Assembly (NCBI GenBank): GCA_017503865.1 | Contig: JAFVSI010000050.1 | Coordinates: forward strand, 64,224-128,223 | Source of the DNA: Clostridia bacterium | GTDB taxonomy: Bacteria; Bacillota; Clostridia; Oscillospirales; CAG-272 | DNA: 64,000 nt | Direction of reading: 5' to 3' | In this document: in pieces, positions 1-64,000 of the stretch | Position numbering within the stretch: the first letter of the stretch is position 1 | Layout of the letters: every line of letters begins with the position of its first letter | Notes under the pieces: generated by a model | What the model was told of the DNA's origin: nothing | Seen by the model: the letters and a program-made list of their open reading frames with translations, nothing else | Databases searched by the model: none | Position numbers and translations under genes: made by a program

Positions 1-777
1 TTAAAGGTTCCTGTCGTGATGATTGAGACCTTCGGTGCGTTTTCCCGTAATCCGCTTTATAACAATCTCCAAATACGTAAAGTTCCGCTCGAAGCGGAGA
101 TGAGATACGTTCTTTCTCCCGACGAGATTAAGGAGAAAAGCGTTGACGAGATAAACGAGATACTTCGCAAGGAATTTTCATTTGACGGATTTAAGTGGCA
201 GCAGGAGAACAAGGTGAAAATTGATGAACCTTTCCGTGCAGATGAGCTTAACAGAGTTCTTTACAAATGTCCGAATTGTAAGGCAGAGGGAAAGACTGTG
301 GGCAAGGGAATTCATCTTACCTGTCATGCTTGCGGTAAACAATATGAGCTTGATGAGTACGGATTTATGAAGGCAGTTGAGGGTGAGACCGAGTTTATGC
401 ACGTTCCCGATTGGTATGCTTGGGAAAGAGAGTGCGTTAGACAGGAAATACTTGACGGCAAATATTCTCTCGATGTTGACGTTGATATTTATATGCTTGT
501 TGATACAAAGAGTCTTTATAAGGTTGGCGAGGGACATCTATCTCACACCGCTGAGGGCTTCAGGCTTACGGGTTGTGACGGACAGCTTGATTACTCTCAA
601 AAGCCCAAAGCATCATACAGCCTTTACTCCGATTACTATTGGTACGAAATAGGCGATATGATATGTATCGGCAACAATGACGTGCTTTATTACTGTTTCC
701 CGAAGACCGATGATGACGTGGTAGCAAAAACACGCCTTGCAACCGAGGAAATGTATAAGATAGTGACTGCAAAGTGA
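1..777 (+). CDS. C-terminal part of a conserved zinc-ribbon protein, 5' end outside the window. Function unknown; possibly the C-terminal domain of an acyltransferase-family protein.
   Basis: Frame 1 is open from nt 1 (LKVPV precedes the GTG at 16), so the ORF is cut by the window edge. Two CxxC pairs (YKCPNCKAEG...LTCHACGKQY). A hairpin terminator follows. Confidence 0.5.
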   Translation, partial: LKVPVVMIETFGAFSRNPLYNNLQIRKVPLEAEMRYVLSPDEIKEKSVDEINEILRKEFSFDGFKWQQENKVKIDEPFRADELNRVLYKCPNCKAEGKTVGKGIHLTCHACGKQYELDEYGFMKAVEGETEFMHVPDWYAWERECVRQEILDGKYSLDVDVDIYMLVDTKSLYKVGEGHLSHTAEGFRLTGCDGQLDYSQKPKASYSLYSDYYWYEIGDMICIGNNDVLYYCFPKTDDDVVAKTRLATEEMYKIVTAK

Positions 778-778
778 C

Positions 779-816
779 AAAAAAACACGGAAAGAATTAC
801 TTTCCGTGTTTTTTTG
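779..816. terminator. Bidirectional intrinsic terminator between convergent genes
   Basis: Stem ACACGGAAAG/CTTTCCGTGT (785-794/800-809) with loop AATTA, an A-run upstream and a T-run downstream. Confidence 0.75.
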
Positions 817-824
817 TTTTATAT

Positions 825-1595
825 TTACATTTTAGAAGCGACAACGTCTGTCATCGAGTAAAGTCCTGCACTCTTGCCAACCATAAAGGAAGCTGCTTTT
901 ATTGCACCGTTGGCAAAAATTTCACGTGAGGTTGCCGAGTGAGATAGAGTAATTATCTCGTTATTTCCTGCGAAAATAACGTCATGCTCGCCAACGATAG
1001 TTCCGCCACGCACTGCGTGAATTCCTATTTCGGTAGTTTCTCTCTTGCGTCGTATCTCGTGTCTGTCGTAAACAAAGTCTGCATTTCCGCCTCGCTCGTC
1101 TTTGAGCTCCTCTGCAATCATCATAGCCGTTCCGCTCGGAGCATCAAGCTTGTTATGGTGGTGCTTTTCGATTATCTCAATATCAAAATCCTCACCAAGA
1201 GTAGCAGCTGCCCGTCTGCAAAGGTCAATAAGAAGATTTATACCTATTGACATATTTCTCGAGAAGAATATGCCCACCTTGCTTGACGCGTCAAGCATCA
1301 GTTGTCTTTCCTCGTCGGTGTGTCCCGTAGTTGCAACAACTATTGGTGTGTTATTTGATACGGCGTAGCTTAAAAGCGAGGGGAGAGCACTGTGATGTGA
1401 GAAGTCTATTATAACGTCAGCCGCACCCTCAAAATCATTTATTGAGGAATAAACGGGGAAGGAACAGACTGAGCCAAGCTCCGAGGCGTTTATATCAATA
1501 CCCGCAACTATCTTGCAATCTGCAGTTTCCGATACCATATCAGTAATTGCACGTCCCATTCTGCCGCCACAGCCGCAGAGAATTATCTTTTTCAT
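825..1595 (-). CDS. dapB: 4-hydroxy-tetrahydrodipicolinate reductase
   Basis: 256 aa. N-terminal GCGGRMG Rossmann motif and the EKHHxxKLDAPSGTA DapB signature. Lies directly downstream of dapA. Confidence 0.93.
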   Translation of the reverse strand: MKKIILCGCGGRMGRAITDMVSETADCKIVAGIDINASELGSVCSFPVYSSINDFEGAADVIIDFSHHSALPSLLSYAVSNNTPIVVATTGHTDEERQLMLDASSKVGIFFSRNMSIGINLLIDLCRRAAATLGEDFDIEIIEKHHHNKLDAPSGTAMMIAEELKDERGGNADFVYDRHEIRRKRETTEIGIHAVRGGTIVGEHDVIFAGNNEIITLSHSATSREIFANGAIKAASFMVGKSAGLYSMTDVVASKM

Positions 1596-1620
1596 TTTTA
1601 TTTTTCCTTTGTGATTTTAC

Positions 1621-2514
1621 TTAGATTATAGAAAGCTCCTTCATAGCCTTTAAGAGCTTTTCATGGTTTGCGTCTTCCATTTCGCAAAGGGGAAGTCTCA
1701 TTTCTATGTCGCAGTATCCGAGATCCGCCATAGCGGTCTTAACGGGAACGGGGTTTACCTCGCAGAAGAGCGAGTTTATGAACTTGAGATATTTGAGCTG
1801 CATAGCAGCACCCTCGGCAAAATTGCCGTCAGCACAAAGCTTGCAGATCTCGTGAGTCTCACGGGGGAGAATATTTGAGAGAACCGAGATAACGCCCTTG
1901 CCGCCAAGAGACATTATGGGAACTATCTGGTCGTCATTACCCGAATATATATCAAAATAATCTCCGCACTCAGCTACAAGCTCGGCTATTGCACTGATAT
2001 TGCCCGAAGCTTCCTTAACCGCAACGATTCTTTCGTGCTTTGCAAGCTCCTTGTAAACGGGAAGAGTAATATTGCAGCCCGTTCTCGAGGGTACGTTGTA
2101 AAGAATTATAGGCTTGTTGGTTTTGTCAGCAGTCTCAAGGAAGTTTTTGATAAGTCCCTTGGGGGTTGCCTTGTTGTAGTAAGGAGTAACGAGCAAGAGT
2201 GCGTCAGCTCCCGCATCGCACGCGTATTGAGAAAGCTCTATTCCGTATGCGGTATCGTTTGAGCCTGTTCCCGCAATAACGGGAACTCTGCCTGCTACCT
2301 GCTTTACAACAAAGTCGATGCACTCGCAGTGCTCCTCGTGAGTAAGTGTTGCCGCTTCACCCGTTGTACCTGCAACAACGATTCCGTCAATACCGCCTTT
2401 TATCTGATCCTCGATTATCTTTTCAAAAGAAACGTAATCGATCTTTCCGTTTTTGAAGGGTGTGATTATCGCAGTAGCCGCTCCCGTGAAAATTGATTTT
2501 TTGAATTTGCTCAT
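1621..2514 (-). CDS. dapA: 4-hydroxy-tetrahydrodipicolinate synthase
   Basis: 297 aa. Motifs ITPF..GKIDY, VVAGTTGEAATLTHEEH and YNVPSRTG are typical of DapA. Confidence 0.95.
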   Translation of the reverse strand: MSKFKKSIFTGAATAIITPFKNGKIDYVSFEKIIEDQIKGGIDGIVVAGTTGEAATLTHEEHCECIDFVVKQVAGRVPVIAGTGSNDTAYGIELSQYACDAGADALLLVTPYYNKATPKGLIKNFLETADKTNKPIILYNVPSRTGCNITLPVYKELAKHERIVAVKEASGNISAIAELVAECGDYFDIYSGNDDQIVPIMSLGGKGVISVLSNILPRETHEICKLCADGNFAEGAAMQLKYLKFINSLFCEVNPVPVKTAMADLGYCDIEMRLPLCEMEDANHEKLLKAMKELSII

Positions 2515-2554
2515 AAGTACTTGTTCCTTTCACATAAATAAAATTGCCATATAA

Positions 2555-2582
2555 AAGAAAAAACCGGTTGAAAACCAGCTGC
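2555..2582 (-). terminator. Candidate expression-platform terminator of the lysine riboswitch
   Basis: Minus strand reads AGCUGGUU-UUC-AACCGGUU followed by UUUUCUUUU. The stem is short and contains G-U pairs, so this is weak. Confidence 0.4.
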
Positions 2583-2629
2583 GATTGTGATATAATATAG
2601 CCACGAGGCGTGACTAATTAAAAACAATA

Positions 2630-2797
2630 ACAGATAGCTCTCCATCATTTTTGATGACAGCCCGACAGCTATGAACCGTCGGACCAGCAATATCACTGCC
2701 GCCGTGATAAAACTTCGGCACCTTACACTCGAAAACAAAGCTCAAACGGCTACGGCTTCCTCGCTTTGCTTCGGTTGAAAAATGCACCTCTATCCTT
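2630..2797 (-). promoter_or_regulatory. Lysine riboswitch (L-box) in the dapA-dapB leader
   Basis: The minus strand reads GATAGAGGTGCATTTTTCAACCGAAGC...GTAAGGTGCCGAAG...ATTGCTGGTCCGACGG...GGGCTGTCATCAAAAATGATGGAGAGCTATC. This matches the conserved blocks of the B. subtilis lysC L-box: GATAGAGGTGCGAACTTCAAG, GTCGCCGAAG, TTTGCTGGCCG and AAGGCTGTCAAG. Confidence 0.85.
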
Positions 2798-2818
2798 TAT
2801 TATATGTCCTTACGGAAT

Positions 2819-2847
2819 ATAATAACATATATTTTATTCACTGTCAA
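2819..2847 (-). promoter_or_regulatory. Sigma-A type promoter for the L-box/dapAB transcript
   Basis: Minus strand TTGACA (2847-2842), 17-nt spacer, TATTAT (2824-2819), about 20 nt upstream of the riboswitch. Confidence 0.5.
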
Positions 2848-2891
2848 TACAAAAAATAATATTTTTATACATATTTACAGAGGAAAAATTC

Positions 2892-3965
2892 GTGACGATA
2901 ATCAATGAAAAACCAAAAACAGATTTAAAGACGAGCGACTTTTTTTACGAGCTTCCCGAGGAACTTATTGCTCAGCATCCGTCTGAGATAAGAGATGCTT
3001 CGCGTCTTCTCGTTCTCAACCGCGAAAGTGGAGAGATCGAACATAAAATATTTTCGGATATAATCGATTACTTGAATCCGGGTGACACGCTCGTTATAAA
3101 CGATTCAAAGGTCATTCCCGCAAGACTTTTCGGAAATAAGCTCGGGAACAAAGACGCTGTCGTTGAGCTTTTGCTTCTTCGTCAGCGGGAGCTTGACACT
3201 TGGGAAACCCTCGTAAAGCCGGGTAAGCGTGCCCGAGTAGGCTCTGTTATCGAGTTTGGCGACGGTATGCTTCGAGGAGAGGTCATAGAAATTCTCGAAG
3301 AGGGAAATCGTATAATCAAATTCGATTATGACCGCGAAAAATACAACAATATTTACGATATTCTTCATCAAATAGGAATTATGCCCTTGCCGCCGTACAT
3401 TAAGGAAAAATGCAAGGATAATTCAAGGTATCAAACGGTTTACGCAAGAGAAGAGGGTTCTGCAGCAGCTCCAACGGCTGGACTTCATTTTACTTCCGAG
3501 CTTCTTGACCGCATAAGAGAAAAGGGTGTTGCGATAGTTCCCGTTATGCTTCACGTTGGACTTGGTACCTTCAGACCTGTAAAGGTTGACAAAATAGAGG
3601 ACCACGTGATGCACACCGAGTTTATCAGCATAAGCGAGGAAAGTGCTCGAATAATCAACGAAAGAAAAAAAGCAGGCGGCCGCCTCATTTGCGTAGGTAC
3701 TACCTCTTGCAGAACTATCGAGAGTGCGGCTCTTGATGACGGAACGGTTCAGGCAATATCGGGGGACACGGGAATATTTATCTTTCCTGGATACAAGTTT
3801 AAGGCAGTCGATGCTTTGATAACAAACTTCCACCTTCCCGAAAGCACTTTGCTTATGCTTATCTCGGCGTTATATAACAGGGAAGGCATTATGAAGGCAT
3901 ACAAGGTTGCGGTTGATGAGAAATACAGATTTTTCTCATTTGGCGATGCAATGTTCATACAATAA
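2892..3965 (+). CDS. queA: S-adenosylmethionine:tRNA ribosyltransferase-isomerase
   Basis: 357 aa with a GTG start after AGAGGAAAA. Motifs [23 protein letters not shown] and [13 protein letters not shown] are typical of QueA. Confidence 0.93.
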
Positions 3966-3985
3966 ATCAAATCAAGGAGACAAAA

Positions 3986-4762
3986 ATGCAGAACATTTTA
4001 TCAAAAGAAGGCTTTATATGTGATATGGACGGTGTCATATATCACGGAAATAATTTACTTGACGGCGTTGAGGATTTTATGAATTGGCTCATAAAAGAGA
4101 ACAAGAAGTTCGTTTTTCTCACCAATAGCCCTGAGAGAACTCCTCACGAGCTTAGTATGAAGCTTGAAAGAATGGGACTTTCGGTTTCTGCTGACCACTT
4201 TTATACGAGTGCTATGGCGACGGCAGAGTTTATTGCGACGCAGGCACCGGGCTGTACCGCTTACGTTATCGGAGAGGCGGCACTTTCAAAGGCTCTTTAC
4301 GACCACGGAATATATATGAATGACGTAAATCCCGATTACGTAGTTGTCGGTGAGACGAGAACATACTCTTTTGAGAAAATAGAAAAAGCTATTGCACTCG
4401 TAAATAAGGGTGCCAAGCTTATTGGAACCAACCCCGATACAACGGGACCTACTGAGAGAGGAATAATGCCTGCAACGGGTGCTCTCGTTGCTCCTATCGA
4501 GATAGCAACGGGCAAGAAGGCGTATTTCGTAGGAAAGCCTAACCCTCTTATGCTTCGTCACGGACTTCGCAAGCTTGGCTGTCACAGTGCGGATATAGCT
4601 TTTGTCGGGGACAGAATGGATACCGACATAATTGCGGGAATTGAATCAAACGTTGACACTGTTCTCGTGCTTTCGGGCGTTACCGCAAGGGAAGACATAG
4701 AAAAATTCCCCTACCGTCCAAGATACGTGCTTAACGGAATTGGAGACATAGTGAAAAATTAA
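3986..4762 (+). CDS. HAD-IIA family sugar phosphatase (NagD-like)
   Basis: 258 aa. DMDGV HAD motif I, LTNS motif II, GKP and GDRMDTDI motifs. RBS AAGGAGA. Confidence 0.8.
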   Translation: MQNILSKEGFICDMDGVIYHGNNLLDGVEDFMNWLIKENKKFVFLTNSPERTPHELSMKLERMGLSVSADHFYTSAMATAEFIATQAPGCTAYVIGEAALSKALYDHGIYMNDVNPDYVVVGETRTYSFEKIEKAIALVNKGAKLIGTNPDTTGPTERGIMPATGALVAPIEIATGKKAYFVGKPNPLMLRHGLRKLGCHSADIAFVGDRMDTDIIAGIESNVDTVLVLSGVTAREDIEKFPYRPRYVLNGIGDIVKN

Positions 4763-4778
4763 ACATATCAATAAAAAA

Positions 4779-4807
4779 AGAGTCATCGGCGGATGACTCT
4801 TTTTTTG
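4779..4807 (+). terminator. Intrinsic terminator after the NagD-like gene
   Basis: Stem AGAGTCATC/GATGACTCT with loop GGCG, followed by TTTTTTT. Confidence 0.8.
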
Positions 4808-4852
4808 TTTTTTGGACATAATCAATATAAAGAATTTTTTGGGGGATTATTT

Positions 4853-6004
4853 ATGATAAGAGTTGCAGAGATTCTAAGTGACACGAATATAGGCGGAGCG
4901 GGGAGATTGTTGCTTAACCGCTTTGCACTTTCGGATAAAGAGCAATTTGAGGAGCGAATAGTTTTGCCGTCGGGAAGCGAGCTTTTCGGGGAATTCAAAA
5001 AGCTTGGATATACACCGCACACAATTGATTTTTGCAAAGACAAGTCTTGTGATATTTCGGGGATATTTCCGCTTTACAGATATTTTCTTAAGACCTCGCC
5101 CGATATAGTAAACTGTCACGGGTGTCTTAGTGCACGAATCGCGGCAAAGCTTGCTAACGTACCCATTAGAATTTACACCCGTCACTGTGCCTATGACCCA
5201 AGTGATTTTATGAAGAAAAAAAGCATTAAGAGGATAAATAGAATTTGGACAAAAGTCCTCTCGCATAAAATAATTGCTGTTGCAGAAGCCGCCAAAGACA
5301 ATCTTACCGACGTTGGAATAGACGAAGGTATGATAGAGATTATAGTAAACGGTGTGGAGCCCGTTAAAGCATACAGTATAGCGGAAAAAAGGGAAACGAG
5401 AAAAGAGCTTGGTATTCCCGAGGACGCCTTCGTTTGCGGAATATGTGCCCGACTTGAAGATTGCAAGGGAATAGACGTATTGCTCCGTGCAGCAAGAAAG
5501 CTTTTACGGAGCAATAATGATTACTATTTTTTAATTGTCGGCAAGGGAAGTCAGTTCTTTGAATTAAAGGAGCTTAGCTATGCTCTCGGTATCTCGGACA
5601 GAGTGAAATTTTCGGGCTTTGCAAAAGACGTAACGCCTTACCTTAATTGCTTTGATCTTAATCTAAACTGCTCACGCGGAACTGAAACGTCATCACTTTC
5701 AATTTCCGAGGGAATGAGTCTCGGTCTTCCGTGTATAGCGAGCAGCTGGGGCGGCAATCCCCATATGGTGCAAGACGGATATAACGGATATATTTTTCCT
5801 GTAGACGATTTCATTTATCTTGCAGAGCTTATTGAGAAAATATATAATAACAAAGAGCTTTATAATCAAATGAGCGAGAACGCATACAAGCGTTATTGTG
5901 AGGAATTTACCGCAAAAAGAATGACTCGCCTTACAGAAAAGCTATATATGAATCTGTATTTAAACCATCAAGACAAAAGAAGAGAGGAAGCTATTGCAAA
6001 GTAG
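4853..6004 (+). CDS. Glycosyltransferase, GT4 (GT-B fold) family
   Basis: Start moved to MIRVAEIL (RBS GGGGGA 6 nt upstream). The C-terminal E(x7)E-type region TETSSLSISEGMSLGLPCIAS is typical of GT4 enzymes. Confidence 0.8.
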   Translation: MIRVAEILSDTNIGGAGRLLLNRFALSDKEQFEERIVLPSGSELFGEFKKLGYTPHTIDFCKDKSCDISGIFPLYRYFLKTSPDIVNCHGCLSARIAAKLANVPIRIYTRHCAYDPSDFMKKKSIKRINRIWTKVLSHKIIAVAEAAKDNLTDVGIDEGMIEIIVNGVEPVKAYSIAEKRETRKELGIPEDAFVCGICARLEDCKGIDVLLRAARKLLRSNNDYYFLIVGKGSQFFELKELSYALGISDRVKFSGFAKDVTPYLNCFDLNLNCSRGTETSSLSISEGMSLGLPCIASSWGGNPHMVQDGYNGYIFPVDDFIYLAELIEKIYNNKELYNQMSENAYKRYCEEFTAKRMTRLTEKLYMNLYLNHQDKRREEAIAK

Positions 6005-7305
6005 AGAATCAGAGTTACGGCATCAATTATCGTTGTAATAAAGGGACTTGCCATAACGGCAGGGTCAAAGCCGAGTCGCTTGGCGAGAATCGGCAGAGAA
6101 CAACCAACAAGCTTTGCAACGATAATTGCGGCAAGGAGAGTAAGCGCAACAACAAAGGAAACGGCAACACTTGCCCTATCGATTAAAATTACCTTAATAA
6201 ATGTAGCGATAGCAAGCACAGCACCGCAAAGGATAGACACTCTCAGCTCTTTAAAAAGCACCTTGAAAATGTTTCCCATTTTAATCTCGTCAAGTGAAAT
6301 ACCTCTTATGATAGTAACAGACGATTGCGAGCCCGCGTTACCGCCCGTACCCATAAGCATAGGTATAAATGACGTCAATATAACCATACTTGCAAGTGCT
6401 GCCTCATAATGAGAAATAATAGCACTCGTAACGGTTGAAGATATCATAAGCAACAAAAGCCAGGGAATTCTGTTCTTGAAAATTTCAAACACACCTGTTT
6501 TAAGATAAGGCTTATCCGAAGGAGCCATAGCTGCCATTCGTTCGATATCCTCAGTAGCCTCTTCCTCAATGACGTCAAGTGCATCGTCAACCGTAACGAT
6601 ACCGACAAGGCGTTCCTCGCTGTCAACGATAGGAAGTGCCAAAAGGTCATATTTTGAGATCTTCATAGCAACGCTTTCTCGGTCATCGGTAGTGAGAGCA
6701 CTTATGACGGCCTCGTTCATAATGTCGCTTATGATCTCATAGTCCTGTGCGAAAAGAAGGTCTCGGAGTCCGACGGTTCCTTTGAGAACCCTTGTAGCGT
6801 CGGTGACGTAAATGACGTAGACGGTTTCCTTTTTGGCACCCGTTTTGCGTATATATTCAACTGCCTCGCTTACCGTCATATTGGAGCGGATTCGCACAAA
6901 TTCAGAGGTCATCACGCTTCCCGCACTGTCCTCTTCGTATTTAAGAAATCGGTTGATTTCCGCACGCTTTTGCTTATCGGCGTTTTTAAGAATTTTATTT
7001 ACGATGCTTGCAGGAAGCTCATCGAGCATATTCATAACGTCATCGATATAAAGCTCGTTAAGAATAGCAGAGAGCTCACGGTCGCTGAAGCTTATTATTA
7101 TCATTTCCTGTACGTCGCTTTCAAGCTCCGCAAAGATTTCTGCCGCCTTGTCCTTTTTTAAAAGCCTTAATACCTTGGGAAGATTTTCGGGGGCAACCGT
7201 CGATAGATATTCTGCTGAGTCGATGGTATTCATTTCATTGATGTTTCTTATAAAATCCTGATATTTGTTCTCACTCAAAAGAGTGTTTAATTCTTCAAAC
7301 ATCAT
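5968..7305 (-). CDS. mgtE: Magnesium transporter MgtE
   Basis: 445 aa. N-domain, tandem CBS region and a C-terminal 5-TM domain with the GNAGSQ motif. Confidence 0.93.
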   Translation of the reverse strand: MMFEELNTLLSENKYQDFIRNINEMNTIDSAEYLSTVAPENLPKVLRLLKKDKAAEIFAELESDVQEMIIISFSDRELSAILNELYIDDVMNMLDELPASIVNKILKNADKQKRAEINRFLKYEEDSAGSVMTSEFVRIRSNMTVSEAVEYIRKTGAKKETVYVIYVTDATRVLKGTVGLRDLLFAQDYEIISDIMNEAVISALTTDDRESVAMKISKYDLLALPIVDSEERLVGIVTVDDALDVIEEEATEDIERMAAMAPSDKPYLKTGVFEIFKNRIPWLLLLMISSTVTSAIISHYEAALASMVILTSFIPMLMGTGGNAGSQSSVTIIRGISLDEIKMGNIFKVLFKELRVSILCGAVLAIATFIKVILIDRASVAVSFVVALTLLAAIIVAKLVGCSLPILAKRLGFDPAVMASPFITTIIDAVTLILYFAIASSLLLS

Positions 7306-7336
7306 AGCTTTACCCCCTTGATTATTTTACTGCTCT

Positions 7337-7365
7337 ATTATATCATTTTTGCCTATACGTGTCAA
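7337..7365 (-). promoter_or_regulatory. Consensus sigma-A promoter for mgtE
   Basis: Minus strand TTGACA (7365-7360), 17 nt, TATAAT (7342-7337). The leader is only about 30 nt. Confidence 0.6.
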
Positions 7366-7376
7366 TTATTTTTTTA

Positions 7377-8339
7377 TTACATTATATGCGTAAGATCAAG
7401 GCTGTCGACGATAGCCTTGATTTTTCTTGCAGACGTCTTGAGTAGCTCAAGCTCGGTGTCGTTAAGAGGTATCTCAAGAATTTCCTTAACGCCGCTTCGT
7501 CCAACGATTGACGGCAAGCCGAGACAGATGTTTTCAAGTCCGTAATGTCCGTCAACGAGTGAGGATACAGGGAGCACCGTGTTTTCGTCCTTAACTATTG
7601 AGGATACTATCTTTTTGACGGATTCGGCAATTGCGTAATAGGTAGCCCCCTTAGCTTCAATAATTCTATATGCACTCTTTTTTACGTCAACGGCAAGTGA
7701 GTCGAGCTTCTCAAGTGAGCATTTTTTGTGGCAAGACATACAGTATCTATCAAGGTCAACTCCCGAAATATTCGCACTCGACCATACGGGAAGCTCACTG
7801 TCTCCGTGCTCACCGATTATAAAGGTGTGAACGTTTCTCGGATCTACCTCAAGGTGACGTCCCACAAGATATTTGAGTCTTGCACTGTCAAGCACGGTCC
7901 CCGAACCTATTACTCTGTTTTTTGGAAATCCCGACGCTACGAGCGTAACGTAAGTGAGTATGTCAACGGGATTAGTAACGACCAAAATTATTCCTTCGCT
8001 GTTGTAAGCACAAATGCTTGAAACTATTGAGCGGAATATTTTTGTGTTTTTGTTGAGAAGATCAAGCCTTGATTCTCCTGCCTTTTGATTTGCCCCTGCC
8101 GTTATTATTATGATTGCGGCGTCAGATAGGTCGGAGTAGTCTCCCGCATATATTTCCATAGGGGAGATGAAGGGAAGACCGTGATTCATGTCTGCCGCCT
8201 CGCCTTCGGCCTTCTTTTTGTCAATGTCGATAAGAACTATCTCGGAGAACATTTCGCTGTTCATAAGCGTATAAGCTGTGGTTGCTCCGACAAAACCGCA
8301 CCCTATAATTGCACATTTTTGTATATTGACCATATTCAA
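7377..8339 (-). CDS. ldh: L-lactate dehydrogenase
   Basis: 320 aa. IIGCGFVGATTAY NAD-binding site, VVTNPVD, and the IGEHGDSELPVWS active-site region. Confidence 0.93.
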   Translation of the reverse strand: MNMVNIQKCAIIGCGFVGATTAYTLMNSEMFSEIVLIDIDKKKAEGEAADMNHGLPFISPMEIYAGDYSDLSDAAIIIITAGANQKAGESRLDLLNKNTKIFRSIVSSICAYNSEGIILVVTNPVDILTYVTLVASGFPKNRVIGSGTVLDSARLKYLVGRHLEVDPRNVHTFIIGEHGDSELPVWSSANISGVDLDRYCMSCHKKCSLEKLDSLAVDVKKSAYRIIEAKGATYYAIAESVKKIVSSIVKDENTVLPVSSLVDGHYGLENICLGLPSIVGRSGVKEILEIPLNDTELELLKTSARKIKAIVDSLDLTHIM

Positions 8340-8393
8340 GATCCTTTCCTTATTTTATATGATTTATTTTGTGCAATAGGGAGTGATTTATTT

Positions 8394-8428
8394 GCAAAAA
8401 AGAAAAGAGACTTGAAAATACAAGTCTC
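8394..8428 (-). terminator. Intrinsic terminator after the 149-aa hypothetical gene
   Basis: Minus-strand stem GAGACTTG/CAAGTCTC followed by TTTTCTTTTTT. The stem overlaps the stop codon. Confidence 0.7.
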
Positions 8429-8876
8429 AAAAATTGTTTTTGTAATTTGTTATTGCCGCGAGAAGCTCACGCGTTTGTTGCATTACCGTACTTTGCTTGA
8501 CGGGTAAATCCTTGTCTAAAAGCACCGATTCACAATTTGAAATAAACCTTCTTGCAGCCGAAAATAAAAGGGAACATCTGTCAAATTCAGATGAAAGCCT
8601 TTTAGTAAGCTCAAAATTCTGTGCTTTGTCTGCCTTGCAAATAAGCAGAGATAGCTCGCTTACATTTGTTTCGTATTCTTCGATATTTTTCTTGACCTTT
8701 AAGCTGAATTCGCTATATGAATGAAGAAGTATTTTTCGTTGTTCATCGGACAAAGAAAAGCTGAGAAGCTCCTCTGCACCAAAGCTGTCAAGAAAGCGTT
8801 TTGTGTCAATTTCAAAAAGCTTTGTCGTATTCAAAAGCTTAGAAATGATTTTGTCGGCTTGATTAGTCATATTCAA
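8427..8876 (-). CDS. Hypothetical protein, predicted all-helical, no recognisable motif
   Basis: 149-aa ORF flanked by its own terminator and the upstream KH-gene terminator. No family recognised. Confidence 0.55.
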   Translation of the reverse strand: MNMTNQADKIISKLLNTTKLFEIDTKRFLDSFGAEELLSFSLSDEQRKILLHSYSEFSLKVKKNIEEYETNVSELSLLICKADKAQNFELTKRLSSEFDRCSLLFSAARRFISNCESVLLDKDLPVKQSTVMQQTRELLAAITNYKNNF

Positions 8877-8886
8877 AATTCCTTTC

Positions 8887-8924
8887 TAAAAAAGAAAACC
8901 GAAGGAAAAATCCTATCGGTTTTC
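8887..8924 (-). terminator. Intrinsic terminator ending the ylxM-ffh-rpsP-KH transcription unit
   Basis: Minus-strand stem GAAAACCGA/TCGGTTTTC followed by TTTTTT. Confidence 0.7.
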
Positions 8925-8962
8925 TTTTACGTTAGGTTAGCATTAGCTCAAAAACCGTAAGG

Positions 8963-9208
8963 TTATCTGATCTCAACGTTTACGCGTCTGTTATCAGTGC
9001 TTGCCGCTGCTTTCATAACGGTACGGATCGCCTTAGCGATCTTGCCGTTCTTTCCTATTACCATTCCCATATCGTCGGGAGCTACGCTTAAAATAAGGTT
9101 TACTTCCTTTTTGTCAACAGTTTCAAGAACGGTAACTTCATCCGGATTGTCCACAATGGCGCGAGCTATCCCTATTAAAGTTTCCTTGAGATCTGTCATG
9201 ATTTTCAC
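8963..9208 (-). CDS. KH-domain RNA-binding protein (YlqC/UPF0109 family)
   Basis: 81 aa. The GKNGKIAKAIRTV GxxG KH loop, in the conserved position after rpsP. Confidence 0.85.
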   Translation of the reverse strand: MKIMTDLKETLIGIARAIVDNPDEVTVLETVDKKEVNLILSVAPDDMGMVIGKNGKIAKAIRTVMKAAASTDNRRVNVEIR

Positions 9209-9217
9209 CTATTAAAA

Positions 9218-9463
9218 TCAGTCGATGATGCCTGACTTCTTAAGGAGAGCTCTTACAGTATCAGTAGGAACAGCACCGTTAGAAATCCACTTCTTAGCCT
9301 TATCAGCGTCGATAGAAACGGTAGCGGGCTCTGTACCTGGGTTATAAGAACCGATCTCCTCGATGAAACGACCGTCTCTGGGTGAGCGGCTGTCTGCTAC
9401 AACAACACGGTATGTGGGAGCTTTCTTCTTACCCATTCTTCTGAGTCTCATTTTTACTGCCAT
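9218..9463 (-). CDS. rpsP: 30S ribosomal protein S16
   Basis: 81 aa. [35 protein letters not shown] is a canonical bS16 N-terminus. Confidence 0.95.
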
Positions 9464-9516
9464 TTTTTATTTCCTCCATATTAAAAAATTTATATTTATA
9501 AAAATCCGCAAATATC

Positions 9517-10854
9517 TTAGAACGGAATTTTCATCTTTCCACGTCTCATTTTCGCCATCATTTTGGGATCTGAGAACTGCTTCATAAGCTTTCTTACCTG
9601 ATCAAACTGACGGAGCAACCTGTTGACTTCTTCAACCGAAGTTCCGCTGCCTGCGGCAATTCTTTTCCTTCTTGACGCATTTATGACGTCGGGCTTCTCA
9701 CGTTCCTGCTTCGTCATCGACTTTATGATAGCCTCAGTTCGTGCTATAGCTTTTTCATCAATCTTTGCATCTTTAAGGGCTCCGGGCTTCATACCGGGCA
9801 TCATTGCTGCGATCTGATCCATACTTCCCATCTTTTTTATCTGCGAGAACTGCTCGAGATAATCGTCGAGTGTGAAGGTCGACTCTCTTATCTTTCTCTC
9901 GAGCTCCTCAGCCTTCTTTTCGTCAAATGCCTGTTCAGCCTTTTCGATAAGCGAGAGCACGTCACCCATGCCGAGAATTCTCGATGCCATTCTTTCGGGG
10001 TGGAAGGGCTCGATCATATCGAGCTTTTCGCCCGTACCAATAAATTTAATGGGCTTGCCCGTAACGTGCTTAACTGAAAGTGCCGCACCGCCTCGTGTGT
10101 CACCGTCAAGCTTTGTGAGTATAACTCCCGTGATATCAAGAAGCTCGTTAAACGTTTTTGCAACTGTTACGGCGTCCTGACCTATCATCGCGTCAATGGT
10201 GAGAAGTATCTCTGTGGGAGAGGTCTTTTCCTTTATGCTTTGAAGCTCGCCCATAAGCTCTTCGTCAATATGGAGTCTACCTGCGGTGTCGATGAACACC
10301 ATATCATATCCCTTAAGATTTGCAAACTTAATTGCTTCCTCTGCAATTTTTACGGGGGACTCCTTGTCTCCAAGAGAGAATACGGGAATATCAAGCTTTT
10401 CACCAACGATTTCAAGCTGCTTGATTGCGGCAGGACGGTAAACGTCACAAGCAACGAGCAAAGGTCGCTTGCCCTGTTTTTTGTAAAGACCCGCAAGCTT
10501 TCCTGCGTGTGTGGTCTTACCTGCACCCTGAAGGCCGACCATCATAACAACTGTTGGGGGCTTCGAGGATATTTGAAGCTTTGCCTGAGAGCCTCCCATA
10601 AGGTTGGTAAGCTCCTCGTTGACTATTTTTACGATCTGCTGAGCGGGAAGGAGTGACTCGAGAACCGCAGAGCCTACAGCACGCTCTGAGACCGCAGATA
10701 TAAAATCTTTAACTACTTTAAAGTTAACGTCTGCCTCAAGAAGTGCGAGTTTGATTTCACGCATTCCCGCCTTGACGTCAGCCTCGGTAAGTTTACCCTT
10801 GTTTTTAAATTTCTTAAAAGCATTTTCAAGCTTTTCACTTAAACTTTGGAACAA
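9517..10854 (-). CDS. ffh: Signal recognition particle protein Ffh
   Basis: 445 aa. N domain, G domain (GLQGAGKTT, DTAGR, TKLDGD) and a Met-rich M domain. Confidence 0.97.
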   Translation of the reverse strand: MFQSLSEKLENAFKKFKNKGKLTEADVKAGMREIKLALLEADVNFKVVKDFISAVSERAVGSAVLESLLPAQQIVKIVNEELTNLMGGSQAKLQISSKPPTVVMMVGLQGAGKTTHAGKLAGLYKKQGKRPLLVACDVYRPAAIKQLEIVGEKLDIPVFSLGDKESPVKIAEEAIKFANLKGYDMVFIDTAGRLHIDEELMGELQSIKEKTSPTEILLTIDAMIGQDAVTVAKTFNELLDITGVILTKLDGDTRGGAALSVKHVTGKPIKFIGTGEKLDMIEPFHPERMASRILGMGDVLSLIEKAEQAFDEKKAEELERKIRESTFTLDDYLEQFSQIKKMGSMDQIAAMMPGMKPGALKDAKIDEKAIARTEAIIKSMTKQEREKPDVINASRRKRIAAGSGTSVEEVNRLLRQFDQVRKLMKQFSDPKMMAKMRRGKMKIPF

Positions 10855-10869
10855 CAGTATGACTCCTTT

Positions 10870-11205
10870 CTATTGTTCGATTCGTTTCTTGAGTTCTGCA
10901 ATGCCCTCGCATACGACAGCAGACGCCTGTGTTTCAATAGCCACAGCTAAAAGGGAATCGGTTTTTTGAGCAAGGTCGGTCATCTTTTTTGAAAGGCCGA
11001 GCTTACTTTCGAAGAAGCAAAGCTCCTCTTCAGCTTTTTTAATAATGTCCCTGACACCCTGTCTTGAAATACCTATCTCCTCGGAAATTTCCGCAAGCGA
11101 GAAATCCTCGTTATAGTACATATCGAGTACGTTACGCTTCCTTTCGGGTAAAACGTCACCGTAAAAATCGAGAAGATAACCGATGTTTAAGTTTTTTTCG
11201 TACAT
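10870..11205 (-). CDS. ylxM: YlxM/UPF0122 putative helix-turn-helix protein
   Basis: 111 aa. LLDFYGDVLPERKRNVLDMYYNEDFSLAEISEEIGISRQGV is typical of YlxM, in the conserved position upstream of ffh. Confidence 0.85.
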   Translation of the reverse strand: MYEKNLNIGYLLDFYGDVLPERKRNVLDMYYNEDFSLAEISEEIGISRQGVRDIIKKAEEELCFFESKLGLSKKMTDLAQKTDSLLAVAIETQASAVVCEGIAELKKRIEQ

Positions 11206-11303
11206 TTTGCGGTCTGCCTTTCAAGTGTAAAGCAAAATACTTTACAATCATATCATACGAATTTGCATTTGTCAAGACTTTTTTAAAAATATTTTTATTT
11301 GGA

Positions 11304-12614
11304 TTAAGAGTTAGTTTGTCCTAATATGTTATCTACAAACTGCTGAGCAGTTCTGCACGAAATTCCACCGTTACGCATTTGCCAAGCCTGTGCCATAGCT
11401 ATAATCTCGGCGTCGGGAAGTGTGATTTCCTTGTGGCGTCTTGCGAGCTCGAGAACTATAGCTTCAAACTCAAGCTTTGTGGGCTTGAAATATCCGATAG
11501 TCAAACCGAATCTGTTTACGAGAGAAAGCTTTTCCTCAACCGTTTCGGAGCGGTGAACGTCTTGCTGTGTCTGTATATCGTTCTTATCGTTAAAGCTTTC
11601 CTTGATAAGGTGGCGACGATTTGACGTAGCATATATGAGAACGTTATCGGGCTTTGTTTCAACGCCACCCTCGATTATTGCCTTTAGATATTTATACTCT
11701 ATTTCATAATCCTCAAAGGAGAGATCGTCCATATAGATTATAAAGCGGTAATTTCTGTTCTTGATCTGCGAGATTACAGCGGAGAGGTCTTTAAACTGAT
11801 GCTTGTATATTTCAATCATACGAAGACCGTCCTCGTAAAAGCGGTTGACTATCGCCTTGATACTCGTAGATTTACCCGTTCCGCTGTCACCGTAGAGAAG
11901 CACGTTGTTTGCGGCACGTCCCTCAACAAAAGCCTTTGTGTTTGCAATAAGGGCGTCTTTTTGTCTGTCGTATCCGATGAGGTCGTCAAGGCTAACCTTG
12001 TGCATATTGTTTATGGGTGCGAGGTACATTTTATCATTATCATAGGAAAGTCTGAACGCCTTATTAAGCCCGAACATTCCAACACCGTAATCGTGATAGA
12101 AGCTAACGACCGCGTCAAATACTTCTTGAGGAGTCTTCGCCTTTTCGATTTTTTCACTCAAAGCCTGTACCTTTTCACTCACGTTTTTGTTATACATCTG
12201 CTCACGCTTGGGAATTGCATTGTAATCGGAAAGAACGGTGAAGCAGTTGATGTCGAGCGAGGACTCTATTTCAGAAAAATCAAAGTCAAAAAGCTTTTTG
12301 AAAACCTCAAAATCGTTGAGAGCAAAGCGATTAACAGTGCCGTCCCTTCTCGTAGCCTTTTCGCAAGTGAAGCTAAAGGGATTTTCATCGGTTATAAGTA
12401 AATAGGTAAGATAATTGTGCCAAAGATTTTTGTCAAAGCCGTACTGAGTAGCAACCTCAAGAAGACGGCGTACCTCTATAAAAATTCTTGTCTTAAGATG
12501 CTCGGGTGCGTCCTTTCCGTTATGAAAATCCTCGAATATTGCTCCAAGCTTTGAAAGGATGCTGTTTCCCGACATATCGCGGTATATTATAAGCTTCGCT
12601 AATTCTCTATACAT
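11304..12614 (-). CDS. AAA-type ATPase, DUF815 family
   Basis: 436 aa. Walker A YGDSGTGKST, Walker B IIYMDDLSFE, and ATSNRRHL, as I remember the DUF815 family pattern. Confidence 0.8.
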   Translation of the reverse strand: MYRELAKLIIYRDMSGNSILSKLGAIFEDFHNGKDAPEHLKTRIFIEVRRLLEVATQYGFDKNLWHNYLTYLLITDENPFSFTCEKATRRDGTVNRFALNDFEVFKKLFDFDFSEIESSLDINCFTVLSDYNAIPKREQMYNKNVSEKVQALSEKIEKAKTPQEVFDAVVSFYHDYGVGMFGLNKAFRLSYDNDKMYLAPINNMHKVSLDDLIGYDRQKDALIANTKAFVEGRAANNVLLYGDSGTGKSTSIKAIVNRFYEDGLRMIEIYKHQFKDLSAVISQIKNRNYRFIIYMDDLSFEDYEIEYKYLKAIIEGGVETKPDNVLIYATSNRRHLIKESFNDKNDIQTQQDVHRSETVEEKLSLVNRFGLTIGYFKPTKLEFEAIVLELARRHKEITLPDAEIIAMAQAWQMRNGGISCRTAQQFVDNILGQTNS

Positions 12615-12645
12615 AGTGACACCTCACAAATAGTTATTTGATGTT

Positions 12646-12674
12646 ATTATACCACTAACGGTGGTATATTTCAA
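12646..12674 (-). promoter_or_regulatory. Sigma-A promoter of the DUF815 gene, overlapped by an 8-5-8 inverted repeat
   Basis: Minus strand TTGAAA (12674-12669), 17 nt, TATAAT (12651-12646). The inverted repeat TATACCAC-N5-GTGGTATA (12648-12668) fills the spacer and part of the -10. Confidence 0.55.
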
Positions 12675-12684
12675 TATTTGCAAT

Positions 12685-12717
12685 TAAAAAAACAAAGCCG
12701 AGTGGCACGGCTTTGTT
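12685..12717 (-). terminator. Intrinsic terminator after the AEC permease gene
   Basis: Stem AACAAAGCCG/CGGCTTTGTT with a T-run on the minus strand. Confidence 0.75.
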
Positions 12718-12723
12718 TAAGAA

Positions 12724-13671
12724 TCAAATATTTATGATGAATTCAGAGATTTTCAATACTATCGGAATTGAAACAACAGACAAAAGCGAGGACATACCGA
12801 CAAGCTGTGCAGAAACTTCGGGCTTCGTATGATACATCTCAGCAAGGATTGAGACCATAGTGGCAGGCGGAAGTGCACAAACGGTAGTCATAAAGAGTAT
12901 TAGTTCGTTATTGAAGCCCAAGACCTTAAGTAAAAGACATACCAAAATAGGAGTAACGATAAGCTTTACAAAAGAAAGGAAGTACGCTTTCCATGAGGTG
13001 AAAAATTGCAAAAGATTGCGTCTGCCTATAAGTGCACCGATAATAAGCATCGACACGGGAGTACACATATCGCCGAGATAACCGAGAGTCGTTGTAAAGA
13101 ATCCGGGGAACTCGGGTATTTTACACTTCAAAAGAAAAAGTAAGAAGCCTATCGTGCAGGGAATCGTGCCGGGATTTATAAATATCTTTTTTACAGTGAG
13201 CTTGATATCGTTTCTTTTTCTTGCGAAAATTGCTATACCAAGCGTCCATAGAACGAGATGGAAGCTCACAACAAAGAAGGCACCCATAAATAGTCCTCTC
13301 TCGCCTAACAAGGAGTTTAGGATAGGGAAGCCTATGAAACCAACGTTTCCGAAAATGATTGAAAACTCAATAAGCTTTTGTTCATCAATATCCCTTAGGG
13401 GACGGCAGATAAGGAATGCGATAGCCGCTAAAAATAGGTGAACTGCGACACCGATTCCAAGCGTGATAAGACCGAGCTTAAGGTTTTCTACAGTAAACGG
13501 AAGCTTTATAAGAGATGAAATAATGAGTGCGGGCTGACAAAGTGCAACAATGAGCCGCGAGAGCTTTTTGGATGCAATTTCGTCAAGTATGCCGAGTCTG
13601 TTCACAACAAATCCTATAACGAGAGTGATAAACAGCATTATGATAGTATTGAGTAGTGCGGTGAAATCCAT
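12724..13671 (-). CDS. AEC (auxin efflux carrier) family permease
   Basis: 315 aa, about 10 predicted TM segments, with overall resemblance to the AEC/membrane transport family. Confidence 0.85.
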   Translation of the reverse strand: MDFTALLNTIIMLFITLVIGFVVNRLGILDEIASKKLSRLIVALCQPALIISSLIKLPFTVENLKLGLITLGIGVAVHLFLAAIAFLICRPLRDIDEQKLIEFSIIFGNVGFIGFPILNSLLGERGLFMGAFFVVSFHLVLWTLGIAIFARKRNDIKLTVKKIFINPGTIPCTIGFLLFLLKCKIPEFPGFFTTTLGYLGDMCTPVSMLIIGALIGRRNLLQFFTSWKAYFLSFVKLIVTPILVCLLLKVLGFNNELILFMTTVCALPPATMVSILAEMYHTKPEVSAQLVGMSSLLSVVSIPIVLKISEFIINI

Positions 13672-13701
13672 TTTAAAATCCTTTCAAACAGGGGTGTGAG
13701 A

Positions 13702-14283
13702 TCATTGACTGTCCTTATTCATTTTATCAAGCTGAGCCTTGATAGCCTTCATATCGGCAAGCATATCCTCTTTGCGTCGGGGATCGCGAAGTAAAAGTGC
13801 AGGGTGATAAACTGCAGTTATGAGAAAATTACCCTTTTTAAACCATTTGCCGTGCTCGGCGGTTATCTTGAAATCGGGCTTAATGAGACGCATTGCTGAA
13901 ATTCTGCCAAGACATACTATGATCTTAGGATCAATAAGCTTTACCTGCCTACGCAAAAAATCGATGCAGGCATCCTCTTCCTCGGGTAGAGGATCGCGGT
14001 TCTTGGGCGGACGGCATTTTAAAATGTTAGCTATGTAGACGTCCTCGCGGCTTATGTCAACCGCAAATAAAAATTTATTGAGAAGCTGACCTGCACGACC
14101 GACAAAGGGCGTTCCCGTTTTATCCTCATTGTCACCGGGTGCTTCGCCTACGAAGAGTATATCGGCATTTTTATTTCCTACACCAAAAACACAGTTGGTT
14201 CTCGTTTTGCAAAGCTCACAAGCATTGCAAGAGTTACATTCTTCTAAAAGTTTTTCCCAAGAATCAGCCATAACGTCCTCCAA
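13702..14283 (-). CDS. Uracil-DNA glycosylase, family 4 (Fe-S)
   Basis: 193 aa. CNSCNACELC cluster and the GEAPGDNEDKTGTPFVGRAGQLL motif. Confidence 0.9.
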   Translation of the reverse strand: MEDVMADSWEKLLEECNSCNACELCKTRTNCVFGVGNKNADILFVGEAPGDNEDKTGTPFVGRAGQLLNKFLFAVDISREDVYIANILKCRPPKNRDPLPEEEDACIDFLRRQVKLIDPKIIVCLGRISAMRLIKPDFKITAEHGKWFKKGNFLITAVYHPALLLRDPRRKEDMLADMKAIKAQLDKMNKDSQ

Positions 14284-14335
14284 AAATCACAATAAAAGTA
14301 GTATATCACAATCTTTTCAACTTTGCAATACTTTT

Positions 14336-14372
14336 AAAAAAGCTCTCGGCAAAAAAATGCCGAGAGTTTTTT
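14336..14372. terminator. Hairpin terminator with A-run and T-run flanks; serves mecA on the minus strand
   Basis: Stem CTCTCGGC/GCCGAGAG flanked by AAAAAA and TTTTTT. It overlaps the mecA stop codon. Confidence 0.75.
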
Positions 14373-15000
14373 ACAGTCTTGAGAGAAGAGACACCGCATC
14401 GTTTTCGCATATCAACTTACCGTGTTCCGCCAAATAATAGTTGAAATTATCCTTGTTTTCAAGCTTAGCATATTCAAGAATAAATGAAAATTCATTGGGC
14501 GGTGCGTAATCGTCAAAGTCAACGTCCGATAAAAGCAGATATTTTTGTCCGCTTGGTACAGAGTAAGCGGAGCTTTCGCCTATGTAACCTATTGCATCGA
14601 GTCTACGGCAGACATTTAAGAGGTCCTCGGTCTTGTCAAACGAGAATATATCAAAGGTCAAATTTCCGTTTCTTTCAGTGTTTACGCTTGGCAGTAGCAA
14701 TTGAGTTGCGTTCGTATCCCGTTTGTCGCATTTTTGAGTGTCAGGGGAAGAGAGAAGTCCTATTTTCGTTACGAACATCTCGCAACCGCCTTCCTTTGAG
14801 GGATAGAGCTGTACGAGTACCCTTTGCCCATCAGTATCAAATCCGGTTTGATGCTTCGCTTTACTAAGTACGTCCCAGAACATTCTTTTCGTATCGGTGT
14901 TGGAATAGTCAAGCTGGTCGGCTTTTAGCTGGAATCCTTTGAGATCCTCTTCGCAAAGCATCACCTTTAGCTTGTTGTCGCTGATCATAATAATCTCCAT
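14371..15000 (-). CDS. mecA: Adaptor protein MecA (ClpC adaptor)
   Basis: The N-terminus MEIIMISDNKLKV aligns with B. subtilis MEIERINEHTVKF. The C-terminus ILEYAKLEN...LAEHGKLICENDAVSLL aligns with ILEYATES...LEEYGKLIISEHALETI. Start set at the MEI codon. Confidence 0.8.
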   Translation of the reverse strand: MEIIMISDNKLKVMLCEEDLKGFQLKADQLDYSNTDTKRMFWDVLSKAKHQTGFDTDGQRVLVQLYPSKEGGCEMFVTKIGLLSSPDTQKCDKRDTNATQLLLPSVNTERNGNLTFDIFSFDKTEDLLNVCRRLDAIGYIGESSAYSVPSGQKYLLLSDVDFDDYAPPNEFSFILEYAKLENKDNFNYYLAEHGKLICENDAVSLLSRL

Positions 15001-15082
15001 AATAAAATTCGTTCCTCCGTTCATATTTATATTATAATCGGTGAGAGTGAAAAATGTAACCCCTAAAAATATGGTAAATTAG

Positions 15083-15112
15083 TTGACGGAATGCCTTTTT
15101 TAATGGTATAAT
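15083..15112 (+). promoter_or_regulatory. Promoter of the helicase gene
   Basis: TTGACG, 18-nt spacer, TGgTATAAT extended -10. Confidence 0.5.
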
Positions 15113-15150
15113 CAAAGTGTATTATTTTTTGTGGAAAGGAAGGGGACTGT

Positions 15151-17583
15151 ATGATCTATAGCGAGAACAACGCATCGGTTTTAATTGATGCTAAAGAGCT
15201 TTGTGAAATAGCGGACAAATACGGAAGTCTTGACACAAGACACCCCTTCTCAAAAGACTTGTTTTCGGTAAGGTATTCCGATGATAAAGTAATAAACAAG
15301 CTCTACGCGGGGATTGAGGGGTACTGTTCTCACGACGAAGAGCTTTTGGTAACCTATAAGCTTGGCGATCTATATTATACGGTAAGTGCAACGGCGGACG
15401 CTGTATGTAAGCTAAAAGGGCAGACGCGTGTAGATATGGTAGTAACCGTTAATAACTACGGTTTTTTTGCACCTCCTAAAACGGCTTGGCTTTCTTATCT
15501 TAAGTGCTGTGCCTTGTTTGTCGCAAAGCGTGACGGACTTTCACAGATCTCGCTTCGCTTGTATATAGTGCTTAATGATAGCGAAAAGGATGCTGTAAAG
15601 CATTTTGATTATTTTTACGGTGCAGATGAGCTTGAAAAAAGCTTTGTTAAATTACTAAACAAGGTAAACTTCAGAGGCGTACATTCCTACGAAAAGGCAA
15701 GGAAAGCTATCCCCTCGGCAGCTAACGCTCTCTTTCCCTATGACGAGCTTCGAGAGGGGCAAGAGATGATGATAAAGGAAACGTACTCGAGCATAAAGCA
15801 AGGTCACGGTCTTTTCCTACAAGCTCCTACGGGTACGGGAAAAACAGTTGCAGCACTCTATCCGTCGGTAAGAGCTCTCGGAAACGGTCTCGTTGACAAG
15901 ATATTCTATCTTACCTCTAAGGCAAGTACAAGACGTGAGGCGTTCAGAGGAGCTGCGAAGCTGTTTGAAGCAGGTGCTATGCTTCGCACAATAGTCATAG
16001 GTGCAAAGGAGCAGGTCTGTATGTGTCCTGCCCGAATGTTTAATAATAACGGTACGTCACACTGTAATCCCGATGAATGTTCCTATGCCAAGGATTATTA
16101 CGTGAAGGTCGAGGGGGCAATTCGGGAGCTTCTTGAGAGCGGTCACGGATACACGGTACGTCAAATATCAATGGTAGCCAAGAAATACGAGGTTTGCCCA
16201 TATGAGCTGTCGCTTGATCTTTCCGAGCTTTGTGATATTATAATTTGCGACTACAATTACGTCTTCGACCCATCGGTCTATTTCAGAAGATATTTTTCTG
16301 CTGATGCCATAAAGAAGAACAAATACGTTTTTCTTGTTGATGAGGCGCATAATCTCGCTGATAGGGCAAGGGAAATGTATTCTTCTACTCTTGAAAGCAA
16401 GATGTTTTCAAAGTTAAATGAAAGATTTGCCGATGATGACAAAGAACTTAAAGGGATCTTTTTGGAATTACTTGGTGTGTTTTATACTCACAGGGCATTC
16501 TGCGGAGATACCTTTGTCGTTGATAAAGACGGAATTGAGAGAGGGTATTATGTCAGCAACACTCTGCTTTCACAATTCCTTTCGGCACTCGAGAGTTTTA
16601 AGAAGAAGTGTGAGGCATTCTTAAAAAAGAACAAAGACCATTTGCTTTTTTCTGAATTAAACGCTGTTTTATCAGAAACAAGGAAATATCTCTTGGTTGC
16701 CGAATTTTTCGATAATAGGTTTTACAACTGCATTTATGCAGAGGGAGAGAATACTGCTGTGCGTATTTTCTGCCTTGATCCTTCATACATTCTCTCAAAA
16801 ATACAAAAGAGAGCACGTTCAACTATTTTCTTTTCGGCAACGCTCACCCCACTCGACTACTTTAAGGAAATCCTCGGTGGAGATAAAAATTCGGAGCATA
16901 TTTCGTTGCCGTCTGCATTTGATCCGTCAAATCTTTGTATCGCCGTTGCTGGATACGTGAGTATGAGATACTCGGACAGAAGTGACAACGTTGCAAAGTA
17001 CGTGTCAATTATTGCCGCAACAGTTAGCAGAAAAGCAGGGAATTATATTGCGTATTTTCCGTCTTATGAGTGTATGCTGAAGGTTTATACTGCCTTTAAA
17101 GAAAAGTATAGGGACGTTGATACGGTTATCCAAAGCAAGAATATGACACTCGAACAAAAGGAAAAATTCCTGGAATTTTTCAAAAACGACGAGGGAGTAC
17201 TCCGTATTGGTTTTTGTGTGCTTGGCGGTTCGTTTTCTGAGGGAGTCGATCTTCCCGGAGCGAGACTTATAGGCACCGTTATATTTGGTGTCGGTCTTCC
17301 GGGTCTTTCAAGTGAGAAGAATATTATTCGCGATTACTACGACAACAGGGGAGAGAGCGGCTATGATTACGCCTATACATTCCCTGGTATGAACAACGTG
17401 CTTCAGGCGGCGGGAAGAGTTATCCGTACCGAAAGTGACAGAGGTGTTGTGGTGCTTGCCGACGACAGATATTGCGAAGAAAAATATTCATCTCTATTTC
17501 CCGAGCATTTGTCGGATATTAAAAAAGCAAACAGTGCAAGAGAGCTTGCAGAAATCATTCAGAATTTTTGGAAAAACAAATAA
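15151..17583 (+). CDS. Rad3/XPD/DinG-family Fe-S DNA helicase with an uncharacterised N-terminal extension of about 190 aa
   Basis: 810 aa. Walker A APTGTGKT and DEAH box VDEAHNL. Cys cluster CMCP...HCNPDEC...VCPYE is inserted in helicase domain 1 (XPD-type Fe-S). C-terminal GSFSEGVDLPG and QAAGRVIR motifs. Confidence 0.85.
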   Translation: MIYSENNASVLIDAKELCEIADKYGSLDTRHPFSKDLFSVRYSDDKVINKLYAGIEGYCSHDEELLVTYKLGDLYYTVSATADAVCKLKGQTRVDMVVTVNNYGFFAPPKTAWLSYLKCCALFVAKRDGLSQISLRLYIVLNDSEKDAVKHFDYFYGADELEKSFVKLLNKVNFRGVHSYEKARKAIPSAANALFPYDELREGQEMMIKETYSSIKQGHGLFLQAPTGTGKTVAALYPSVRALGNGLVDKIFYLTSKASTRREAFRGAAKLFEAGAMLRTIVIGAKEQVCMCPARMFNNNGTSHCNPDECSYAKDYYVKVEGAIRELLESGHGYTVRQISMVAKKYEVCPYELSLDLSELCDIIICDYNYVFDPSVYFRRYFSADAIKKNKYVFLVDEAHNLADRAREMYSSTLESKMFSKLNERFADDDKELKGIFLELLGVFYTHRAFCGDTFVVDKDGIERGYYVSNTLLSQFLSALESFKKKCEAFLKKNKDHLLFSELNAVLSETRKYLLVAEFFDNRFYNCIYAEGENTAVRIFCLDPSYILSKIQKRARSTIFFSATLTPLDYFKEILGGDKNSEHISLPSAFDPSNLCIAVAGYVSMRYSDRSDNVAKYVSIIAATVSRKAGNYIAYFPSYECMLKVYTAFKEKYRDVDTVIQSKNMTLEQKEKFLEFFKNDEGVLRIGFCVLGGSFSEGVDLPGARLIGTVIFGVGLPGLSSEKNIIRDYYDNRGESGYDYAYTFPGMNNVLQAAGRVIRTESDRGVVVLADDRYCEEKYSSLFPEHLSDIKKANSARELAEIIQNFWKNK

Positions 17584-17728
17584 AAAAGCGTTTTTTCTTA
17601 AATTTTGTAAAAATTTCGTTTTCATCCGTCAAATATGCAAGATGCACTATAAAATTATTCAAAAAAACTCTCTGACAGTAGAATTTGTAAAATAATGCGA
17701 TTTTTTTTGCAAAAAATTAAAATAGTTC

Positions 17729-17757
17729 TTGCTTTTTTTGTTTAGATGTGGTAGAAT
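17729..17757 (+). promoter_or_regulatory. Promoter of the aminotransferase gene
   Basis: TTGCTT, 17 nt, TGgTAGAAT. The 12-mer ATGTGGTAGAAT recurs at the rbfA promoter. Confidence 0.5.
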
Positions 17758-17802
17758 GTCAAATGTTGTGATATTTTTATGATGTTTTTAGAGGAGAAAC
17801 GT

Positions 17803-19092
17803 ATGAAATACCTTGAAATGTCTCTTGAAGAGCTTAAAAAAGAGAAAGAGATAGTTGAAGCTGAATATAGAGAACTTAAAGGCAAGGGAATGTCGCTTGA
17901 TCTGTCTCGCGGAAAGCCCGGAAAAAAGCAGATCGATATGATGACCGATATGCTTACCTGTCTGTCTGATGCTAATGATTGCATAAGCGAAAACGGTATC
18001 GATTGCAGAAACTACGGAATACTTGACGGTATTCCCGAAGCCAAGAAGCTTTTTTCGGACCTTCTTTCAATTCCCGCAAAGAATATTTTTATTGGCGGTA
18101 ACTCATCGCTTAACTTGATGTACGACAGTGTTGCGAGAGCTATGCTTTACGGTGTTGTTGGAAGTGAAACTCCTTGGTGCCGTCAGGGAGAGATAAAATT
18201 CCTTTGTCCTTCCCCCGGATATGACAGACATTTTGCAATCTGTGAGTCGCTCGGTATTAAAATGATTCCCGTTAAGATGTCGGAGACAGGTCCCGATATG
18301 GACACGGTCGAAGCACTCGTTGCCTCTGATGATAAGATAAAGGGAATTTGGTGTAATCCCAAATATTCGAATCCCGACGGATACACATATTCCGATGAGA
18401 CAGTCGAAAGACTCGCTAAAATGAAAACAGCGGCAAGGGATTTCAGGATCTTTTGGGACAATGCTTACGTTATTCATCACCTTTACGAGGATAAGCAGGA
18501 TACTCTTGCTGACATCTTTAAGCTTTGTGAGAAATATGGAACAGAGGATAGAGTTCTGTATTTTGCATCGACCTCTAAGGTCTCTTTCCCCGGTGCCGGT
18601 GTTGCTATGTTTGCGGCATCCGATGCAAACATGGCACAGATAAAGCCTATCCTTTCCATCCAAACCATTGGTCATGATAAGCTCAATCAGATAAGACACG
18701 TCAAGTATTTCAAGACCGCTGAAAACGTAAACAAGCATATGATGAAGCTTGCACAGGTCATAAGACCGAAGTTTGAGATAACTCTTGAGATTCTCGAGAA
18801 GGAGCTTGGCGACTTGGGTGCTGCACGTTGGACTAAGCCTATCGGTGGATATTTTATAAGCCTTTATACTGTAAATGGTACAGCAAAGCGTACTTATCAG
18901 CTTTGTAAGGAAGCGGGCGTTACCCTCACGACTGTTGGTGCGACCTATCCTTACGGAATTGATCCCGACGATAGTAATATAAGACTTGCGCCTACCTTCC
19001 CGTCAGAATCAGACCTTGCTGATGCAATGTATATTTTGACTGTATGCGTAAAGCTTGCCGTTCTTGAAAAGCTAATTGCTGATAAAATTTAA
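17803..19092 (+). CDS. PLP-dependent aminotransferase, class I/II (aspartate-aminotransferase-like)
   Basis: Start moved to MKYLEMS (RBS GAGGAG). LSRGKP motif, NPKYSNPDG, and [11 protein letters not shown] carrying the PLP lysine. Confidence 0.8.
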
Positions 19093-19098
19093 CTTTTT

Positions 19099-19140
19099 AT
19101 AAATTCCGATGCCCATTTAGCATCGGAATTTATAGTTTTG
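19099..19140 (+). terminator. Intrinsic terminator after the aminotransferase gene
   Basis: 14-bp stem ATAAATTCCGATGC/GCATCGGAATTTAT, then AGTTTT. Confidence 0.7.
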
Positions 19141-19148
19141 AGGGAATT

Positions 19149-20114
19149 ATGAAAACTACTCAAAGAAATTCGAATCCTTATAAGAATACAGATTCCAACA
19201 AACGTTATTTTACCTATGACTACTATCTTAGAAATACATTTGGCGGTAAGTGTGCAAAAGTTCCGCTTGATGCGGGATTTATCTGTCCGAATATTGACGG
19301 AAAATGCGGCGTCGGCGGTTGTATATACTGCTCTGGCAGAGGTAGCGGAGATTTTGCAGCTTTGCCATCGATTCCGCTTCGTGAGCAGTATGAGACAACA
19401 AGAGAGAAGCTTTCATCAAAGTGGAATACCTCTCGTTGTATTGCATATTTTCAAGCACACTCAAACACCTATGCACCGCTCGAGATACTTCGCGAAAAAT
19501 TTGAAGAGGCACTTTCCTTTGATGGTGTTGTTGGGCTGAATATTGCAACTCGTGCTGACTGTATTGATAAGGATATTGCCGAATATCTTGCTGATATTGC
19601 CGAAAGAACCGTTCTCACAGTTGAGCTTGGACTTCAAAGTGTTCACGATTCTACAGCAGAAGCAATAAATAGGGGACATAGTTTTGAGGACTTCAAAAAA
19701 GGTTATGAGCTTTTGAGGAATGCTTCGGACAAAATCAATATTTGTGTTCATCTTATTTTCGGATTGCCGGGGGAAAATAGGGAAATGATGCTTGATTCTG
19801 TCAGGGTGCTTTCTGCACTTAATCCCGATCAGGTAAAGATACATCTTTTGCACGTTCTCAGAGGAACTCGTATGGCAGACATTTACGAGAACGGTGAGTA
19901 CAAGCCTTTAGAAAAAAACGAGTACGTTTCGCTCGTTGTCGATGCTCTTGAGCTTTTGCCACCTGATACGGTCGTAGCGAGAGTTACCGGAGACGGTATG
20001 GCAGAGGAGCTATTAGCCCCCGAGTGGAGCAAAAAAAAGGTATCGGTAATAAACGAAATAGACAAATTACTGTACGAAAGAAACAGCTATCAGGGAATAA
20101 AATTCGTTCAATAA
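19149..20114 (+). CDS. TIGR01212-family radical SAM protein
   Basis: 321 aa. CPNIDGKCGVGGCIYCS cluster and overall family resemblance. Confidence 0.85.
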   Translation: MKTTQRNSNPYKNTDSNKRYFTYDYYLRNTFGGKCAKVPLDAGFICPNIDGKCGVGGCIYCSGRGSGDFAALPSIPLREQYETTREKLSSKWNTSRCIAYFQAHSNTYAPLEILREKFEEALSFDGVVGLNIATRADCIDKDIAEYLADIAERTVLTVELGLQSVHDSTAEAINRGHSFEDFKKGYELLRNASDKINICVHLIFGLPGENREMMLDSVRVLSALNPDQVKIHLLHVLRGTRMADIYENGEYKPLEKNEYVSLVVDALELLPPDTVVARVTGDGMAEELLAPEWSKKKVSVINEIDKLLYERNSYQGIKFVQ

Positions 20115-20144
20115 ATTTATTTGACATTTTTTTGTCAAATTCTA

Positions 20145-20173
20145 TTGATTATCACAAGGTTTTGTGGTATATT
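20145..20173 (+). promoter_or_regulatory. Promoter of pgk-tpiA
   Basis: TTGATT, 17 nt, TGgTATATT extended -10. Confidence 0.5.
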
Positions 20174-20213
20174 ATTTACATATGGAAATTTTTTGAAAGG
20201 TGGATTATATAAA

Positions 20214-21401
20214 ATGACCTACAACAAGAAAACAGTTGAAGATATTGCCGTTAGCGGCAAGAGAGTTCTCGTTCGTTGCGATTTCAACGTTCCGCTTAAG
20301 GATGGTGTTATCACTTCCGATAAGAGAATCGTAGAGGCACTTCCCACAATCAAGTACCTTATGAACAACGGTGCAAAGGTTATCCTTTGCTCTCATATGG
20401 GCAAGCCCAAGGGCGAGGTAGTTGCTAAGTATTCTCTCGCTCCCGTAGCAGCTCGTCTTACCGAGCTTCTCGGAACAGAGGTCAAGCTCGCTCCCGATAC
20501 TATCGGTGAGGAGACTAAGGCTATGGCTGCAGCACTCGCTGACGGACAGGCACTTCTTCTTGAGAACACACGTTTCGACAAGAGAGAAGAAAAGAACGAT
20601 CCCGAGTTTGCTAAGGAGCTTGCTTCTATGGCAGACATCTTCGTAAACGATGCTTTCGGTGCAGCTCACAGAGCTCACGCATCTACCGCAGGCGTTGCTG
20701 CATACCTTCCCGCAGTTTGCGGATACCTCATTCAGAAGGAGATCTCCGTAATGGGTAAGGCTCTTGCTGATCCTGTTCGTCCTTTCGTTGCTATTCTTGG
20801 CGGTGCTAAGGTTTCCGATAAGATCGGTGTTATCAACAACCTCATTGACAAGTGCGATACTCTCGTAGTTGGTGGCGGTATGGCTTATACATTCTTTAAG
20901 TCTCTTGGTCACACCGTTGGAACTTCTCTTTGCGAGAACGACAAGGTTGAGCTTGCTAAGGAGATGATGGACAAAGCAAAGGCTAAGGGCGTTAACTTCC
21001 TTATTCCTGTTGATAACGTTGTTGGTAAGGCATACGATGAGAACACCGAGTTTATGACCGTAAACTCCGACGATATTCCCGACGGTTGGATGGGACTTGA
21101 CATCGGACCTGCTTCCCAGAAGCTTTTTGCTGACGCTATTAAGGGTGCGGGAACTGTTGTTTGGAACGGACCTATGGGTGTTTCCGAGTGGAAGAACTTT
21201 GCTGCAGGTACTGAGTCTGTTGCAAAGGCTGTTGCAGAAAGCGGTGCTATTTCTATCATCGGTGGCGGTGACTCTGCTGCTGCTGTTGAAAAGCTCGGAT
21301 ATGCTGACAAGATGACTCACATTTCTACCGGTGGCGGAGCTTCTCTCGAATTCCTTGAGGGACTTGAGCTTCCCGGAATTGCTTGTCTTCTCGACAAATA
21401 A
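20214..21401 (+). CDS. pgk: Phosphoglycerate kinase
   Basis: Start at [11 protein letters not shown] (RBS AAGGTGGA). [20 protein letters not shown] and STGGGASLE motifs. Confidence 0.97.
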
Positions 21402-21421
21402 TTTAAAGAGGAACGACAAGA

Positions 21422-22189
21422 ATGAATACAGCTAAAAGAAGAACCGTTATTGCGGGAAACTGGAAAATGAATATGACACCGAAGGCTGCTGAGGCTCTTA
21501 TCGGTGAAATGAAGCCCCTTGTTGAAGGAAAGAATGCGTGTGACGTAGTGCTTTGCGTTCCCGCAATTGATATTCCTGCAGCAGTTGAGGCGGCTAAGGG
21601 TTCAAATATTAAGATTGGTGCTGAGAACGTTCACTTCAAGGCATCGGGTGCATATACAGGTGAAATCTCTGCTCAGATGCTCGTTGAGGCAGGTGTCGAG
21701 TACGTTGTTATCGGTCACAGCGAGAGACGTCAGTATTTTGCTGAAACCGATCAGACTGTAAACCTTCGCACACTTGCAGCACTTGAGGCTGGTCTTAAGG
21801 CTATTGTTTGTGTTGGTGAGACACTTGAACAGAGAGAGCTTGGATATACTGAGACGCTTCTTAAGTTCCAGACTAAGATGGCCCTTACAAATGTTACTGC
21901 CGACCAGCTTAAGAACGTTATAGTTGCTTACGAGCCTGTTTGGGCAATCGGTACGGGTGTTACCGCAACGGCTGATCAGGCTGATGAGGGTAACGGATAC
22001 GTTCGTGCGGCTATTGCCGAGATGTATGGAGCTGACGTTGCTGAGACTGTTACAGTACAGTACGGTGGCTCTATGAACGACGGTAATGCGGCAGAGCTTC
22101 TTGCAAAGACAAACGTTGACGGCGGACTTATCGGCGGAGCTTCGCTCGTTGCAAAGAAGTTTGCGGCAATCGTTGACGCTGCACAGTAA
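21422..22189 (+). CDS. tpiA: Triosephosphate isomerase
   Basis: 255 aa. AGNWKMN, IGHSERR, AYEPVWAIGTG and GGASL motifs. Confidence 0.97.
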   Translation: MNTAKRRTVIAGNWKMNMTPKAAEALIGEMKPLVEGKNACDVVLCVPAIDIPAAVEAAKGSNIKIGAENVHFKASGAYTGEISAQMLVEAGVEYVVIGHSERRQYFAETDQTVNLRTLAALEAGLKAIVCVGETLEQRELGYTETLLKFQTKMALTNVTADQLKNVIVAYEPVWAIGTGVTATADQADEGNGYVRAAIAEMYGADVAETVTVQYGGSMNDGNAAELLAKTNVDGGLIGGASLVAKKFAAIVDAAQ

Positions 22190-22197
22190 ATAAAACT

Positions 22198-22229
22198 AAA
22201 CCGAGAAGGATTTTCTTCTCGGTTTTTTT
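22198..22229 (+). terminator. Intrinsic terminator after tpiA
   Basis: Stem AAACCGAGAAG/CTTCTCGGTTT followed by a T-run. Confidence 0.8.
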
Positions 22230-22244
22230 ACTTTAAAGTTATTG

Positions 22245-22273
22245 TTGATTTTATTATTAAAATGTGGTAGAAT
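22245..22273 (+). promoter_or_regulatory. Promoter of rbfA-nrnA-trxB
   Basis: TTGATT, 17 nt, TGgTAGAAT. Confidence 0.5.
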
Positions 22274-22311
22274 AAGAAAGTAATAATTATGTCAACTATT
22301 TTGGAGGAAAA

Positions 22312-22689
22312 ATGGCAAAGTATAGACTTGGAAGAATAAATGATGAGATGCAGAAAGAGCTTGCGATGATTTTACGTGACGTTAAAGATCCGAGAGTTAG
22401 TTCAGCGTTTATAAGCATTACAGCTGTTGAAACAACACCCGACCTTAAATTTGCAAAAGTTTTTTATTCGGCACTCAGCGGCGATAAAAAGGAAATTGCA
22501 AAAGGGCTCAAATCTTCGGCGGGATATATACGCCGTCAGCTTGCTCAAAGCCTGAATCTCAGAATGACACCCGAGCTTACCTTCGCGGAGGACCATTCTA
22601 TCGAGCACGGTGCACACATTTCAAAGCTTCTTGAGGGAATTGAGTTTTCCGAGGAGTTTGACGTGACGGAAGAGGAAAACGATGACTGA
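22312..22689 (+). CDS. rbfA: Ribosome-binding factor A
   Basis: 125 aa. VKDPRV...ITAVETTPDLKFAKVFYS...LNLRMTPELTF is typical of RbfA. Confidence 0.92.
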   Translation: MAKYRLGRINDEMQKELAMILRDVKDPRVSSAFISITAVETTPDLKFAKVFYSALSGDKKEIAKGLKSSAGYIRRQLAQSLNLRMTPELTFAEDHSIEHGAHISKLLEGIEFSEEFDVTEEENDD

Positions 22690-23686
22690 GTTTAAACATC
22701 TGACATTTGACGAGCTTTGCGACAAGCTCTGTGAAAATAAGAGAACACTTATAATTTATCACGTCCGCTCGGATGCTGATGCTGTCGGATCTGCGTTTTC
22801 GCTTCGCAAGCTTTTAACTCTTATGGGTATTCCCGCACTTTGCGCTTGTGCTGACGAGGTACCCGAAAGACTTAGATTTATCAGCGACGACGCTCAGGGA
22901 AGTGTCCTTCTTGATGAGGATATTGATATTGACCACGAGAGAGTCATAAGCGTTGACTCGGCATCTCCAGCACAGCTTGGCAAGCTTTTTGATACGCTAA
23001 AAAAAGACGTTGATATTATGATAGACCACCACGCAATGGGAACTGTTTATGCCGATTGCTATATCGAGTCCGACTCATCTGCAACTGCAGAGATAATATA
23101 TGCTATCGCAAAAGAGCTTGTAAAGCGTGGCAAAATCGAATATATTCCCGTAAACGTGTTAGGATATATTTATGCGGGAATATCGTCCGATACGGGTGGG
23201 TTTAGATTTTCTAACACTACTCCGAGAACCCATAGAATTGCTGCCGAACTTCTTGAAGCTGGAGTTGACGGTGCAGCTATAAATCACCTTTTGTTTTCTT
23301 CAAAATCAGCAAAACAAATAAAGGCTGAGGGGGAGGCATCGAGAAGAATAAACTATTATTGTCAGAAAACGGTTGCGATAGCATCAGTACCTTATTCTGC
23401 AATATATTCTTTGGGTCTTGATGAAGAATCTATGGAAACTGTTATAGAAGTTCCGCGTTCAATTAACGGTGTGAAAATAGCAGTTGCAATTCGTCAGCCT
23501 ACGAGCGAGAATAAGTTTAGAGTATCTATGCGCTCTGTTGGAGAAATTGATGTTTCCCTTATTTGTGCAGTTTTTGGCGGCGGTGGTCATAAGAGAGCTG
23601 CCGGATGTACTGTTGAAGCTAATGGAATTGATGATGCTGAGCATCTAATCGTTAGAGAGATAAAAAATTCTCTTGCTAATGTATAA
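22682..23686 (+). CDS. DHH/DHHA1 phosphoesterase (NrnA-like oligoribonuclease/pAp phosphatase)
   Basis: 334 aa. HVRSDADAVGS (DHH motif I-II), DHH at IDHHAM, and GGGHKRAAG (DHHA1). Confidence 0.85.
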   Translation: MTEFKHLTFDELCDKLCENKRTLIIYHVRSDADAVGSAFSLRKLLTLMGIPALCACADEVPERLRFISDDAQGSVLLDEDIDIDHERVISVDSASPAQLGKLFDTLKKDVDIMIDHHAMGTVYADCYIESDSSATAEIIYAIAKELVKRGKIEYIPVNVLGYIYAGISSDTGGFRFSNTTPRTHRIAAELLEAGVDGAAINHLLFSSKSAKQIKAEGEASRRINYYCQKTVAIASVPYSAIYSLGLDEESMETVIEVPRSINGVKIAVAIRQPTSENKFRVSMRSVGEIDVSLICAVFGGGGHKRAAGCTVEANGIDDAEHLIVREIKNSLANV

Positions 23687-23702
23687 GAAGGGGTTATTTA
23701 AA

Positions 23703-24626
23703 ATGTCAAATATATATGATATGATAATTGTCGGCGGCGGTCCCGCGGGATACACTGCCGCACTTTATGCCTCTCGTGCGGGACTGAATACTCTTTTAAT
23801 AGAAAAAATGTCAGTGGGAGGGCAAATGGCGCTTACTGACGTCATTGATAATTATCCGGGATTTCCTGAGGGAATAGACGGTTTTACTCTCGGAATGAAT
23901 ATGCAGGCATCTGCCGAGCGTTTCGGTGCAAAAACCGAATATGCTGAGGTAACCTCACTTGAGCTTAATGGTGATATAAAAAAGATTACAACCACCTCGG
24001 GCGATTTTTTGGCTCATACTGTCGTTATCGCTACAGGGGCAGACCCGAGAGAGCTTGGTATTAAAGGGGAAAAGGAGCTGATCGGCAGAGGGCTTCACTA
24101 CTGTGCACACTGTGACGGAAGATTTTATAAGGGTAAGACGGTTATGGTTGTCGGTGGCGGTAATTCTGCGGCGGCTGATGCACTCTATCTTTCAAATCTT
24201 CTCGAAAAGGTTTACGTAGTTCACAGAAGAGACACCTTGAGGGCAACGAAGATTTATCACGCACCTCTTATGAAGGCTCAAAACGTTGAATTTATATGGA
24301 ACAGTGTTGTTGACAGTTATATTTTAGACACAAAAATAGTCGGGGCAAAGGTGAGAAACGTTTTGACCGACGAAAGCCAAGATGTAATGCTTGACGGTAT
24401 TTTCGTAAGCATTGGCAGAGAACCGAATACATCAATTTTTGCAGGACAGATAGAGCTTGACAAGTCGGGATACGTCGTTGCTGATGAGACGACAAAAACA
24501 AATATTAGCGGAGTTTTTGCTGTTGGTGACGTGAGAACAAAGCATCTTCGTCAGGTTGTAACAGCGGTGGCTGACGGTGCCGTTGCCGTTCACTTTGCTG
24601 AAGAATACTTGGCGAATAAAAAATAA
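23703..24626 (+). CDS. trxB: Thioredoxin-disulfide reductase
   Basis: Start at MSNIYDMIIVGGGPAGY. CAHCDG redox pair, GGGNSA NADPH site and GDVR. Confidence 0.93.
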   Translation: MSNIYDMIIVGGGPAGYTAALYASRAGLNTLLIEKMSVGGQMALTDVIDNYPGFPEGIDGFTLGMNMQASAERFGAKTEYAEVTSLELNGDIKKITTTSGDFLAHTVVIATGADPRELGIKGEKELIGRGLHYCAHCDGRFYKGKTVMVVGGGNSAAADALYLSNLLEKVYVVHRRDTLRATKIYHAPLMKAQNVEFIWNSVVDSYILDTKIVGAKVRNVLTDESQDVMLDGIFVSIGREPNTSIFAGQIELDKSGYVVADETTKTNISGVFAVGDVRTKHLRQVVTAVADGAVAVHFAEEYLANKK

Positions 24627-24655
24627 AAAAGTGCTTCAAATGAAGCACTTTTTTT
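24625..24655. terminator. Bidirectional terminator between trxB and the class IV aminotransferase gene
   Basis: Stem GTGCTTC/GAAGCAC flanked by an A-run and a T-run. Confidence 0.8.
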
Positions 24656-25499
24656 AGTTGCTTGTATATGTTTCAAACTCGTCTATAACGTATTTGCGAA
24701 GTTTTTCGAGGAGGTCAGCAGCACGGCCACCTACCTCTTTGCCGTCAATGCGTGAGACGGGGCGGCAAAGTGCCCCCGAAGCTGTTACAATGACCTCATT
24801 CGCCTCAAACATTTCGTCAAGCGAGAAAGCTTCTTCTATGACAGAAATACCAAGCACCTTCGCGGCGTTTATAAGATGTGCACGTGCGACCCCAGGGAGG
24901 ATCATGTTGCTCATAGGAGCGGTTTTAAGCTCATTGTTTTTTGTAATTATAAAAATATTTGAATGAGTACATTCGGTCACATTACCGTCTCTGTGAAGCA
25001 CCGCTTCATCAACACAAGCGTCAAGTGCCTTTTGCGAAGCAATGACCGCACTCAAAAGATTGAGTGTTTTCATATTGCAGTAAGCGTGTCTCGTATCCTC
25101 AAGCACCATCAAGGTCATAGGTGAGTAAGAGCTACGCATTTTTTGCTCGCGAACGGTTATCCAAAGATTACCTATAAGACCTTTCTTAGGGGTGTGGTTT
25201 CGCATTTGCGTTCCTCTTGAAACCTGAAAATAAACGAGAAGTTCGTCTCCGTCAACCTTTTTTACGAGGTCGCATATAAGGTCCGTCAATTCATTTTTTG
25301 TATGTGGAACGGTAATATCAAGAACCGAGGCACTGTCGAAAAGTCTGTCGATATGCTCGTCAAGTGCAAAAACCCTGTGGTTTTTAGCATAAGCCGCCTC
25401 ATAAATACCGTCACCGAAAAAGCAGGCACGGTCATTCATAGGTACGAACATATTTTCAATAAGGTCATATTTGCCGTTGTAATAGCCTAAGTTTTTCAT
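24654..25499 (-). CDS. Class IV aminotransferase (D-amino-acid or branched-chain type)
   Basis: 281 aa. FGDGIYE and NIFIITKNNELKTAP..ILPGVAR are typical of PLP fold-type IV enzymes. Confidence 0.85.
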   Translation of the reverse strand: MKNLGYYNGKYDLIENMFVPMNDRACFFGDGIYEAAYAKNHRVFALDEHIDRLFDSASVLDITVPHTKNELTDLICDLVKKVDGDELLVYFQVSRGTQMRNHTPKKGLIGNLWITVREQKMRSSYSPMTLMVLEDTRHAYCNMKTLNLLSAVIASQKALDACVDEAVLHRDGNVTECTHSNIFIITKNNELKTAPMSNMILPGVARAHLINAAKVLGISVIEEAFSLDEMFEANEVIVTASGALCRPVSRIDGKEVGGRAADLLEKLRKYVIDEFETYTSN

Positions 25500-25631
25500 T
25501 TATATCTCCGTTTGATTACATATTATAACACTAAACACTATGCTTGAAATACTTTTAAAATTACTCTAATTAAATTATATCATAACGAAAAATTTATGTC
25601 AATAATCATATGGATAGATAGGGATAAAAGA

Positions 25632-25660
25632 TTGACAAAAAAACAAAAATAAGTTATAAT
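25632..25660 (+). promoter_or_regulatory. Consensus sigma-A promoter of lgt
   Basis: TTGACA, 17 nt, TATAAT, exact. Confidence 0.6.
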
Positions 25661-25690
25661 ACAAATATCGATTATTTTAGGAGAAAACAT

Positions 25691-26518
25691 ATGTATCCTT
25701 ATGATATTATCCCGAATACGGGAATAAATCTTTACGTTATATGTCTTGGACTTGCCGCAGTTGCTGCAATACTTGCTTTTAGTAAGCTTGCTGACGTTGT
25801 TGGTATTTCGGCAAAGGTTCAGAATATGAGTCTTTATACCGCGATATTGGCTATCGTTTTCGGTTACGGCTCGGCAGTGCTTTTTCAGTCATTTTACAAT
25901 ATGTTAGCAGACGGAACCTTCACTATTGACAAAAACACGGGTGCAACCTTCTATGGCGGACTCATTGGCGGAGTAGTCTCTTTTATAGTAATTTATTTCA
26001 TTTGGGGCAATTTTAAGTTTGACGATGATACGCATAAAAGGGAATTCATACACGTTTTGAACGTTGCTCCCGCTTCAATAACGATTGCTCACGGAATTGG
26101 TAGAATAGGATGCCTTATGGGCGGCTGCTGCTACGGTCCGAAAACTGATGCTTGGTGTGGAATTACTATGAAAAATCTTGGTTACAAGGTGATTCCAACA
26201 CAGCTTTTTGAGGCTATATTTTTGTTTCTTTTGTTCTCACTTACCGTGTATCTTATTTACAAGAAAAAGCCGTATAATATGCCACTGTATATGATAGGCT
26301 ACGGAATTTGGCGTTTTATACTCGAATATGTGCGTGCTGATGACAGAGGTCAAACGGTTATTGCATCTCTTACTCCCTCGCAGCTTGTTGCTATTATTAT
26401 GATTGTTTCGGGTGCTGTCCTTTTTGCATTTTTGAAGAAGTTAAACAAAAATGCAGACTTGTCTGTGGATACTGATGAAGGCGAAGAAGAGGCTGAGAAA
26501 GAGAGCGAAGATGTGTAA
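25691..26518 (+). CDS. lgt: Phosphatidylglycerol-prolipoprotein diacylglyceryl transferase
   Basis: 275 aa. YGGLIGG, GRIGCLMGGCCYG and PTQLFEA motifs, with an acidic C-terminal tail. Confidence 0.93.
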   Translation: MYPYDIIPNTGINLYVICLGLAAVAAILAFSKLADVVGISAKVQNMSLYTAILAIVFGYGSAVLFQSFYNMLADGTFTIDKNTGATFYGGLIGGVVSFIVIYFIWGNFKFDDDTHKREFIHVLNVAPASITIAHGIGRIGCLMGGCCYGPKTDAWCGITMKNLGYKVIPTQLFEAIFLFLLFSLTVYLIYKKKPYNMPLYMIGYGIWRFILEYVRADDRGQTVIASLTPSQLVAIIMIVSGAVLFAFLKKLNKNADLSVDTDEGEEEAEKESEDV

Positions 26519-27311
26519 CGGTAAGAAGAAAATAGGAAAAAAGACCTTCCTGTCATTGTTTTCGGTTTTTGCCGTACTGCTTTTGGCTCTTGAGCTTTTC
26601 AATTTTATTTATTCAATTGATAACATAGAATATGAGCTTGTATACGGCACTCTTTCTCGTGTTTTCGGTGCGGCAATTTGTCTGCTTCTCATGAAGTATT
26701 GCAGTTTTGACTATTTATTGTCAAACAAAGGGATAGACGCAAGGGCACTTTTGCTTGTCCTTCCTTGTCTTTTGATCTCAATAAATAATTTCCCATTTGT
26801 TCCTGTTTTAAGTAACGGTGTAGCACTTGAAGCAAGATGGTACTTGGTTTTGCTTTATGCGTTACAGTGCCTGTTTGTAGGGATTTTTGAGGAAACCGCT
26901 TTTCGTGGCTGCGTTTTCATGCTTATGCTCGAAAAGAGGAGTAAGACGAGAAAGGATATATTCTTTTCTATCGTTTTCTCATCGCTTATATTCGGAGCAA
27001 TACATATAGTAAATCTTTTTGTAGGAGCAGGTATCGTTCCCGTAGTTCTTCAGCTTGGCTATTCATTTTTGATAGGAGCTATGTGTTCTGTTGCTTTGCT
27101 TGTCACGCAAAGCTTATGGGTGCCCGTTATTCTTCACGCACTTTTTAATTTTGCGGGCGGAGTTATTCCTACTTTTGTCGATAATTTCAAAATCTGGACA
27201 GTAGGTGAAATTGTCCTCACGGTTGTCGTTTCACTTATCGTTGCTATATACGTAGTTTTACTGTTCTTCAAATTTGATCTTGAGAAAATGCAAAGAATAA
27301 TAAAGAAATAA
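26511..27311 (+). CDS. CPBP-family intramembrane protease (CAAX protease-like)
   Basis: Start at the ATG overlapping the lgt stop (ATGTGTAA). EETAFRG, FGAIH and HALFN motifs; multi-TM. Confidence 0.8.
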   Translation: MCNGKKKIGKKTFLSLFSVFAVLLLALELFNFIYSIDNIEYELVYGTLSRVFGAAICLLLMKYCSFDYLLSNKGIDARALLLVLPCLLISINNFPFVPVLSNGVALEARWYLVLLYALQCLFVGIFEETAFRGCVFMLMLEKRSKTRKDIFFSIVFSSLIFGAIHIVNLFVGAGIVPVVLQLGYSFLIGAMCSVALLVTQSLWVPVILHALFNFAGGVIPTFVDNFKIWTVGEIVLTVVVSLIVAIYVVLLFFKFDLEKMQRIIKK

Positions 27312-27313
27312 TT

Positions 27314-27343
27314 AAAAACACCGATGTAAATCGGTGTTTTTTT
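27314..27343 (+). terminator. Intrinsic terminator after the CPBP gene
   Basis: Stem ACACCGA/TCGGTGT followed by TTTTTTT. Confidence 0.8.
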
Positions 27344-27396
27344 GTGCTTTTCTCTTTTTGCTGCTCATATATTTAACATAAATAAATGTAAGGAGA

Positions 27397-28557
27397 ATGC
27401 TTATGAAAACACAAAGGCTTTTGAGTTTTTTACTTGTTATTTCAGTTTTGTTTGGGGCGTTTATGACTCCAATCTTCGGTGTGCCGAGCGAGGAAGGAGT
27501 TATGAGCTTTGATTGTGCCTCTGCAATCCTTATTGAAGCAAAAAGCGGTACCGTTCTTTTCGAGCAAAACTCTGACGAAGCATTACCGCCCGCGTCGGTT
27601 ACAAAGATTATGACCTTGCTTCTCGTTATGGAAGCTATCGAAGCAGGGAAGATCTCTCTTAGCGATACGGTTGCGGCAAGTGCTCACGCCTGTTCTATGG
27701 GGGGATCTCAGATATATCTTGAAGAAGGTGAAGAAATGAGTGTTGAGGACCTTCTTAAAAGTGTTGTCATAGCGTCTGCCAATGACGCTGCGGTTGCTCT
27801 TGCCGAGTACGTTTCGGGAAGCGAGGCAGCTTTTGTTGAAGGGATGAACAAAAGAGCTGCGGAGCTTGGAATGAAAAACACGCATTTTGAAAACACAAAC
27901 GGTCTTGACGATACAGTAGAAAACCATTTGACCTCTGCCCGTGATATAGCCATTATGTCTGCCGAGCTTTTAAAGCACAAAAAAATAACCGAGTATAGCT
28001 CTATTTGGATGGATACCATAAGAAACGGTGAGTTCGGACTTACGAATACAAACCGTTTGGTCAGATTTTATAAGGGGGCAAACGGACTAAAAACGGGTTC
28101 TACCTCAAAAGCTAAATTTTGTATAAGTGCGAGTGCCGAGCGAGGTGGAATGACACTTATCGCAGTAATAATGGCGGCTCCAACGAGAGACGTTAGAAAC
28201 TCAGCGGCAACGGCACTTCTTGATTACGGTTTTGCTAATTTTGCCTTATACGAAGCCAAAAGTGAAGCGTTGACTCCCGCAAAGGTACTCGGCGGAGTTA
28301 AAAACAGTTGTGAAATCAAAAGCGAAGAATTTGGCACTGTAGTTCCCAAAAACGAGCTATCAAATGTAAAAAGCAAAATTGAAATTAAGAGTGAAATAAA
28401 AGCACCGATAAAAGAGGGTGATACGCTTGGAAAAATAAATTATTACTTAGGGGATAAATGTATAGGATACTCAAACGTAGTAGCACTTGAAGAAGTAAAG
28501 GTCATAAATTATCTGCATATGTTTTTGAAAATCCTTGCTTCTATGTCTTTATTGTAA
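27397..28557 (+). CDS. Serine-type D-Ala-D-Ala carboxypeptidase (PBP5/DacF-like)
   Basis: 386 aa with a signal peptide. SVTK (SxxK), SAND (SxN) and KTGST (KTG) motifs. Confidence 0.9.
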   Translation: MLMKTQRLLSFLLVISVLFGAFMTPIFGVPSEEGVMSFDCASAILIEAKSGTVLFEQNSDEALPPASVTKIMTLLLVMEAIEAGKISLSDTVAASAHACSMGGSQIYLEEGEEMSVEDLLKSVVIASANDAAVALAEYVSGSEAAFVEGMNKRAAELGMKNTHFENTNGLDDTVENHLTSARDIAIMSAELLKHKKITEYSSIWMDTIRNGEFGLTNTNRLVRFYKGANGLKTGSTSKAKFCISASAERGGMTLIAVIMAAPTRDVRNSAATALLDYGFANFALYEAKSEALTPAKVLGGVKNSCEIKSEEFGTVVPKNELSNVKSKIEIKSEIKAPIKEGDTLGKINYYLGDKCIGYSNVVALEEVKVINYLHMFLKILASMSLL

Positions 28558-28595
28558 AAAAATAATGAAAACATTGTTTTTTTTGGCATTTCAAA

Positions 28596-28624
28596 GTTGA
28601 CAATTATATAACAATGTTATATAA
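28596..28624 (+). promoter_or_regulatory. Consensus sigma-A promoter of pgi
   Basis: TTGACA, 17 nt, TATAAT, exact. Confidence 0.6.
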
Positions 28625-28659
28625 TTAAATGGTAAAAATGAGAAAGGAAACCTATAGTT

Positions 28660-30000
28660 ATGACACTTAAAATCAATGATGCTTACGTCAAGAATTTTAT
28701 TGACGATGCTGCTCTCAAGGCAATACAGCCTGAGATTACCGCCGCACAGAAAACTCTCCTTGAGGGAAGTGGCGAGGGAAGTGATTTTCTTGGTTGGGTA
28801 GATCTTCCCAACAACTACGACAAAGAGGAATTCGCAAGAATTAAGGTTGCGGCTGAAAAGATAAAGAAGAGCTGTGACGTATTTATCGTTATCGGTATCG
28901 GCGGTTCTTATCTTGGCTCCCGTGCCGTAATCGAGTTTATCAAATCTCCCCTTTATAACAACATCAAAAAGGACACTCCCGACGTTTATTTTGCGGGCTG
29001 CAACATAAGTGCACAGTCCTTTAACGAGATAATGCAGATATGCGAGGGCAAGGACGTTTGTATCAACGTAATCTCAAAGTCGGGTACTACCACTGAGCCT
29101 GCTGTCGCATTCAGACTCTTCCGTGCTATGCTTGAAAAGAAGTATGGCGTTGAGGGAGCGAGAGAGAGAATTTTCGTAACTACTGACAAGGCAAGAGGAA
29201 CTCTTAAGGCTTTTTCTACCGAGGCAGGATACGAGACATTCGTTGTTCCGGATGATGTTGGCGGACGTTATTCTGTTCTTACTGCAGTTGGACTTCTTCC
29301 TATCGCTGTTGCGGGCATCGATATTGACGAGCTTATGCACGGAGCTGCAGATGCGGCTGCCGAATATAAGGCAACATCTGATATTGAGAAGAGTGCTTGT
29401 GCAAAGTATGCGGCTATAAGAAATATTCTTTATCGCCAGGGTAAGCTTATCGAAATAATGGTAAGCTATGAGCCTTGTGCCGCAATGCTCAACGAGTGGT
29501 GGAAGCAGCTTTACGGTGAGAGCGAGGGCAAGGACAATAAGGGACTTTATCCTTCTTCCGTAATTTTCTCTACTGACCTTCACTCTCTCGGTCAGTTTAT
29601 TCAGGATGGAACGAGAACGGTATTCGAGACGGTTCTTTCTATCGGTGATATGGGTGAAAAGCTTGCAGTTCCCGAGGATTCCGCGAACGTTGACGGACTT
29701 AACTTCCTTGCTGGAGTTGACCTTAACGAGGTTAATAAGACAGCAATGAAGGGAACGGTACTTGCTCACATTGACGGCGGTGTCCCGAACGTTATTCTTG
29801 AAATCAAGGATAGAAGTGCATATACAGTAGGTCACCTCATTTACTTCTTCGAGTTCGCTTGCGGTGTGTCGGGATACACTCTCGGAGTTAACCCCTTCAA
29901 CCAACCCGGAGTTGAGGCATATAAGAAAAATATGTTCGCACTCCTCGGCAAACCCGGTTACGAGGACCAAAAGAAGGTACTTGAGGAAAGACTGAAATAA
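28660..30000 (+). CDS. pgi: Glucose-6-phosphate isomerase
   Basis: 446 aa, the short Gram-positive type. [23 protein letters not shown] and GESEGK motifs. Confidence 0.96.
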
Positions 30001-30037
30001 AAGTCGATAAAATATTTACCAAATTTGTCAAACCCAC

Positions 30038-30066
30038 TTGAAAAATTTTTAGGTATGAGTTATAAT
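30038..30066 (+). promoter_or_regulatory. Promoter of the small P-loop gene
   Basis: TTGAAA, 17 nt, TATAAT. Confidence 0.55.
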
Positions 30067-30111
30067 ATATATGAACCTTAAAAGTTCAAATACTATTATC
30101 GGAGGTTCCGG

Positions 30112-30519
30112 ATGTTAAAGTTAATTATTGGTGTTAAAGGCACAGGCAAAACAAAGACTCTTATTAGTATGGTAAACGATGCAGTTGCTACCTCTAAGGG
30201 TGCTGTTATTTGTATCGAAAAGGGCGATAAGCTTCGCTTTGACGTTAAGTATCAGGCAAGACTTATTGATACTGACGAGTATTTCGTTGACGATGCACAG
30301 TCTTTGTTTGGTTTTGTAGCAGGTATTTTTGCAAGTAACCACGACGTTACTGATTTGTTTATAGATTCTGCTCTTAAGATATGCCAGAACGATATGGCAG
30401 CATTTGACAAGTTCCTTGAAGAGATGAACGCTCTTGTTGAGAAGCTTGATATCAATGTTGTTATGACTTCTTCTCTTCCTGTTGAGGATGCAACAGAGAC
30501 AGTTAAGAAGTACGTTTGA
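30112..30519 (+). CDS. Small stand-alone P-loop NTPase, function unknown
   Basis: 135 aa. Walker A GVKGTGKT at residues 7-14 and a Walker-B-like LFID. No further domain. Confidence 0.6.
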   Translation: MLKLIIGVKGTGKTKTLISMVNDAVATSKGAVICIEKGDKLRFDVKYQARLIDTDEYFVDDAQSLFGFVAGIFASNHDVTDLFIDSALKICQNDMAAFDKFLEEMNALVEKLDINVVMTSSLPVEDATETVKKYV

Positions 30520-30557
30520 TAGGTGCTACATAACAAAACCTGAAAAAATAAAATAAC

Positions 30558-30593
30558 AAATCTTCGGCGGGTTTTGTCCCGCCGATTTGTTTA
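30558..30593 (+). terminator. Candidate terminator between the P-loop gene and topB
   Basis: Stem TCGGCGGG/CCCGCCGA with loop TTTTGT, then TTTGTTT (an interrupted U-tract). Confidence 0.55.
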
Positions 30594-30609
30594 ATAAGAG
30601 GATTTTAAA

Positions 30610-32721
30610 TTGATTTTAATTATAGCAGAAAAGCCAAGTCTTGGCCGTAATATTGCGGCGGGTATTGGAAATATGGCAAAACGTGACGGGTATCTTGAGG
30701 GTAACGGATACATTATCTCTTGGGCGTTCGGTCACCTCTTCAGCCTTGCCGATATTGAGGCTTACGGTCCGCAAAAAGAGGGAATTGTTAGATGGAGTAT
30801 GGACAATATTCCTTGCTTCCCGAAAGAGTTTAAGTTCGTAATAAGAAATGGTGCTGATAAAAAGCCAGATGCAGGTGTTATTAAGCAGTTCAAAACGCTT
30901 GAATACCTTTGTAACCGTGAGGACGTTGACACGATAGTAAACGCAGGAGATGCCGATAGAGAAGGAGAGATAATTATTCGTCTTTGTGTAACGAATGCTC
31001 TCAAAACGCCTAAAAAACTGCTTCGACTGTGGCTACCAGACCAGACGCCAGAAACGGTTGCCGCGGCACTTGCTGATATGAAGGACGAGTCGGAGTATAA
31101 CAATCTTGCAGAAGAGGGATTCGCAAGAACGTATACAGACTGGCTCTACGGAGTCAATCTCACGCGTTTTGCAACGCTTAAGAGCGGTGTTCTTTTGAGA
31201 GTTGGAAGAGTCATCGTGCCTATCGTTTCGGCTATTTACGAGCGAGATATGGCAATCAGAAACTTCGTGCCTGAAAAATACTACGGAATGGTAAGCAACG
31301 AGGAAACCAACGGCGAGAAGGTCGAGCTTGTCAGCAAGCAAAAATTTGCTCACAATATGCAAAACAAAGCTCTTGAGGAGTGTGCAAAATATAATGCGTG
31401 CGAAGCAACCGTTACTAACGTAAAGAATAAGAAGGATACACTTTCTGCGGGTAAGCTTTATTCGCTCTCAAAGCTTCAAAACGTTCTCGGTAAAAAATTC
31501 AAGATGTCGATGGCGGATAGCCTTGCCATCATACAAAAGCTTTACGAAGAAGGATATTTGACCTATCCCCGTACAAACTCTGAGTATCTCGCAACGGCTG
31601 AGAAGGACAAGATAAAAAAGGTACTTGCAAACTGTCAAAAGCTTGGATATGACGTTATTTTTAAGGACAAGAAGACGATATTTGACGACAGCAAGATAGA
31701 ATCTCACTCGGCAATAACGCCTACATATAAAATTCCGGATAAGACTAAGCTCTCGGAAGCGGAAATGCGTGTATATTCTACCGTTATGCGTAGATTCGTT
31801 GCCGTATTTTGTCGCGAGGATTGTATAGCTCAACGCTCGGAGATAACAATAAGTGTTGGTGATCTTGAAGAATTTGTACTCAAGGGAATGACGATAGTTC
31901 AGAAGGGTTGGCTTAAATATGACGATGCGGGCAAGAAGGATAAAATACTTCCTTCTCTTAAAAAGGGAGATAAGGTCAACATTTGCTTTAAACCCGTCGA
32001 AAAGGAAACCTCACCCCCAAAGCACTACACGATAGAAACACTTAACAACTATCTAAAAAATCCTTTCCGCGAGGAAAAGGCAAATATTGACGATAATATG
32101 GATGCCGACGACGCCGAGGAATACAAGGCAATGTTCGAGGGTGTCGAGCTTGGAACAGAGGCAACACGCACAGGTATTATTGACAATGCCCGTAAGAGCG
32201 GATATATAAAGCTTACAAAAGACGTTTACACAATTTTGCCAGACGGTGAATATCTTGTTGAGTCTCTTCAAAGAATGAAGATAAATATGGATAAGTTCAA
32301 GACGTCTGAAATGGGACGCTCGCTCAAAAAAGTCTATAGAGGTGAAATGAGTGTCGGTGACGTTGTGGAGATCGCAAAGAACGATATTTCATCGTATTTT
32401 GCGGTAGCCCCCACAACAACACTTGAAGAGGATACCGATATTGGCTTTTTTGGTGATGATATCGGTGCGTGTCCCTTGTGCGGCGGTACGGTTAAGAGAT
32501 TTAAATATAGCTACGGGTGCTCCGAATACAAGAATGGCTGTAAGTTCTCGATACCTCTTGTTTTGTGCAAGCGTGCTATATCTGTGTCAAATGCAAAGCT
32601 TCTTCTCGAAACGGGAAAGAGCACAAAAATAAAGGGATTTGTTTCAAAGAAAAATATACCGTTTGATGCTATTTTGATCATTCAAAACGGAAAGTGTGTT
32701 TTTGATTTTAATAATCCGTAA
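30610..32721 (+). CDS. topB: DNA topoisomerase III (type IA) with a C-terminal zinc ribbon
   Basis: 703 aa with a TTG start. TOPRIM region IIAEKPS...DADREGE, active-site region LYEEGYLTYPRTNSEYL, and C-terminal CPLCGG...CSEYKNGC. Confidence 0.9.
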   Translation: MILIIAEKPSLGRNIAAGIGNMAKRDGYLEGNGYIISWAFGHLFSLADIEAYGPQKEGIVRWSMDNIPCFPKEFKFVIRNGADKKPDAGVIKQFKTLEYLCNREDVDTIVNAGDADREGEIIIRLCVTNALKTPKKLLRLWLPDQTPETVAAALADMKDESEYNNLAEEGFARTYTDWLYGVNLTRFATLKSGVLLRVGRVIVPIVSAIYERDMAIRNFVPEKYYGMVSNEETNGEKVELVSKQKFAHNMQNKALEECAKYNACEATVTNVKNKKDTLSAGKLYSLSKLQNVLGKKFKMSMADSLAIIQKLYEEGYLTYPRTNSEYLATAEKDKIKKVLANCQKLGYDVIFKDKKTIFDDSKIESHSAITPTYKIPDKTKLSEAEMRVYSTVMRRFVAVFCREDCIAQRSEITISVGDLEEFVLKGMTIVQKGWLKYDDAGKKDKILPSLKKGDKVNICFKPVEKETSPPKHYTIETLNNYLKNPFREEKANIDDNMDADDAEEYKAMFEGVELGTEATRTGIIDNARKSGYIKLTKDVYTILPDGEYLVESLQRMKINMDKFKTSEMGRSLKKVYRGEMSVGDVVEIAKNDISSYFAVAPTTTLEEDTDIGFFGDDIGACPLCGGTVKRFKYSYGCSEYKNGCKFSIPLVLCKRAISVSNAKLLLETGKSTKIKGFVSKKNIPFDAILIIQNGKCVFDFNNP

Positions 32722-32733
32722 AGGAGATAAAAG

Positions 32734-34392
32734 ATGAAAAAGGGAAAGAGAATTGTATTTTCGTCAATTATAACACTTGCTATTGTGGCAGCGGCGTTTT
32801 ATATTACGTTGCCACCCATCAACCTGCAAAGCACCGAGTTTTGGGGCTTTTTGACCTTTTCGGTCGTGGTTTTCGGAGTTAGCAATCTTGTGCTTTCAAT
32901 AAATCTTAGAAGTGCCCGCGAGGCGGTAGGACATACCCCTATAAGCCTTAAGAATAACAAATTTGCTATAGTTGTCATCGTGCTTGCACTCTTGCCTATG
33001 CTCGTGATTTTGGTGGGCAATATATCATCGTCAACATTCTTTAACGCAAAGGCGTATGCAAACGTTATTACGGTTGAGAATGCAATCTTTGAAGAGGATA
33101 TGCCCGAAACCGATACTGTAAGCAACATAGCTCTTATGGATAGCAACTCGGCAAATACTATTGGAAACAGAACTCTCGGAGCTCTTTCAAATGTTGTTTC
33201 ACAGTATGAGATAGCACCGAACTATGCCCAGATAAATTATCTTGGAACCCCCAAAAAGGTTGCAAATCTCGAATACGTTGGATTTTTCAAATGGTTGGGT
33301 AACCGAGACACGGGAATTCCGGGATTTGTTATGGTCGATCCTGTAAATATCTCCGCTGAATACGTTGAACTCACAAAGCCTATGAAATACGTTGACAGTG
33401 CGTTTTTTAACGAGGATCTTCTCAGAGCCGTCAGATTCCGTTACCCTACGAAGATTTTGCACAATTTCAGCTTTGAAATAGATGAAGCGGGAAATCCGTA
33501 TTATATTATTGCGTGTGCAAAGCCGAAGGTCGGTCTTTTTGGAGCACTCGATATTAACGAGGTTATTAAATTTGATCCTTGTTCGGGTGAGTCGGAGATA
33601 TATAGCGTTGACTCTACGCCTTCTTGGATAGATACTGTTTATACGGGGTATCTTGCTTCTGAAAAATACGATTGGTACGGACTTTATGCAAACGGATTTT
33701 GGAATAGTGTTATCGGCAATAAAGATTGTAAGGTCACAACCGATGACTTCGGTTATATTATGATCGGTGATGACGTTTGGTACTTTACAGGTGTAACCTC
33801 GATAACGAGTGACGAGAGTAACATAGGATTTATTATCAGTAATGCAAGAACAGGCGAGTACAAATTCTATCCTATTATAGGAGCAGAGGAATACTCCGCA
33901 ATGCGTTCTGCGGAGGGCGAGGTACAGGAAAAGAGATATACCGCTTCATTTCCGTCACTGATAAATATTTCGGGTGAGGCGACTTATATTATGGTTCTCA
34001 AGGACGATTCGGGAATTGTTAGACTTTACGCACTTGTAAACGTTGAGCAATATACCGTAGTTGCTACGGGAGAAACTCAGGAAAGTGCTAAGAGATCCTA
34101 TATTGAAAAGCTTAAGCAAGAGGGAATTTTAGATGACGAGCTTGTTGACGATCCCGATCTTCCTGTTGTAAGCAGTGCAACTATTACTGTAAGCGATATA
34201 AAAATGCCTGTTATAAACGGCGAAACTGTCGTATATATTACAGATGAAAAGGGAATTGTATATAAGGAAAAGCTCTCACAAAACGAGTCTCTGATTCTTC
34301 TTGGAGTTGGCGACAAGATAGAGGTTTTCTATTCAGACACTTCCATTGAAAGAATTAAAGAAATAGAGTCTTTCAATGCTGTAAACAAATAA
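32734..34392 (+). CDS. Membrane-anchored protein of unknown function (3 N-terminal TM segments plus a large extracytoplasmic domain)
   Basis: 552 aa. Starts 12 nt after the topB stop with RBS AAGGAGA. No family recognised. Confidence 0.6.
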   Translation: MKKGKRIVFSSIITLAIVAAAFYITLPPINLQSTEFWGFLTFSVVVFGVSNLVLSINLRSAREAVGHTPISLKNNKFAIVVIVLALLPMLVILVGNISSSTFFNAKAYANVITVENAIFEEDMPETDTVSNIALMDSNSANTIGNRTLGALSNVVSQYEIAPNYAQINYLGTPKKVANLEYVGFFKWLGNRDTGIPGFVMVDPVNISAEYVELTKPMKYVDSAFFNEDLLRAVRFRYPTKILHNFSFEIDEAGNPYYIIACAKPKVGLFGALDINEVIKFDPCSGESEIYSVDSTPSWIDTVYTGYLASEKYDWYGLYANGFWNSVIGNKDCKVTTDDFGYIMIGDDVWYFTGVTSITSDESNIGFIISNARTGEYKFYPIIGAEEYSAMRSAEGEVQEKRYTASFPSLINISGEATYIMVLKDDSGIVRLYALVNVEQYTVVATGETQESAKRSYIEKLKQEGILDDELVDDPDLPVVSSATITVSDIKMPVINGETVVYITDEKGIVYKEKLSQNESLILLGVGDKIEVFYSDTSIERIKEIESFNAVNK

Positions 34393-34477
34393 AAAACGGA
34401 TAAAAAACAACAATGCCGTCAAATAATTGGCGGCATTGTTGAATGTAAAAAAATATATAAAATTTTGACAAAAAGTA

Positions 34478-34506
34478 TTGACAAATGGGGATATACGTGA
34501 TATAAT
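34478..34506 (+). promoter_or_regulatory. Consensus sigma-A promoter of the tRNA pair
   Basis: TTGACA (34478-34483), 17 nt, TATAAT (34501-34506), exact, 20 nt before the tRNA 5' end. Confidence 0.7.
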
Positions 34507-34526
34507 AGTCGAGCGTCAAACGCAAT

Positions 34527-34603
34527 GGCGGAATAGCTCAGTTGGCTAGAGCATCCGGTTCATACCCGGCAGGTCGTTGGTTCAAGTCCGACTTCCGCTA
34601 CCA
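34527..34603 (+). tRNA. tRNA-Met (anticodon CAT). Elongator type by the G1-U72 pair; a lysidine-modified tRNA-Ile2 cannot be excluded.
   Basis: 77 nt. Cloverleaf readable by eye: acceptor GGCGGAA/TTCCGCT, D arm GCTC..GAGC, anticodon loop TTCATAC, T arm GTTGG-TTCAAGT-CCGAC, encoded CCA. Confidence 0.88.
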
Positions 34604-34678
34604 GGCCCGTTGGTCAAGCGGCTAAGACACCGCCCTTTCACGGCGGTAACAGGAGTTCGATTCTCCTACGGGTCACCA
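34604..34678 (+). tRNA. tRNA-Glu (anticodon TTC)
   Basis: 75 nt. Acceptor GGCCCGT/ACGGGTC, anticodon stem-loop CGCC-CTTTCAC-GGCG, T arm AGGAG-TTCGATT-CTCCT, encoded CCA. Starts immediately after the CCA of tRNA-Met. Confidence 0.92.
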
Positions 34679-34722
34679 AAAAAAGACAGGAGCACAAAGT
34701 GCTCCTGTCTTTTTTTGGTGAC
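34672..34722. terminator. Perfect 24-bp palindrome acting as a bidirectional terminator
   Basis: GTCACCAAAAAAAGACAGGAGCAC-AAA-GTGCTCCTGTCTTTTTTTGGTGAC. The left arm starts inside tRNA-Glu at its last 7 nt, GTCACCA. Confidence 0.8.
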
Positions 34723-34820
34723 TTTAAAGCAATCAAACCGCCATTAAAGATGGCAAGCTCGCAAGGTGTGAGCTGTGTGCAGAAAATTCAGTTTAGCTAT
34801 GTCTAAACCGAAAAGCACGG

Positions 34821-35363
34821 TTACTTTCTTTTAGTTTTATAAAATTCTATCCACGAAACAATTGCAATTATCACCAAAGGAAATATGCTAAGTATTTTCT
34901 TGAAAGAATAGCCTGCTGCTATAAGTATTGTGGTTGGTCCGTTAGCTCCTCCTATTAAAGTGACCTCGGATTTAAATTTATACGCTAAAAAATAGTGATA
35001 AATTTCATTAAATACATAGGTTGATACAAATAGTGTAGAAACAATTGCCATAATTAAAAAAATACATCTTAAAGTTTTTCGCTTTGATTCGTTTTGCTTA
35101 GCAAGTGTATCATTCAAAGATTTAAGTGTTTCGGTTGAATTATCTATTTCTTCTGATTTATTGTTGGGCTTTGTTTCATCAAGTAAGATATTTACTGTTG
35201 TGTTTAATTCGTTTGCTAATTTTACCAGCATTTCCGAATCGGGAACAGACAGCCCCTTTTCCCATTTTGAAACTGTTTGCCTGACTACGTTTAGGCTTGA
35301 GGCTAATTCTTCTTGAGATAACCCCTTGGCCTTGCGTAGCTTTTTTATATTCTCGCTTAACAT
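34821..35363 (-). CDS. XRE-family helix-turn-helix protein with a C-terminal membrane domain
   Basis: 180 aa. The N-terminus IKKLRKAKGLSQEELASSLNVVRQTVSKWEKGLSVPD is a classic Cro/C1 HTH. Three hydrophobic segments at the C-terminus. About 30% GC in a hand-counted 100-nt sample, visibly AT-richer than its neighbours. Confidence 0.8.
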   Translation of the reverse strand: MLSENIKKLRKAKGLSQEELASSLNVVRQTVSKWEKGLSVPDSEMLVKLANELNTTVNILLDETKPNNKSEEIDNSTETLKSLNDTLAKQNESKRKTLRCIFLIMAIVSTLFVSTYVFNEIYHYFLAYKFKSEVTLIGGANGPTTILIAAGYSFKKILSIFPLVIIAIVSWIEFYKTKRK

Positions 35364-35442
35364 AGATTCCTCCTCGAGCTTTGTTAAAACAATTATATCT
35401 CAATTTCTTCTATATTTCAAGCAACCAAAATTAACATTTAAT

Positions 35443-35472
35443 AAAAAACAGCCCACACAGTTGTGTGGGCTG
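35443..35472 (-). terminator. Intrinsic terminator after the 292-aa gene that follows groEL
   Basis: Minus-strand stem CAGCCCACAC/GTGTGGGCTG with loop AACT, followed by TTTTTT. Confidence 0.8.
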
Positions 35473-35478
35473 TAATTT

Positions 35479-36357
35479 TTAGAACTCTAAAATATAGAAA
35501 TTTCCCGTTACGTCGGAATAGTAGCAAACGTCGTCCTTGAAGTCGATCATTTCAGCTTCAATTGACATTCCAAGGTCTTCAAATCTAAGGAAGAACTCTT
35601 GCTTTTTTGCTTTCGTATCTATAATACGGAGTGCAGGAGGATTTTTCTCATTGTTCGTAAAGCCTTCAACGGAATAAATCTTTCCCTTGTGGCAACAAGC
35701 ACCTTGAATGAAGTGGTGATATTCAACATCAAACCGATCGGTAATATCGTCAACTGTGAGTGTTACAACATTTACACCGTATTTCTCGTCAAATATACCG
35801 CCCGAAAGCTTGGGTAAATCAAACTCAAAATATCTTGTCATTTTTGCTGCATCACGCATGGTGAAAGCATAAAGCTTATTTGTTTCGGTGTCAATTGTGA
35901 AATTACCGTAAGGTCTTACGTCAGCAGGCTCAATGCTTGAACGCCAAAGCTCGTAATCGTTTACAAAACCAACCTTGATAATTTGAACAAGAGTAGTTGT
36001 GAACTTATTGTCACTGTCTCTTTGTACTCGGTAAACGCAGCAAACACCAACGAGAGGATCTTCTTCCTTAGCGTAATTATTATAAATATTGCTATAAAGA
36101 AGAGGGAACTCATCTCCTTCAACATAGTATTCGGTTCCAAAGCAAACAGCGTTGCTGTGCGGAACTATCAAATCACGTTTATCGAGAAGAAAAGAATCTA
36201 CGGGATTTGCCACTGTTACGTCATTTGATGACTGTAATTCGTTCACGTCATAAACGTTACACTCACCTCTTGTTGCGAAACGGAAGAGGAAATTGTTAAA
36301 TATAGCACCGTCTTGACTACCTTTTATTTTTGCAATCTGTGTGATCTTCAAGGTCAT
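35479..36357 (-). CDS. Hypothetical protein, apparently co-transcribed with groES-groEL
   Basis: 292-aa ORF starting 24 nt after the groEL stop, with GGAGGA just upstream. The ATG is only 2 nt from the SD, so the in-frame TTG two codons later may be the true start. No hairpin lies between groEL and this gene, and a strong terminator follows it. No family recognised. Confidence 0.6.
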   Translation of the reverse strand: MTLKITQIAKIKGSQDGAIFNNFLFRFATRGECNVYDVNELQSSNDVTVANPVDSFLLDKRDLIVPHSNAVCFGTEYYVEGDEFPLLYSNIYNNYAKEEDPLVGVCCVYRVQRDSDNKFTTTLVQIIKVGFVNDYELWRSSIEPADVRPYGNFTIDTETNKLYAFTMRDAAKMTRYFEFDLPKLSGGIFDEKYGVNVVTLTVDDITDRFDVEYHHFIQGACCHKGKIYSVEGFTNNEKNPPALRIIDTKAKKQEFFLRFEDLGMSIEAEMIDFKDDVCYYSDVTGNFYILEF

Positions 36358-36381
36358 ATCCTCCGACAGTTTTATTTTTTA

Positions 36382-38028
<1,647 letters not shown>

Positions 38029-38048
38029 TTAACCCTTTCTTATATAAA

Positions 38049-38333
38049 TTACTCAACTATTGCGAGAATGTCAGACTGACGAACGATAGTGTACTCAACA
38101 CCGTCAGCCTTAACCTCGGTGCCTGAATACTTAGAGGTGATAACCTTGTCACCAACCTTAACGGTCATAACAACCTCTTTGCCGTCAACAAGTCCGCCGG
38201 GACCTACTGCAACGACCTCAGCAACCTGGGGCTTTTCCTGCGAAGCGGCGGTAAGAATGAGACCGCTTACTGTCTTTTCCTCAACGTCAGCGAGCTTTAA
38301 AACAACTCTGTCTGCAAGTGGTTTAATTGTCAT
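38049..38333 (-). CDS. groES: Co-chaperonin GroES (10 kDa)
   Basis: Start set at MTIKPLADRVVLK (94 aa). RBS AGGAGGAAA. Confidence 0.96.
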   Translation of the reverse strand: MTIKPLADRVVLKLADVEEKTVSGLILTAASQEKPQVAEVVAVGPGGLVDGKEVVMTVKVGDKVITSKYSGTEVKADGVEYTIVRQSDILAIVE

Positions 38334-38395
38334 TTTGATTTCCTCCTGTATAACAATTATAAAATATAAAATTTTATTAACCGATTTGGGTGGTT

Positions 38396-38422
38396 TTAGC
38401 ACTTTAAAAAGTTGAGTGCTAA
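38396..38422. promoter_or_regulatory. CIRCE operator (HrcA binding site)
   Basis: TTAGCACTT-N9-GAGTGCTAA versus the consensus TTAGCACTC-N9-GAGTGCTAA (one mismatch). Lies between the groES promoter and the RBS. Confidence 0.9.
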
Positions 38423-38433
38423 CACACGAGTAT

Positions 38434-38461
38434 ATTTTACACTATTTTATAGAAAAATCAA
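38434..38461 (-). promoter_or_regulatory. Promoter of groES-groEL
   Basis: Minus strand TTGATT, 16 nt, TAAAAT, immediately upstream of CIRCE. Confidence 0.5.
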
Positions 38462-38622
38462 GGGGTTTTTGAATATTTAACATTTAATTAACATTTTATT
38501 CCTTCGTCATAGTTTTAGTTCTACTCTTAATATAATTTATAAGTAAGAAATATAACGGGAAAATAAATTTTTTGCGAATTTTTTTAAAAAATAACCGGTT
38601 AATTTTTAGTGAGGAAAGAAAA

Positions 38623-39954
38623 TTGATAGCATTTATAAACAAATATATTTTTGGCACTGCCGTTCCCATAATGCTTGTTTTGGCAGGAATTTACTATATT
38701 TTTTTGTTACGCGGATTTCATGTCATCAAAATGAAAAAAGTTTTTAGGGCATTGACGGCAAGACAGGACAAAAACGGCGTTTCGCCGTTTCGAGCGGTGA
38801 CGCTTGCACTTGCGGGAACGCTTGGTGTGGGGAATATCGTGGGCGTTTCTGCGGCAATTTATCTTGGCGGATTCGGTTCAATATTCTGGATGTGGGTTAG
38901 TGCATTCTTTGCTATGCTTTTAAAGTACGCCGAGATAGTTCTTGCGGTAAAGCACCGAAGATTTGACAAAGAGGGAAATCCGCACGGCTCGGCTATGATA
39001 TACATAGAGGACCTTTTTAGGTCGGTAGGTCTTAAGAAATTCGGGTGTTTCCTTGCAGTAGTATTTGCCCTGCTATGTATATTAAATTCAATAACAATGG
39101 GAAGTATGATTCAAGTCAATGCGATAACGGGTGCATTCCAAAGTGTATGGGGATTTTCACCGCTGATTATTGGAATTTTTCTCTCAATAACCGTTTTTAT
39201 CATCGTGTCTAAGGGAAGTGATAGTATTTCGAAATTTACGGAGATGATTGTCCCTATAATGACTCTCGGGTACGTAGTTTTGTCATTGGCTGTTATGTTT
39301 TTAAGATTTGATAAATTAGACGATGCATTTATAAGCATATTCAATGAAGCTTTTGAGGTTGATTCAATGTTTGGTGGAATTCTCGGTTTTTTCTTGTCAA
39401 GAGCTCTGCGGTTTGGAACTATGAGGGGACTTGTATCAAATGAGGCGGGATGCGGCACTGCTCCCACGGCACACGCCACATCAAATACAAAAAGCCCCGT
39501 AGAGCAGGGCTTTTGGGGAATTTTCGAGGTCTTTGTAGATACTATCGTTTTGTGTACTATGACAGCACTTGTGGTCATTATTTCTTACGGTGAGGTAAAG
39601 CATTTTGGCAATAATTTTATTATGATGACGATAGGGGCATATAAAAACGTGCTTGGAGATTTCGCAGAGTATTTTCTTGCCATATCGGTTTTGTTTTTTG
39701 CTTTTGCTACAGTAATTTGTTGGGCACATTACGGAATGGAGAGTGTTGCATATTTAAGTAAGAATAAAACTATGTTGAAGTTGTTTATTGTTATATATTC
39801 TTTGTCGGTGTTTTTAGGAGCGATAATAAATGCCGACATAATTTGGGAAGCTGCTGATTTTGCAATTGGAGCTATGACGTTAATAAACGTAACCGTGATT
39901 TGCCTTATGAGTAAAGAGGTAAAAAGGGAGACAATGTGTTATTTTATGAAATAA
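38623..39954 (+). CDS. Alanine/glycine:cation symporter (AGCS family amino-acid carrier)
   Basis: Start moved to the TTG at 38623 (RBS GAGGAAAG 4 nt upstream). FRAVTLALAGTLGVGNIVGV, SNEAGCGTAP and the multi-TM layout are typical of AGCS. Confidence 0.88.
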   Translation: MIAFINKYIFGTAVPIMLVLAGIYYIFLLRGFHVIKMKKVFRALTARQDKNGVSPFRAVTLALAGTLGVGNIVGVSAAIYLGGFGSIFWMWVSAFFAMLLKYAEIVLAVKHRRFDKEGNPHGSAMIYIEDLFRSVGLKKFGCFLAVVFALLCILNSITMGSMIQVNAITGAFQSVWGFSPLIIGIFLSITVFIIVSKGSDSISKFTEMIVPIMTLGYVVLSLAVMFLRFDKLDDAFISIFNEAFEVDSMFGGILGFFLSRALRFGTMRGLVSNEAGCGTAPTAHATSNTKSPVEQGFWGIFEVFVDTIVLCTMTALVVIISYGEVKHFGNNFIMMTIGAYKNVLGDFAEYFLAISVLFFAFATVICWAHYGMESVAYLSKNKTMLKLFIVIYSLSVFLGAIINADIIWEAADFAIGAMTLINVTVICLMSKEVKRETMCYFMK

Positions 39955-39983
39955 AAAGCAGACCGCTTTTGCGGTCTGCTTTT
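39953..39983. terminator. Bidirectional terminator between the AGCS gene and aroQ
   Basis: Stem AGCAGACCGC/GCGGTCTGCT with loop TTTT, flanked by an A-run and a T-run. Confidence 0.85.
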
Positions 39984-39984
39984 G

Positions 39985-40413
39985 TTATGCGTTATCCTTT
40001 AAATACTCAAGAGCCATTTTGTATCCGTCAAATCCGTGTCCGCAAATTGTCTTTTTCGCGACCATCGAAACGTATGAGAACTGACGGAATTTCTCTCGCT
40101 TTGAGATGTCCGAGATGTGCACCTCAACGGTAGGAATAGCGACAGCTTTGAGAGCATCGAGAATGGCTACACTTGTGTGTGTATATGCGGCGGGATTTAT
40201 AACTATTCCGTCGTATACACCGTATGCCGCTTGAATAACGTCAACTATTTCACCCTCGTGATTAGACTGAAAAAGCGAGACGGAAATGCCAAGTTCGTTT
40301 GCAGAGGTTTTGATAAACTCCTCAAGTGCCTTAAAGTTTTGAGCACCGTAAACATCGGGCTCACGAATACCGAGCATATTTATATTTGGACCGTTAATTA
40401 CAAGGACTTTCAT
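39985..40413 (-). CDS. aroQ: 3-dehydroquinate dehydratase, type II
   Basis: 142 aa. MKVLVINGPNINMLGIREPDVYG, FQSNHEGEIVD, INPAAYTHTSVA. Confidence 0.93.
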   Translation of the reverse strand: MKVLVINGPNINMLGIREPDVYGAQNFKALEEFIKTSANELGISVSLFQSNHEGEIVDVIQAAYGVYDGIVINPAAYTHTSVAILDALKAVAIPTVEVHISDISKREKFRQFSYVSMVAKKTICGHGFDGYKMALEYLKDNA

Positions 40414-40415
40414 TT

Positions 40416-41666
40416 TTAAACTCCTGACTTTGCCAAAGCAATAATTTCGTTTGCTGCATTTTCTGCCGTACTGTTATTATAAATTCTTCGGTCGGAAAAA
40501 TCAATATAGAGCGGCAATCTTTCGCTATAAAGTTTTTCTATACCAACTGACTTCGAAATAGGTCTGTTTGTCGATGTAAGCTTTTTGAGATCCCTTTCAA
40601 CAAAGAATATTACACCGTTTTGATGAAGGGGTGCATAGTTTTCTTTTCTTGTGACAATGCCACCGCCCGTTGAAATCACACAACCCGATTTCTTTCCAAG
40701 CTCCTTGACGACAGAATGTTCCATTTTGCGGAATTTGTCAACTCCGAGCTTATCAATTGCCTCGGCGGGTGTCACAGAAAAGCACTTTTCAAATTCCTCG
40801 TCGCTGTCAAAGAAGGGCTTGTTTGTTTTCTCTGAAATGATTTTTCCAATAGTTGTTTTTCCCGACGAGGGCATTCCAATAAGTACGATATTTGTCATAT
40901 CATAGGAAATGGTCTTTTCAATTCTCTCGATCTCGGTGTCATCGATAGATCTGTCTGTAAATATCTCTGCCGCCTTTTTAGCTTGTGCAACGAGCATTGA
41001 AAGACCGCCGCAGTACTTTATACCGAGCGACTCAGCTTCAAGCAAGAGAGCGGTTTTTTGAGGATTATATATTATGTCAACAATGCCAATACAAGCATTA
41101 AATTGCCTAAGGTCAATAAGCTTTGCCTCGTTATTTGGGAACATTCCGACGGGAGTGGTGTTTACGATGATTTCAGCATCAAAATGTTTTGAGATGTTTT
41201 CGTAATTATCCTCTCCGCTTCTTGACACCGTTATTATTTCACTTACACCGAGGTTTTTTAGTACAGCCTTCACTGGCATTGAAGCTCCGCCTGAGCCAAG
41301 CACAAGAGCTTTTTTGCCAGACACGTCGAGATGGCTTTTTTTGAGTGTATATTCAAAGCCGTAATAGTCGGTGTTAAATCCTCGAAGAGAGCCGTCGGGC
41401 ATTCTTTTAACAGTATTTACAGCACCTATCGCTTGAGCCTCGGGAGAAAGCGATGCGAGGTACTTTATAACGTCCTTTTTATAGGGAATCGTGACGTTTA
41501 AAAAATCAAACTCGCAAGACAGCATAAAATGTTCAAGGTCTTTGGGGGCAACCTCCTTGATACCGTAAGAATAGTCAGCAAGAAGGGAATGGATCTGAGG
41601 TGAAAATGTGTGAGGTAGCTTTTCACCGAGGACAAACCCCTTTAAGTTCGAAAAGCCCTTTATCAT
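40416..41666 (-). CDS. Bifunctional shikimate dehydrogenase / shikimate kinase (AroE-AroK fusion)
   Basis: The N-terminal roughly 270 aa carry SPQIH, NVTIPYK and LGSGGA (AroE). The C-terminal roughly 150 aa carry LIGMPSSGKTTIGK and ISTGGG (AroK). Start set at MIKGFSN, whose ATG overlaps the pheA stop (ATGA). Confidence 0.88.
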   Translation of the reverse strand: MIKGFSNLKGFVLGEKLPHTFSPQIHSLLADYSYGIKEVAPKDLEHFMLSCEFDFLNVTIPYKKDVIKYLASLSPEAQAIGAVNTVKRMPDGSLRGFNTDYYGFEYTLKKSHLDVSGKKALVLGSGGASMPVKAVLKNLGVSEIITVSRSGEDNYENISKHFDAEIIVNTTPVGMFPNNEAKLIDLRQFNACIGIVDIIYNPQKTALLLEAESLGIKYCGGLSMLVAQAKKAAEIFTDRSIDDTEIERIEKTISYDMTNIVLIGMPSSGKTTIGKIISEKTNKPFFDSDEEFEKCFSVTPAEAIDKLGVDKFRKMEHSVVKELGKKSGCVISTGGGIVTRKENYAPLHQNGVIFFVERDLKKLTSTNRPISKSVGIEKLYSERLPLYIDFSDRRIYNNSTAENAANEIIALAKSGV

Positions 41667-42808
41667 ATGACCTCCGAATATGTACCGAGGTACGTGAAAT
41701 CCTCGCAAGCCTGCTCAAGCTCCGAGAGAAGCTGGGCAAATCTTTCGGAATATACCGATGCCTCGAGGTCAAAGTAGAACATAAATTCAAAATTAGAGTC
41801 GGGAATAGGTCTTGATTCAAGCTTCAAAAGATTTATTCCAAGAGAATTGAATCTTGAAAGAATCTTGTAAAGTGAACCGGGCCTATGAGGTGTTACGAGC
41901 ATAAGGCTTGTTTTATCAGCTCCGGGATAAACCTCAAGCTCCTTGGTAATACAAATAAATCTTGTTTGATTGTTTGAATTATCCTGTACGTTCTTAGCAA
42001 TCACGTCAAGTCCGTACTGTTCCTTGCAGGAGTGAGAGGACAAAGAAGCAACGTCGTTTCTATCGGACGTAGCTACCATGAGTGCAGCCTTTGCAGTATT
42101 CTCAACGCAGGTCACCTTAACGTCACGGGGAAGCGTTGCGAGAAATTTTTGACACTGATTTATTGCTTGCTCGTGTGAGAATATTTCTTTGACTTCAGAG
42201 AGCTTTGTGCCTTTTTTGCCGAGGAGATTGTGGTCGATCTTCACTCTTACCGAACGCACTATTTTAAAGTTGTGCTCTTTCATAAGGTCGTAAACCTGCT
42301 TGACAGAGCCTGCGGTACTGTTCTCGATGGGGAGAATACCGTAGCGGCACATCTTTGCTTCAATTGCAGAAAAAACTGCATTGAAGTTTGAAAAATAAGT
42401 AATGGTAGGAAGACGGAAAAGCTTTTCTGCCGCTACCTGAGAGTATGCCCCCTCAACACCCTGACAAGCAACAGACGCACATTCGGGAAAAATTTTCGGA
42501 GTGTTTTCTATTGCCTTTTCAATGCTTAAATAGGACGCCGAGGTATTGCCGAGGATCTTGTGCTGATAAGAACGTGAGAGATCGAGAATTGTTGCATACA
42601 AAGTTCTCGTATATTCCTCAAAATCCTCACCCGAAAGCTCCGAAACCTTATTAAGCAAGGTTCTTTCTCTTGATGAGTCAAGTATAGGCATATTATTAGC
42701 ACGCTTATATTCGGCAACGCTTGCCGAAAGAGTCATTCTTTTTATATAGAGGTCGACAAGCTCGGCATCTACCTGGTCAATTTCTTTTCTGATTTCATTA
42801 AGTTCCAT
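41663..42808 (-). CDS. pheA: Bifunctional chorismate mutase / prephenate dehydratase (P-protein)
   Basis: 381 aa. N-terminal CM domain (LNEIRKEIDQVDAELVDLYIKRM), PDT domain (ACQGVEGAYS, TRF), and C-terminal ACT domain (GSLYKILSRFNSLGINLLKLESRP). Confidence 0.92.
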   Translation of the reverse strand: MELNEIRKEIDQVDAELVDLYIKRMTLSASVAEYKRANNMPILDSSRERTLLNKVSELSGEDFEEYTRTLYATILDLSRSYQHKILGNTSASYLSIEKAIENTPKIFPECASVACQGVEGAYSQVAAEKLFRLPTITYFSNFNAVFSAIEAKMCRYGILPIENSTAGSVKQVYDLMKEHNFKIVRSVRVKIDHNLLGKKGTKLSEVKEIFSHEQAINQCQKFLATLPRDVKVTCVENTAKAALMVATSDRNDVASLSSHSCKEQYGLDVIAKNVQDNSNNQTRFICITKELEVYPGADKTSLMLVTPHRPGSLYKILSRFNSLGINLLKLESRPIPDSNFEFMFYFDLEASVYSERFAQLLSELEQACEDFTYLGTYSEVI

Positions 42809-42811
42809 TTA

Positions 42812-44017
42812 TTATGTCCTCTTTTTAGAAAGATTTTTAAACTTATTTACGAATTTTAAAAGTACGATCATTATAACAGGGAAGATGACGGAAAAGAGGA
42901 ATGCCGCTTTAAGGTCATCGTTAAATATTGCGGCTACACAGCCCGCAAGAGTTGGGCCGACAAGGCAACCGAGGTCGCCCGCAAAAGCTAAGAGTGCGAA
43001 CATACTTACGCTTTGATAAGGGAGATATTTTCCTGCAAGGCTGTAAGTTCCCGGCCATAGAACTCCGCAAGAAAAACCGCAAATTATAAATCCAATAAGT
43101 GTGAGGAGCGGTGACTGTGAAAAGACAACAATGAGAAAGGACACTGTACACATTATTGATGAAAGAAACATATAGCTTCTCAGCTTGATCTTTGAACTGA
43201 AAAGGGAATAGAGAATTCTCGAAAGTCCCATAAATATCGCAAATGCGAACGGACCGAGCAAGTCTCCGTAGGTTTTTGATACGCTAAGTCCCGTTTCGGC
43301 AAAGCTTGATGCCCACTGTCCCATTGCCTGTTCAGCCGCACCCGCACACATCATTATACCGAAGAAAATCCAAAAAATCGGAATTTTTGAAAGAGACGGG
43401 GTCTTTACGTCACCCTCTTGTTCCTTGTCACCGTCAAGCTTGTATATTGGCACGAAGCAAAATCCAATTGCACCGACGAAGGGGATAATTGCCCAAAGTG
43501 CTGAGAGAATTCTCCAGTTGTGAAGACCGAATGTAGAGAAGAATACCGTTGAAAGCAAAACGACAATTGCAAGTCCCCACGAATAAAACGAGTGAAGCGT
43601 TGCCATCATAGCACTTTTCTTCTTTTCAGGGGTGGGACACGCTTCTACTATCGGACTTATAACAATCTCTATAAATCCGCTGCCCACAGCCGCCAAAACT
43701 GTGGCTATAACAAGACCGAAATAGGGATTTGGCATAACGTCAGGCAAGAAGGAAAATCCTACCATACCTAAAACCGCCAACAAATGAGCTAAAACGCACA
43801 TTAAGCGAAGGTTAAGCTTTTTTGAAAATTTTGCGACCAAAAGGTCGGTTAAAAACTGAGTTGTAAACGATATTCCAATTAAAAGACTTATAAGAGAAAG
43901 AGAAATGCCGAAATCCTTTTCAAAGGTGTTGAAAAGCAGAGGGGAGAAATTTATCGCTATCGCTTGTACAACGTACCCAATAAAAGAAAAGAAGATCGTA
44001 AACCTATATGATTTCAT
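42812..44017 (-). CDS. MFS transporter embedded in the aromatic operon, substrate unknown
   Basis: 401 aa, 12 predicted TM segments. Gaps to its flanking genes are 9 nt and 3 nt. Confidence 0.85.
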   Translation of the reverse strand: MKSYRFTIFFSFIGYVVQAIAINFSPLLFNTFEKDFGISLSLISLLIGISFTTQFLTDLLVAKFSKKLNLRLMCVLAHLLAVLGMVGFSFLPDVMPNPYFGLVIATVLAAVGSGFIEIVISPIVEACPTPEKKKSAMMATLHSFYSWGLAIVVLLSTVFFSTFGLHNWRILSALWAIIPFVGAIGFCFVPIYKLDGDKEQEGDVKTPSLSKIPIFWIFFGIMMCAGAAEQAMGQWASSFAETGLSVSKTYGDLLGPFAFAIFMGLSRILYSLFSSKIKLRSYMFLSSIMCTVSFLIVVFSQSPLLTLIGFIICGFSCGVLWPGTYSLAGKYLPYQSVSMFALLAFAGDLGCLVGPTLAGCVAAIFNDDLKAAFLFSVIFPVIMIVLLKFVNKFKNLSKKRT

Positions 44018-44026
44018 AAAACACCT

Positions 44027-45103
44027 TTAATCACACAACATATCGAATATTGCAATCGCCGCAGCCGCTTCAAATACGGGAACGGCACGGACGGCAACAC
44101 ATGGATCGTGCCTTCCGTTGATCTTGAGCTTTGTATTTGTCATACTGTCAAGGTCGACGCTGTCCTGCTCAATGAAAATTGAGGGAGTTGGTTTCATAGC
44201 GGCACGGAAAATAAGAGGCATTCCGCTTGTCATTCCGCCAAGAATTCCACCTGCATTATTTGTCTTGGTAAATACCTTTTCACCGTCAGTATAAAAAGCA
44301 TCGTTGTTTTTTGAGCCTCGGAGCTTTGCACACTCAAATCCGTTTCCAAATTCGATACCCTTAACTGCGGGTATTCCGAAAACTATAGAGGAAATTCTAT
44401 TCTCAACGCCCGAGAACATATGCTCGCCAAGACCTATTGGAAGACCTATAGCGGCACACTCGATTATAGCACCTATAGAGTCACCGTCCTGCTTTGCAGA
44501 AAGGATTTCTGCTTTCATTAGTTCAGCTGACTCGTTTGAGAGAGTGGGGAAGTCCTTTCCGTGTATCGCGTCAAAGTCGGACTTTGAAACGTTAATACTG
44601 TCAAATGCTTTACCCAGAGCATTTCCAACGGAATAAAGCTGTGCCCCTATATGTATTCCTTTTTGTTCAAGAATTTGCAGACAAATTCCGCCTGCTATGC
44701 ACATTGGAGCGGTGAGCCTTCCCGAAAAATGACCGCCACCGCGAAGGTCAACGTCCTTGCCGTATTTCATTCTTGCCGCAAAGTCTGCGTGCGAGGGGCG
44801 GGGAATAAAGGAATCCTTTTGGTAGTCCTTCGAACGTTGATTTTTGTTATAAACAACTGCGTGAACTGTGTTTTCTGTTATTACTCCGTCGGTTACGCCT
44901 TCGAGAAAAACAGGAAGGTCTGCTTCTTTGCGAGGGGTTGAGAACTCGTTGTTACCGGGTGCTCGGCGAGATAGGAAAGCAAGGAGCTTTTCCTCATCGA
45001 TTTTAAAGCCAATTGGAAGCCCCTTAATAATAACACCGATACGCTCTTCGTGAGAACCGCCGTATATTTCAACATCAATGTTTTGTCCGTAATGAGTTGC
45101 CAT
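44027..45103 (-). CDS. aroC: Chorismate synthase
   Basis: 358 aa. GGSHEE, RPSHAD, GGGHFSGR and GRHDPC motifs. Confidence 0.95.
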   Translation of the reverse strand: MATHYGQNIDVEIYGGSHEERIGVIIKGLPIGFKIDEEKLLAFLSRRAPGNNEFSTPRKEADLPVFLEGVTDGVITENTVHAVVYNKNQRSKDYQKDSFIPRPSHADFAARMKYGKDVDLRGGGHFSGRLTAPMCIAGGICLQILEQKGIHIGAQLYSVGNALGKAFDSINVSKSDFDAIHGKDFPTLSNESAELMKAEILSAKQDGDSIGAIIECAAIGLPIGLGEHMFSGVENRISSIVFGIPAVKGIEFGNGFECAKLRGSKNNDAFYTDGEKVFTKTNNAGGILGGMTSGMPLIFRAAMKPTPSIFIEQDSVDLDSMTNTKLKINGRHDPCVAVRAVPVFEAAAAIAIFDMLCD

Positions 45104-46377
45104 TATTTTTCGTCCCCTTCGTTAATTATTTCGATATTGAATCCTAATTTTTTCATATCCTCAAAGAAACGGGGATATGATTTTTTTACTGCATCGGCAT
45201 TTTTAATAACGACTTTGTCTTTGCAACCAAGAGCTGCAACGCACGCACACATGGCAATTCTATGGTCATTGTGCGAGAGAACAATTCCGCCGGTAAGACG
45301 TTCTTTTCCGTTGATCATAAATCCGTCATCAAGAAGTTTTATGTCTGCACCGAGATTTGTTAGCATCTCATAAGTAGTTTGCAGTCTATCACTCTCTTTT
45401 ATACGAAGTCTTGATGCACCGGTGATTATTGTAGTTCCTTTTGCTAAAGAAGCAACAACTGCAATTATAGGTACAAGGTCTGGAATATCCTTTGCGTCAA
45501 TTTCAATACCTGAAAGAGACTTGCCGGCAACTGTAACCGAATCGTGGGACTTTTCAACGTTTGCCCCAAATTTCTCGAGAATTTCAAGAATTCGAGCATC
45601 TCCCTGACGGGTGTTTGCAGAAAGATTATTGAGCGTTACAGATGTTTTTGAAATAGCAGCGGCACACAAAGGAAATGCACTGTTTGACCAGTCGCCTTCA
45701 ACAGTATATTCGCCCTTTGAGGAGAGCTGACTTCCGCAAATATTAAATATATTTCCGTTTCTCTTGACGTCTGCACCGAAGGAATTTAGCGTATCAAGCG
45801 TCATATTAACGTAAGGTTCTGACTCAAGCTTTCCCGTTATCTCAAGTGTGCTTTCGCCGTCAAGAAGGGAAAGTGCAAACAGCAATCCGCTAATAAACTG
45901 CGAGGAAACCTCACCGCTTATTTTATATGTGCCACACGTAAGCTTTCCGCATGTCTTAAGCTTGTTGGTATCAAGGTATTCAAAGGATATCCCATGTGCA
46001 ATAAGCTCTTCCTTAAGAGGAGAGAGAGGTCGTTCGGGAAGTCGTCCTCGCATATCGAAGATCCACTCACCGCCAATTGCAGCGGCGATAGGTAATAGTA
46101 ATCTTAAGGTCGTTCCGCTTTCGTTGCAGAAAAGAGTTCCGCTCTTGTTTTTTTCTTTCGGATGAACTTCAAAAACTTTGTTTTCATATTTTATCTCAGC
46201 TCCTAACGAACGCAGACAATCGGCTGTCGCGAGTATGTCTTCACTAACTGTCTCGCAAAGGAGCTTTGTTCTTTCGTTTGAAAAAGCTGAAGCAATAAGC
46301 AAACGGTGAGCGGCAGATTTTGATGAAATAGCCAAAATCTCTCCGCTTATATTTGAGGGTTTTACAATGGTGTTCAT
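45103..46377 (-). CDS. aroA: 3-phosphoshikimate 1-carboxyvinyltransferase (EPSP synthase)
   Basis: 424 aa. SKSAAHR, NESGTTLRLL, DIPDLVPIIAV, ESDRL and DHRIAM motifs. Confidence 0.95.
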   Translation of the reverse strand: MNTIVKPSNISGEILAISSKSAAHRLLIASAFSNERTKLLCETVSEDILATADCLRSLGAEIKYENKVFEVHPKEKNKSGTLFCNESGTTLRLLLPIAAAIGGEWIFDMRGRLPERPLSPLKEELIAHGISFEYLDTNKLKTCGKLTCGTYKISGEVSSQFISGLLFALSLLDGESTLEITGKLESEPYVNMTLDTLNSFGADVKRNGNIFNICGSQLSSKGEYTVEGDWSNSAFPLCAAAISKTSVTLNNLSANTRQGDARILEILEKFGANVEKSHDSVTVAGKSLSGIEIDAKDIPDLVPIIAVVASLAKGTTIITGASRLRIKESDRLQTTYEMLTNLGADIKLLDDGFMINGKERLTGGIVLSHNDHRIAMCACVAALGCKDKVVIKNADAVKKSYPRFFEDMKKLGFNIEIINEGDEK

Positions 46378-47429
46378 TTATCAAGCCCTCTTTCAATAAA
46401 GCTCTCAAGCTCACCAATGTGAGTTTTTACAAGTCTTGTATCACCAATATTATATGGTATTGCAAGAGTAATGGTGTTGCCCTTGCGTTTTTTGTCTGAT
46501 AATGCAACTTCAGCAAGCTCTTTTGCCGTGAAATCACACTCTGTTGGAAGAGAGTTTTCCTTTAATATTTTGATTATATTTTCGAGTGTAGATACTTCGC
46601 AAATACCGACGTTTACAGCAGAACGCGTTACGATAACCATACCGATTGCAACTGCACTTCCGTGAGAAATTTTGAAATTTGAACATTTTTCAACTGCGTG
46701 TCCTATTGTATGACCAAGATTCAAAAGTTGACGGCAGCCGTTGTCGAATTCATCTTTTTCAACTATAAGGCTTTTGTTTTTGACACAAGATGCGACAACC
46801 TCGTCAATGTTCTCGCGTATGCTCGAGCTTATTAGTGAGAAAAGCTCGATGTCATTGATCACTCCGTACTTAATAACCTCAGCACAACCGTCTGCGAAAA
46901 TTTCTGGAGTAAGGGTGTTAAGAAGGGAAGTGTCGCAAATTACAAGTGAAGGCTGATGAAAAGCCCCCGCTAAGTTTTTTCCTGTTCTTAGGTCAATTCC
47001 TGTTTTCCCGCCAACTGAGGAATCGACCATCGCAAGTAAGGTCGTGGGGATTTGAACGAATCTGATGCCGCGAAGGTAAACGGAAGCCGCAAAGCCTGCT
47101 ATATCTCCCACAACACCGCCGCCGAGAGCAAATATACAGTCGGAACGGGTTAGTCCCGAAGTTGCTAAAAATTCAAGAATGTCAACAAACGTATTTGCAT
47201 TTTTTGACTCTTCTCCTGCTTCAAAAACGAATTTTGAAACGTTGTATCCGGCACCTTCAAGCGACTCGATGAGTGTTTTTGAATACAGCTTGTCAACGTT
47301 TGAGTCGGTAATAACCGCACAGTTACATACACCAACAGCCTTTGCCGCAAGCTCACCCGACTTCGATAAAATATCGCTGTCAATTATTATGTTATATTGT
47401 TTTGAAGCATTTACCGTAATGGTCTTCAT
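46374..47429 (-). CDS. aroB: 3-dehydroquinate synthase
   Basis: 351 aa. LGGGVVGDIAGFAA, SVGGKTGI, NLGHTIGHA and HGSAVAIGM motifs. Confidence 0.94.
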   Translation of the reverse strand: MKTITVNASKQYNIIIDSDILSKSGELAAKAVGVCNCAVITDSNVDKLYSKTLIESLEGAGYNVSKFVFEAGEESKNANTFVDILEFLATSGLTRSDCIFALGGGVVGDIAGFAASVYLRGIRFVQIPTTLLAMVDSSVGGKTGIDLRTGKNLAGAFHQPSLVICDTSLLNTLTPEIFADGCAEVIKYGVINDIELFSLISSSIRENIDEVVASCVKNKSLIVEKDEFDNGCRQLLNLGHTIGHAVEKCSNFKISHGSAVAIGMVIVTRSAVNVGICEVSTLENIIKILKENSLPTECDFTAKELAEVALSDKKRKGNTITLAIPYNIGDTRLVKTHIGELESFIERGLDK

Positions 47430-47443
47430 AATTATTACCTTCC

Positions 47444-48274
47444 TTAACCGTCAATATTTTCTTTTGCAATTCTTCCGTCTCGAAGTAGATCTCTTAAAGT
47501 ATCTGCGTCATCATTTTTTATTGCGTCTTTATATTCGTTAAGCGAGTTTATAATTGTGTCGATCTCAAAGAGAAGAGGCTCTTTGTTTTCAAGAAAAAGC
47601 TCAGTCCACATATTCTCATTGAGCCAGGCAACACGAGTCATATCCTTATAGCTTCCTGCCGAAAATCCCTTATGATTTGCAGCCGTTGGGCTCTTAACGT
47701 ATGCGTTTGAAACAACGTGAGCAAGCTGTGAGGTGAAAGCTATCATAGAGTCGTGCTGTTCTGCAGTTGTTACCGAAAAACGTGCAAAACCTGCGGGCTT
47801 AAGCATTGTTTTGATTCTATCAAGAAAAGATATATCATCATAAATGGGCGGTACAATTACCATAGGTGCATTTTTAAAAAGTGTCGACTTAGAATACTTG
47901 ATTCCTGAATACTGAGTGCCCGCCATTGGATGTCCGCCTACAAAGGTGAATCCGTATTTGCTTGCAAGTGCCATTCCAGCTTCACAAACTAACTTTTTAG
48001 TACCGCACAAATCCATAACGATTGTATCTTTATTGACAAATTCAGCAATTGAACTAAGATATTCAATCGTTGCCTCTGGGTAAAGAGCGATAAAGATCAA
48101 TTCGCAAGTTTTAAGAGTATCCTTATTCAATTCGCCGTCAATTATCGAGGCAAGAGATGCAAAACCGAGAGTGCTCGAGTCTTTATCGTATCCCAAAACC
48201 GTATGACCTTCAGCCTTATAAGCTTTAGCCATTGAACCGCCAATAAGACCGAGTCCGCAAATTCCAACAGTCAT
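47444..48274 (-). CDS. tyrA: Prephenate dehydrogenase
   Basis: 276 aa. ICGLGLIGGSMA Rossmann motif, GGHPMAG, and HDSMIAFTSQLAHV. Confidence 0.88.
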   Translation of the reverse strand: MTVGICGLGLIGGSMAKAYKAEGHTVLGYDKDSSTLGFASLASIIDGELNKDTLKTCELIFIALYPEATIEYLSSIAEFVNKDTIVMDLCGTKKLVCEAGMALASKYGFTFVGGHPMAGTQYSGIKYSKSTLFKNAPMVIVPPIYDDISFLDRIKTMLKPAGFARFSVTTAEQHDSMIAFTSQLAHVVSNAYVKSPTAANHKGFSAGSYKDMTRVAWLNENMWTELFLENKEPLLFEIDTIINSLNEYKDAIKNDDADTLRDLLRDGRIAKENIDG

Positions 48275-48300
48275 AATAATATCCTTTCTAAAACACTGCT

Positions 48301-49299
48301 TTAAAGCACACTACGTACTTTTCTGACTGCATCACAAACGTCTGCAAACGTTTCGGGTGTAATCGACTGTGCACCGTCACAAAGAGCGTGAGGGGGATCG
48401 TTGTGAACTTCAATCATAAGACCGTCAGCACCGACAGCAGTTGCTGCAAGCGAAAGAGGTTTGACGAGCTTAGCGATACCCGTTGCGTGGGACGGATCGA
48501 TAACGATAGGAAGATGCGAAAGCTCCTTGAGCATTGGAACAGCAGAGAGGTCAAGTGTGTTTCTCGTGTATGTTTCGAAGGTTCTTATGCCTCTCTCGCA
48601 GAGAATAATATTTTCGTTTCCGCCTGCCATTATGTATTCTGCTGACATAAGAAGCTCCTTAAGGGTGTTAGCGAGACCTCGCTTCAAAAGGATTGTCTTT
48701 TTTGTTCTGCCAAGCTCCTTTAACAGCTCGAAGTTTTGCATATTTCTTGCACCGACTTGGATTACGTCAACGTCTAAGAAAAGATCAAGATGATTTGCGT
48801 TCATTATTTCGGTAACTATAGGAAGTCCTGTCTCCTTTTTAGCTCTAATGAGATAATCGATGCCGTCAGCCTTGAGTCCCTGAAAATCATAGGGGGAAGT
48901 GCGTGGCTTGAAAGCTCCGCCGCGAAGCATTGTAGCACCTGCGGCTTTTACGGATTTTGCTATCTCCATAACCTGTTCCTCGCTCTCAACTGAGCATGGA
49001 CCTGCTATTATTGTAAAATCATTACCGCCTACTGATGTGTTACCAACTTCAATTACAGTATTGTCGGGGTGAAATTTTCTATTAGCATTTTTAAACGGCT
49101 CGGTAATTCTCTTGACAGAATCAACGATTTCAAGGCTTGAGAGAAGCTCGGCGTCGATTTTCGAGGTGTCGCCTACAAGACCGATTATCGTATGTTCCTT
49201 ACCGAAAGAGATGTGAGTGTCAACACCTTGAGTGTGTAGCCAATTAGTAAGATTTTCGATTTGTTTTTCGGAGGTTCCTTGTTTAAGTACGGCAATCAT
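48301..49299 (-). CDS. aroF: 3-deoxy-7-phosphoheptulonate (DAHP) synthase, type I-beta, with an N-terminal ferredoxin-like regulatory domain
   Basis: 332 aa. The roughly 65-aa N-terminal domain (MIAVLKQGTSEKQIENL...) resembles the Thermotoga-type regulatory domain. The catalytic barrel carries AGPCSVES, GAFKPRTSPY, KRG and DPSH. Confidence 0.92.
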   Translation of the reverse strand: MIAVLKQGTSEKQIENLTNWLHTQGVDTHISFGKEHTIIGLVGDTSKIDAELLSSLEIVDSVKRITEPFKNANRKFHPDNTVIEVGNTSVGGNDFTIIAGPCSVESEEQVMEIAKSVKAAGATMLRGGAFKPRTSPYDFQGLKADGIDYLIRAKKETGLPIVTEIMNANHLDLFLDVDVIQVGARNMQNFELLKELGRTKKTILLKRGLANTLKELLMSAEYIMAGGNENIILCERGIRTFETYTRNTLDLSAVPMLKELSHLPIVIDPSHATGIAKLVKPLSLAATAVGADGLMIEVHNDPPHALCDGAQSITPETFADVCDAVRKVRSVL

Positions 49300-49325
49300 T
49301 TCTATATATCTCCTTGAAATAAATT

Positions 49326-49368
49326 TAAAATAAAATAAGCCCTTCGGTGTTTATCACCGGAAGGCTTC
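49326..49368 (-). terminator. Intrinsic terminator inside the aroF leader (attenuator)
   Basis: Minus strand GAAGCCUUCCGGUG-AUAAA-CACCGAAGGGCUU (12 pairs, one internal mismatch), then AUUUUAUUUU. It lies between the promoter and the aroF RBS. There is no U-tract on the plus strand. Confidence 0.75.
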
Positions 49369-49429
49369 AATACATAAACTTAAAAATTTATGAAATTAAA
49401 AATCCGCAGACAAAAGCACCTTTATTTTA

Positions 49430-49486
49430 TTAACCAATGCAATAAAAATAAAGGTAAAAATATTTGTTTACGAATACGTTTTTCAT
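49430..49486 (-). CDS. Candidate leader peptide MKNVFVNKYFYLYFYCIG (18 aa, 4 Tyr + 3 Phe)
   Basis: ATG at 49486 is preceded by GGGAG (49501-49497, 10-nt spacing) and lies downstream of the predicted promoter. The stop is TAA. The aromatic codons overlap a hairpin (49418-49455). Confidence 0.5.
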   Translation of the reverse strand: MKNVFVNKYFYLYFYCIG

Positions 49487-49520
49487 AAAAAACAAACTCC
49501 CAAATAAGAAATATGAGTTA

Positions 49521-49549
49521 AGTTTAGCACTATAAAAATGCTTTGTCAA
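49521..49549 (-). promoter_or_regulatory. Promoter of the aromatic amino-acid operon
   Basis: Minus strand TTGACA (49549-49544), 17 nt, TAAACT (49526-49521). Confidence 0.6.
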
Positions 49550-49665
49550 GGTTTTTTTGGAAAAAATTAAAAAAAGTTTTTTCAAAAGTAGCGTATTGTA
49601 AGTAAGTAATGCAAAATACACAAAAAAGAGTCCTCTAAAATCTTAATCTTTTGCTTTTAGAAAGG

Positions 49666-49694
49666 TTGACAATTTTAAATATATATGATATAAT
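49666..49694 (+). promoter_or_regulatory. Consensus sigma-A promoter of the pur operon
   Basis: TTGACA, 17 nt, TATAAT with an extended TGn (TGATATAAT). Confidence 0.7.
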
Positions 49695-49727
49695 TCTAAC
49701 AGTATAAATCAACGCAAGTTGAAGCGG

Positions 49728-49800
49728 TTTTTTGTGACCGACGGGAAGTGGAATTGACCACGTGGGAGCAAGAAGCAATATTGTCGACCGTCTGGGCAGT
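49728..49800 (+). promoter_or_regulatory. ZTP (pfl-motif) riboswitch aptamer
   Basis: UUUUUUGUGACCGACGGGAAGUGGAAUUGACCACGUGGGAGCAAGAAG...GUCGACCGUCUGGGCAG matches the remembered pfl consensus GUGACUGGCG..GGUGG..CCACC.GGGAGC ... CGACCGCCUGGGCA. The pseudoknot partners GACGG/CCGUC covary relative to GGCG/CGCC. Its position upstream of purine genes is as expected. Confidence 0.8.
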
Positions 49801-49833
49801 CCTTCCTTTATGGGGTAGGATTGCCTTATTTTT
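49795..49833 (+). terminator. Expression-platform terminator of the ZTP riboswitch
   Basis: Stem GGCAGUCCUUCC/GGGGUAGGAUUGCC (one mismatch, one G-U), then UUAUUUUU. Its 5' arm overlaps the conserved CUGGGCAG of the aptamer, the geometry expected for an ON switch. Confidence 0.7.
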
Positions 49834-49860
49834 GTTTTAAGGAGAAAAGGAGTAAAGAAA

Positions 49861-50358
49861 ATGAAAAAAGTCGGAATAGTGATGGGAAGTGACAGCGACC
49901 TTCCGGTTGTTGAAAAAGCAATAGCGGTGCTTGAGGAATACGGGGTTCCTTTTGAGGTTCACGTTTATTCTGCTCACAGAACACCCGTTGAAGCAAGGGA
50001 TTTTACCGTATCGGCAAGAGAGAACGGTTTTGGTGCTATAATCGCAGCTGCAGGAATGGCAGCTCACCTCGCGGGAGCTATAGCGGCAAATACCACTCTT
50101 CCTGTAATTGGAATTCCCGTTAAGTCTAAAAATTTTGACGGTCTTGACGCACTTTTGTCAACTGTTCAAATGCCTACAGGAATTCCCGTTGCTACCGTAG
50201 CTATTGACGGTGCTGCAAACGCAGCTATCCTTGCTATACAGATGCTTGCAATAGAGGACAAGTCCCTTGCAGCTAAGCTTCTTGAAAATAGAGAAGCAGG
50301 CACCCGCAAGGTTCTTGAAAAAAATGCGGCGATTTGCGAGAAGTATAACAAGGCTTAA
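49861..50358 (+). CDS. purE: N5-carboxyaminoimidazole ribonucleotide mutase
   Basis: 165 aa. VGIVMGSDSDLPV, SAHRTP, AAGMAAHLAG, PVIGIP. Confidence 0.95.
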   Translation: MKKVGIVMGSDSDLPVVEKAIAVLEEYGVPFEVHVYSAHRTPVEARDFTVSARENGFGAIIAAAGMAAHLAGAIAANTTLPVIGIPVKSKNFDGLDALLSTVQMPTGIPVATVAIDGAANAAILAIQMLAIEDKSLAAKLLENREAGTRKVLEKNAAICEKYNKA

Positions 50359-50372
50359 CTTTAGGGGGTATT

Positions 50373-51797
50373 ATGGGCGGATTTTTTGGCGTTGTAAGTA
50401 AGCGAGACGCTATTTCAGACGTTTTCTTCGGAACCGATTATCATTCTCATCTCGGCACAAAGCGAGGAGGAATGGCGGCTTACGATAAGGAAATCGGACT
50501 TCAAAGAGAAATTCATAAAATTGAAAATTCACCGTTTAGAACAAAATTCGAAGACGTTCTTATTGAAATGAGAGGCAATTCGGCTATCGGCTGCATTAGT
50601 GATACTCACCCACAGCCCTTGCTGATTCGTTCAAATATCGGAACTTACGCGATAAGTATTGTCGGACGTATAAACAATTCGGAAGAGCTTATTGAGAAAT
50701 ATCTTCTGCCTAACGGTGGTCATTTTGGCGTAATGACGGGCGGACTTGTAAACTCTGTTGAGCTTGTTGCATCACTTATCAATCATAAATCGAATTTTAC
50801 AGAGGGAATTAAATTTACCCAAGACGTAATTGATGGCTCTGTCTCGATCCTTATTCTAAAAGATAACGGGGATTTGATTGCAGCACGTGATAAGCTTGGT
50901 AGAATCCCTGTAATTATTGGAAAAAACGAAGACGGATATAGCGTATCTTTTGAGTTTTTTGCATTTGAAAAGTTGGGTTATGTTACCGAAAAAGAGCTGG
51001 GGCCGGGTGAGATTGTAGAACTTACACCTGACAGCATGACACAGCTTTCACCTCCCGGTAATGAAATGAAAATGTGTTCATTCCTTTGGACATATTATGG
51101 CTATTCAAACTCAACTTACGAGAATGTAAACGTTGAACTTATGCGATACAAAAACGGAAAAATTCTCGCTGAAAATGATAGGGCAGCGGGAATTGCAACC
51201 GATATAGATTATGTTTGCGGTGTTCCTGATTCGGGTACGCCCCACGCAATAGGATATGCTAATGAAAGCGGAGTTCACTTTGCTCGCCCCTTTATTAAAT
51301 ATACTCCTACCTGGTCGCGTAGCTTTACACCTTCAACACAGCAAGAGAGAAACAAAGTTGCCAAGATGAAGCAGATTCCCGTTAAAGAGCTTATTGAGGG
51401 AAAAAAGCTTTTGTTTGTTGATGATTCGATTGTAAGAGGTACACAGCTCAAGGAAACCGTAGATTTTCTTTATGACCACGGAGCAAAGGCGGTTCACATG
51501 CGTTCTGCTTGTCCCCCAATTATGTACGGGTGTAAATATCTCAATTTTTCGAGAGGAACGAGTGACCTTGACCTTATCGCAAGAAGAACAATTCTTGAGC
51601 TTGAGGGAGAGTCAGGGTTTGACTATATAGAAGAGTATTCCGATCCATCAACCGAGCGAGGTAAAAAGCTTCGCAGAACGATTGCGGACAAGTTCAATTT
51701 TGATTCACTTGAATTCCAATCGCTTGAAGGAATTATCAAGGCAATAGGTATTGAGCCTTGCAAACTATGCACTTATTGTTGGAACGGAAAAGAATAA
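50373..51797 (+). CDS. Amidophosphoribosyltransferase-like protein (PurF position) lacking the N-terminal Cys nucleophile
   Basis: 474 aa. The C-terminal PRTase domain has the PRPP loop LLFVDDSIVRGTQ. The N-terminus is MGGFFGV where canonical PurF has (M)CG(I/V)xG. The start is well supported (RBS AGGGGG, 4-nt spacer). Confidence 0.8.
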   Translation: MGGFFGVVSKRDAISDVFFGTDYHSHLGTKRGGMAAYDKEIGLQREIHKIENSPFRTKFEDVLIEMRGNSAIGCISDTHPQPLLIRSNIGTYAISIVGRINNSEELIEKYLLPNGGHFGVMTGGLVNSVELVASLINHKSNFTEGIKFTQDVIDGSVSILILKDNGDLIAARDKLGRIPVIIGKNEDGYSVSFEFFAFEKLGYVTEKELGPGEIVELTPDSMTQLSPPGNEMKMCSFLWTYYGYSNSTYENVNVELMRYKNGKILAENDRAAGIATDIDYVCGVPDSGTPHAIGYANESGVHFARPFIKYTPTWSRSFTPSTQQERNKVAKMKQIPVKELIEGKKLLFVDDSIVRGTQLKETVDFLYDHGAKAVHMRSACPPIMYGCKYLNFSRGTSDLDLIARRTILELEGESGFDYIEEYSDPSTERGKKLRRTIADKFNFDSLEFQSLEGIIKAIGIEPCKLCTYCWNGKE

Positions 51798-51833
51798 TTT
51801 TAACATTGAATGATTTTAGAAAGGAACATAAAA

Positions 51834-52874
51834 ATGTCAAAGAGTTTTAGTGAAAGTTATAAGAATGCCGGAGTTGATATAACTGCCGGATACAAGGCTG
51901 TCGAGCTTATGAAGTCTCATATCGCCCGTACAATGACAAAGAATGTTGTTTCGGATATTGGTGGATTTGGCGGTCTTTTCGAGCTTGATATGACCGGAAT
52001 TACACGTCCTATTCTTGTTAGTGGTACTGACGGAGTTGGAACGAAGCTTAAAATCGCATTCCTTATGGATAAGCACGATACTGTTGGTATCGACTGCGTT
52101 GCAATGTGTGTAAACGATATAGTTTGCTGCGGAGCAAAGCCCCTTATTTTCCTTGACTATATTGCTTGCGGAAAGAACGTTCCCGAAAAGATAGCTGCGA
52201 TCGTTTCCGGTGTTGCTGAGGGTTGCGTTCAGGCAGGTTGTGCACTTATAGGTGGTGAAACGGCAGAGATGCCCGGCTTCTATCCGGTTGACGAGTATGA
52301 CCTTGCAGGTTATTCGACAGGAGTGGTCGACCGTTCTAAGATAATCGACAACTCGAAGATTACCGAGGGTGATGTTATCATAGCACTTCCTTCAAGCGGT
52401 GTTCACTCAAACGGTTTTTCTCTTGTAAGAAAGGTATTTGATATTGAAAATGCCGATCTCAAGTCTCCTATTGAGGCTCTTGGAGGTAAGTCGCTTGGTG
52501 AGGTTCTTCTCACACCTACAAAGATTTACGTAAAGCCTATGCTTTCTCTTCTTGAGAAGGTAACTGTAAAGGCTGTTTCGCACATCACAGGCGGTGGATT
52601 CTACGAGAATATTCCGAGAAGTATTCCTAAGGGCTTTAGTGCAAAGATTGACAAGGCCTCTGTTCGTATTCTTCCTATTTTCAAGCTTATTGCTGAAACG
52701 GGTAATATTTGCGAGCGTGATATGTTCAATACCTTCAATATGGGTGTTGGTATGAGTATTGTCGTTTCAAAAGACGAGGCTGATACTGCTCTCGAGGTTC
52801 TCATGGCAGCAGGCGAAGATGCTTACGTAATAGGTGAGGTCGTTAAATCAGATGATGGCGTTATCATTGAATAA
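51834..52874 (+). CDS. purM: Phosphoribosylformylglycinamidine cyclo-ligase (AIR synthetase)
   Basis: Start at [41 protein letters not shown] and [11 protein letters not shown] motifs. Confidence 0.95.
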
Positions 52875-52897
52875 TCGCCTTTTGAGGATAAATACAA

Positions 52898-53515
52898 ATG
52901 AAAAAAAGTGAAAAGACCAAAATTGCAATTCTTGTTTCGGGTGGCGGAACAAACCTTCAGGCACTAATTGATGCAAAAAAGAGTGGTGTCATTAAAAACG
53001 GTGATATAGCTCTTGTAATATCGAATAACCCGAGTGCTTATGCAATAACACGTGCCGAAATGGCAGGTATTCCGGTTTCTATAGTTGTGAAAAAGGAATA
53101 CGGCTCGCAAGAAGCTTTTGAAGAAAAAATGCTTGAGGTGTTAAAGGAATACAATATTGAAATGATAGTGCTCGCCGGCTTTATGAATATTCTTACGAAA
53201 AGATTTATCAAGGCTTACGAGAATAGAATTATAAATGTACATCCCTCGCTGATTCCTTCATTTTGCGGTAAAGGATTTTATGGTCTTCGTGTTCATGAAG
53301 CGGCGCTTGAGTACGGTGTTAAAGTAACAGGTGCAACTGTTCATTTCGTAAATGAAATTCCGGATGGTGGTGAAATTATACTTCAAAAGAGTGTTTACAT
53401 TAAGAAAGATGAAACCCCTGAAAGTTTGCAGCAGAGAGTTATGCGTCAAGCTGAGTGGAAGATTTTACCCCGTGCAGCAGAAATTGTTGCAAAACAGTTG
53501 CGCGACAAAAAATAA
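52898..53515 (+). CDS. purN: Phosphoribosylglycinamide formyltransferase
   Basis: 205 aa. ILVSGGGTNLQALID, LAGFM, NVHPSLIP, GATVHFV. Confidence 0.93.
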   Translation: MKKSEKTKIAILVSGGGTNLQALIDAKKSGVIKNGDIALVISNNPSAYAITRAEMAGIPVSIVVKKEYGSQEAFEEKMLEVLKEYNIEMIVLAGFMNILTKRFIKAYENRIINVHPSLIPSFCGKGFYGLRVHEAALEYGVKVTGATVHFVNEIPDGGEIILQKSVYIKKDETPESLQQRVMRQAEWKILPRAAEIVAKQLRDKK

Positions 53516-53544
53516 TTAACGTTGAAAAACAGAACGGAGAAAAT

Positions 53545-54270
53545 ATGAACGATTATATGAATGATCTCGGAAAACTTCTTTCCGAAAACTCTTATCCCGG
53601 CAGAGGCATCGTTATCGGTAAGTCGGCTGACGGTAAGAATGCTATGATAGCATATTTCATTATGGGCAGAAGTGAAAACAGCAGAAACCGTATTTTTGAG
53701 AGATTTGACGGCGGTATGAGAACTAAGGCGTTTGACGAGAGCAAGCTTTCCGATCCCAGCCTTATTATTTACAATCCTTATCTTGCTGTAAATAAGAGCA
53801 TTGACGTTATAACAAACGGTGATCAGACAAACACAGTGTACGATTTTATCAAGGATCAAAAGACCTTTGAGGATGCGCTTATGACGCGTGAGTTTGAGCC
53901 CGATGCTCCGAATTTCACCCCTCGTATTTCGGGTGTGCTTTACTATTGCTTCCCGAGAAATGTATTTACTTATAAGCTTTCTATACTTAAGAGCGCTGAC
54001 GGAAATCCCGATGCTTGTAACAGATACTTTTACAACTATGAAGCACTTGACGGCATTGGTCACTTTATTCACACCTATAAGTGTGACGGTAATCCCATTC
54101 CTTCATTCTACGGAGAGCCTGAAAAAGTAACTCTTCCCAATACAGCTGAGGAACTTTCAGAGCTGGTTTGGAATAATCTTAATGAAGCAAACAAGGTTTC
54201 GTTGTTTGTTCGTGTTGTTCCGCTTGACGGAAGTGATCCTATCGAAATCATAACAAACAAAAACAAATAA
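53545..54270 (+). CDS. purO: IMP cyclohydrolase, PurO-like (archaeal type)
   Basis: Start at MNDYMNDLG (RBS ACGGAGAAA). YPGRGIVIGKSADGKNAMIAYFIMGRSENSRNR and NPY..V..ITNGDQT parallel the remembered M. jannaschii PurO blocks YLGRILAVGR..G..VAYRVSSRSFPNR and NPYIAYN...VVSNGSHT. Confidence 0.8.
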   Translation: MNDYMNDLGKLLSENSYPGRGIVIGKSADGKNAMIAYFIMGRSENSRNRIFERFDGGMRTKAFDESKLSDPSLIIYNPYLAVNKSIDVITNGDQTNTVYDFIKDQKTFEDALMTREFEPDAPNFTPRISGVLYYCFPRNVFTYKLSILKSADGNPDACNRYFYNYEALDGIGHFIHTYKCDGNPIPSFYGEPEKVTLPNTAEELSELVWNNLNEANKVSLFVRVVPLDGSDPIEIITNKNK

Positions 54271-54284
54271 GCGAGGTAACGAAA

Positions 54285-55469
54285 ATGAAAGAATTTGAAC
54301 TTAAATACGGTTGTAATCCCAATCAAAAACCCGCTAAAATTTTTATGAAAGACGGAAGTGAGCTTCCGATAGAAGTTCTTAACGGACGTCCTGGATACAT
54401 CAATTTTCTTGATGCTTTCAACTCTTGGCAGCTTGTTAAGGAGCTTAAGGAGGCGCTCGGACTTCCCGCTGCAACTTCATTCAAGCACGTTTCACCTACA
54501 AGTGCCGCTATTGGCCTTCCTCTTGACAACGCACTTAAAAGAGCTTGCTTTGTAGAGGATATTGAGGGACTTGACGAGTCGCCTCTTGCTTGTGCGTACG
54601 TTCGTGCAAGAGGAACAGACAGACTTTGCTCGTTTGGTGACTGGGTAGCACTTTCTGACGTTTGCGACGTTACCACAGCAAAGCTTATCGCACGCGAGGT
54701 GTCTGACGGTATTATAGCTCCCGGTTATGAACCTGAGGCGCTTGAGATACTTAAGGGCAAGAGAAAGGGAGCATACAATATCGTAAAGATTGATCCCGAA
54801 TATTGTCCCGCCCCCATTGAAAACAAGGATGTTTTCGGTATTACCTTCGAGCAGGGAAGAAACGAGTTCAAAATTGGCGAGCATCTCCTTCTTAACGTTC
54901 CTACTGAAAATAAAGAGCTTCCCGAACACGCAAAACGTGACCTTATCGTTGCTCTTATTACACTTAAATATACTCAGTCTAACAGTGTTTGTTATGCAAC
55001 AAACGGTCAGGCAATAGGTGTAGGTGCAGGACAGCAGTCAAGAGTTCACTGTACTCGTCTTGCAGGAGACAAGGCTAATACCTGGCTTATGAGACAAAAT
55101 CCTAAGGTTCTTGATCTTCCTTTCTTGCCCACAATGGGTAGACCCGAGCGCGATAATGTTATAGACGGATATATTAACGGAAATGAAGAGGACGTTTGTG
55201 CTGATGGAATTTGGCAGAATTACTTTACTACACGTCCTGAGCCTCTTACTGATGAAGAGAGAAGTGCTTGGCTTGGCGGTTTCAATGAGATTTCCTTGGC
55301 TTCCGATGCTTTCTTCCCGTTCCCTGATAACGTAAAGCGCGCACACGCATCGGGTGTTCATTATATTGCACAGCCCGGCGGCTCAATTCGTGACGATCTC
55401 GTTATTGAAGAATGTAATAAGCGTGGAATAGCAATGGCGTTTACAGGCATGCGACTCTTCCACCATTAA
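54285..55469 (+). CDS. purH: AICAR formyltransferase (PurH transformylase domain only)
   Basis: 394 aa. LKYGCNPNQ, SFKHVSPTSAA, GAGQQSRV, and the C-terminal FTGMRLFHH. The N-terminal MGS-like cyclohydrolase domain of fused PurH is absent. Confidence 0.88.
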   Translation: MKEFELKYGCNPNQKPAKIFMKDGSELPIEVLNGRPGYINFLDAFNSWQLVKELKEALGLPAATSFKHVSPTSAAIGLPLDNALKRACFVEDIEGLDESPLACAYVRARGTDRLCSFGDWVALSDVCDVTTAKLIAREVSDGIIAPGYEPEALEILKGKRKGAYNIVKIDPEYCPAPIENKDVFGITFEQGRNEFKIGEHLLLNVPTENKELPEHAKRDLIVALITLKYTQSNSVCYATNGQAIGVGAGQQSRVHCTRLAGDKANTWLMRQNPKVLDLPFLPTMGRPERDNVIDGYINGNEEDVCADGIWQNYFTTRPEPLTDEERSAWLGGFNEISLASDAFFPFPDNVKRAHASGVHYIAQPGGSIRDDLVIEECNKRGIAMAFTGMRLFHH

Positions 55470-55480
55470 TGAGGTGACGT

Positions 55481-56749
55481 ATGAATATACTTGTCGTTGG
55501 TGGTGGCGGTCGTGAACACGCCATAATTAAAAAAGTTAAAGAAAATAAAGGCATTAAGAAAATTTATGCACTTCCCGGAAACGGCGGAATTGCTGCTGAT
55601 GCAGAATGTGTAAACATTGGTGCAAAGGATATTCCCGCAATCGTTGAATTTGCTAAGAATAATTCCATTGACTATGCAATAGTTGCTCCCGATGATCCGC
55701 TTGTGCTTGGTGCAGTTGATGCGCTTAATAATATTGGTATTCCTTGTTTTGGACCAAATAAAGCTGCGGCTATTATCGAGGGAAGTAAGATTTTCTCTAA
55801 AAACCTTATGAAGAAATACGGTATACCTACCGCTGAATATGAAGTCTTTTCTGATATTGACAAGGCTCTCAAATATCTTGAGACCGCATCTATTCCCGTT
55901 GTAATCAAGGCTGACGGACTTGCTCTCGGTAAGGGTGTTATAATTGCTATGACACGAGACGAGGCAATCGAGGCTGTGCGCTCAATGATGGAAGACAAGG
56001 TCTTTGGCGAGAGCGGAAGCAATATAGTTATTGAAGAATTCCTTACAGGTCCCGAAGTTTCCGTTCTTTCCTTTACAGACGGAAAGACGGTTGTTCCTAT
56101 GATTTCCTCTATGGATCATAAGAGAGCCAAGGACAACGACGAGGGACTTAACACAGGAGGCATGGGGACTATCGCTCCTAATCCTTATTATACCGAGGAC
56201 GTTGCTAAGGAGTGTATGGAAAAGATATTCCTTCCCACTGTTGATGCTATGAACAAAGAGGGAAGAACCTTTAAGGGTTGTTTGTATTTTGGTCTTATGC
56301 TTACTCCTAAAGGTCCTAAGGTTATCGAGTACAACTGTCGTTTCGGGGATCCCGAAACACAGGTGGTTCTTCCTTTGCTCGAGTCGGATTTGCTTACAAT
56401 TATGAAAGCTTGTACCGAGGGAACACTTGATAAGACAGAAGTCAAATTTTCCGATAAGAATGCTTGTTGTGTAATTATGGCATCAGACGGTTATCCTCAA
56501 AAATATGCTTCCGGATTTGAGATAACCATGTCTGACTCTGTCAAGGACAGTGTTTACGTTTCGGGCGCTAAGCTTTCTGACGGAAAGCTTTTGTCGGCAG
56601 GTGGTAGAGTTCTTGGTGTTACTGCAATCGGCAATACACTCCCCGAGGCTATTGAAGAAGCTTATAAGAAGGTCAAGCTTGTTTCCTTTGATAATGCTTA
56701 CAACCGTAGTGATATTGGACAGCGTGCACTTCTTGCATATAAAAAATAA
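55481..56749 (+). CDS. purD: Phosphoribosylamine-glycine ligase
   Basis: 422 aa. MNILVVGGGGREHA, KADGLALGKGV, EYNCRFGDPETQ, GGRVLGV. Confidence 0.95.
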   Translation: MNILVVGGGGREHAIIKKVKENKGIKKIYALPGNGGIAADAECVNIGAKDIPAIVEFAKNNSIDYAIVAPDDPLVLGAVDALNNIGIPCFGPNKAAAIIEGSKIFSKNLMKKYGIPTAEYEVFSDIDKALKYLETASIPVVIKADGLALGKGVIIAMTRDEAIEAVRSMMEDKVFGESGSNIVIEEFLTGPEVSVLSFTDGKTVVPMISSMDHKRAKDNDEGLNTGGMGTIAPNPYYTEDVAKECMEKIFLPTVDAMNKEGRTFKGCLYFGLMLTPKGPKVIEYNCRFGDPETQVVLPLLESDLLTIMKACTEGTLDKTEVKFSDKNACCVIMASDGYPQKYASGFEITMSDSVKDSVYVSGAKLSDGKLLSAGGRVLGVTAIGNTLPEAIEEAYKKVKLVSFDNAYNRSDIGQRALLAYKK

Positions 56750-56770
56750 TTCAGAACGGAGCCTATTTTA

Positions 56771-59700
56771 ATGGTTTACAGAGTATACGTTGAAAAAAAG
56801 AGTGGTCTTACTCACGAGGCGGATTCACTCAAGAATGAAATAGTAAATATTTTGCAGATTTCAAGTCTAAACGACTTTCGTTTGCTTAATAGATATGACG
56901 TTGAGAATATCGAAAAAGAGTTGTTCGATTATTCGGTTGGAACTGTTTTCTCGGAACCTCAGCTTGATAACGTAAGCTTTGAGGATGAGAAAGACGATAG
57001 CTACACTTTTGCGGTTGAGTATCTTCCCGGTCAGTATGACCAGAGAGCTGATTCTGCCGCTCAGTGTATCCAAATTATCTCGCAGGGCGACAGACCTCTT
57101 ATAAGAACCGCAAAGGTATATAAGCTTTACGGTAAGCTTACTGACGAGGATATTGCGGCTATAAAGAAATATCTTATCAACCCCGTAGAATCAAGAGAAG
57201 CTTCGCTCGAAGAGTATGAAACACTTAAGACGGTTTACGACATTCCCGAAAGTGTTGAAATTCTTGACGGGTTTATTGATCTTGACGAGGAAAATATCCC
57301 CAAGTTTATTGCAAAATACGGACTTGCTATGGATGCTGATGACCTTCGCTTCTGCCGTGATTATTTTATCACAGAGAAGAGAAATCCAACCATTTCCGAA
57401 GTTCGTATGATAGATACTTATTGGTCTGACCACTGCCGTCACACCACATTCCTTACAACTATTGACAGTGTCAAGTTTGAGGACAAGCTCCTTGAGGACG
57501 CATATAACGATTACCTTACAACAAGAGATTCCTTGGGCAGAACAAAGCCCATTAACCTTATGGATATCGCAACGATAACAGTAAAGTATCTCCGTAAGAA
57601 CGGCAAGCTTGAGAAGCTTGATGAGTCCGAAGAGATAAACGCTTGTACCGTTAAAGTAAAAGTAAACGTTGAGGGCGAGGAGCAGGATTGGCTTTTGCTA
57701 TTTAAGAATGAGACGCATAACCATCCTACGGAAATCGAGCCCTTCGGCGGAGCTGCTACTTGTATAGGCGGTGCAATTCGCGACCCGCTTTCGGGACGTT
57801 CTTACGTTTACGCAGCTATGCGTGTTACTGGTGCTGCCGATCCTCTTAAGCCCGTAAATGAGACTATGGCAGGAAAGCTCCCGCAGAGAAAGATAGTTAC
57901 AACTGCGGCAGCCGGTTATTCGTCTTACGGTAACCAGATAGGTCTTGCTACAGGTCAGGTTGACGAGATTTATCATGACGGCTACGTTGCAAAGCGTATG
58001 GAGATCGGTGCGGTTATCGCGGCTGCACCTGCTGAAAACGTAGTAAGAGAAGTTCCCGAGCCTGGTGACGTTGTTATTCTTCTTGGCGGACGTACGGGAC
58101 GCGACGGTTGCGGCGGTGCTACCGGTTCTTCAAAATCACACACACTTGACTCTCTTCAGTCTTGCGGTGCGGAAGTACAGAAGGGTAATGCTCCTGAGGA
58201 ACGTAAGCTTCAGAGACTATTTAGAAATAAAGATGCATCCCGTCTTATAAGACGTTGTAACGACTTTGGAGCAGGCGGTGTTTCGGTTGCTATCGGTGAG
58301 CTTTCAGACGGTGTCAGCATCGATCTTAACGCTGTTCCTAAGAAATATGAAGGTCTTGACGGAACAGAGCTTGCGATAAGTGAATCGCAGGAGAGAATGG
58401 CGGTTGTTGTTCGTGCAACTGACGTTGATAAGTTTATTAGTCTTGCAAATTCCGAGAATATTGAGGCAACTGTTGTCGCAAAGGTAACAGGTGACAATCG
58501 ACTCACGATGACTTGGAACGGCAAGAAGATAGTTGACCTTTCCCGCGACTTTCTCAACTCAAACGGTGCTCAAAAGCACATTGACGTTGTGGCAAAGGCT
58601 CCCGAGGATTTCTCGAAGAAGATCGAGGGCGGCTTTGCCGAGAATATGACAAAGCTTGCGTCAGACCTCAACGTTTGCTCAAAGCGTGGCCTTTCCGAGA
58701 GATTCGACTCAACTATTGGTGCGGGAACAGTCCTTATGCCTTTCGGCGGTAAGAACCAAAGCACTCCTATTCAGGCTATGGTGCACAAGATATCGGTTGA
58801 AAAGCAGGATACCGATACTTGCTCGCTTATGGCTTGGGGATATAATCCTTTTATATCTGAAAAGAGCCCCTATCACGGTGCTTATCTTGCAGTTGTTGAG
58901 TCCGTTTCAAAGCTTATTGCTACAGGTGCTAAGTTTGAGGACGTTTATCTTACCTTCCAGGAGTACTTTGAAAAGCCTCTTAAGGATGCTCGTCGTTGGG
59001 GCATGCCCCTTGCGGCTCTTCTTGGTGGATTTAAGGCTCAGATGGACCTTGAGATAGGTGCTATCGGTGGTAAGGACTCTATGAGCGGAAGCTTTGAGGA
59101 TATTGATGTTCCTCCTACTCTCGTTTCCTTCGCTGTAACTACTGAAAAGCTTGACAAGATTACCTCTCCCGAGTTTAAGGCTGCAGGTCATAAGGTTGTG
59201 CTTATAACTCCTAAATATACAAAGGATAATCTTCCCGACGTTGCTTCTCTTAAGGAAGTTTACGATACAGTTTACGGTCTTGTTTCTACAGGCAAAGCTG
59301 TAGCGGTTTACACACCCACTTATGGCGGTGTTGCTGAGGCTGTTATGAAGATGTGCTTCGGTAACTCCTTTGGATTTAAGTTTGATGATGCCGTTACACT
59401 TGATGAGATATTCGGTTACTCTTACGGTTCTTTCGTAGTTGAGCTTAACGATGACAGTGTTTGTGTTGGAAAGACACTTGGTGTGACGACTGAGAACTGT
59501 GCAATCGCTTATGCAGGCGAAAAAGTTTGCCGCGAAAAGCTTTACGAGGATTATGAGGCAAAGCTTGAGTCGGTATTCCCGACAAGAGCAAAGGAATCTG
59601 ACAAGGAGATTCCTGCTTACTCTTATAAGGCAACAAGTCACGCTACTTCTCTTAACAGAGTTGCAAGACCTAAGGTTCTTATTCCCGTATTCCCGGGCAC

Positions 59701-60463
59701 AAACTGTGAATTTGATTCTGCAAAGGCGTTTACACGTGCTGGGGCTGAAGCTGAGATATTCGTTGTAAATAACCTCACCAAAGAGGGAATTGCGAACTCC
59801 GTTTCTGCGTTTGCCGAAAAGATTAAACAGTCTCAGATAATATTTATACCCGGTGGCTTCTCGGGAGGTGACGAGCCTGACGGTTCCGGTAAGTTTATTA
59901 CCGCTTTCTTCCGCAACGGAGCCGTTAAGGAAGAAGTCAACAAGATGCTCAAGCTTCGTGACGGACTTATGTGCGGTATCTGTAACGGATTCCAAGCAAT
60001 TATAAAACTCGGTCTCGTTCCTTTCGGTGAAATAACCGATGTTGATGAGAACTGTCCTACACTTACCTTTAATACAATAGGACGCCATCAGTCAAGACTT
60101 GTAAGAACAAGAATTGCATCTAACAAGTCTCCTTGGCTCTCTGCTTGTGAGGTTGGAGACGTTTATACTGTGCCGATATCTCACGGCGAGGGACGTTTCC
60201 TTGCAAGCGACGAAGTTATAGCAAAGCTTGCCGAGAACGGACAGATTGCAACTCAGTACTGCGATCTTGAGGGTAATCCCACCTCGAACATTCTCTTCAA
60301 TCCCAACAACTCCTGTGCGGCTATCGAGGGTATAACCTCTCCCGACGGTCACGTATTCGGAAAGATGGGACACTCAGAGAGAATTGGCAACGGACTTTAT
60401 AAGAACGTTGAAGGTAACTTTGACCTTAAGATGTTTGAGTCTGCTGTTAAGTACTTTAAATAA
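56771..60463 (+). CDS. purL: Phosphoribosylformylglycinamidine synthase, large single-chain form (PurS/PurL/PurQ fused)
   Basis: 1230 aa. ETHNHPT, the GAATCIGGAIRD region, and a C-terminal triad glutaminase (GICNGFQ, HGEG). Confidence 0.95.
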   Translation: MVYRVYVEKKSGLTHEADSLKNEIVNILQISSLNDFRLLNRYDVENIEKELFDYSVGTVFSEPQLDNVSFEDEKDDSYTFAVEYLPGQYDQRADSAAQCIQIISQGDRPLIRTAKVYKLYGKLTDEDIAAIKKYLINPVESREASLEEYETLKTVYDIPESVEILDGFIDLDEENIPKFIAKYGLAMDADDLRFCRDYFITEKRNPTISEVRMIDTYWSDHCRHTTFLTTIDSVKFEDKLLEDAYNDYLTTRDSLGRTKPINLMDIATITVKYLRKNGKLEKLDESEEINACTVKVKVNVEGEEQDWLLLFKNETHNHPTEIEPFGGAATCIGGAIRDPLSGRSYVYAAMRVTGAADPLKPVNETMAGKLPQRKIVTTAAAGYSSYGNQIGLATGQVDEIYHDGYVAKRMEIGAVIAAAPAENVVREVPEPGDVVILLGGRTGRDGCGGATGSSKSHTLDSLQSCGAEVQKGNAPEERKLQRLFRNKDASRLIRRCNDFGAGGVSVAIGELSDGVSIDLNAVPKKYEGLDGTELAISESQERMAVVVRATDVDKFISLANSENIEATVVAKVTGDNRLTMTWNGKKIVDLSRDFLNSNGAQKHIDVVAKAPEDFSKKIEGGFAENMTKLASDLNVCSKRGLSERFDSTIGAGTVLMPFGGKNQSTPIQAMVHKISVEKQDTDTCSLMAWGYNPFISEKSPYHGAYLAVVESVSKLIATGAKFEDVYLTFQEYFEKPLKDARRWGMPLAALLGGFKAQMDLEIGAIGGKDSMSGSFEDIDVPPTLVSFAVTTEKLDKITSPEFKAAGHKVVLITPKYTKDNLPDVASLKEVYDTVYGLVSTGKAVAVYTPTYGGVAEAVMKMCFGNSFGFKFDDAVTLDEIFGYSYGSFVVELNDDSVCVGKTLGVTTENCAIAYAGEKVCREKLYEDYEAKLESVFPTRAKESDKEIPAYSYKATSHATSLNRVARPKVLIPVFPGTNCEFDSAKAFTRAGAEAEIFVVNNLTKEGIANSVSAFAEKIKQSQIIFIPGGFSGGDEPDGSGKFITAFFRNGAVKEEVNKMLKLRDGLMCGICNGFQAIIKLGLVPFGEITDVDENCPTLTFNTIGRHQSRLVRTRIASNKSPWLSACEVGDVYTVPISHGEGRFLASDEVIAKLAENGQIATQYCDLEGNPTSNILFNPNNSCAAIEGITSPDGHVFGKMGHSERIGNGLYKNVEGNFDLKMFESAVKYFK

Positions 60464-60466
60464 TTT

Positions 60467-60508
60467 AAAACAAAACACCTTTGAGAGTAAAATCTCAAAG
60501 GTGTTTTT
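60467..60508. terminator. Bidirectional terminator after purL; probably also used by glmM
   Basis: 12-bp stem ACACCTTTGAGA/TCTCAAAGGTGT flanked by an A-rich run and a T-run. Confidence 0.8.
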
Positions 60509-60650
60509 ATATATTTTGAACTTCATTTTGTTTTGTAATTACTCACATATTTGTAGAAGCTCTGCGACAGCTTTTCAAATGCTACCGATGAGGCACCCGC
60601 CGAAATTTCGAAAACCTCATACCTCGTCAACCGCAAAAGCGGTCTGGCGC

Positions 60651-62006
60651 TTATTTTTGACTTAATTTTTCTTTAATAAAGTCGGATACAGAATTTGCAA
60701 TCTCTTCAATTTCTTTCTCGTTCTTTCCCTCGACCATAACTCTTATAAGCGGCTCAGTGCCCGACGGACGAACGACAATCCTTCCGTTGTCTCCAAGTTT
60801 TTCTTTAGCCGCAAGTACCGTTTCGTCAATTGACCTGTCGGTGTAGAATGCAAGCTTTCCTTCTGGCGTTGTTTTAATGTTTACCGAGATTTGCGGATAC
60901 CTTGTCATCACAGAGGCAAGGGAAGAGAGAGTTCTTTTTTCGGATTTCAAATGAGAAAGAAGCTGTGCGGCAGTAAGCTGACCGTCACCGGTTGTGGCGA
61001 AATCTCTAAAAATGATATGTCCTGATTGCTCACCACCAAATGAATAATCCTCAAGGAGCATTTCTTCGAGAACGTATCGGTCGCCAACCTTTGTTGCAAT
61101 GAATTTTAAACCGTTTTCTTCACAAAATTTAGTAAAGCCAAAGTTTGTAAGTATGGTGCCGACAACAGTATTTTTATTAAGCTTTCCACGCTTCATAAGG
61201 TCAAGAGAACAGATTGCCATAATCATATCACCGTCAATCACGTTCCCGTTTTCGTCTATGCAAAGACATCTGTCAGCGTCTCCATCAAAAGCAACACCGC
61301 AGTCAAGCTTGTGCTGAACAACGTATTTTGAAAGATTTTCTAAATTTGTTGAACCGCAGTTTTTGTTGATGTTTTCGCCGTTTGGTGTTGCAGAGAGCAT
61401 ATGCACCTCAGCACCGAGCTCTTCAAAGAGCATTTTTGCACTCACACTTGCAGAGCCGTTTGCACAGTCAACTGCAATTCTAAGACCGGTAAGGGAATTG
61501 TAAACCGTGCTTTTAACGTGTCGAACGTAATCCTTGACAGCATTCTTAGCGTACGTAATACGGCCAACTTTCGCTCCTTGTGCAAGAGTTGGAGCAGTAG
61601 CTTTGTCAAGAACTATTTCTTCGATGCGTTCTTCAAGCATATCAGCGAGCTTAAATCCGTTTCCGTTGAAAATTTTGATACCGTTAAATTCGGCTGGGTT
61701 ATGTGAAGCTGATACCATTATTCCCGCATCGGCTTTGTATTTGCCGATAAGAAAAGCAACGGCAGGCGTAGCTATAACCCCAACGTCAATTACATTAGCA
61801 CCAACAGAGCAAAGCCCCGCAGACAGAGCGGCACTCAGCATATCTGACGACGCACGGGTATCACAGCCAATGAGAAAGGTCGGTGCGTGTCTGCAACCGT
61901 CCGAAAGAATAGTTGCCGCAGCTCTGCCTATCTCCATAGCTCTCTCACAAGTAAGCTCCGAGTTAGCAATTCCTCTGACACCGTCTGTGCCAAATAATCT
62001 ACCCAT
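60651..62006 (-). CDS. glmM: Phosphoglucosamine mutase
   Basis: 451 aa. MGRLFGTDGVRG, the active-site loop SASHNP, DGDADR, and GEQSGH. Confidence 0.95.
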   Translation of the reverse strand: MGRLFGTDGVRGIANSELTCERAMEIGRAAATILSDGCRHAPTFLIGCDTRASSDMLSAALSAGLCSVGANVIDVGVIATPAVAFLIGKYKADAGIMVSASHNPAEFNGIKIFNGNGFKLADMLEERIEEIVLDKATAPTLAQGAKVGRITYAKNAVKDYVRHVKSTVYNSLTGLRIAVDCANGSASVSAKMLFEELGAEVHMLSATPNGENINKNCGSTNLENLSKYVVQHKLDCGVAFDGDADRCLCIDENGNVIDGDMIMAICSLDLMKRGKLNKNTVVGTILTNFGFTKFCEENGLKFIATKVGDRYVLEEMLLEDYSFGGEQSGHIIFRDFATTGDGQLTAAQLLSHLKSEKRTLSSLASVMTRYPQISVNIKTTPEGKLAFYTDRSIDETVLAAKEKLGDNGRIVVRPSGTEPLIRVMVEGKNEKEIEEIANSVSDFIKEKLSQK

Positions 62007-62020
62007 AGTTTTTTCCTTTC

Positions 62021-62689
62021 TTAATTATTATTTTTTAGTACAATATCATTTTTTGATTTGTAAATGCAGTTTGGTGGAACGTAACCGCGTACCATAGAGA
62101 GCGGGTAAATATTAGAATTACGTCCTATTACAGTTCCGGGATTTAAAACCGAGTTGCAGCCAACTTCAACACCATCTCCAATTATTGCTCCAAACTTTTT
62201 GAGCCCTGTTTCTATGACGTTGCCCTCAAACCGTACCTTTACGAGAGACTTGTCACTTTTTACATTAGAAGTTATAGCACCTGCCCCCGTATGAGCCTTG
62301 TATCCAAGTATTGAGTCGCCAATATAATTGAAATGCGGTACTTGAGCGTTATTAAAAATTATAGAATTTTTGATCTCACACGAGTTTCCAATAACGCAGC
62401 CTTCGCCAATAATCACATTGCCTCTTATATACGCACCTGTGCGAAGCTCAGTGTTAGGTCCGATTATTGCAGGTCCGCACAACTCAGCGTTTTTATGGAT
62501 TTTCGCACTTTGGGCGATCCAAACGTTTTCAGATGTACATTTGTAAATTTCATTTGGTAGCTTAGGCCCTATTTCAAGAATGAAATCTCGAATCTTTGGT
62601 AAGACAAGCCAAGGGTATTCCTCAGATTCCAAAAGTGGTCCTGCCAAAGTCATCGACAAGTCAAAAAGATCTTTTGTTCGTATGCTCAT
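62021..62689 (-). CDS. Left-handed beta-helix (hexapeptide-repeat) transferase, resembling the GlmU C-terminal acetyltransferase domain
   Basis: 222 aa. Repeated [LIV]-G-x4 hexads (IIGPNTELRTGAYIRGNVIIGEGCVIGNSCEIKNSII...). Lies 14 nt upstream of glmM in the same orientation. Confidence 0.7.
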   Translation of the reverse strand: MSIRTKDLFDLSMTLAGPLLESEEYPWLVLPKIRDFILEIGPKLPNEIYKCTSENVWIAQSAKIHKNAELCGPAIIGPNTELRTGAYIRGNVIIGEGCVIGNSCEIKNSIIFNNAQVPHFNYIGDSILGYKAHTGAGAITSNVKSDKSLVKVRFEGNVIETGLKKFGAIIGDGVEVGCNSVLNPGTVIGRNSNIYPLSMVRGYVPPNCIYKSKNDIVLKNNN

Positions 62690-62713
62690 AAAATCTCCTT
62701 TCTTTTAGAATTT

Positions 62714-62751
62714 ATAAAAATTCTTGTGGAACTATATAAACGCCACAAGAA
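62714..62751 (-). terminator. Intrinsic terminator after the VanY-like gene
   Basis: Minus-strand stem TTCTTGTGG/CCACAAGAA followed by TTTTTA. Confidence 0.65.
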
Positions 62752-62766
62752 TAATTATATTCAAAA

Positions 62767-64000
62767 CTATTTGGATAATGCAAGGTATTCCTCAAAGCAA
62801 ATATTTGCCTCGTATATTCTTGATGCCACCGTTCGACCTACGAAGCGATAATGCCAGGGCTCATAATCATAGCCCGTTATAGCTTCTTTTGTCGAGGGAT
62901 AGCGAAGAATAAAACCGAATTTATGAGCATTATTCTTCAGCCATGCGAATGCTGTTGAGTTTTCAAAATCATTTGTTAAAGAGGAAGTGCCTTGAACAAA
63001 ATCAACGCAAAGTCCCGTTTGATGCTCGCTATGACCTGGAAGTGCAGAGGTTTTAAGGACTTCTTTTTTTGCGTCTTCATATGATAAGGAATACTTTGAC
63101 ATTTTATGATTTATATAGCTGTCAACTATCTCTACTTGACGCTTATATGAGCGGTAGGTGCTTGAAGCCTGTATACCTTCGATTCCCGACGTTTTCATTG
63201 CGTCCATCATTAAAGTAAGAGCTTTCGCGGGTATTTCTCTTAAATTATAGTAAGACTTTGGGTTGGCGGGATTTGTGTCGCAATTTAGCTGCACGAGGTC
63301 GTAAGGAATATAGGTACTTGAAAGTGGATTCGTATGATTGACAAGCAAAAGATATTCGTCGCTTTTGGGATCAAGTATCGTTGCGTGCAGTCTTGAATCA
63401 AATCCAAATTGCTCGTAGGCAACGTTAGTTACGTCAGCACCGATCTCGGTGGTAAGACCGAGCGGTTCGTATATAGGGTCGTTTTTACCGTTGCTGCCGA
63501 TCTCAACGCGTCCGATAGTTATATTATTTTCTTCCGTATCAATTTGAATATCAAGACCGCTATAAAAGATCTTCGAAATAAAATCAATCGGCACAAGGCA
63601 CATATTTCCTTTAATGATGGCTTTTTGTCCCATATCAAAATATTCGCCGTCAACAATAGCAACGTTGCTATTGTTTGCAAATCTCACGTATTGAAGGGAA
63701 GGAAGCGTAAATTTTCTTGAGGTTGCGTCGCCGCTGATAATTACTTCATCAAGGGTTGCAATTTTTGTTGCGTCAATATACATAATGTCGTTTATCATAA
63801 TATCTTCATACTTTGCTGTGTATTTTTTGTCTCCGATCTTAACCGTAAAATCGTCACTGTTAGGTCGGTTGGCGATAATAGAAGCGGTGTAGACCGACAA
63901 AAGCACAACAGTAGCAATTACGGAGAGTATTGCCACTGTAATAACAACGGCAAAAAACTTATGTTTTTTTAAATACCTACGCGTTTTTGCATAAGAACTC
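62767..64000 (-). CDS. VanY/M15B-family D-Ala-D-Ala carboxypeptidase with an N-terminal membrane anchor and stalk domain (5' end probably outside the window)
   Basis: Zn-peptidase motifs PGHSEHQTGLCVD and EPWHYRF. The reading frame stays open upstream of the GTG at 63936 to the window edge (...KTRRYLKKHKFFAVVITVAILSV...), so the true start probably lies beyond nt 64000. Confidence 0.85.
   Translation of the reverse strand, partial: SSYAKTRRYLKKHKFFAVVITVAILSVIATVVLLSVYTASIIANRPNSDDFTVKIGDKKYTAKYEDIMINDIMYIDATKIATLDEVIISGDATSRKFTLPSLQYVRFANNSNVAIVDGEYFDMGQKAIIKGNMCLVPIDFISKIFYSGLDIQIDTEENNITIGRVEIGSNGKNDPIYEPLGLTTEIGADVTNVAYEQFGFDSRLHATILDPKSDEYLLLVNHTNPLSSTYIPYDLVQLNCDTNPANPKSYYNLREIPAKALTLMMDAMKTSGIEGIQASSTYRSYKRQVEIVDSYINHKMSKYSLSYEDAKKEVLKTSALPGHSEHQTGLCVDFVQGTSSLTNDFENSTAFAWLKNNAHKFGFILRYPSTKEAITGYDYEPWHYRFVGRTVASRIYEANICFEEYLALSK

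Follow-up and report, generated by a model that had tools for sequence, protein, structure and literature searches.

Among the described systems closest to the one considered here, the aroR leader peptide of C. glutamicum precedes an aroF operon, carries Phe-Tyr-Phe codons and is attributed to ribosome-mediated attenuation, as far as PMC11802643 relates it (Neshat et al., 2014, via PMC11802643); by the same secondary account, its response is to Phe only, not to Tyr. Another is uORFC-13-1, an upstream ORF candidate located exclusively upstream of aroF in Acholeplasma and in environmental sequences, which its authors proposed to act by attenuation (Brewer et al., 2021, PMC8632094). It lies directly before an intrinsic terminator and has a promoter, a ribosome-binding site, a start codon, a U-run coding for Phe, and an extra base-paired substructure. 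Its 24 sequences, with Acholeplasma laidlawii PG-8A (NC_010163.1, 32% GC) as the seed, are described as encoding 'at least one Phe', and the description does not include Tyr sensing, an antiterminator, or presence in Clostridia (PMC8632094). Leader-peptide attenuators for other amino acids are known in Firmicutes, namely those of his genes in the B. cereus group, C. difficile and Erysipelotrichales, those of leu genes in Streptococcus and Lactococcus (PMC2965389, PMC9413887, PMC5314783), and the ilv-leu attenuator of S. aureus (PMC5794164).

How, then, is the common aromatic pathway controlled in Clostridia? Neither Rfam 15 nor the searchable literature yielded a regulator for operons of the kind described below, and no aromatic leader peptide in Clostridia was found in that literature. 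Here, we describe a leader upstream of aroF in a stretch of 64,000 nucleotides, which we call the window; its source is a metagenome-assembled genome of an uncultured bacterium. Judging from the sequence and from folding models, this leader is probably a ribosome-mediated transcription attenuator that senses charged tRNA-Tyr and charged tRNA-Phe together. The kind of regulator, a leader-peptide attenuator, is already known; a Tyr/Phe member in front of aroF in Clostridia would be new.

Architecture of the aroF leader

The regulated operon has the gene order aroF, tyrA, aroB, aroA, aroC, an MFS transporter gene, pheA, an aroE-aroK fusion and aroQ, where pheA is the chorismate mutase/prephenate dehydratase gene. 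None of the nine genes belongs to the Trp branch, and this list agrees with a preliminary description, made by reading the sequence, in which the operon was said to serve chorismate, Phe and Tyr. The promoter, the Shine-Dalgarno (SD) sequence, the 18-codon ORF, the hairpin and the terminator of that description were all recovered at identical positions. They are listed in Table 1 together with the helices found in this work.

Table 1. Features of the aroF leader and its operon, in window coordinates
Feature	Position	Strand	Details
Promoter	49521..49549	-	-35 TTGACA 49549-49544, 17-nt spacer, extended -10 TGcTAAACT 49529-49521
SD sequence of leader ORF	49497..49501	-	GGGAG, 10 nt 5' of the ATG at 49486
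Leader ORF	49430..49486 (including stop)	-	MKNVFVNKYFYLYFYCIG; 18 codons + TAA
Region 1 core (helix b 5' strand)	49463..49475	-	AUUCGUAAACAAA; last base of codon 4 + codons 5-8
Regulatory codon run	49442..49462	-	Y F Y L Y F Y, codons 9-15; 6/7 Tyr/Phe; proposed ribosome stall sites
Helix c	49417..49456	-	UACCUUUAUUUU 49456-49445 (YLYFY codons) pairs AAAAUAAAGGUG 49428-49417, just 3' of stop codon; 12 bp
Helix a 3' strand	49387..49395	-	UUUCAUAAA; pairs start-codon region UUUAUGAAA 49489-49481
Antiterminator hairpin (predicted)	49350..49414	-	-16.5 kcal/mol
Intrinsic terminator	49326..49367	-	stem AAGCCUUCCGGUG 49367-49355 / CACCGAAGGGCUU 49349-49337, loop AUAAA, U-tract AUUUUAUUUU 49336-49326
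aroF ribosome-binding site and start codon	49297..49315	-	AAGGAG 49315-49310; start codon 49299-49297
Regulated operon	39985..49299	-	nine genes; aroF first, ATG at 49299

The spacer of the promoter ends in TG at 49529-49528, next to a -10 element TAAACT at 49526-49521 on the minus strand, and a promoter scanner counted 10 of 12 matches with the TG present. The promoter element GTGCTAAA(A/C)T is also found in four relatives (L001, L002, L004 and L102). From the position of the promoter, the transcription start is predicted at about 49514. If both strands of the 64-kb window are searched for SD-preceded short ORFs with at least five aromatic residues in eight, only two are obtained: one is the leader ORF, and the other sits within a long ORF on the opposite strand. 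A scan of the same 64 kb for leader ORFs with runs of other amino acids gave no credible one. The leader of 216 nt folds at -53.8 kcal/mol, compared with -33.3 +/- 3.6 kcal/mol for its shuffled versions (z -5.6). Its terminator has a stem of 12 bp with one bulge (-16.1 kcal/mol), and probably because of this bulge an automatic terminator scan of 48800-50400 returned nothing; terminators were scored with a custom finder and a shuffle control.

Conservation of the leader ORF and the terminator

Is such a leader a peculiarity of this genome? We fetched 80 aroF loci, mostly from Clostridia, and asked in 78 of them for an ORF with an ATG start, within 300 nt upstream of aroF, and with at least six Phe or Tyr residues in eight. 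An aromatic leader ORF was present in 53 of the 78, while the same test was passed by 1 of 780 shuffled sequences, by none of the 78 reverse complements, and by none of 75 regions 600-900 nt upstream. In at least 64 of 81 leaders, which come from many lineages of Clostridia, aroF is preceded by an SD-led short ORF with a run of Tyr and Phe and then by a terminator. Oscillospiraceae, Lachnospiraceae, Christensenellaceae and Anaerovoracaceae are among the carriers, and so are the cultured strains Angelakisella massiliensis Marseille-P3217 (L042), Pseudoflavonifractor sp. AF19-9AC (L025) and Hominicoprocola fusiformis CLA-AA-H269 (L009). Of the 64 homologous ORFs, 54 have an SD-like motif in front of them. 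A pattern scan of metagenomes gave 19 matches, of which eight, six of them distinct, are true leaders; the other 11 lie outside aroF leaders and were discarded as chance matches, mostly to one recurring unrelated sequence.

Across the family the aromatic run consists of 48% Tyr and 39% Phe. A leader has on average 4.0 Tyr codons and 4.75 Phe codons, and 62 of the 64 peptides contain at least two of each residue, while Trp occurs in only two. This near-absence of Trp matches an operon that has tyrA and pheA and lacks trp genes. The fraction of Phe and Tyr is 0.87 in the frame of the ORF, compared with 0.23 and 0.19 in the other two frames. Outside the Tyr/Phe run the peptides, 14 to 42 residues long, are highly diverse in sequence (the closest relative, L101, encodes MRNTFASKYFYLYFYCLG), and from this diversity it follows that selection acts on the class of codon, and neither on the fold of the peptide nor on any fixed motif in the RNA. 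All 64 leaders with an aromatic ORF have a terminator, 60 of them at -13 kcal/mol or stronger, as against 2 of 32 shuffled sequences, and the median is -19 kcal/mol in leaders and -5 kcal/mol in shuffles. Thus, the features expected of a pheL/trpL-type leader are found here, that is, a short ORF led by an SD sequence, a conserved cluster of cognate codons, and a terminator before the first structural gene.

Alternative pairings of the leader RNA

Folding of the minus-strand RNA gives three helices that can form before the terminator. Helix c is the hairpin over the aromatic codons that had been drawn in the preliminary description. Helix b pairs 49475-49463 with 49414-49402, and helix a closes the structure at the start codon. 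In a stepwise series of minimum free energy (MFE) folds, c, then b, then a are formed before the 5' arm of the terminator emerges. The predicted antiterminator uses region 2 (49414-49395), which pairs with 49371-49350; this stretch consists of the terminator 5' arm with its three preceding bases and the loop of the terminator. On the 5' arm, its contacts are made by CGGA 49406-49403, whose partner is UCCG 49361-49358, and by UUUUAAU 49401-49395; an inner hairpin joins 49392-49385 with 49380-49373, so that bases 49392-49387 of helix a have a second use. An antiterminator pairing suggested earlier by eye, AAG-GCUU with AAGC-CUU, was chosen by no fold, and it is the hairpin listed in Table 1 that is supported instead.

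The strand 49414-49402 is common to the antiterminator and helix b. In these models it is helix b, and not the aromatic-codon hairpin, which is the competitor of the antiterminator, an anti-antiterminator. The interaction between regions 1 and 2 in the window amounts to -16.2 kcal/mol (shuffles, -5.1 +/- 2.3), and a ribosome placed at codons 9-12, with a realistic footprint from -15 to +12 nt relative to the A site, covers the 5' strand of helix b, 49475-49463. For the antiterminator, the gain in free energy is -11.2 kcal/mol, compared with -5.2 +/- 2.2 kcal/mol for shuffles (z -2.8; -2.1 to -2.8 over the tests).

Both pairings can be followed in the family. The interaction of regions 1 and 2 has a mean of -14.7 kcal/mol against -6.2 in shuffles (mean z -3.0), 81% of leaders reach p<=0.05, and in ribosome-free folds the partners of region 2 are mostly located 3-25 nt before the first aromatic codon. 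Pairing of region 2 with the terminator 5' arm has a mean of -8.9 against -4.9 kcal/mol (mean z -1.7), and p<=0.05 is reached in 45% of leaders where 5% are expected. Compensatory changes occur in both of the alternative pairings among 10 close relatives. In the 11-member subfamily of the window, helix b shows double-sided compensation, for example UUCGUA/UGCGGA in the window and UUUGCA/UGCAAA in L004. Every one of the 11 members is predicted to form helix c, where the changes are to G-U pairs or one-sided. The antiterminator topology appears in 10 of the 11 relatives with the covarying cores CGGA:UCCG, CGAGA:UCUCG and CUGC:GCAG. In the wider family, conserved codons for '..LCC..' (UUGUGCUGCAA) are complementary both to F-A-A codons and to the terminator 5' arm. 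There, the AA and CC motifs of the peptides correspond to GCAGCUGCA pairing with UGCUGCAA, and the same region also pairs with the terminator 5' arm; Ala-Ala before and Cys-Cys after the aromatic run can thus be explained by the RNA pairing GCAGCUGCA/UGCUGCAA.

When the 11 leaders of the subfamily are aligned with MAFFT, region 2 is misplaced by 1-2 columns, and for this reason these comparisons were made with tables of partners for each sequence and not with column-based counts of pairs. If the whole 5' leader is left free to pair, the MFE structure takes other partners in four of the nine subfamily members folded, and such free folds of the ON state in L090, L093, L102 and L001 were rejected for their implausible partners upstream of the ribosome; folding was for this reason limited to the RNA 3' of the ribosome. 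The antiterminator is no better than shuffles in the close relatives L001, L002, L090 and L089. We regard the antiterminator (2:3) as moderately supported, and weakly so in some relatives. For the anti-antiterminator (1:2), a ribosome that stalls on the Tyr/Phe run would, in the models, sit on its 5' strand.

Taken together, the comparative evidence strongly supports the original idea of a ribosome-mediated attenuator made of a Tyr/Phe-rich leader peptide and a terminator in front of the aro operon. Of the features for which related leaders were to be inspected, the SD sequence and the aromatic codon run proved to be conserved, and compensatory changes in the hairpins were present.

Equilibrium and kinetics of folding

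One earlier result seemed to speak against attenuation. In folds with the aromatic codons masked, the terminator persisted, from which it was concluded that a model with a stalled ribosome was not supported. The persistence is reproduced here: with realistic ribosome footprints, and also with everything 5' of the ribosome blocked, the terminator state is better than the antiterminator by 5-8 kcal/mol at every ribosome position. The conclusion does not stand. It came from equilibrium MFE folds in which only codons 9-15 were masked, and is not decisive for that reason. In classical attenuators such as that of trp, the terminator is also the winner at equilibrium, and the structure formed first decides. 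Since equilibrium favors the terminator in trp as well, the fold result is no refutation, and since the terminator is the thermodynamic winner throughout, only kinetics can decide between the two states. An attenuator cannot be rejected on the strength of equilibrium MFE folds in which a narrow stretch is masked.

Could the leader instead be a constitutive partial terminator, which dims the operon and senses no amino acid, with an upstream ORF that affects only the stability of the mRNA or downstream translation? That the terminator is the equilibrium structure in all simulated conditions would fit such a device, and so would the support for the antiterminator, which is moderate and, in some relatives, absent. 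Yet a constitutive terminator leaves unexplained why the upstream ORF is enriched in codons for the very two amino acids made by the operon in more than 60 independent leaders, and why region 2 can pair with the ORF as well as with the terminator arm and covaries with them. We hold this explanation to be improbable.

Known RNA families and regulatory proteins

Alternatively, control of the terminator might lie with a factor or ligand that acts in trans on the leader RNA, as in an unknown riboswitch, in a divergent T-box reading tRNA-Tyr or tRNA-Phe, or with a TRAP- or PyrR-like protein, and the ORF would then be an incidental by-product of a structure rich in U and A. Such systems are what low-GC Gram-positives typically use (PMC2965389, PMC5314783, PMC9413887), the leader is as strongly structured as its z of -5.6 indicates, and GGUG(Y)UUUU and GCGG elements are kept in the subfamily. 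Rfam scans covered the whole window (gathering threshold), the leader (E<=10) and 20 related loci. They gave only matches at chance level, among them idnO, His_leader and PyrR, and every one scored far under its gathering value; known Rfam families were thereby ruled out as the identity of the leader. Phe_leader and Trp_leader gave no match up to E = 10 in the leader scan, and the only matches to a leader family were to His_leader, which scored 16.9 bits on the leader strand and 21.6 on the other strand, where gathering requires 49. No covariance-model match to T-box was found in the window leader or in the 20 related loci, and the leader has no T-box core motif. TRAP binding would call for 9-11 (G/U)AG triplets in a row with 2-3 nt between neighbors, and 222 nt contain three triplets with a longest chain of one. 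The lack of T-box and TRAP signatures noted earlier is thus borne out. Against any trans-acting switch, moreover, distant leaders share an SD sequence and an ATG frame rich in Tyr and Phe while they have no common sequence or fold, and the three competing helices account for the conserved nucleotides. On this evidence, a trans-acting switch is very improbable.

Finally, we give almost no credence to the ORF as a functional hydrophobic micropeptide, acting at the membrane or by nascent-chain arrest, whose aromatic residues serve the peptide and not the sensing of tRNA: the leader peptides are hydrophobic, and within some sub-groups they end in a common motif, for example SDLCCK, but their length of 14 to 42 residues varies and their sequence is free outside the Tyr/Phe run, the AA/CC motifs are explained by RNA pairing, and the ORF always precedes a terminator and then aroF.

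Proposed mechanism

We thus return to attenuation by a translating ribosome. The elements of the leader and their conservation are shown above, as are three pairings that exclude one another and covary; from these we infer how stalling, its timing and a response to Tyr and Phe might be combined. Transcription would start near 49514, and the leader ORF (49486-49430) would be translated while RNA polymerase moves on. With ample Tyr and Phe, the ribosome would clear codons 9-15, terminate at the UAA codon and depart. The long hairpin of helices c, b and a could then form or re-form and lock region 2 away, so that the 3' two-thirds of the terminator 5' arm would be free, the terminator (49367-49337) would form, and transcription would stop before aroF. 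If charging of tRNA-Tyr or of tRNA-Phe is low, the ribosome would stall in YFYLYFY, where its footprint would cover or sterically block helices b and c. Region 2 would then be free as the terminator 5' arm emerges, and the antiterminator (49414-49350) would allow read-through into the nine-gene operon.

The outcome would rest on the kinetics of folding, because the terminator wins at equilibrium by 5-8 kcal/mol, and the mechanism would presuppose tight coupling of transcription and translation in Clostridia. The stop codon in the window is located 62 nt 5' of the terminator, and a ribosome on this codon leaves region 2 uncovered. Therefore, the OFF state would need fast release of the ribosome and refolding. 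Many relatives are unlike the window in this respect, as there the terminating ribosome itself masks region 2.

Implications for Clostridia

With a confidence somewhat short of even, we propose that the window leader is a member of a large family of attenuators that sense Tyr and Phe together, uncatalogued in Rfam 15 and in the searchable literature, and located before aroF in most of the fetched Clostridia loci. If this is true, Clostridia would by default control the common aromatic pathway through ribosome-mediated attenuation and not through a T-box or TRAP, and the family would provide the first natural attenuator with Tyr codons as a main sensor. It would account for the control of Tyr, Phe and chorismate synthesis in many abundant Clostridia of gut and rumen, and these three compounds are precursors of many aromatic metabolites active in the host. 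It would also add a large and well-conserved case to the short list of amino-acid leader peptides in Firmicutes, and weaken the textbook split that assigns leader peptides to proteobacteria and T-boxes to Firmicutes. For annotation, a rule is gained that ORFs of this kind, of 14-42 codons, are to be taken as regulatory leaders, and the family would be a neat instance of RNA structure shaping the sequence of a peptide.

Comparison with known systems

The design resembles most that of pheL-pheA and trpL-trp in E. coli, which likewise have a promoter-proximal short ORF with a run of end-product codons, four RNA regions with alternative 1:2, 2:3 and 3:4 pairings, a terminator before the first structural gene, and a kinetic decision set by the position of the ribosome. 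The window leader has no similarity to them in sequence or by covariance model, and its host is a Firmicute of the Clostridia type, not a proteobacterium. While pheL and trpL sense one amino acid each, the proposed sensor of the window mixes Tyr and Phe codons and, from its place before aroF, would control a whole operon for the common pathway, Tyr and Phe. Also, its OFF state would be reached through refolding of the long hairpin, given the 62 nt between the stop codon and the terminator, and not through a ribosome that masks region 2 as in pheL and trpL.

As far as aroR of C. glutamicum is related in PMC11802643, it shares with the window a leader peptide before an aroF-containing operon, Phe and Tyr codons, and ribosome-mediated attenuation; compared by description, it differs in its actinobacterial host and in its three reported aromatic codons, against means of 4.0 Tyr and 4.75 Phe codons here. 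The window leader also fits, in a comparison at the level of description only, the features given for uORFC-13-1: position before aroF, terminator, promoter, ribosome-binding site, start codon and Phe U-run. uORFC-13-1 is absent from the Rfam 15 matches in our scans of the window; the GC content of the window is 42% and its aroF relatives are labelled Clostridia, whereas the seed genome of uORFC-13-1 has 32% GC. The two may represent the same or overlapping families, and the family described here may include or extend that 24-member Acholeplasma candidate. The his, leu and ilv-leu attenuators of Firmicutes have the same classical leader-peptide design, existing beside T-boxes, for other amino acids and operons, and the papers cited for them describe no Tyr/Phe leader in Clostridia. 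With T-box and TRAP systems, finally, the window leader would share the conditional read-through of a 5' terminator according to amino-acid supply; it differs from them in having neither tRNA-binding architecture nor protein-binding repeats, and the proposed sensor is the translating ribosome itself.

Conservation of the Tyr/Phe Leader Peptide

On the minus strand, ORF and domain annotation places aroF, tyrA, aroB, aroA, aroC, an MFS transporter gene, pheA (chorismate mutase/prephenate dehydratase), an aroE-aroK fusion and aroQ downstream of the leader, and none of them is a Trp-branch gene. The leader itself is most likely a ribosome-mediated attenuator responding to Tyr and Phe. This interpretation was already put forward in a preliminary description, whose promoter, SD, ORF, hairpin and terminator were all found again with unchanged coordinates, and it is supported and extended here by conservation of the ORF, the terminator and the alternative pairings. 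The 216-nt leader folds at -53.8 kcal/mol versus -33.3 +/- 3.6 kcal/mol for shuffles (z -5.6); its GC content is 25%, and that of the window 42%. Contig JAZQMM010000024.1 from an uncultured MAG (GCA_045543415.1), as well as several further assemblies, match the window.

Features of the aro leader in the window
Feature	Position	Strand	Basis
aro promoter	TTGACA 49549-49544, 17-nt spacer with TG at its end, TAAACT 49526-49521	minus	scanner, 10/12 matches, extended -10 TG
Leader SD GGGAG	49501-49497, 10 nt 5′ of ATG at 49486	minus	
Leader ORF, 18 codons, product MKNVFVNKYFYLYFYCIG	ATG 49486, TAA 49432-49430	minus	sequence
Aromatic run Y F Y L Y F Y, codons 9-15	49462-49442	minus	sequence
Helix a, with start-codon region	49489-49481 : 49395-49387	minus	full-length MFE
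Helix b, with AUUCGUAAACAAA (last base of codon 4 and codons 5-8)	49414-49402 : 49475-49463	minus	full-length MFE
Helix c (hairpin of the preliminary description), 12 bp	49456-49445 : 49428-49417	minus	fold
Antiterminator hairpin, 65 nt, -16.5 kcal/mol	49414-49350	minus	fold
Antiterminator inner stem	49392-49385 : 49380-49373	minus	fold
Antiterminator second segment, UUUUAAU : AUUGAAG	49401-49395 : 49371-49365	minus	fold
Antiterminator third segment, CGGA : UCCG	49406-49403 : 49361-49358	minus	fold
Antiterminator outer segment	49414-49409 : terminator loop	minus	fold
Terminator, 12 bp and one bulge, -16.1 kcal/mol, then AUUUUAUUUU	49367-49355 : 49349-49337	minus	fold
Regions 1; 2; 3; 4	ORF; 49428-49387; terminator 5′ arm; terminator 3′ arm	minus	
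aroF RBS AAGGAG and start codon	49315-49310; ATG 49299	minus	sequence

For comparison, 80 aroF loci were taken from one-genome-per-species collections, mostly labelled Clostridia, Lachnospiraceae, Oscillospiraceae, Ruminococcus, Faecalibacterium, Emergencia or Christensenellaceae, with a few Bacteroidaceae and one spirochaete. An ATG ORF of 8-45 codons with at least six Phe/Tyr in eight residues lies within 300 nt upstream of aroF in 53/78 loci; the same test gives 0/78 for the reverse complements, 1/780 for mononucleotide shuffles and 0/75 for the region 600-900 nt upstream. With the threshold lowered to five Phe/Tyr, 64 of 81 leaders pass (window included), and in three additional loci the aromatic ORF begins at a non-ATG codon or lies farther from the gene; in two loci another gene precedes aroF. 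The peptides, 14-42 residues long, have almost nothing in common beyond the run (e.g., MSLFVFAAAYFYFYFIMSQSKSDLCCK, MKSIFVFAYYYYFTMDS and MRSNLYFYYFNILF), which is 48% Tyr and 39% Phe across the family. At least two Tyr and two Phe are present in 62/64 peptides and Trp in 2/64, while an SD-like motif precedes 54/64 of the ORFs. Read in the ORF frame, the run has an F/Y fraction of 0.87, versus 0.23 and 0.19 for the remaining frames. Judged from these sequences, codon identity in a translated frame is under selection, which is what a tRNA-charging sensor requires. Conservation of an SD-like motif and compensatory changes in the hairpins of relatives, which the preliminary description had proposed to check, are both seen.

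A hairpin with a U-run stands between the ORF and aroF in 64/64 leaders, ending 14-114 nt 5′ of the aroF ATG, with a median of -19.3 kcal/mol; terminators of -13 kcal/mol or stronger occur in 60/64 leaders versus 2/32 dinucleotide shuffles of the same regions. The Bacteroidaceae loci L017, L035, L038 and L073 and the Spirochaetales locus L067 encode close AroF homologues (65-70% identity); upstream of aroF they show neither a convincing aromatic ORF (L073 has a weak stop-to-stop stretch only) nor any Rfam match. It seems that aroF moved between phyla minus its leader, or that regulation differs in these loci.

Alternative Structures and the Kinetic Model

The preliminary description had seen only a weak, interrupted antiterminator pairing. 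Folding of RNA 49514-49350, i.e., before the terminator 3′ arm exists, corrects this: the hairpin found (see table) is predicted to sequester most of the terminator 5′ arm. In the full-length MFE structure, helix b, the anti-antiterminator, is stacked between helices c and a, and its strand 49414-49402 is shared with the antiterminator. Together with the terminator, these structures provide the four classical attenuator regions. In a stepwise folding series, helix c appears when the transcript reaches 49415, helix b at 49400 and helix a at 49385, and all three precede the synthesis of region 3. When the first 5′-arm nucleotides emerge, a hairpin 49401-49365 forms that is compatible with helix b, competition being limited to its CGGA:UCCG extension. 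With the A site placed at codons 9-12, a ribosome footprint of -15 to +12 extends over the 5′ strand of helix b; farther along the run, helix b would have to close around the ribosome, which seems sterically implausible.

At any ribosome position, even with all RNA 5′ of the ribosome blocked, the folds favor the terminator state over the antiterminator state by 5-8 kcal/mol. An earlier fold test, from which the stalled-ribosome model had been judged unsupported, is thus reproduced as to the winner, but it is not decisive against the model where kinetics govern. In classical attenuators such as trp, the terminator is also the equilibrium winner, and the first structure formed during polymerase movement decides. 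Since the terminator wins at every ribosome position, the attenuator model is a kinetic one, and the outcome in the window would be set by folding kinetics. The window stop codon lies 62 nt before the terminator and a terminating ribosome leaves region 2 unmasked, so that the OFF state in its sub-family would have to depend on ribosome release, after which helices c, b and a close again rapidly. In many other leaders the stop is 13-25 nt before the terminator, and the terminating ribosome directly covers region 2. In 56/62 leaders, at least half of region 2 is either masked in this way or paired with region 1.

Statistical Support, Covariation and Other Explanations

Against dinucleotide shuffles, region 1:region 2 pairing averages -14.7 versus -6.2 kcal/mol (mean z -3.0; p<=0.05 in 81% of leaders; window -16.2 versus -5.1, z -4.8). 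Pairing of the upstream segment with the terminator 5′ arm averages -8.9 versus -4.9 kcal/mol (mean z -1.7; p<=0.05 in 45% of leaders, 5% expected; window -9.8 versus -4.8, z -2.1, or -2.8 for a tighter segment). The antiterminator is not better than shuffles in leaders L001, L002, L089 and L090.

A metagenome pattern scan added six distinct leaders (L101, L089, L090, L093, L097 and L102), which belong with L001, L002, L010 and L004 to an 11-member sub-family of close relatives. The OFF topology is identical in 11/11 members, with double-sided changes such as C-G to U-A, C-G to A-U, and A-U to G-C or C-G; helix b, for example, is UUCGUA/UGCGGA in the window and UUUGCA/UGCAAA in L004. In 10/11, a conserved motif 12-17 nt after GGUG pairs with the 3′ half of the terminator 5′ arm, and both sides co-vary: CGGA:UCCG (window, L101, L089, L010), CGAGA:UCUCG (L097), CGGGG:CUCUCG (L001) and CUGC:GCAG (L004).

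In the wider family, a conserved C-terminal tail, ..(S/N)(D/S)(L/F)CC(K/N/R), is shared by many leader peptides of the Oscillospiraceae type (L007, L008, L021, L023, L028, L029, L036, L045, L046, L050, L054 and L075); in the RNA, this recurrent LCC tail corresponds to region 2 (UUGUGCUGCAA). Where an F-A-A or similar motif exists, it precedes the run and corresponds to region 1. Where region 1 could be extracted (seven leaders), UUGUGCUGCAA complements the F-A-A codons UUUGCAGCUGCA at -6 to -12 kcal/mol, five of the values being -9 to -12. Its complementarity to the terminator 5′ arm likewise shows covariation (UUGUGUUGCAA with GCUACACAG for L050 and L054) and amounts to -12.3 kcal/mol in L008. 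The Ala-Ala and Cys-Cys residues are thus by-products of RNA pairing, a clear case of peptide "motifs" dictated by RNA structure.

A leader that senses nothing and only dims expression constitutively has a small chance of being correct, as it leaves amino-acid-specific, frame-specific conservation and the three-way complementarity unexplained. Slightly less probable still is a switch worked by a trans-factor of no known type. The absence of T-box or TRAP signatures, noted in the preliminary description, holds: no T-box core or TRAP-type triplet array is present in the leader, and no Rfam 15 family explains it, which excludes known RNA families at that database's sensitivity. A riboswitch, moreover, would leave no such preference for particular codons in one translated frame. 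That the ORF encodes a functional micropeptide is very improbable, since selection on codon identity would not be expected and the same conservation and complementarity stay unexplained.

Operon Neighbors and Other RNA Elements

The MFS-family gene (PF07690 only; 42812-44017, minus) lies between aroC and pheA; it would share the Tyr/Phe attenuator control, and its substrate might, as a guess, be an intermediate of the pathway or some aromatic compound. The ORF at 40416-41708 (minus) fuses shikimate dehydrogenase (aroE, residues ~15-265) to shikimate kinase (aroK, residues ~270-425); taken from its listed TTG start, it shares 46 nt with the end of pheA, and translation therefore probably begins at a later codon. 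Next to the aro leader and facing away from it, a perfect TTGACA-17-TATAAT promoter (49666-49694, plus) drives a ZMP/ZTP riboswitch (49724-49804, plus, 56.9 bits) 5′ of purE (49861-50358), which probably heads a pur operon because purL lies further downstream. Two RNA-based regulators thus diverge from within one intergenic region of 560 bp.

A full-length glmS ribozyme match (60508-60662, minus, 74.5 bits) overlaps the last 12 nt of glmM (60651-62006, minus), and the 3′ end of convergent purL (56771-60463, plus) is 45 nt beyond it; no glmS ORF follows on the minus strand in the window. In the independent assemblies L103-L105 a convergent gene starts ~190 nt after glmM, likewise with no glmS, which makes an assembly mis-join unlikely; the match may be an orphan or 3′-UTR ribozyme. 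A lysine riboswitch lies at 2627-2800 (minus, 73.1 bits), the next ORF on that strand being 1621-2514.

Comparison with Known Systems

A full-text literature search, with most subscription journals outside its scope, turned up no account of an aromatic leader peptide in Clostridia, and the window leader probably represents a large family that neither Rfam 15 nor the searched literature records. Although attenuation of this kind is textbook knowledge, the leader is worth annotating and would be easy to study experimentally, given its breadth in gut Clostridia, its mixed Tyr and Phe sensor and the clear covariation of the three-way pairing. Other documented Firmicutes leader peptides concern his, leu and ilv-leu (PMC2965389, PMC9413887, PMC5314783, PMC5794164), and ribosome-mediated attenuation has also been described for B. 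subtilis antibiotic-resistance genes. The leader is modeled to work in the same way as E. coli pheL and trpL, although it is not a member of their Rfam families. The closest experimentally studied analogue is the aroR leader peptide (Phe-Tyr-Phe) before C. glutamicum aroF, reported to respond to Phe, not Tyr (PMC11802643). The closest published description, which may cover the same or an overlapping family, is uORFC-13-1: 24 sequences upstream of aroF from Acholeplasma and environmental DNA (seed genome A. laidlawii PG-8A), adjoining a terminator and with a U-run that encodes Phe (PMC8632094).
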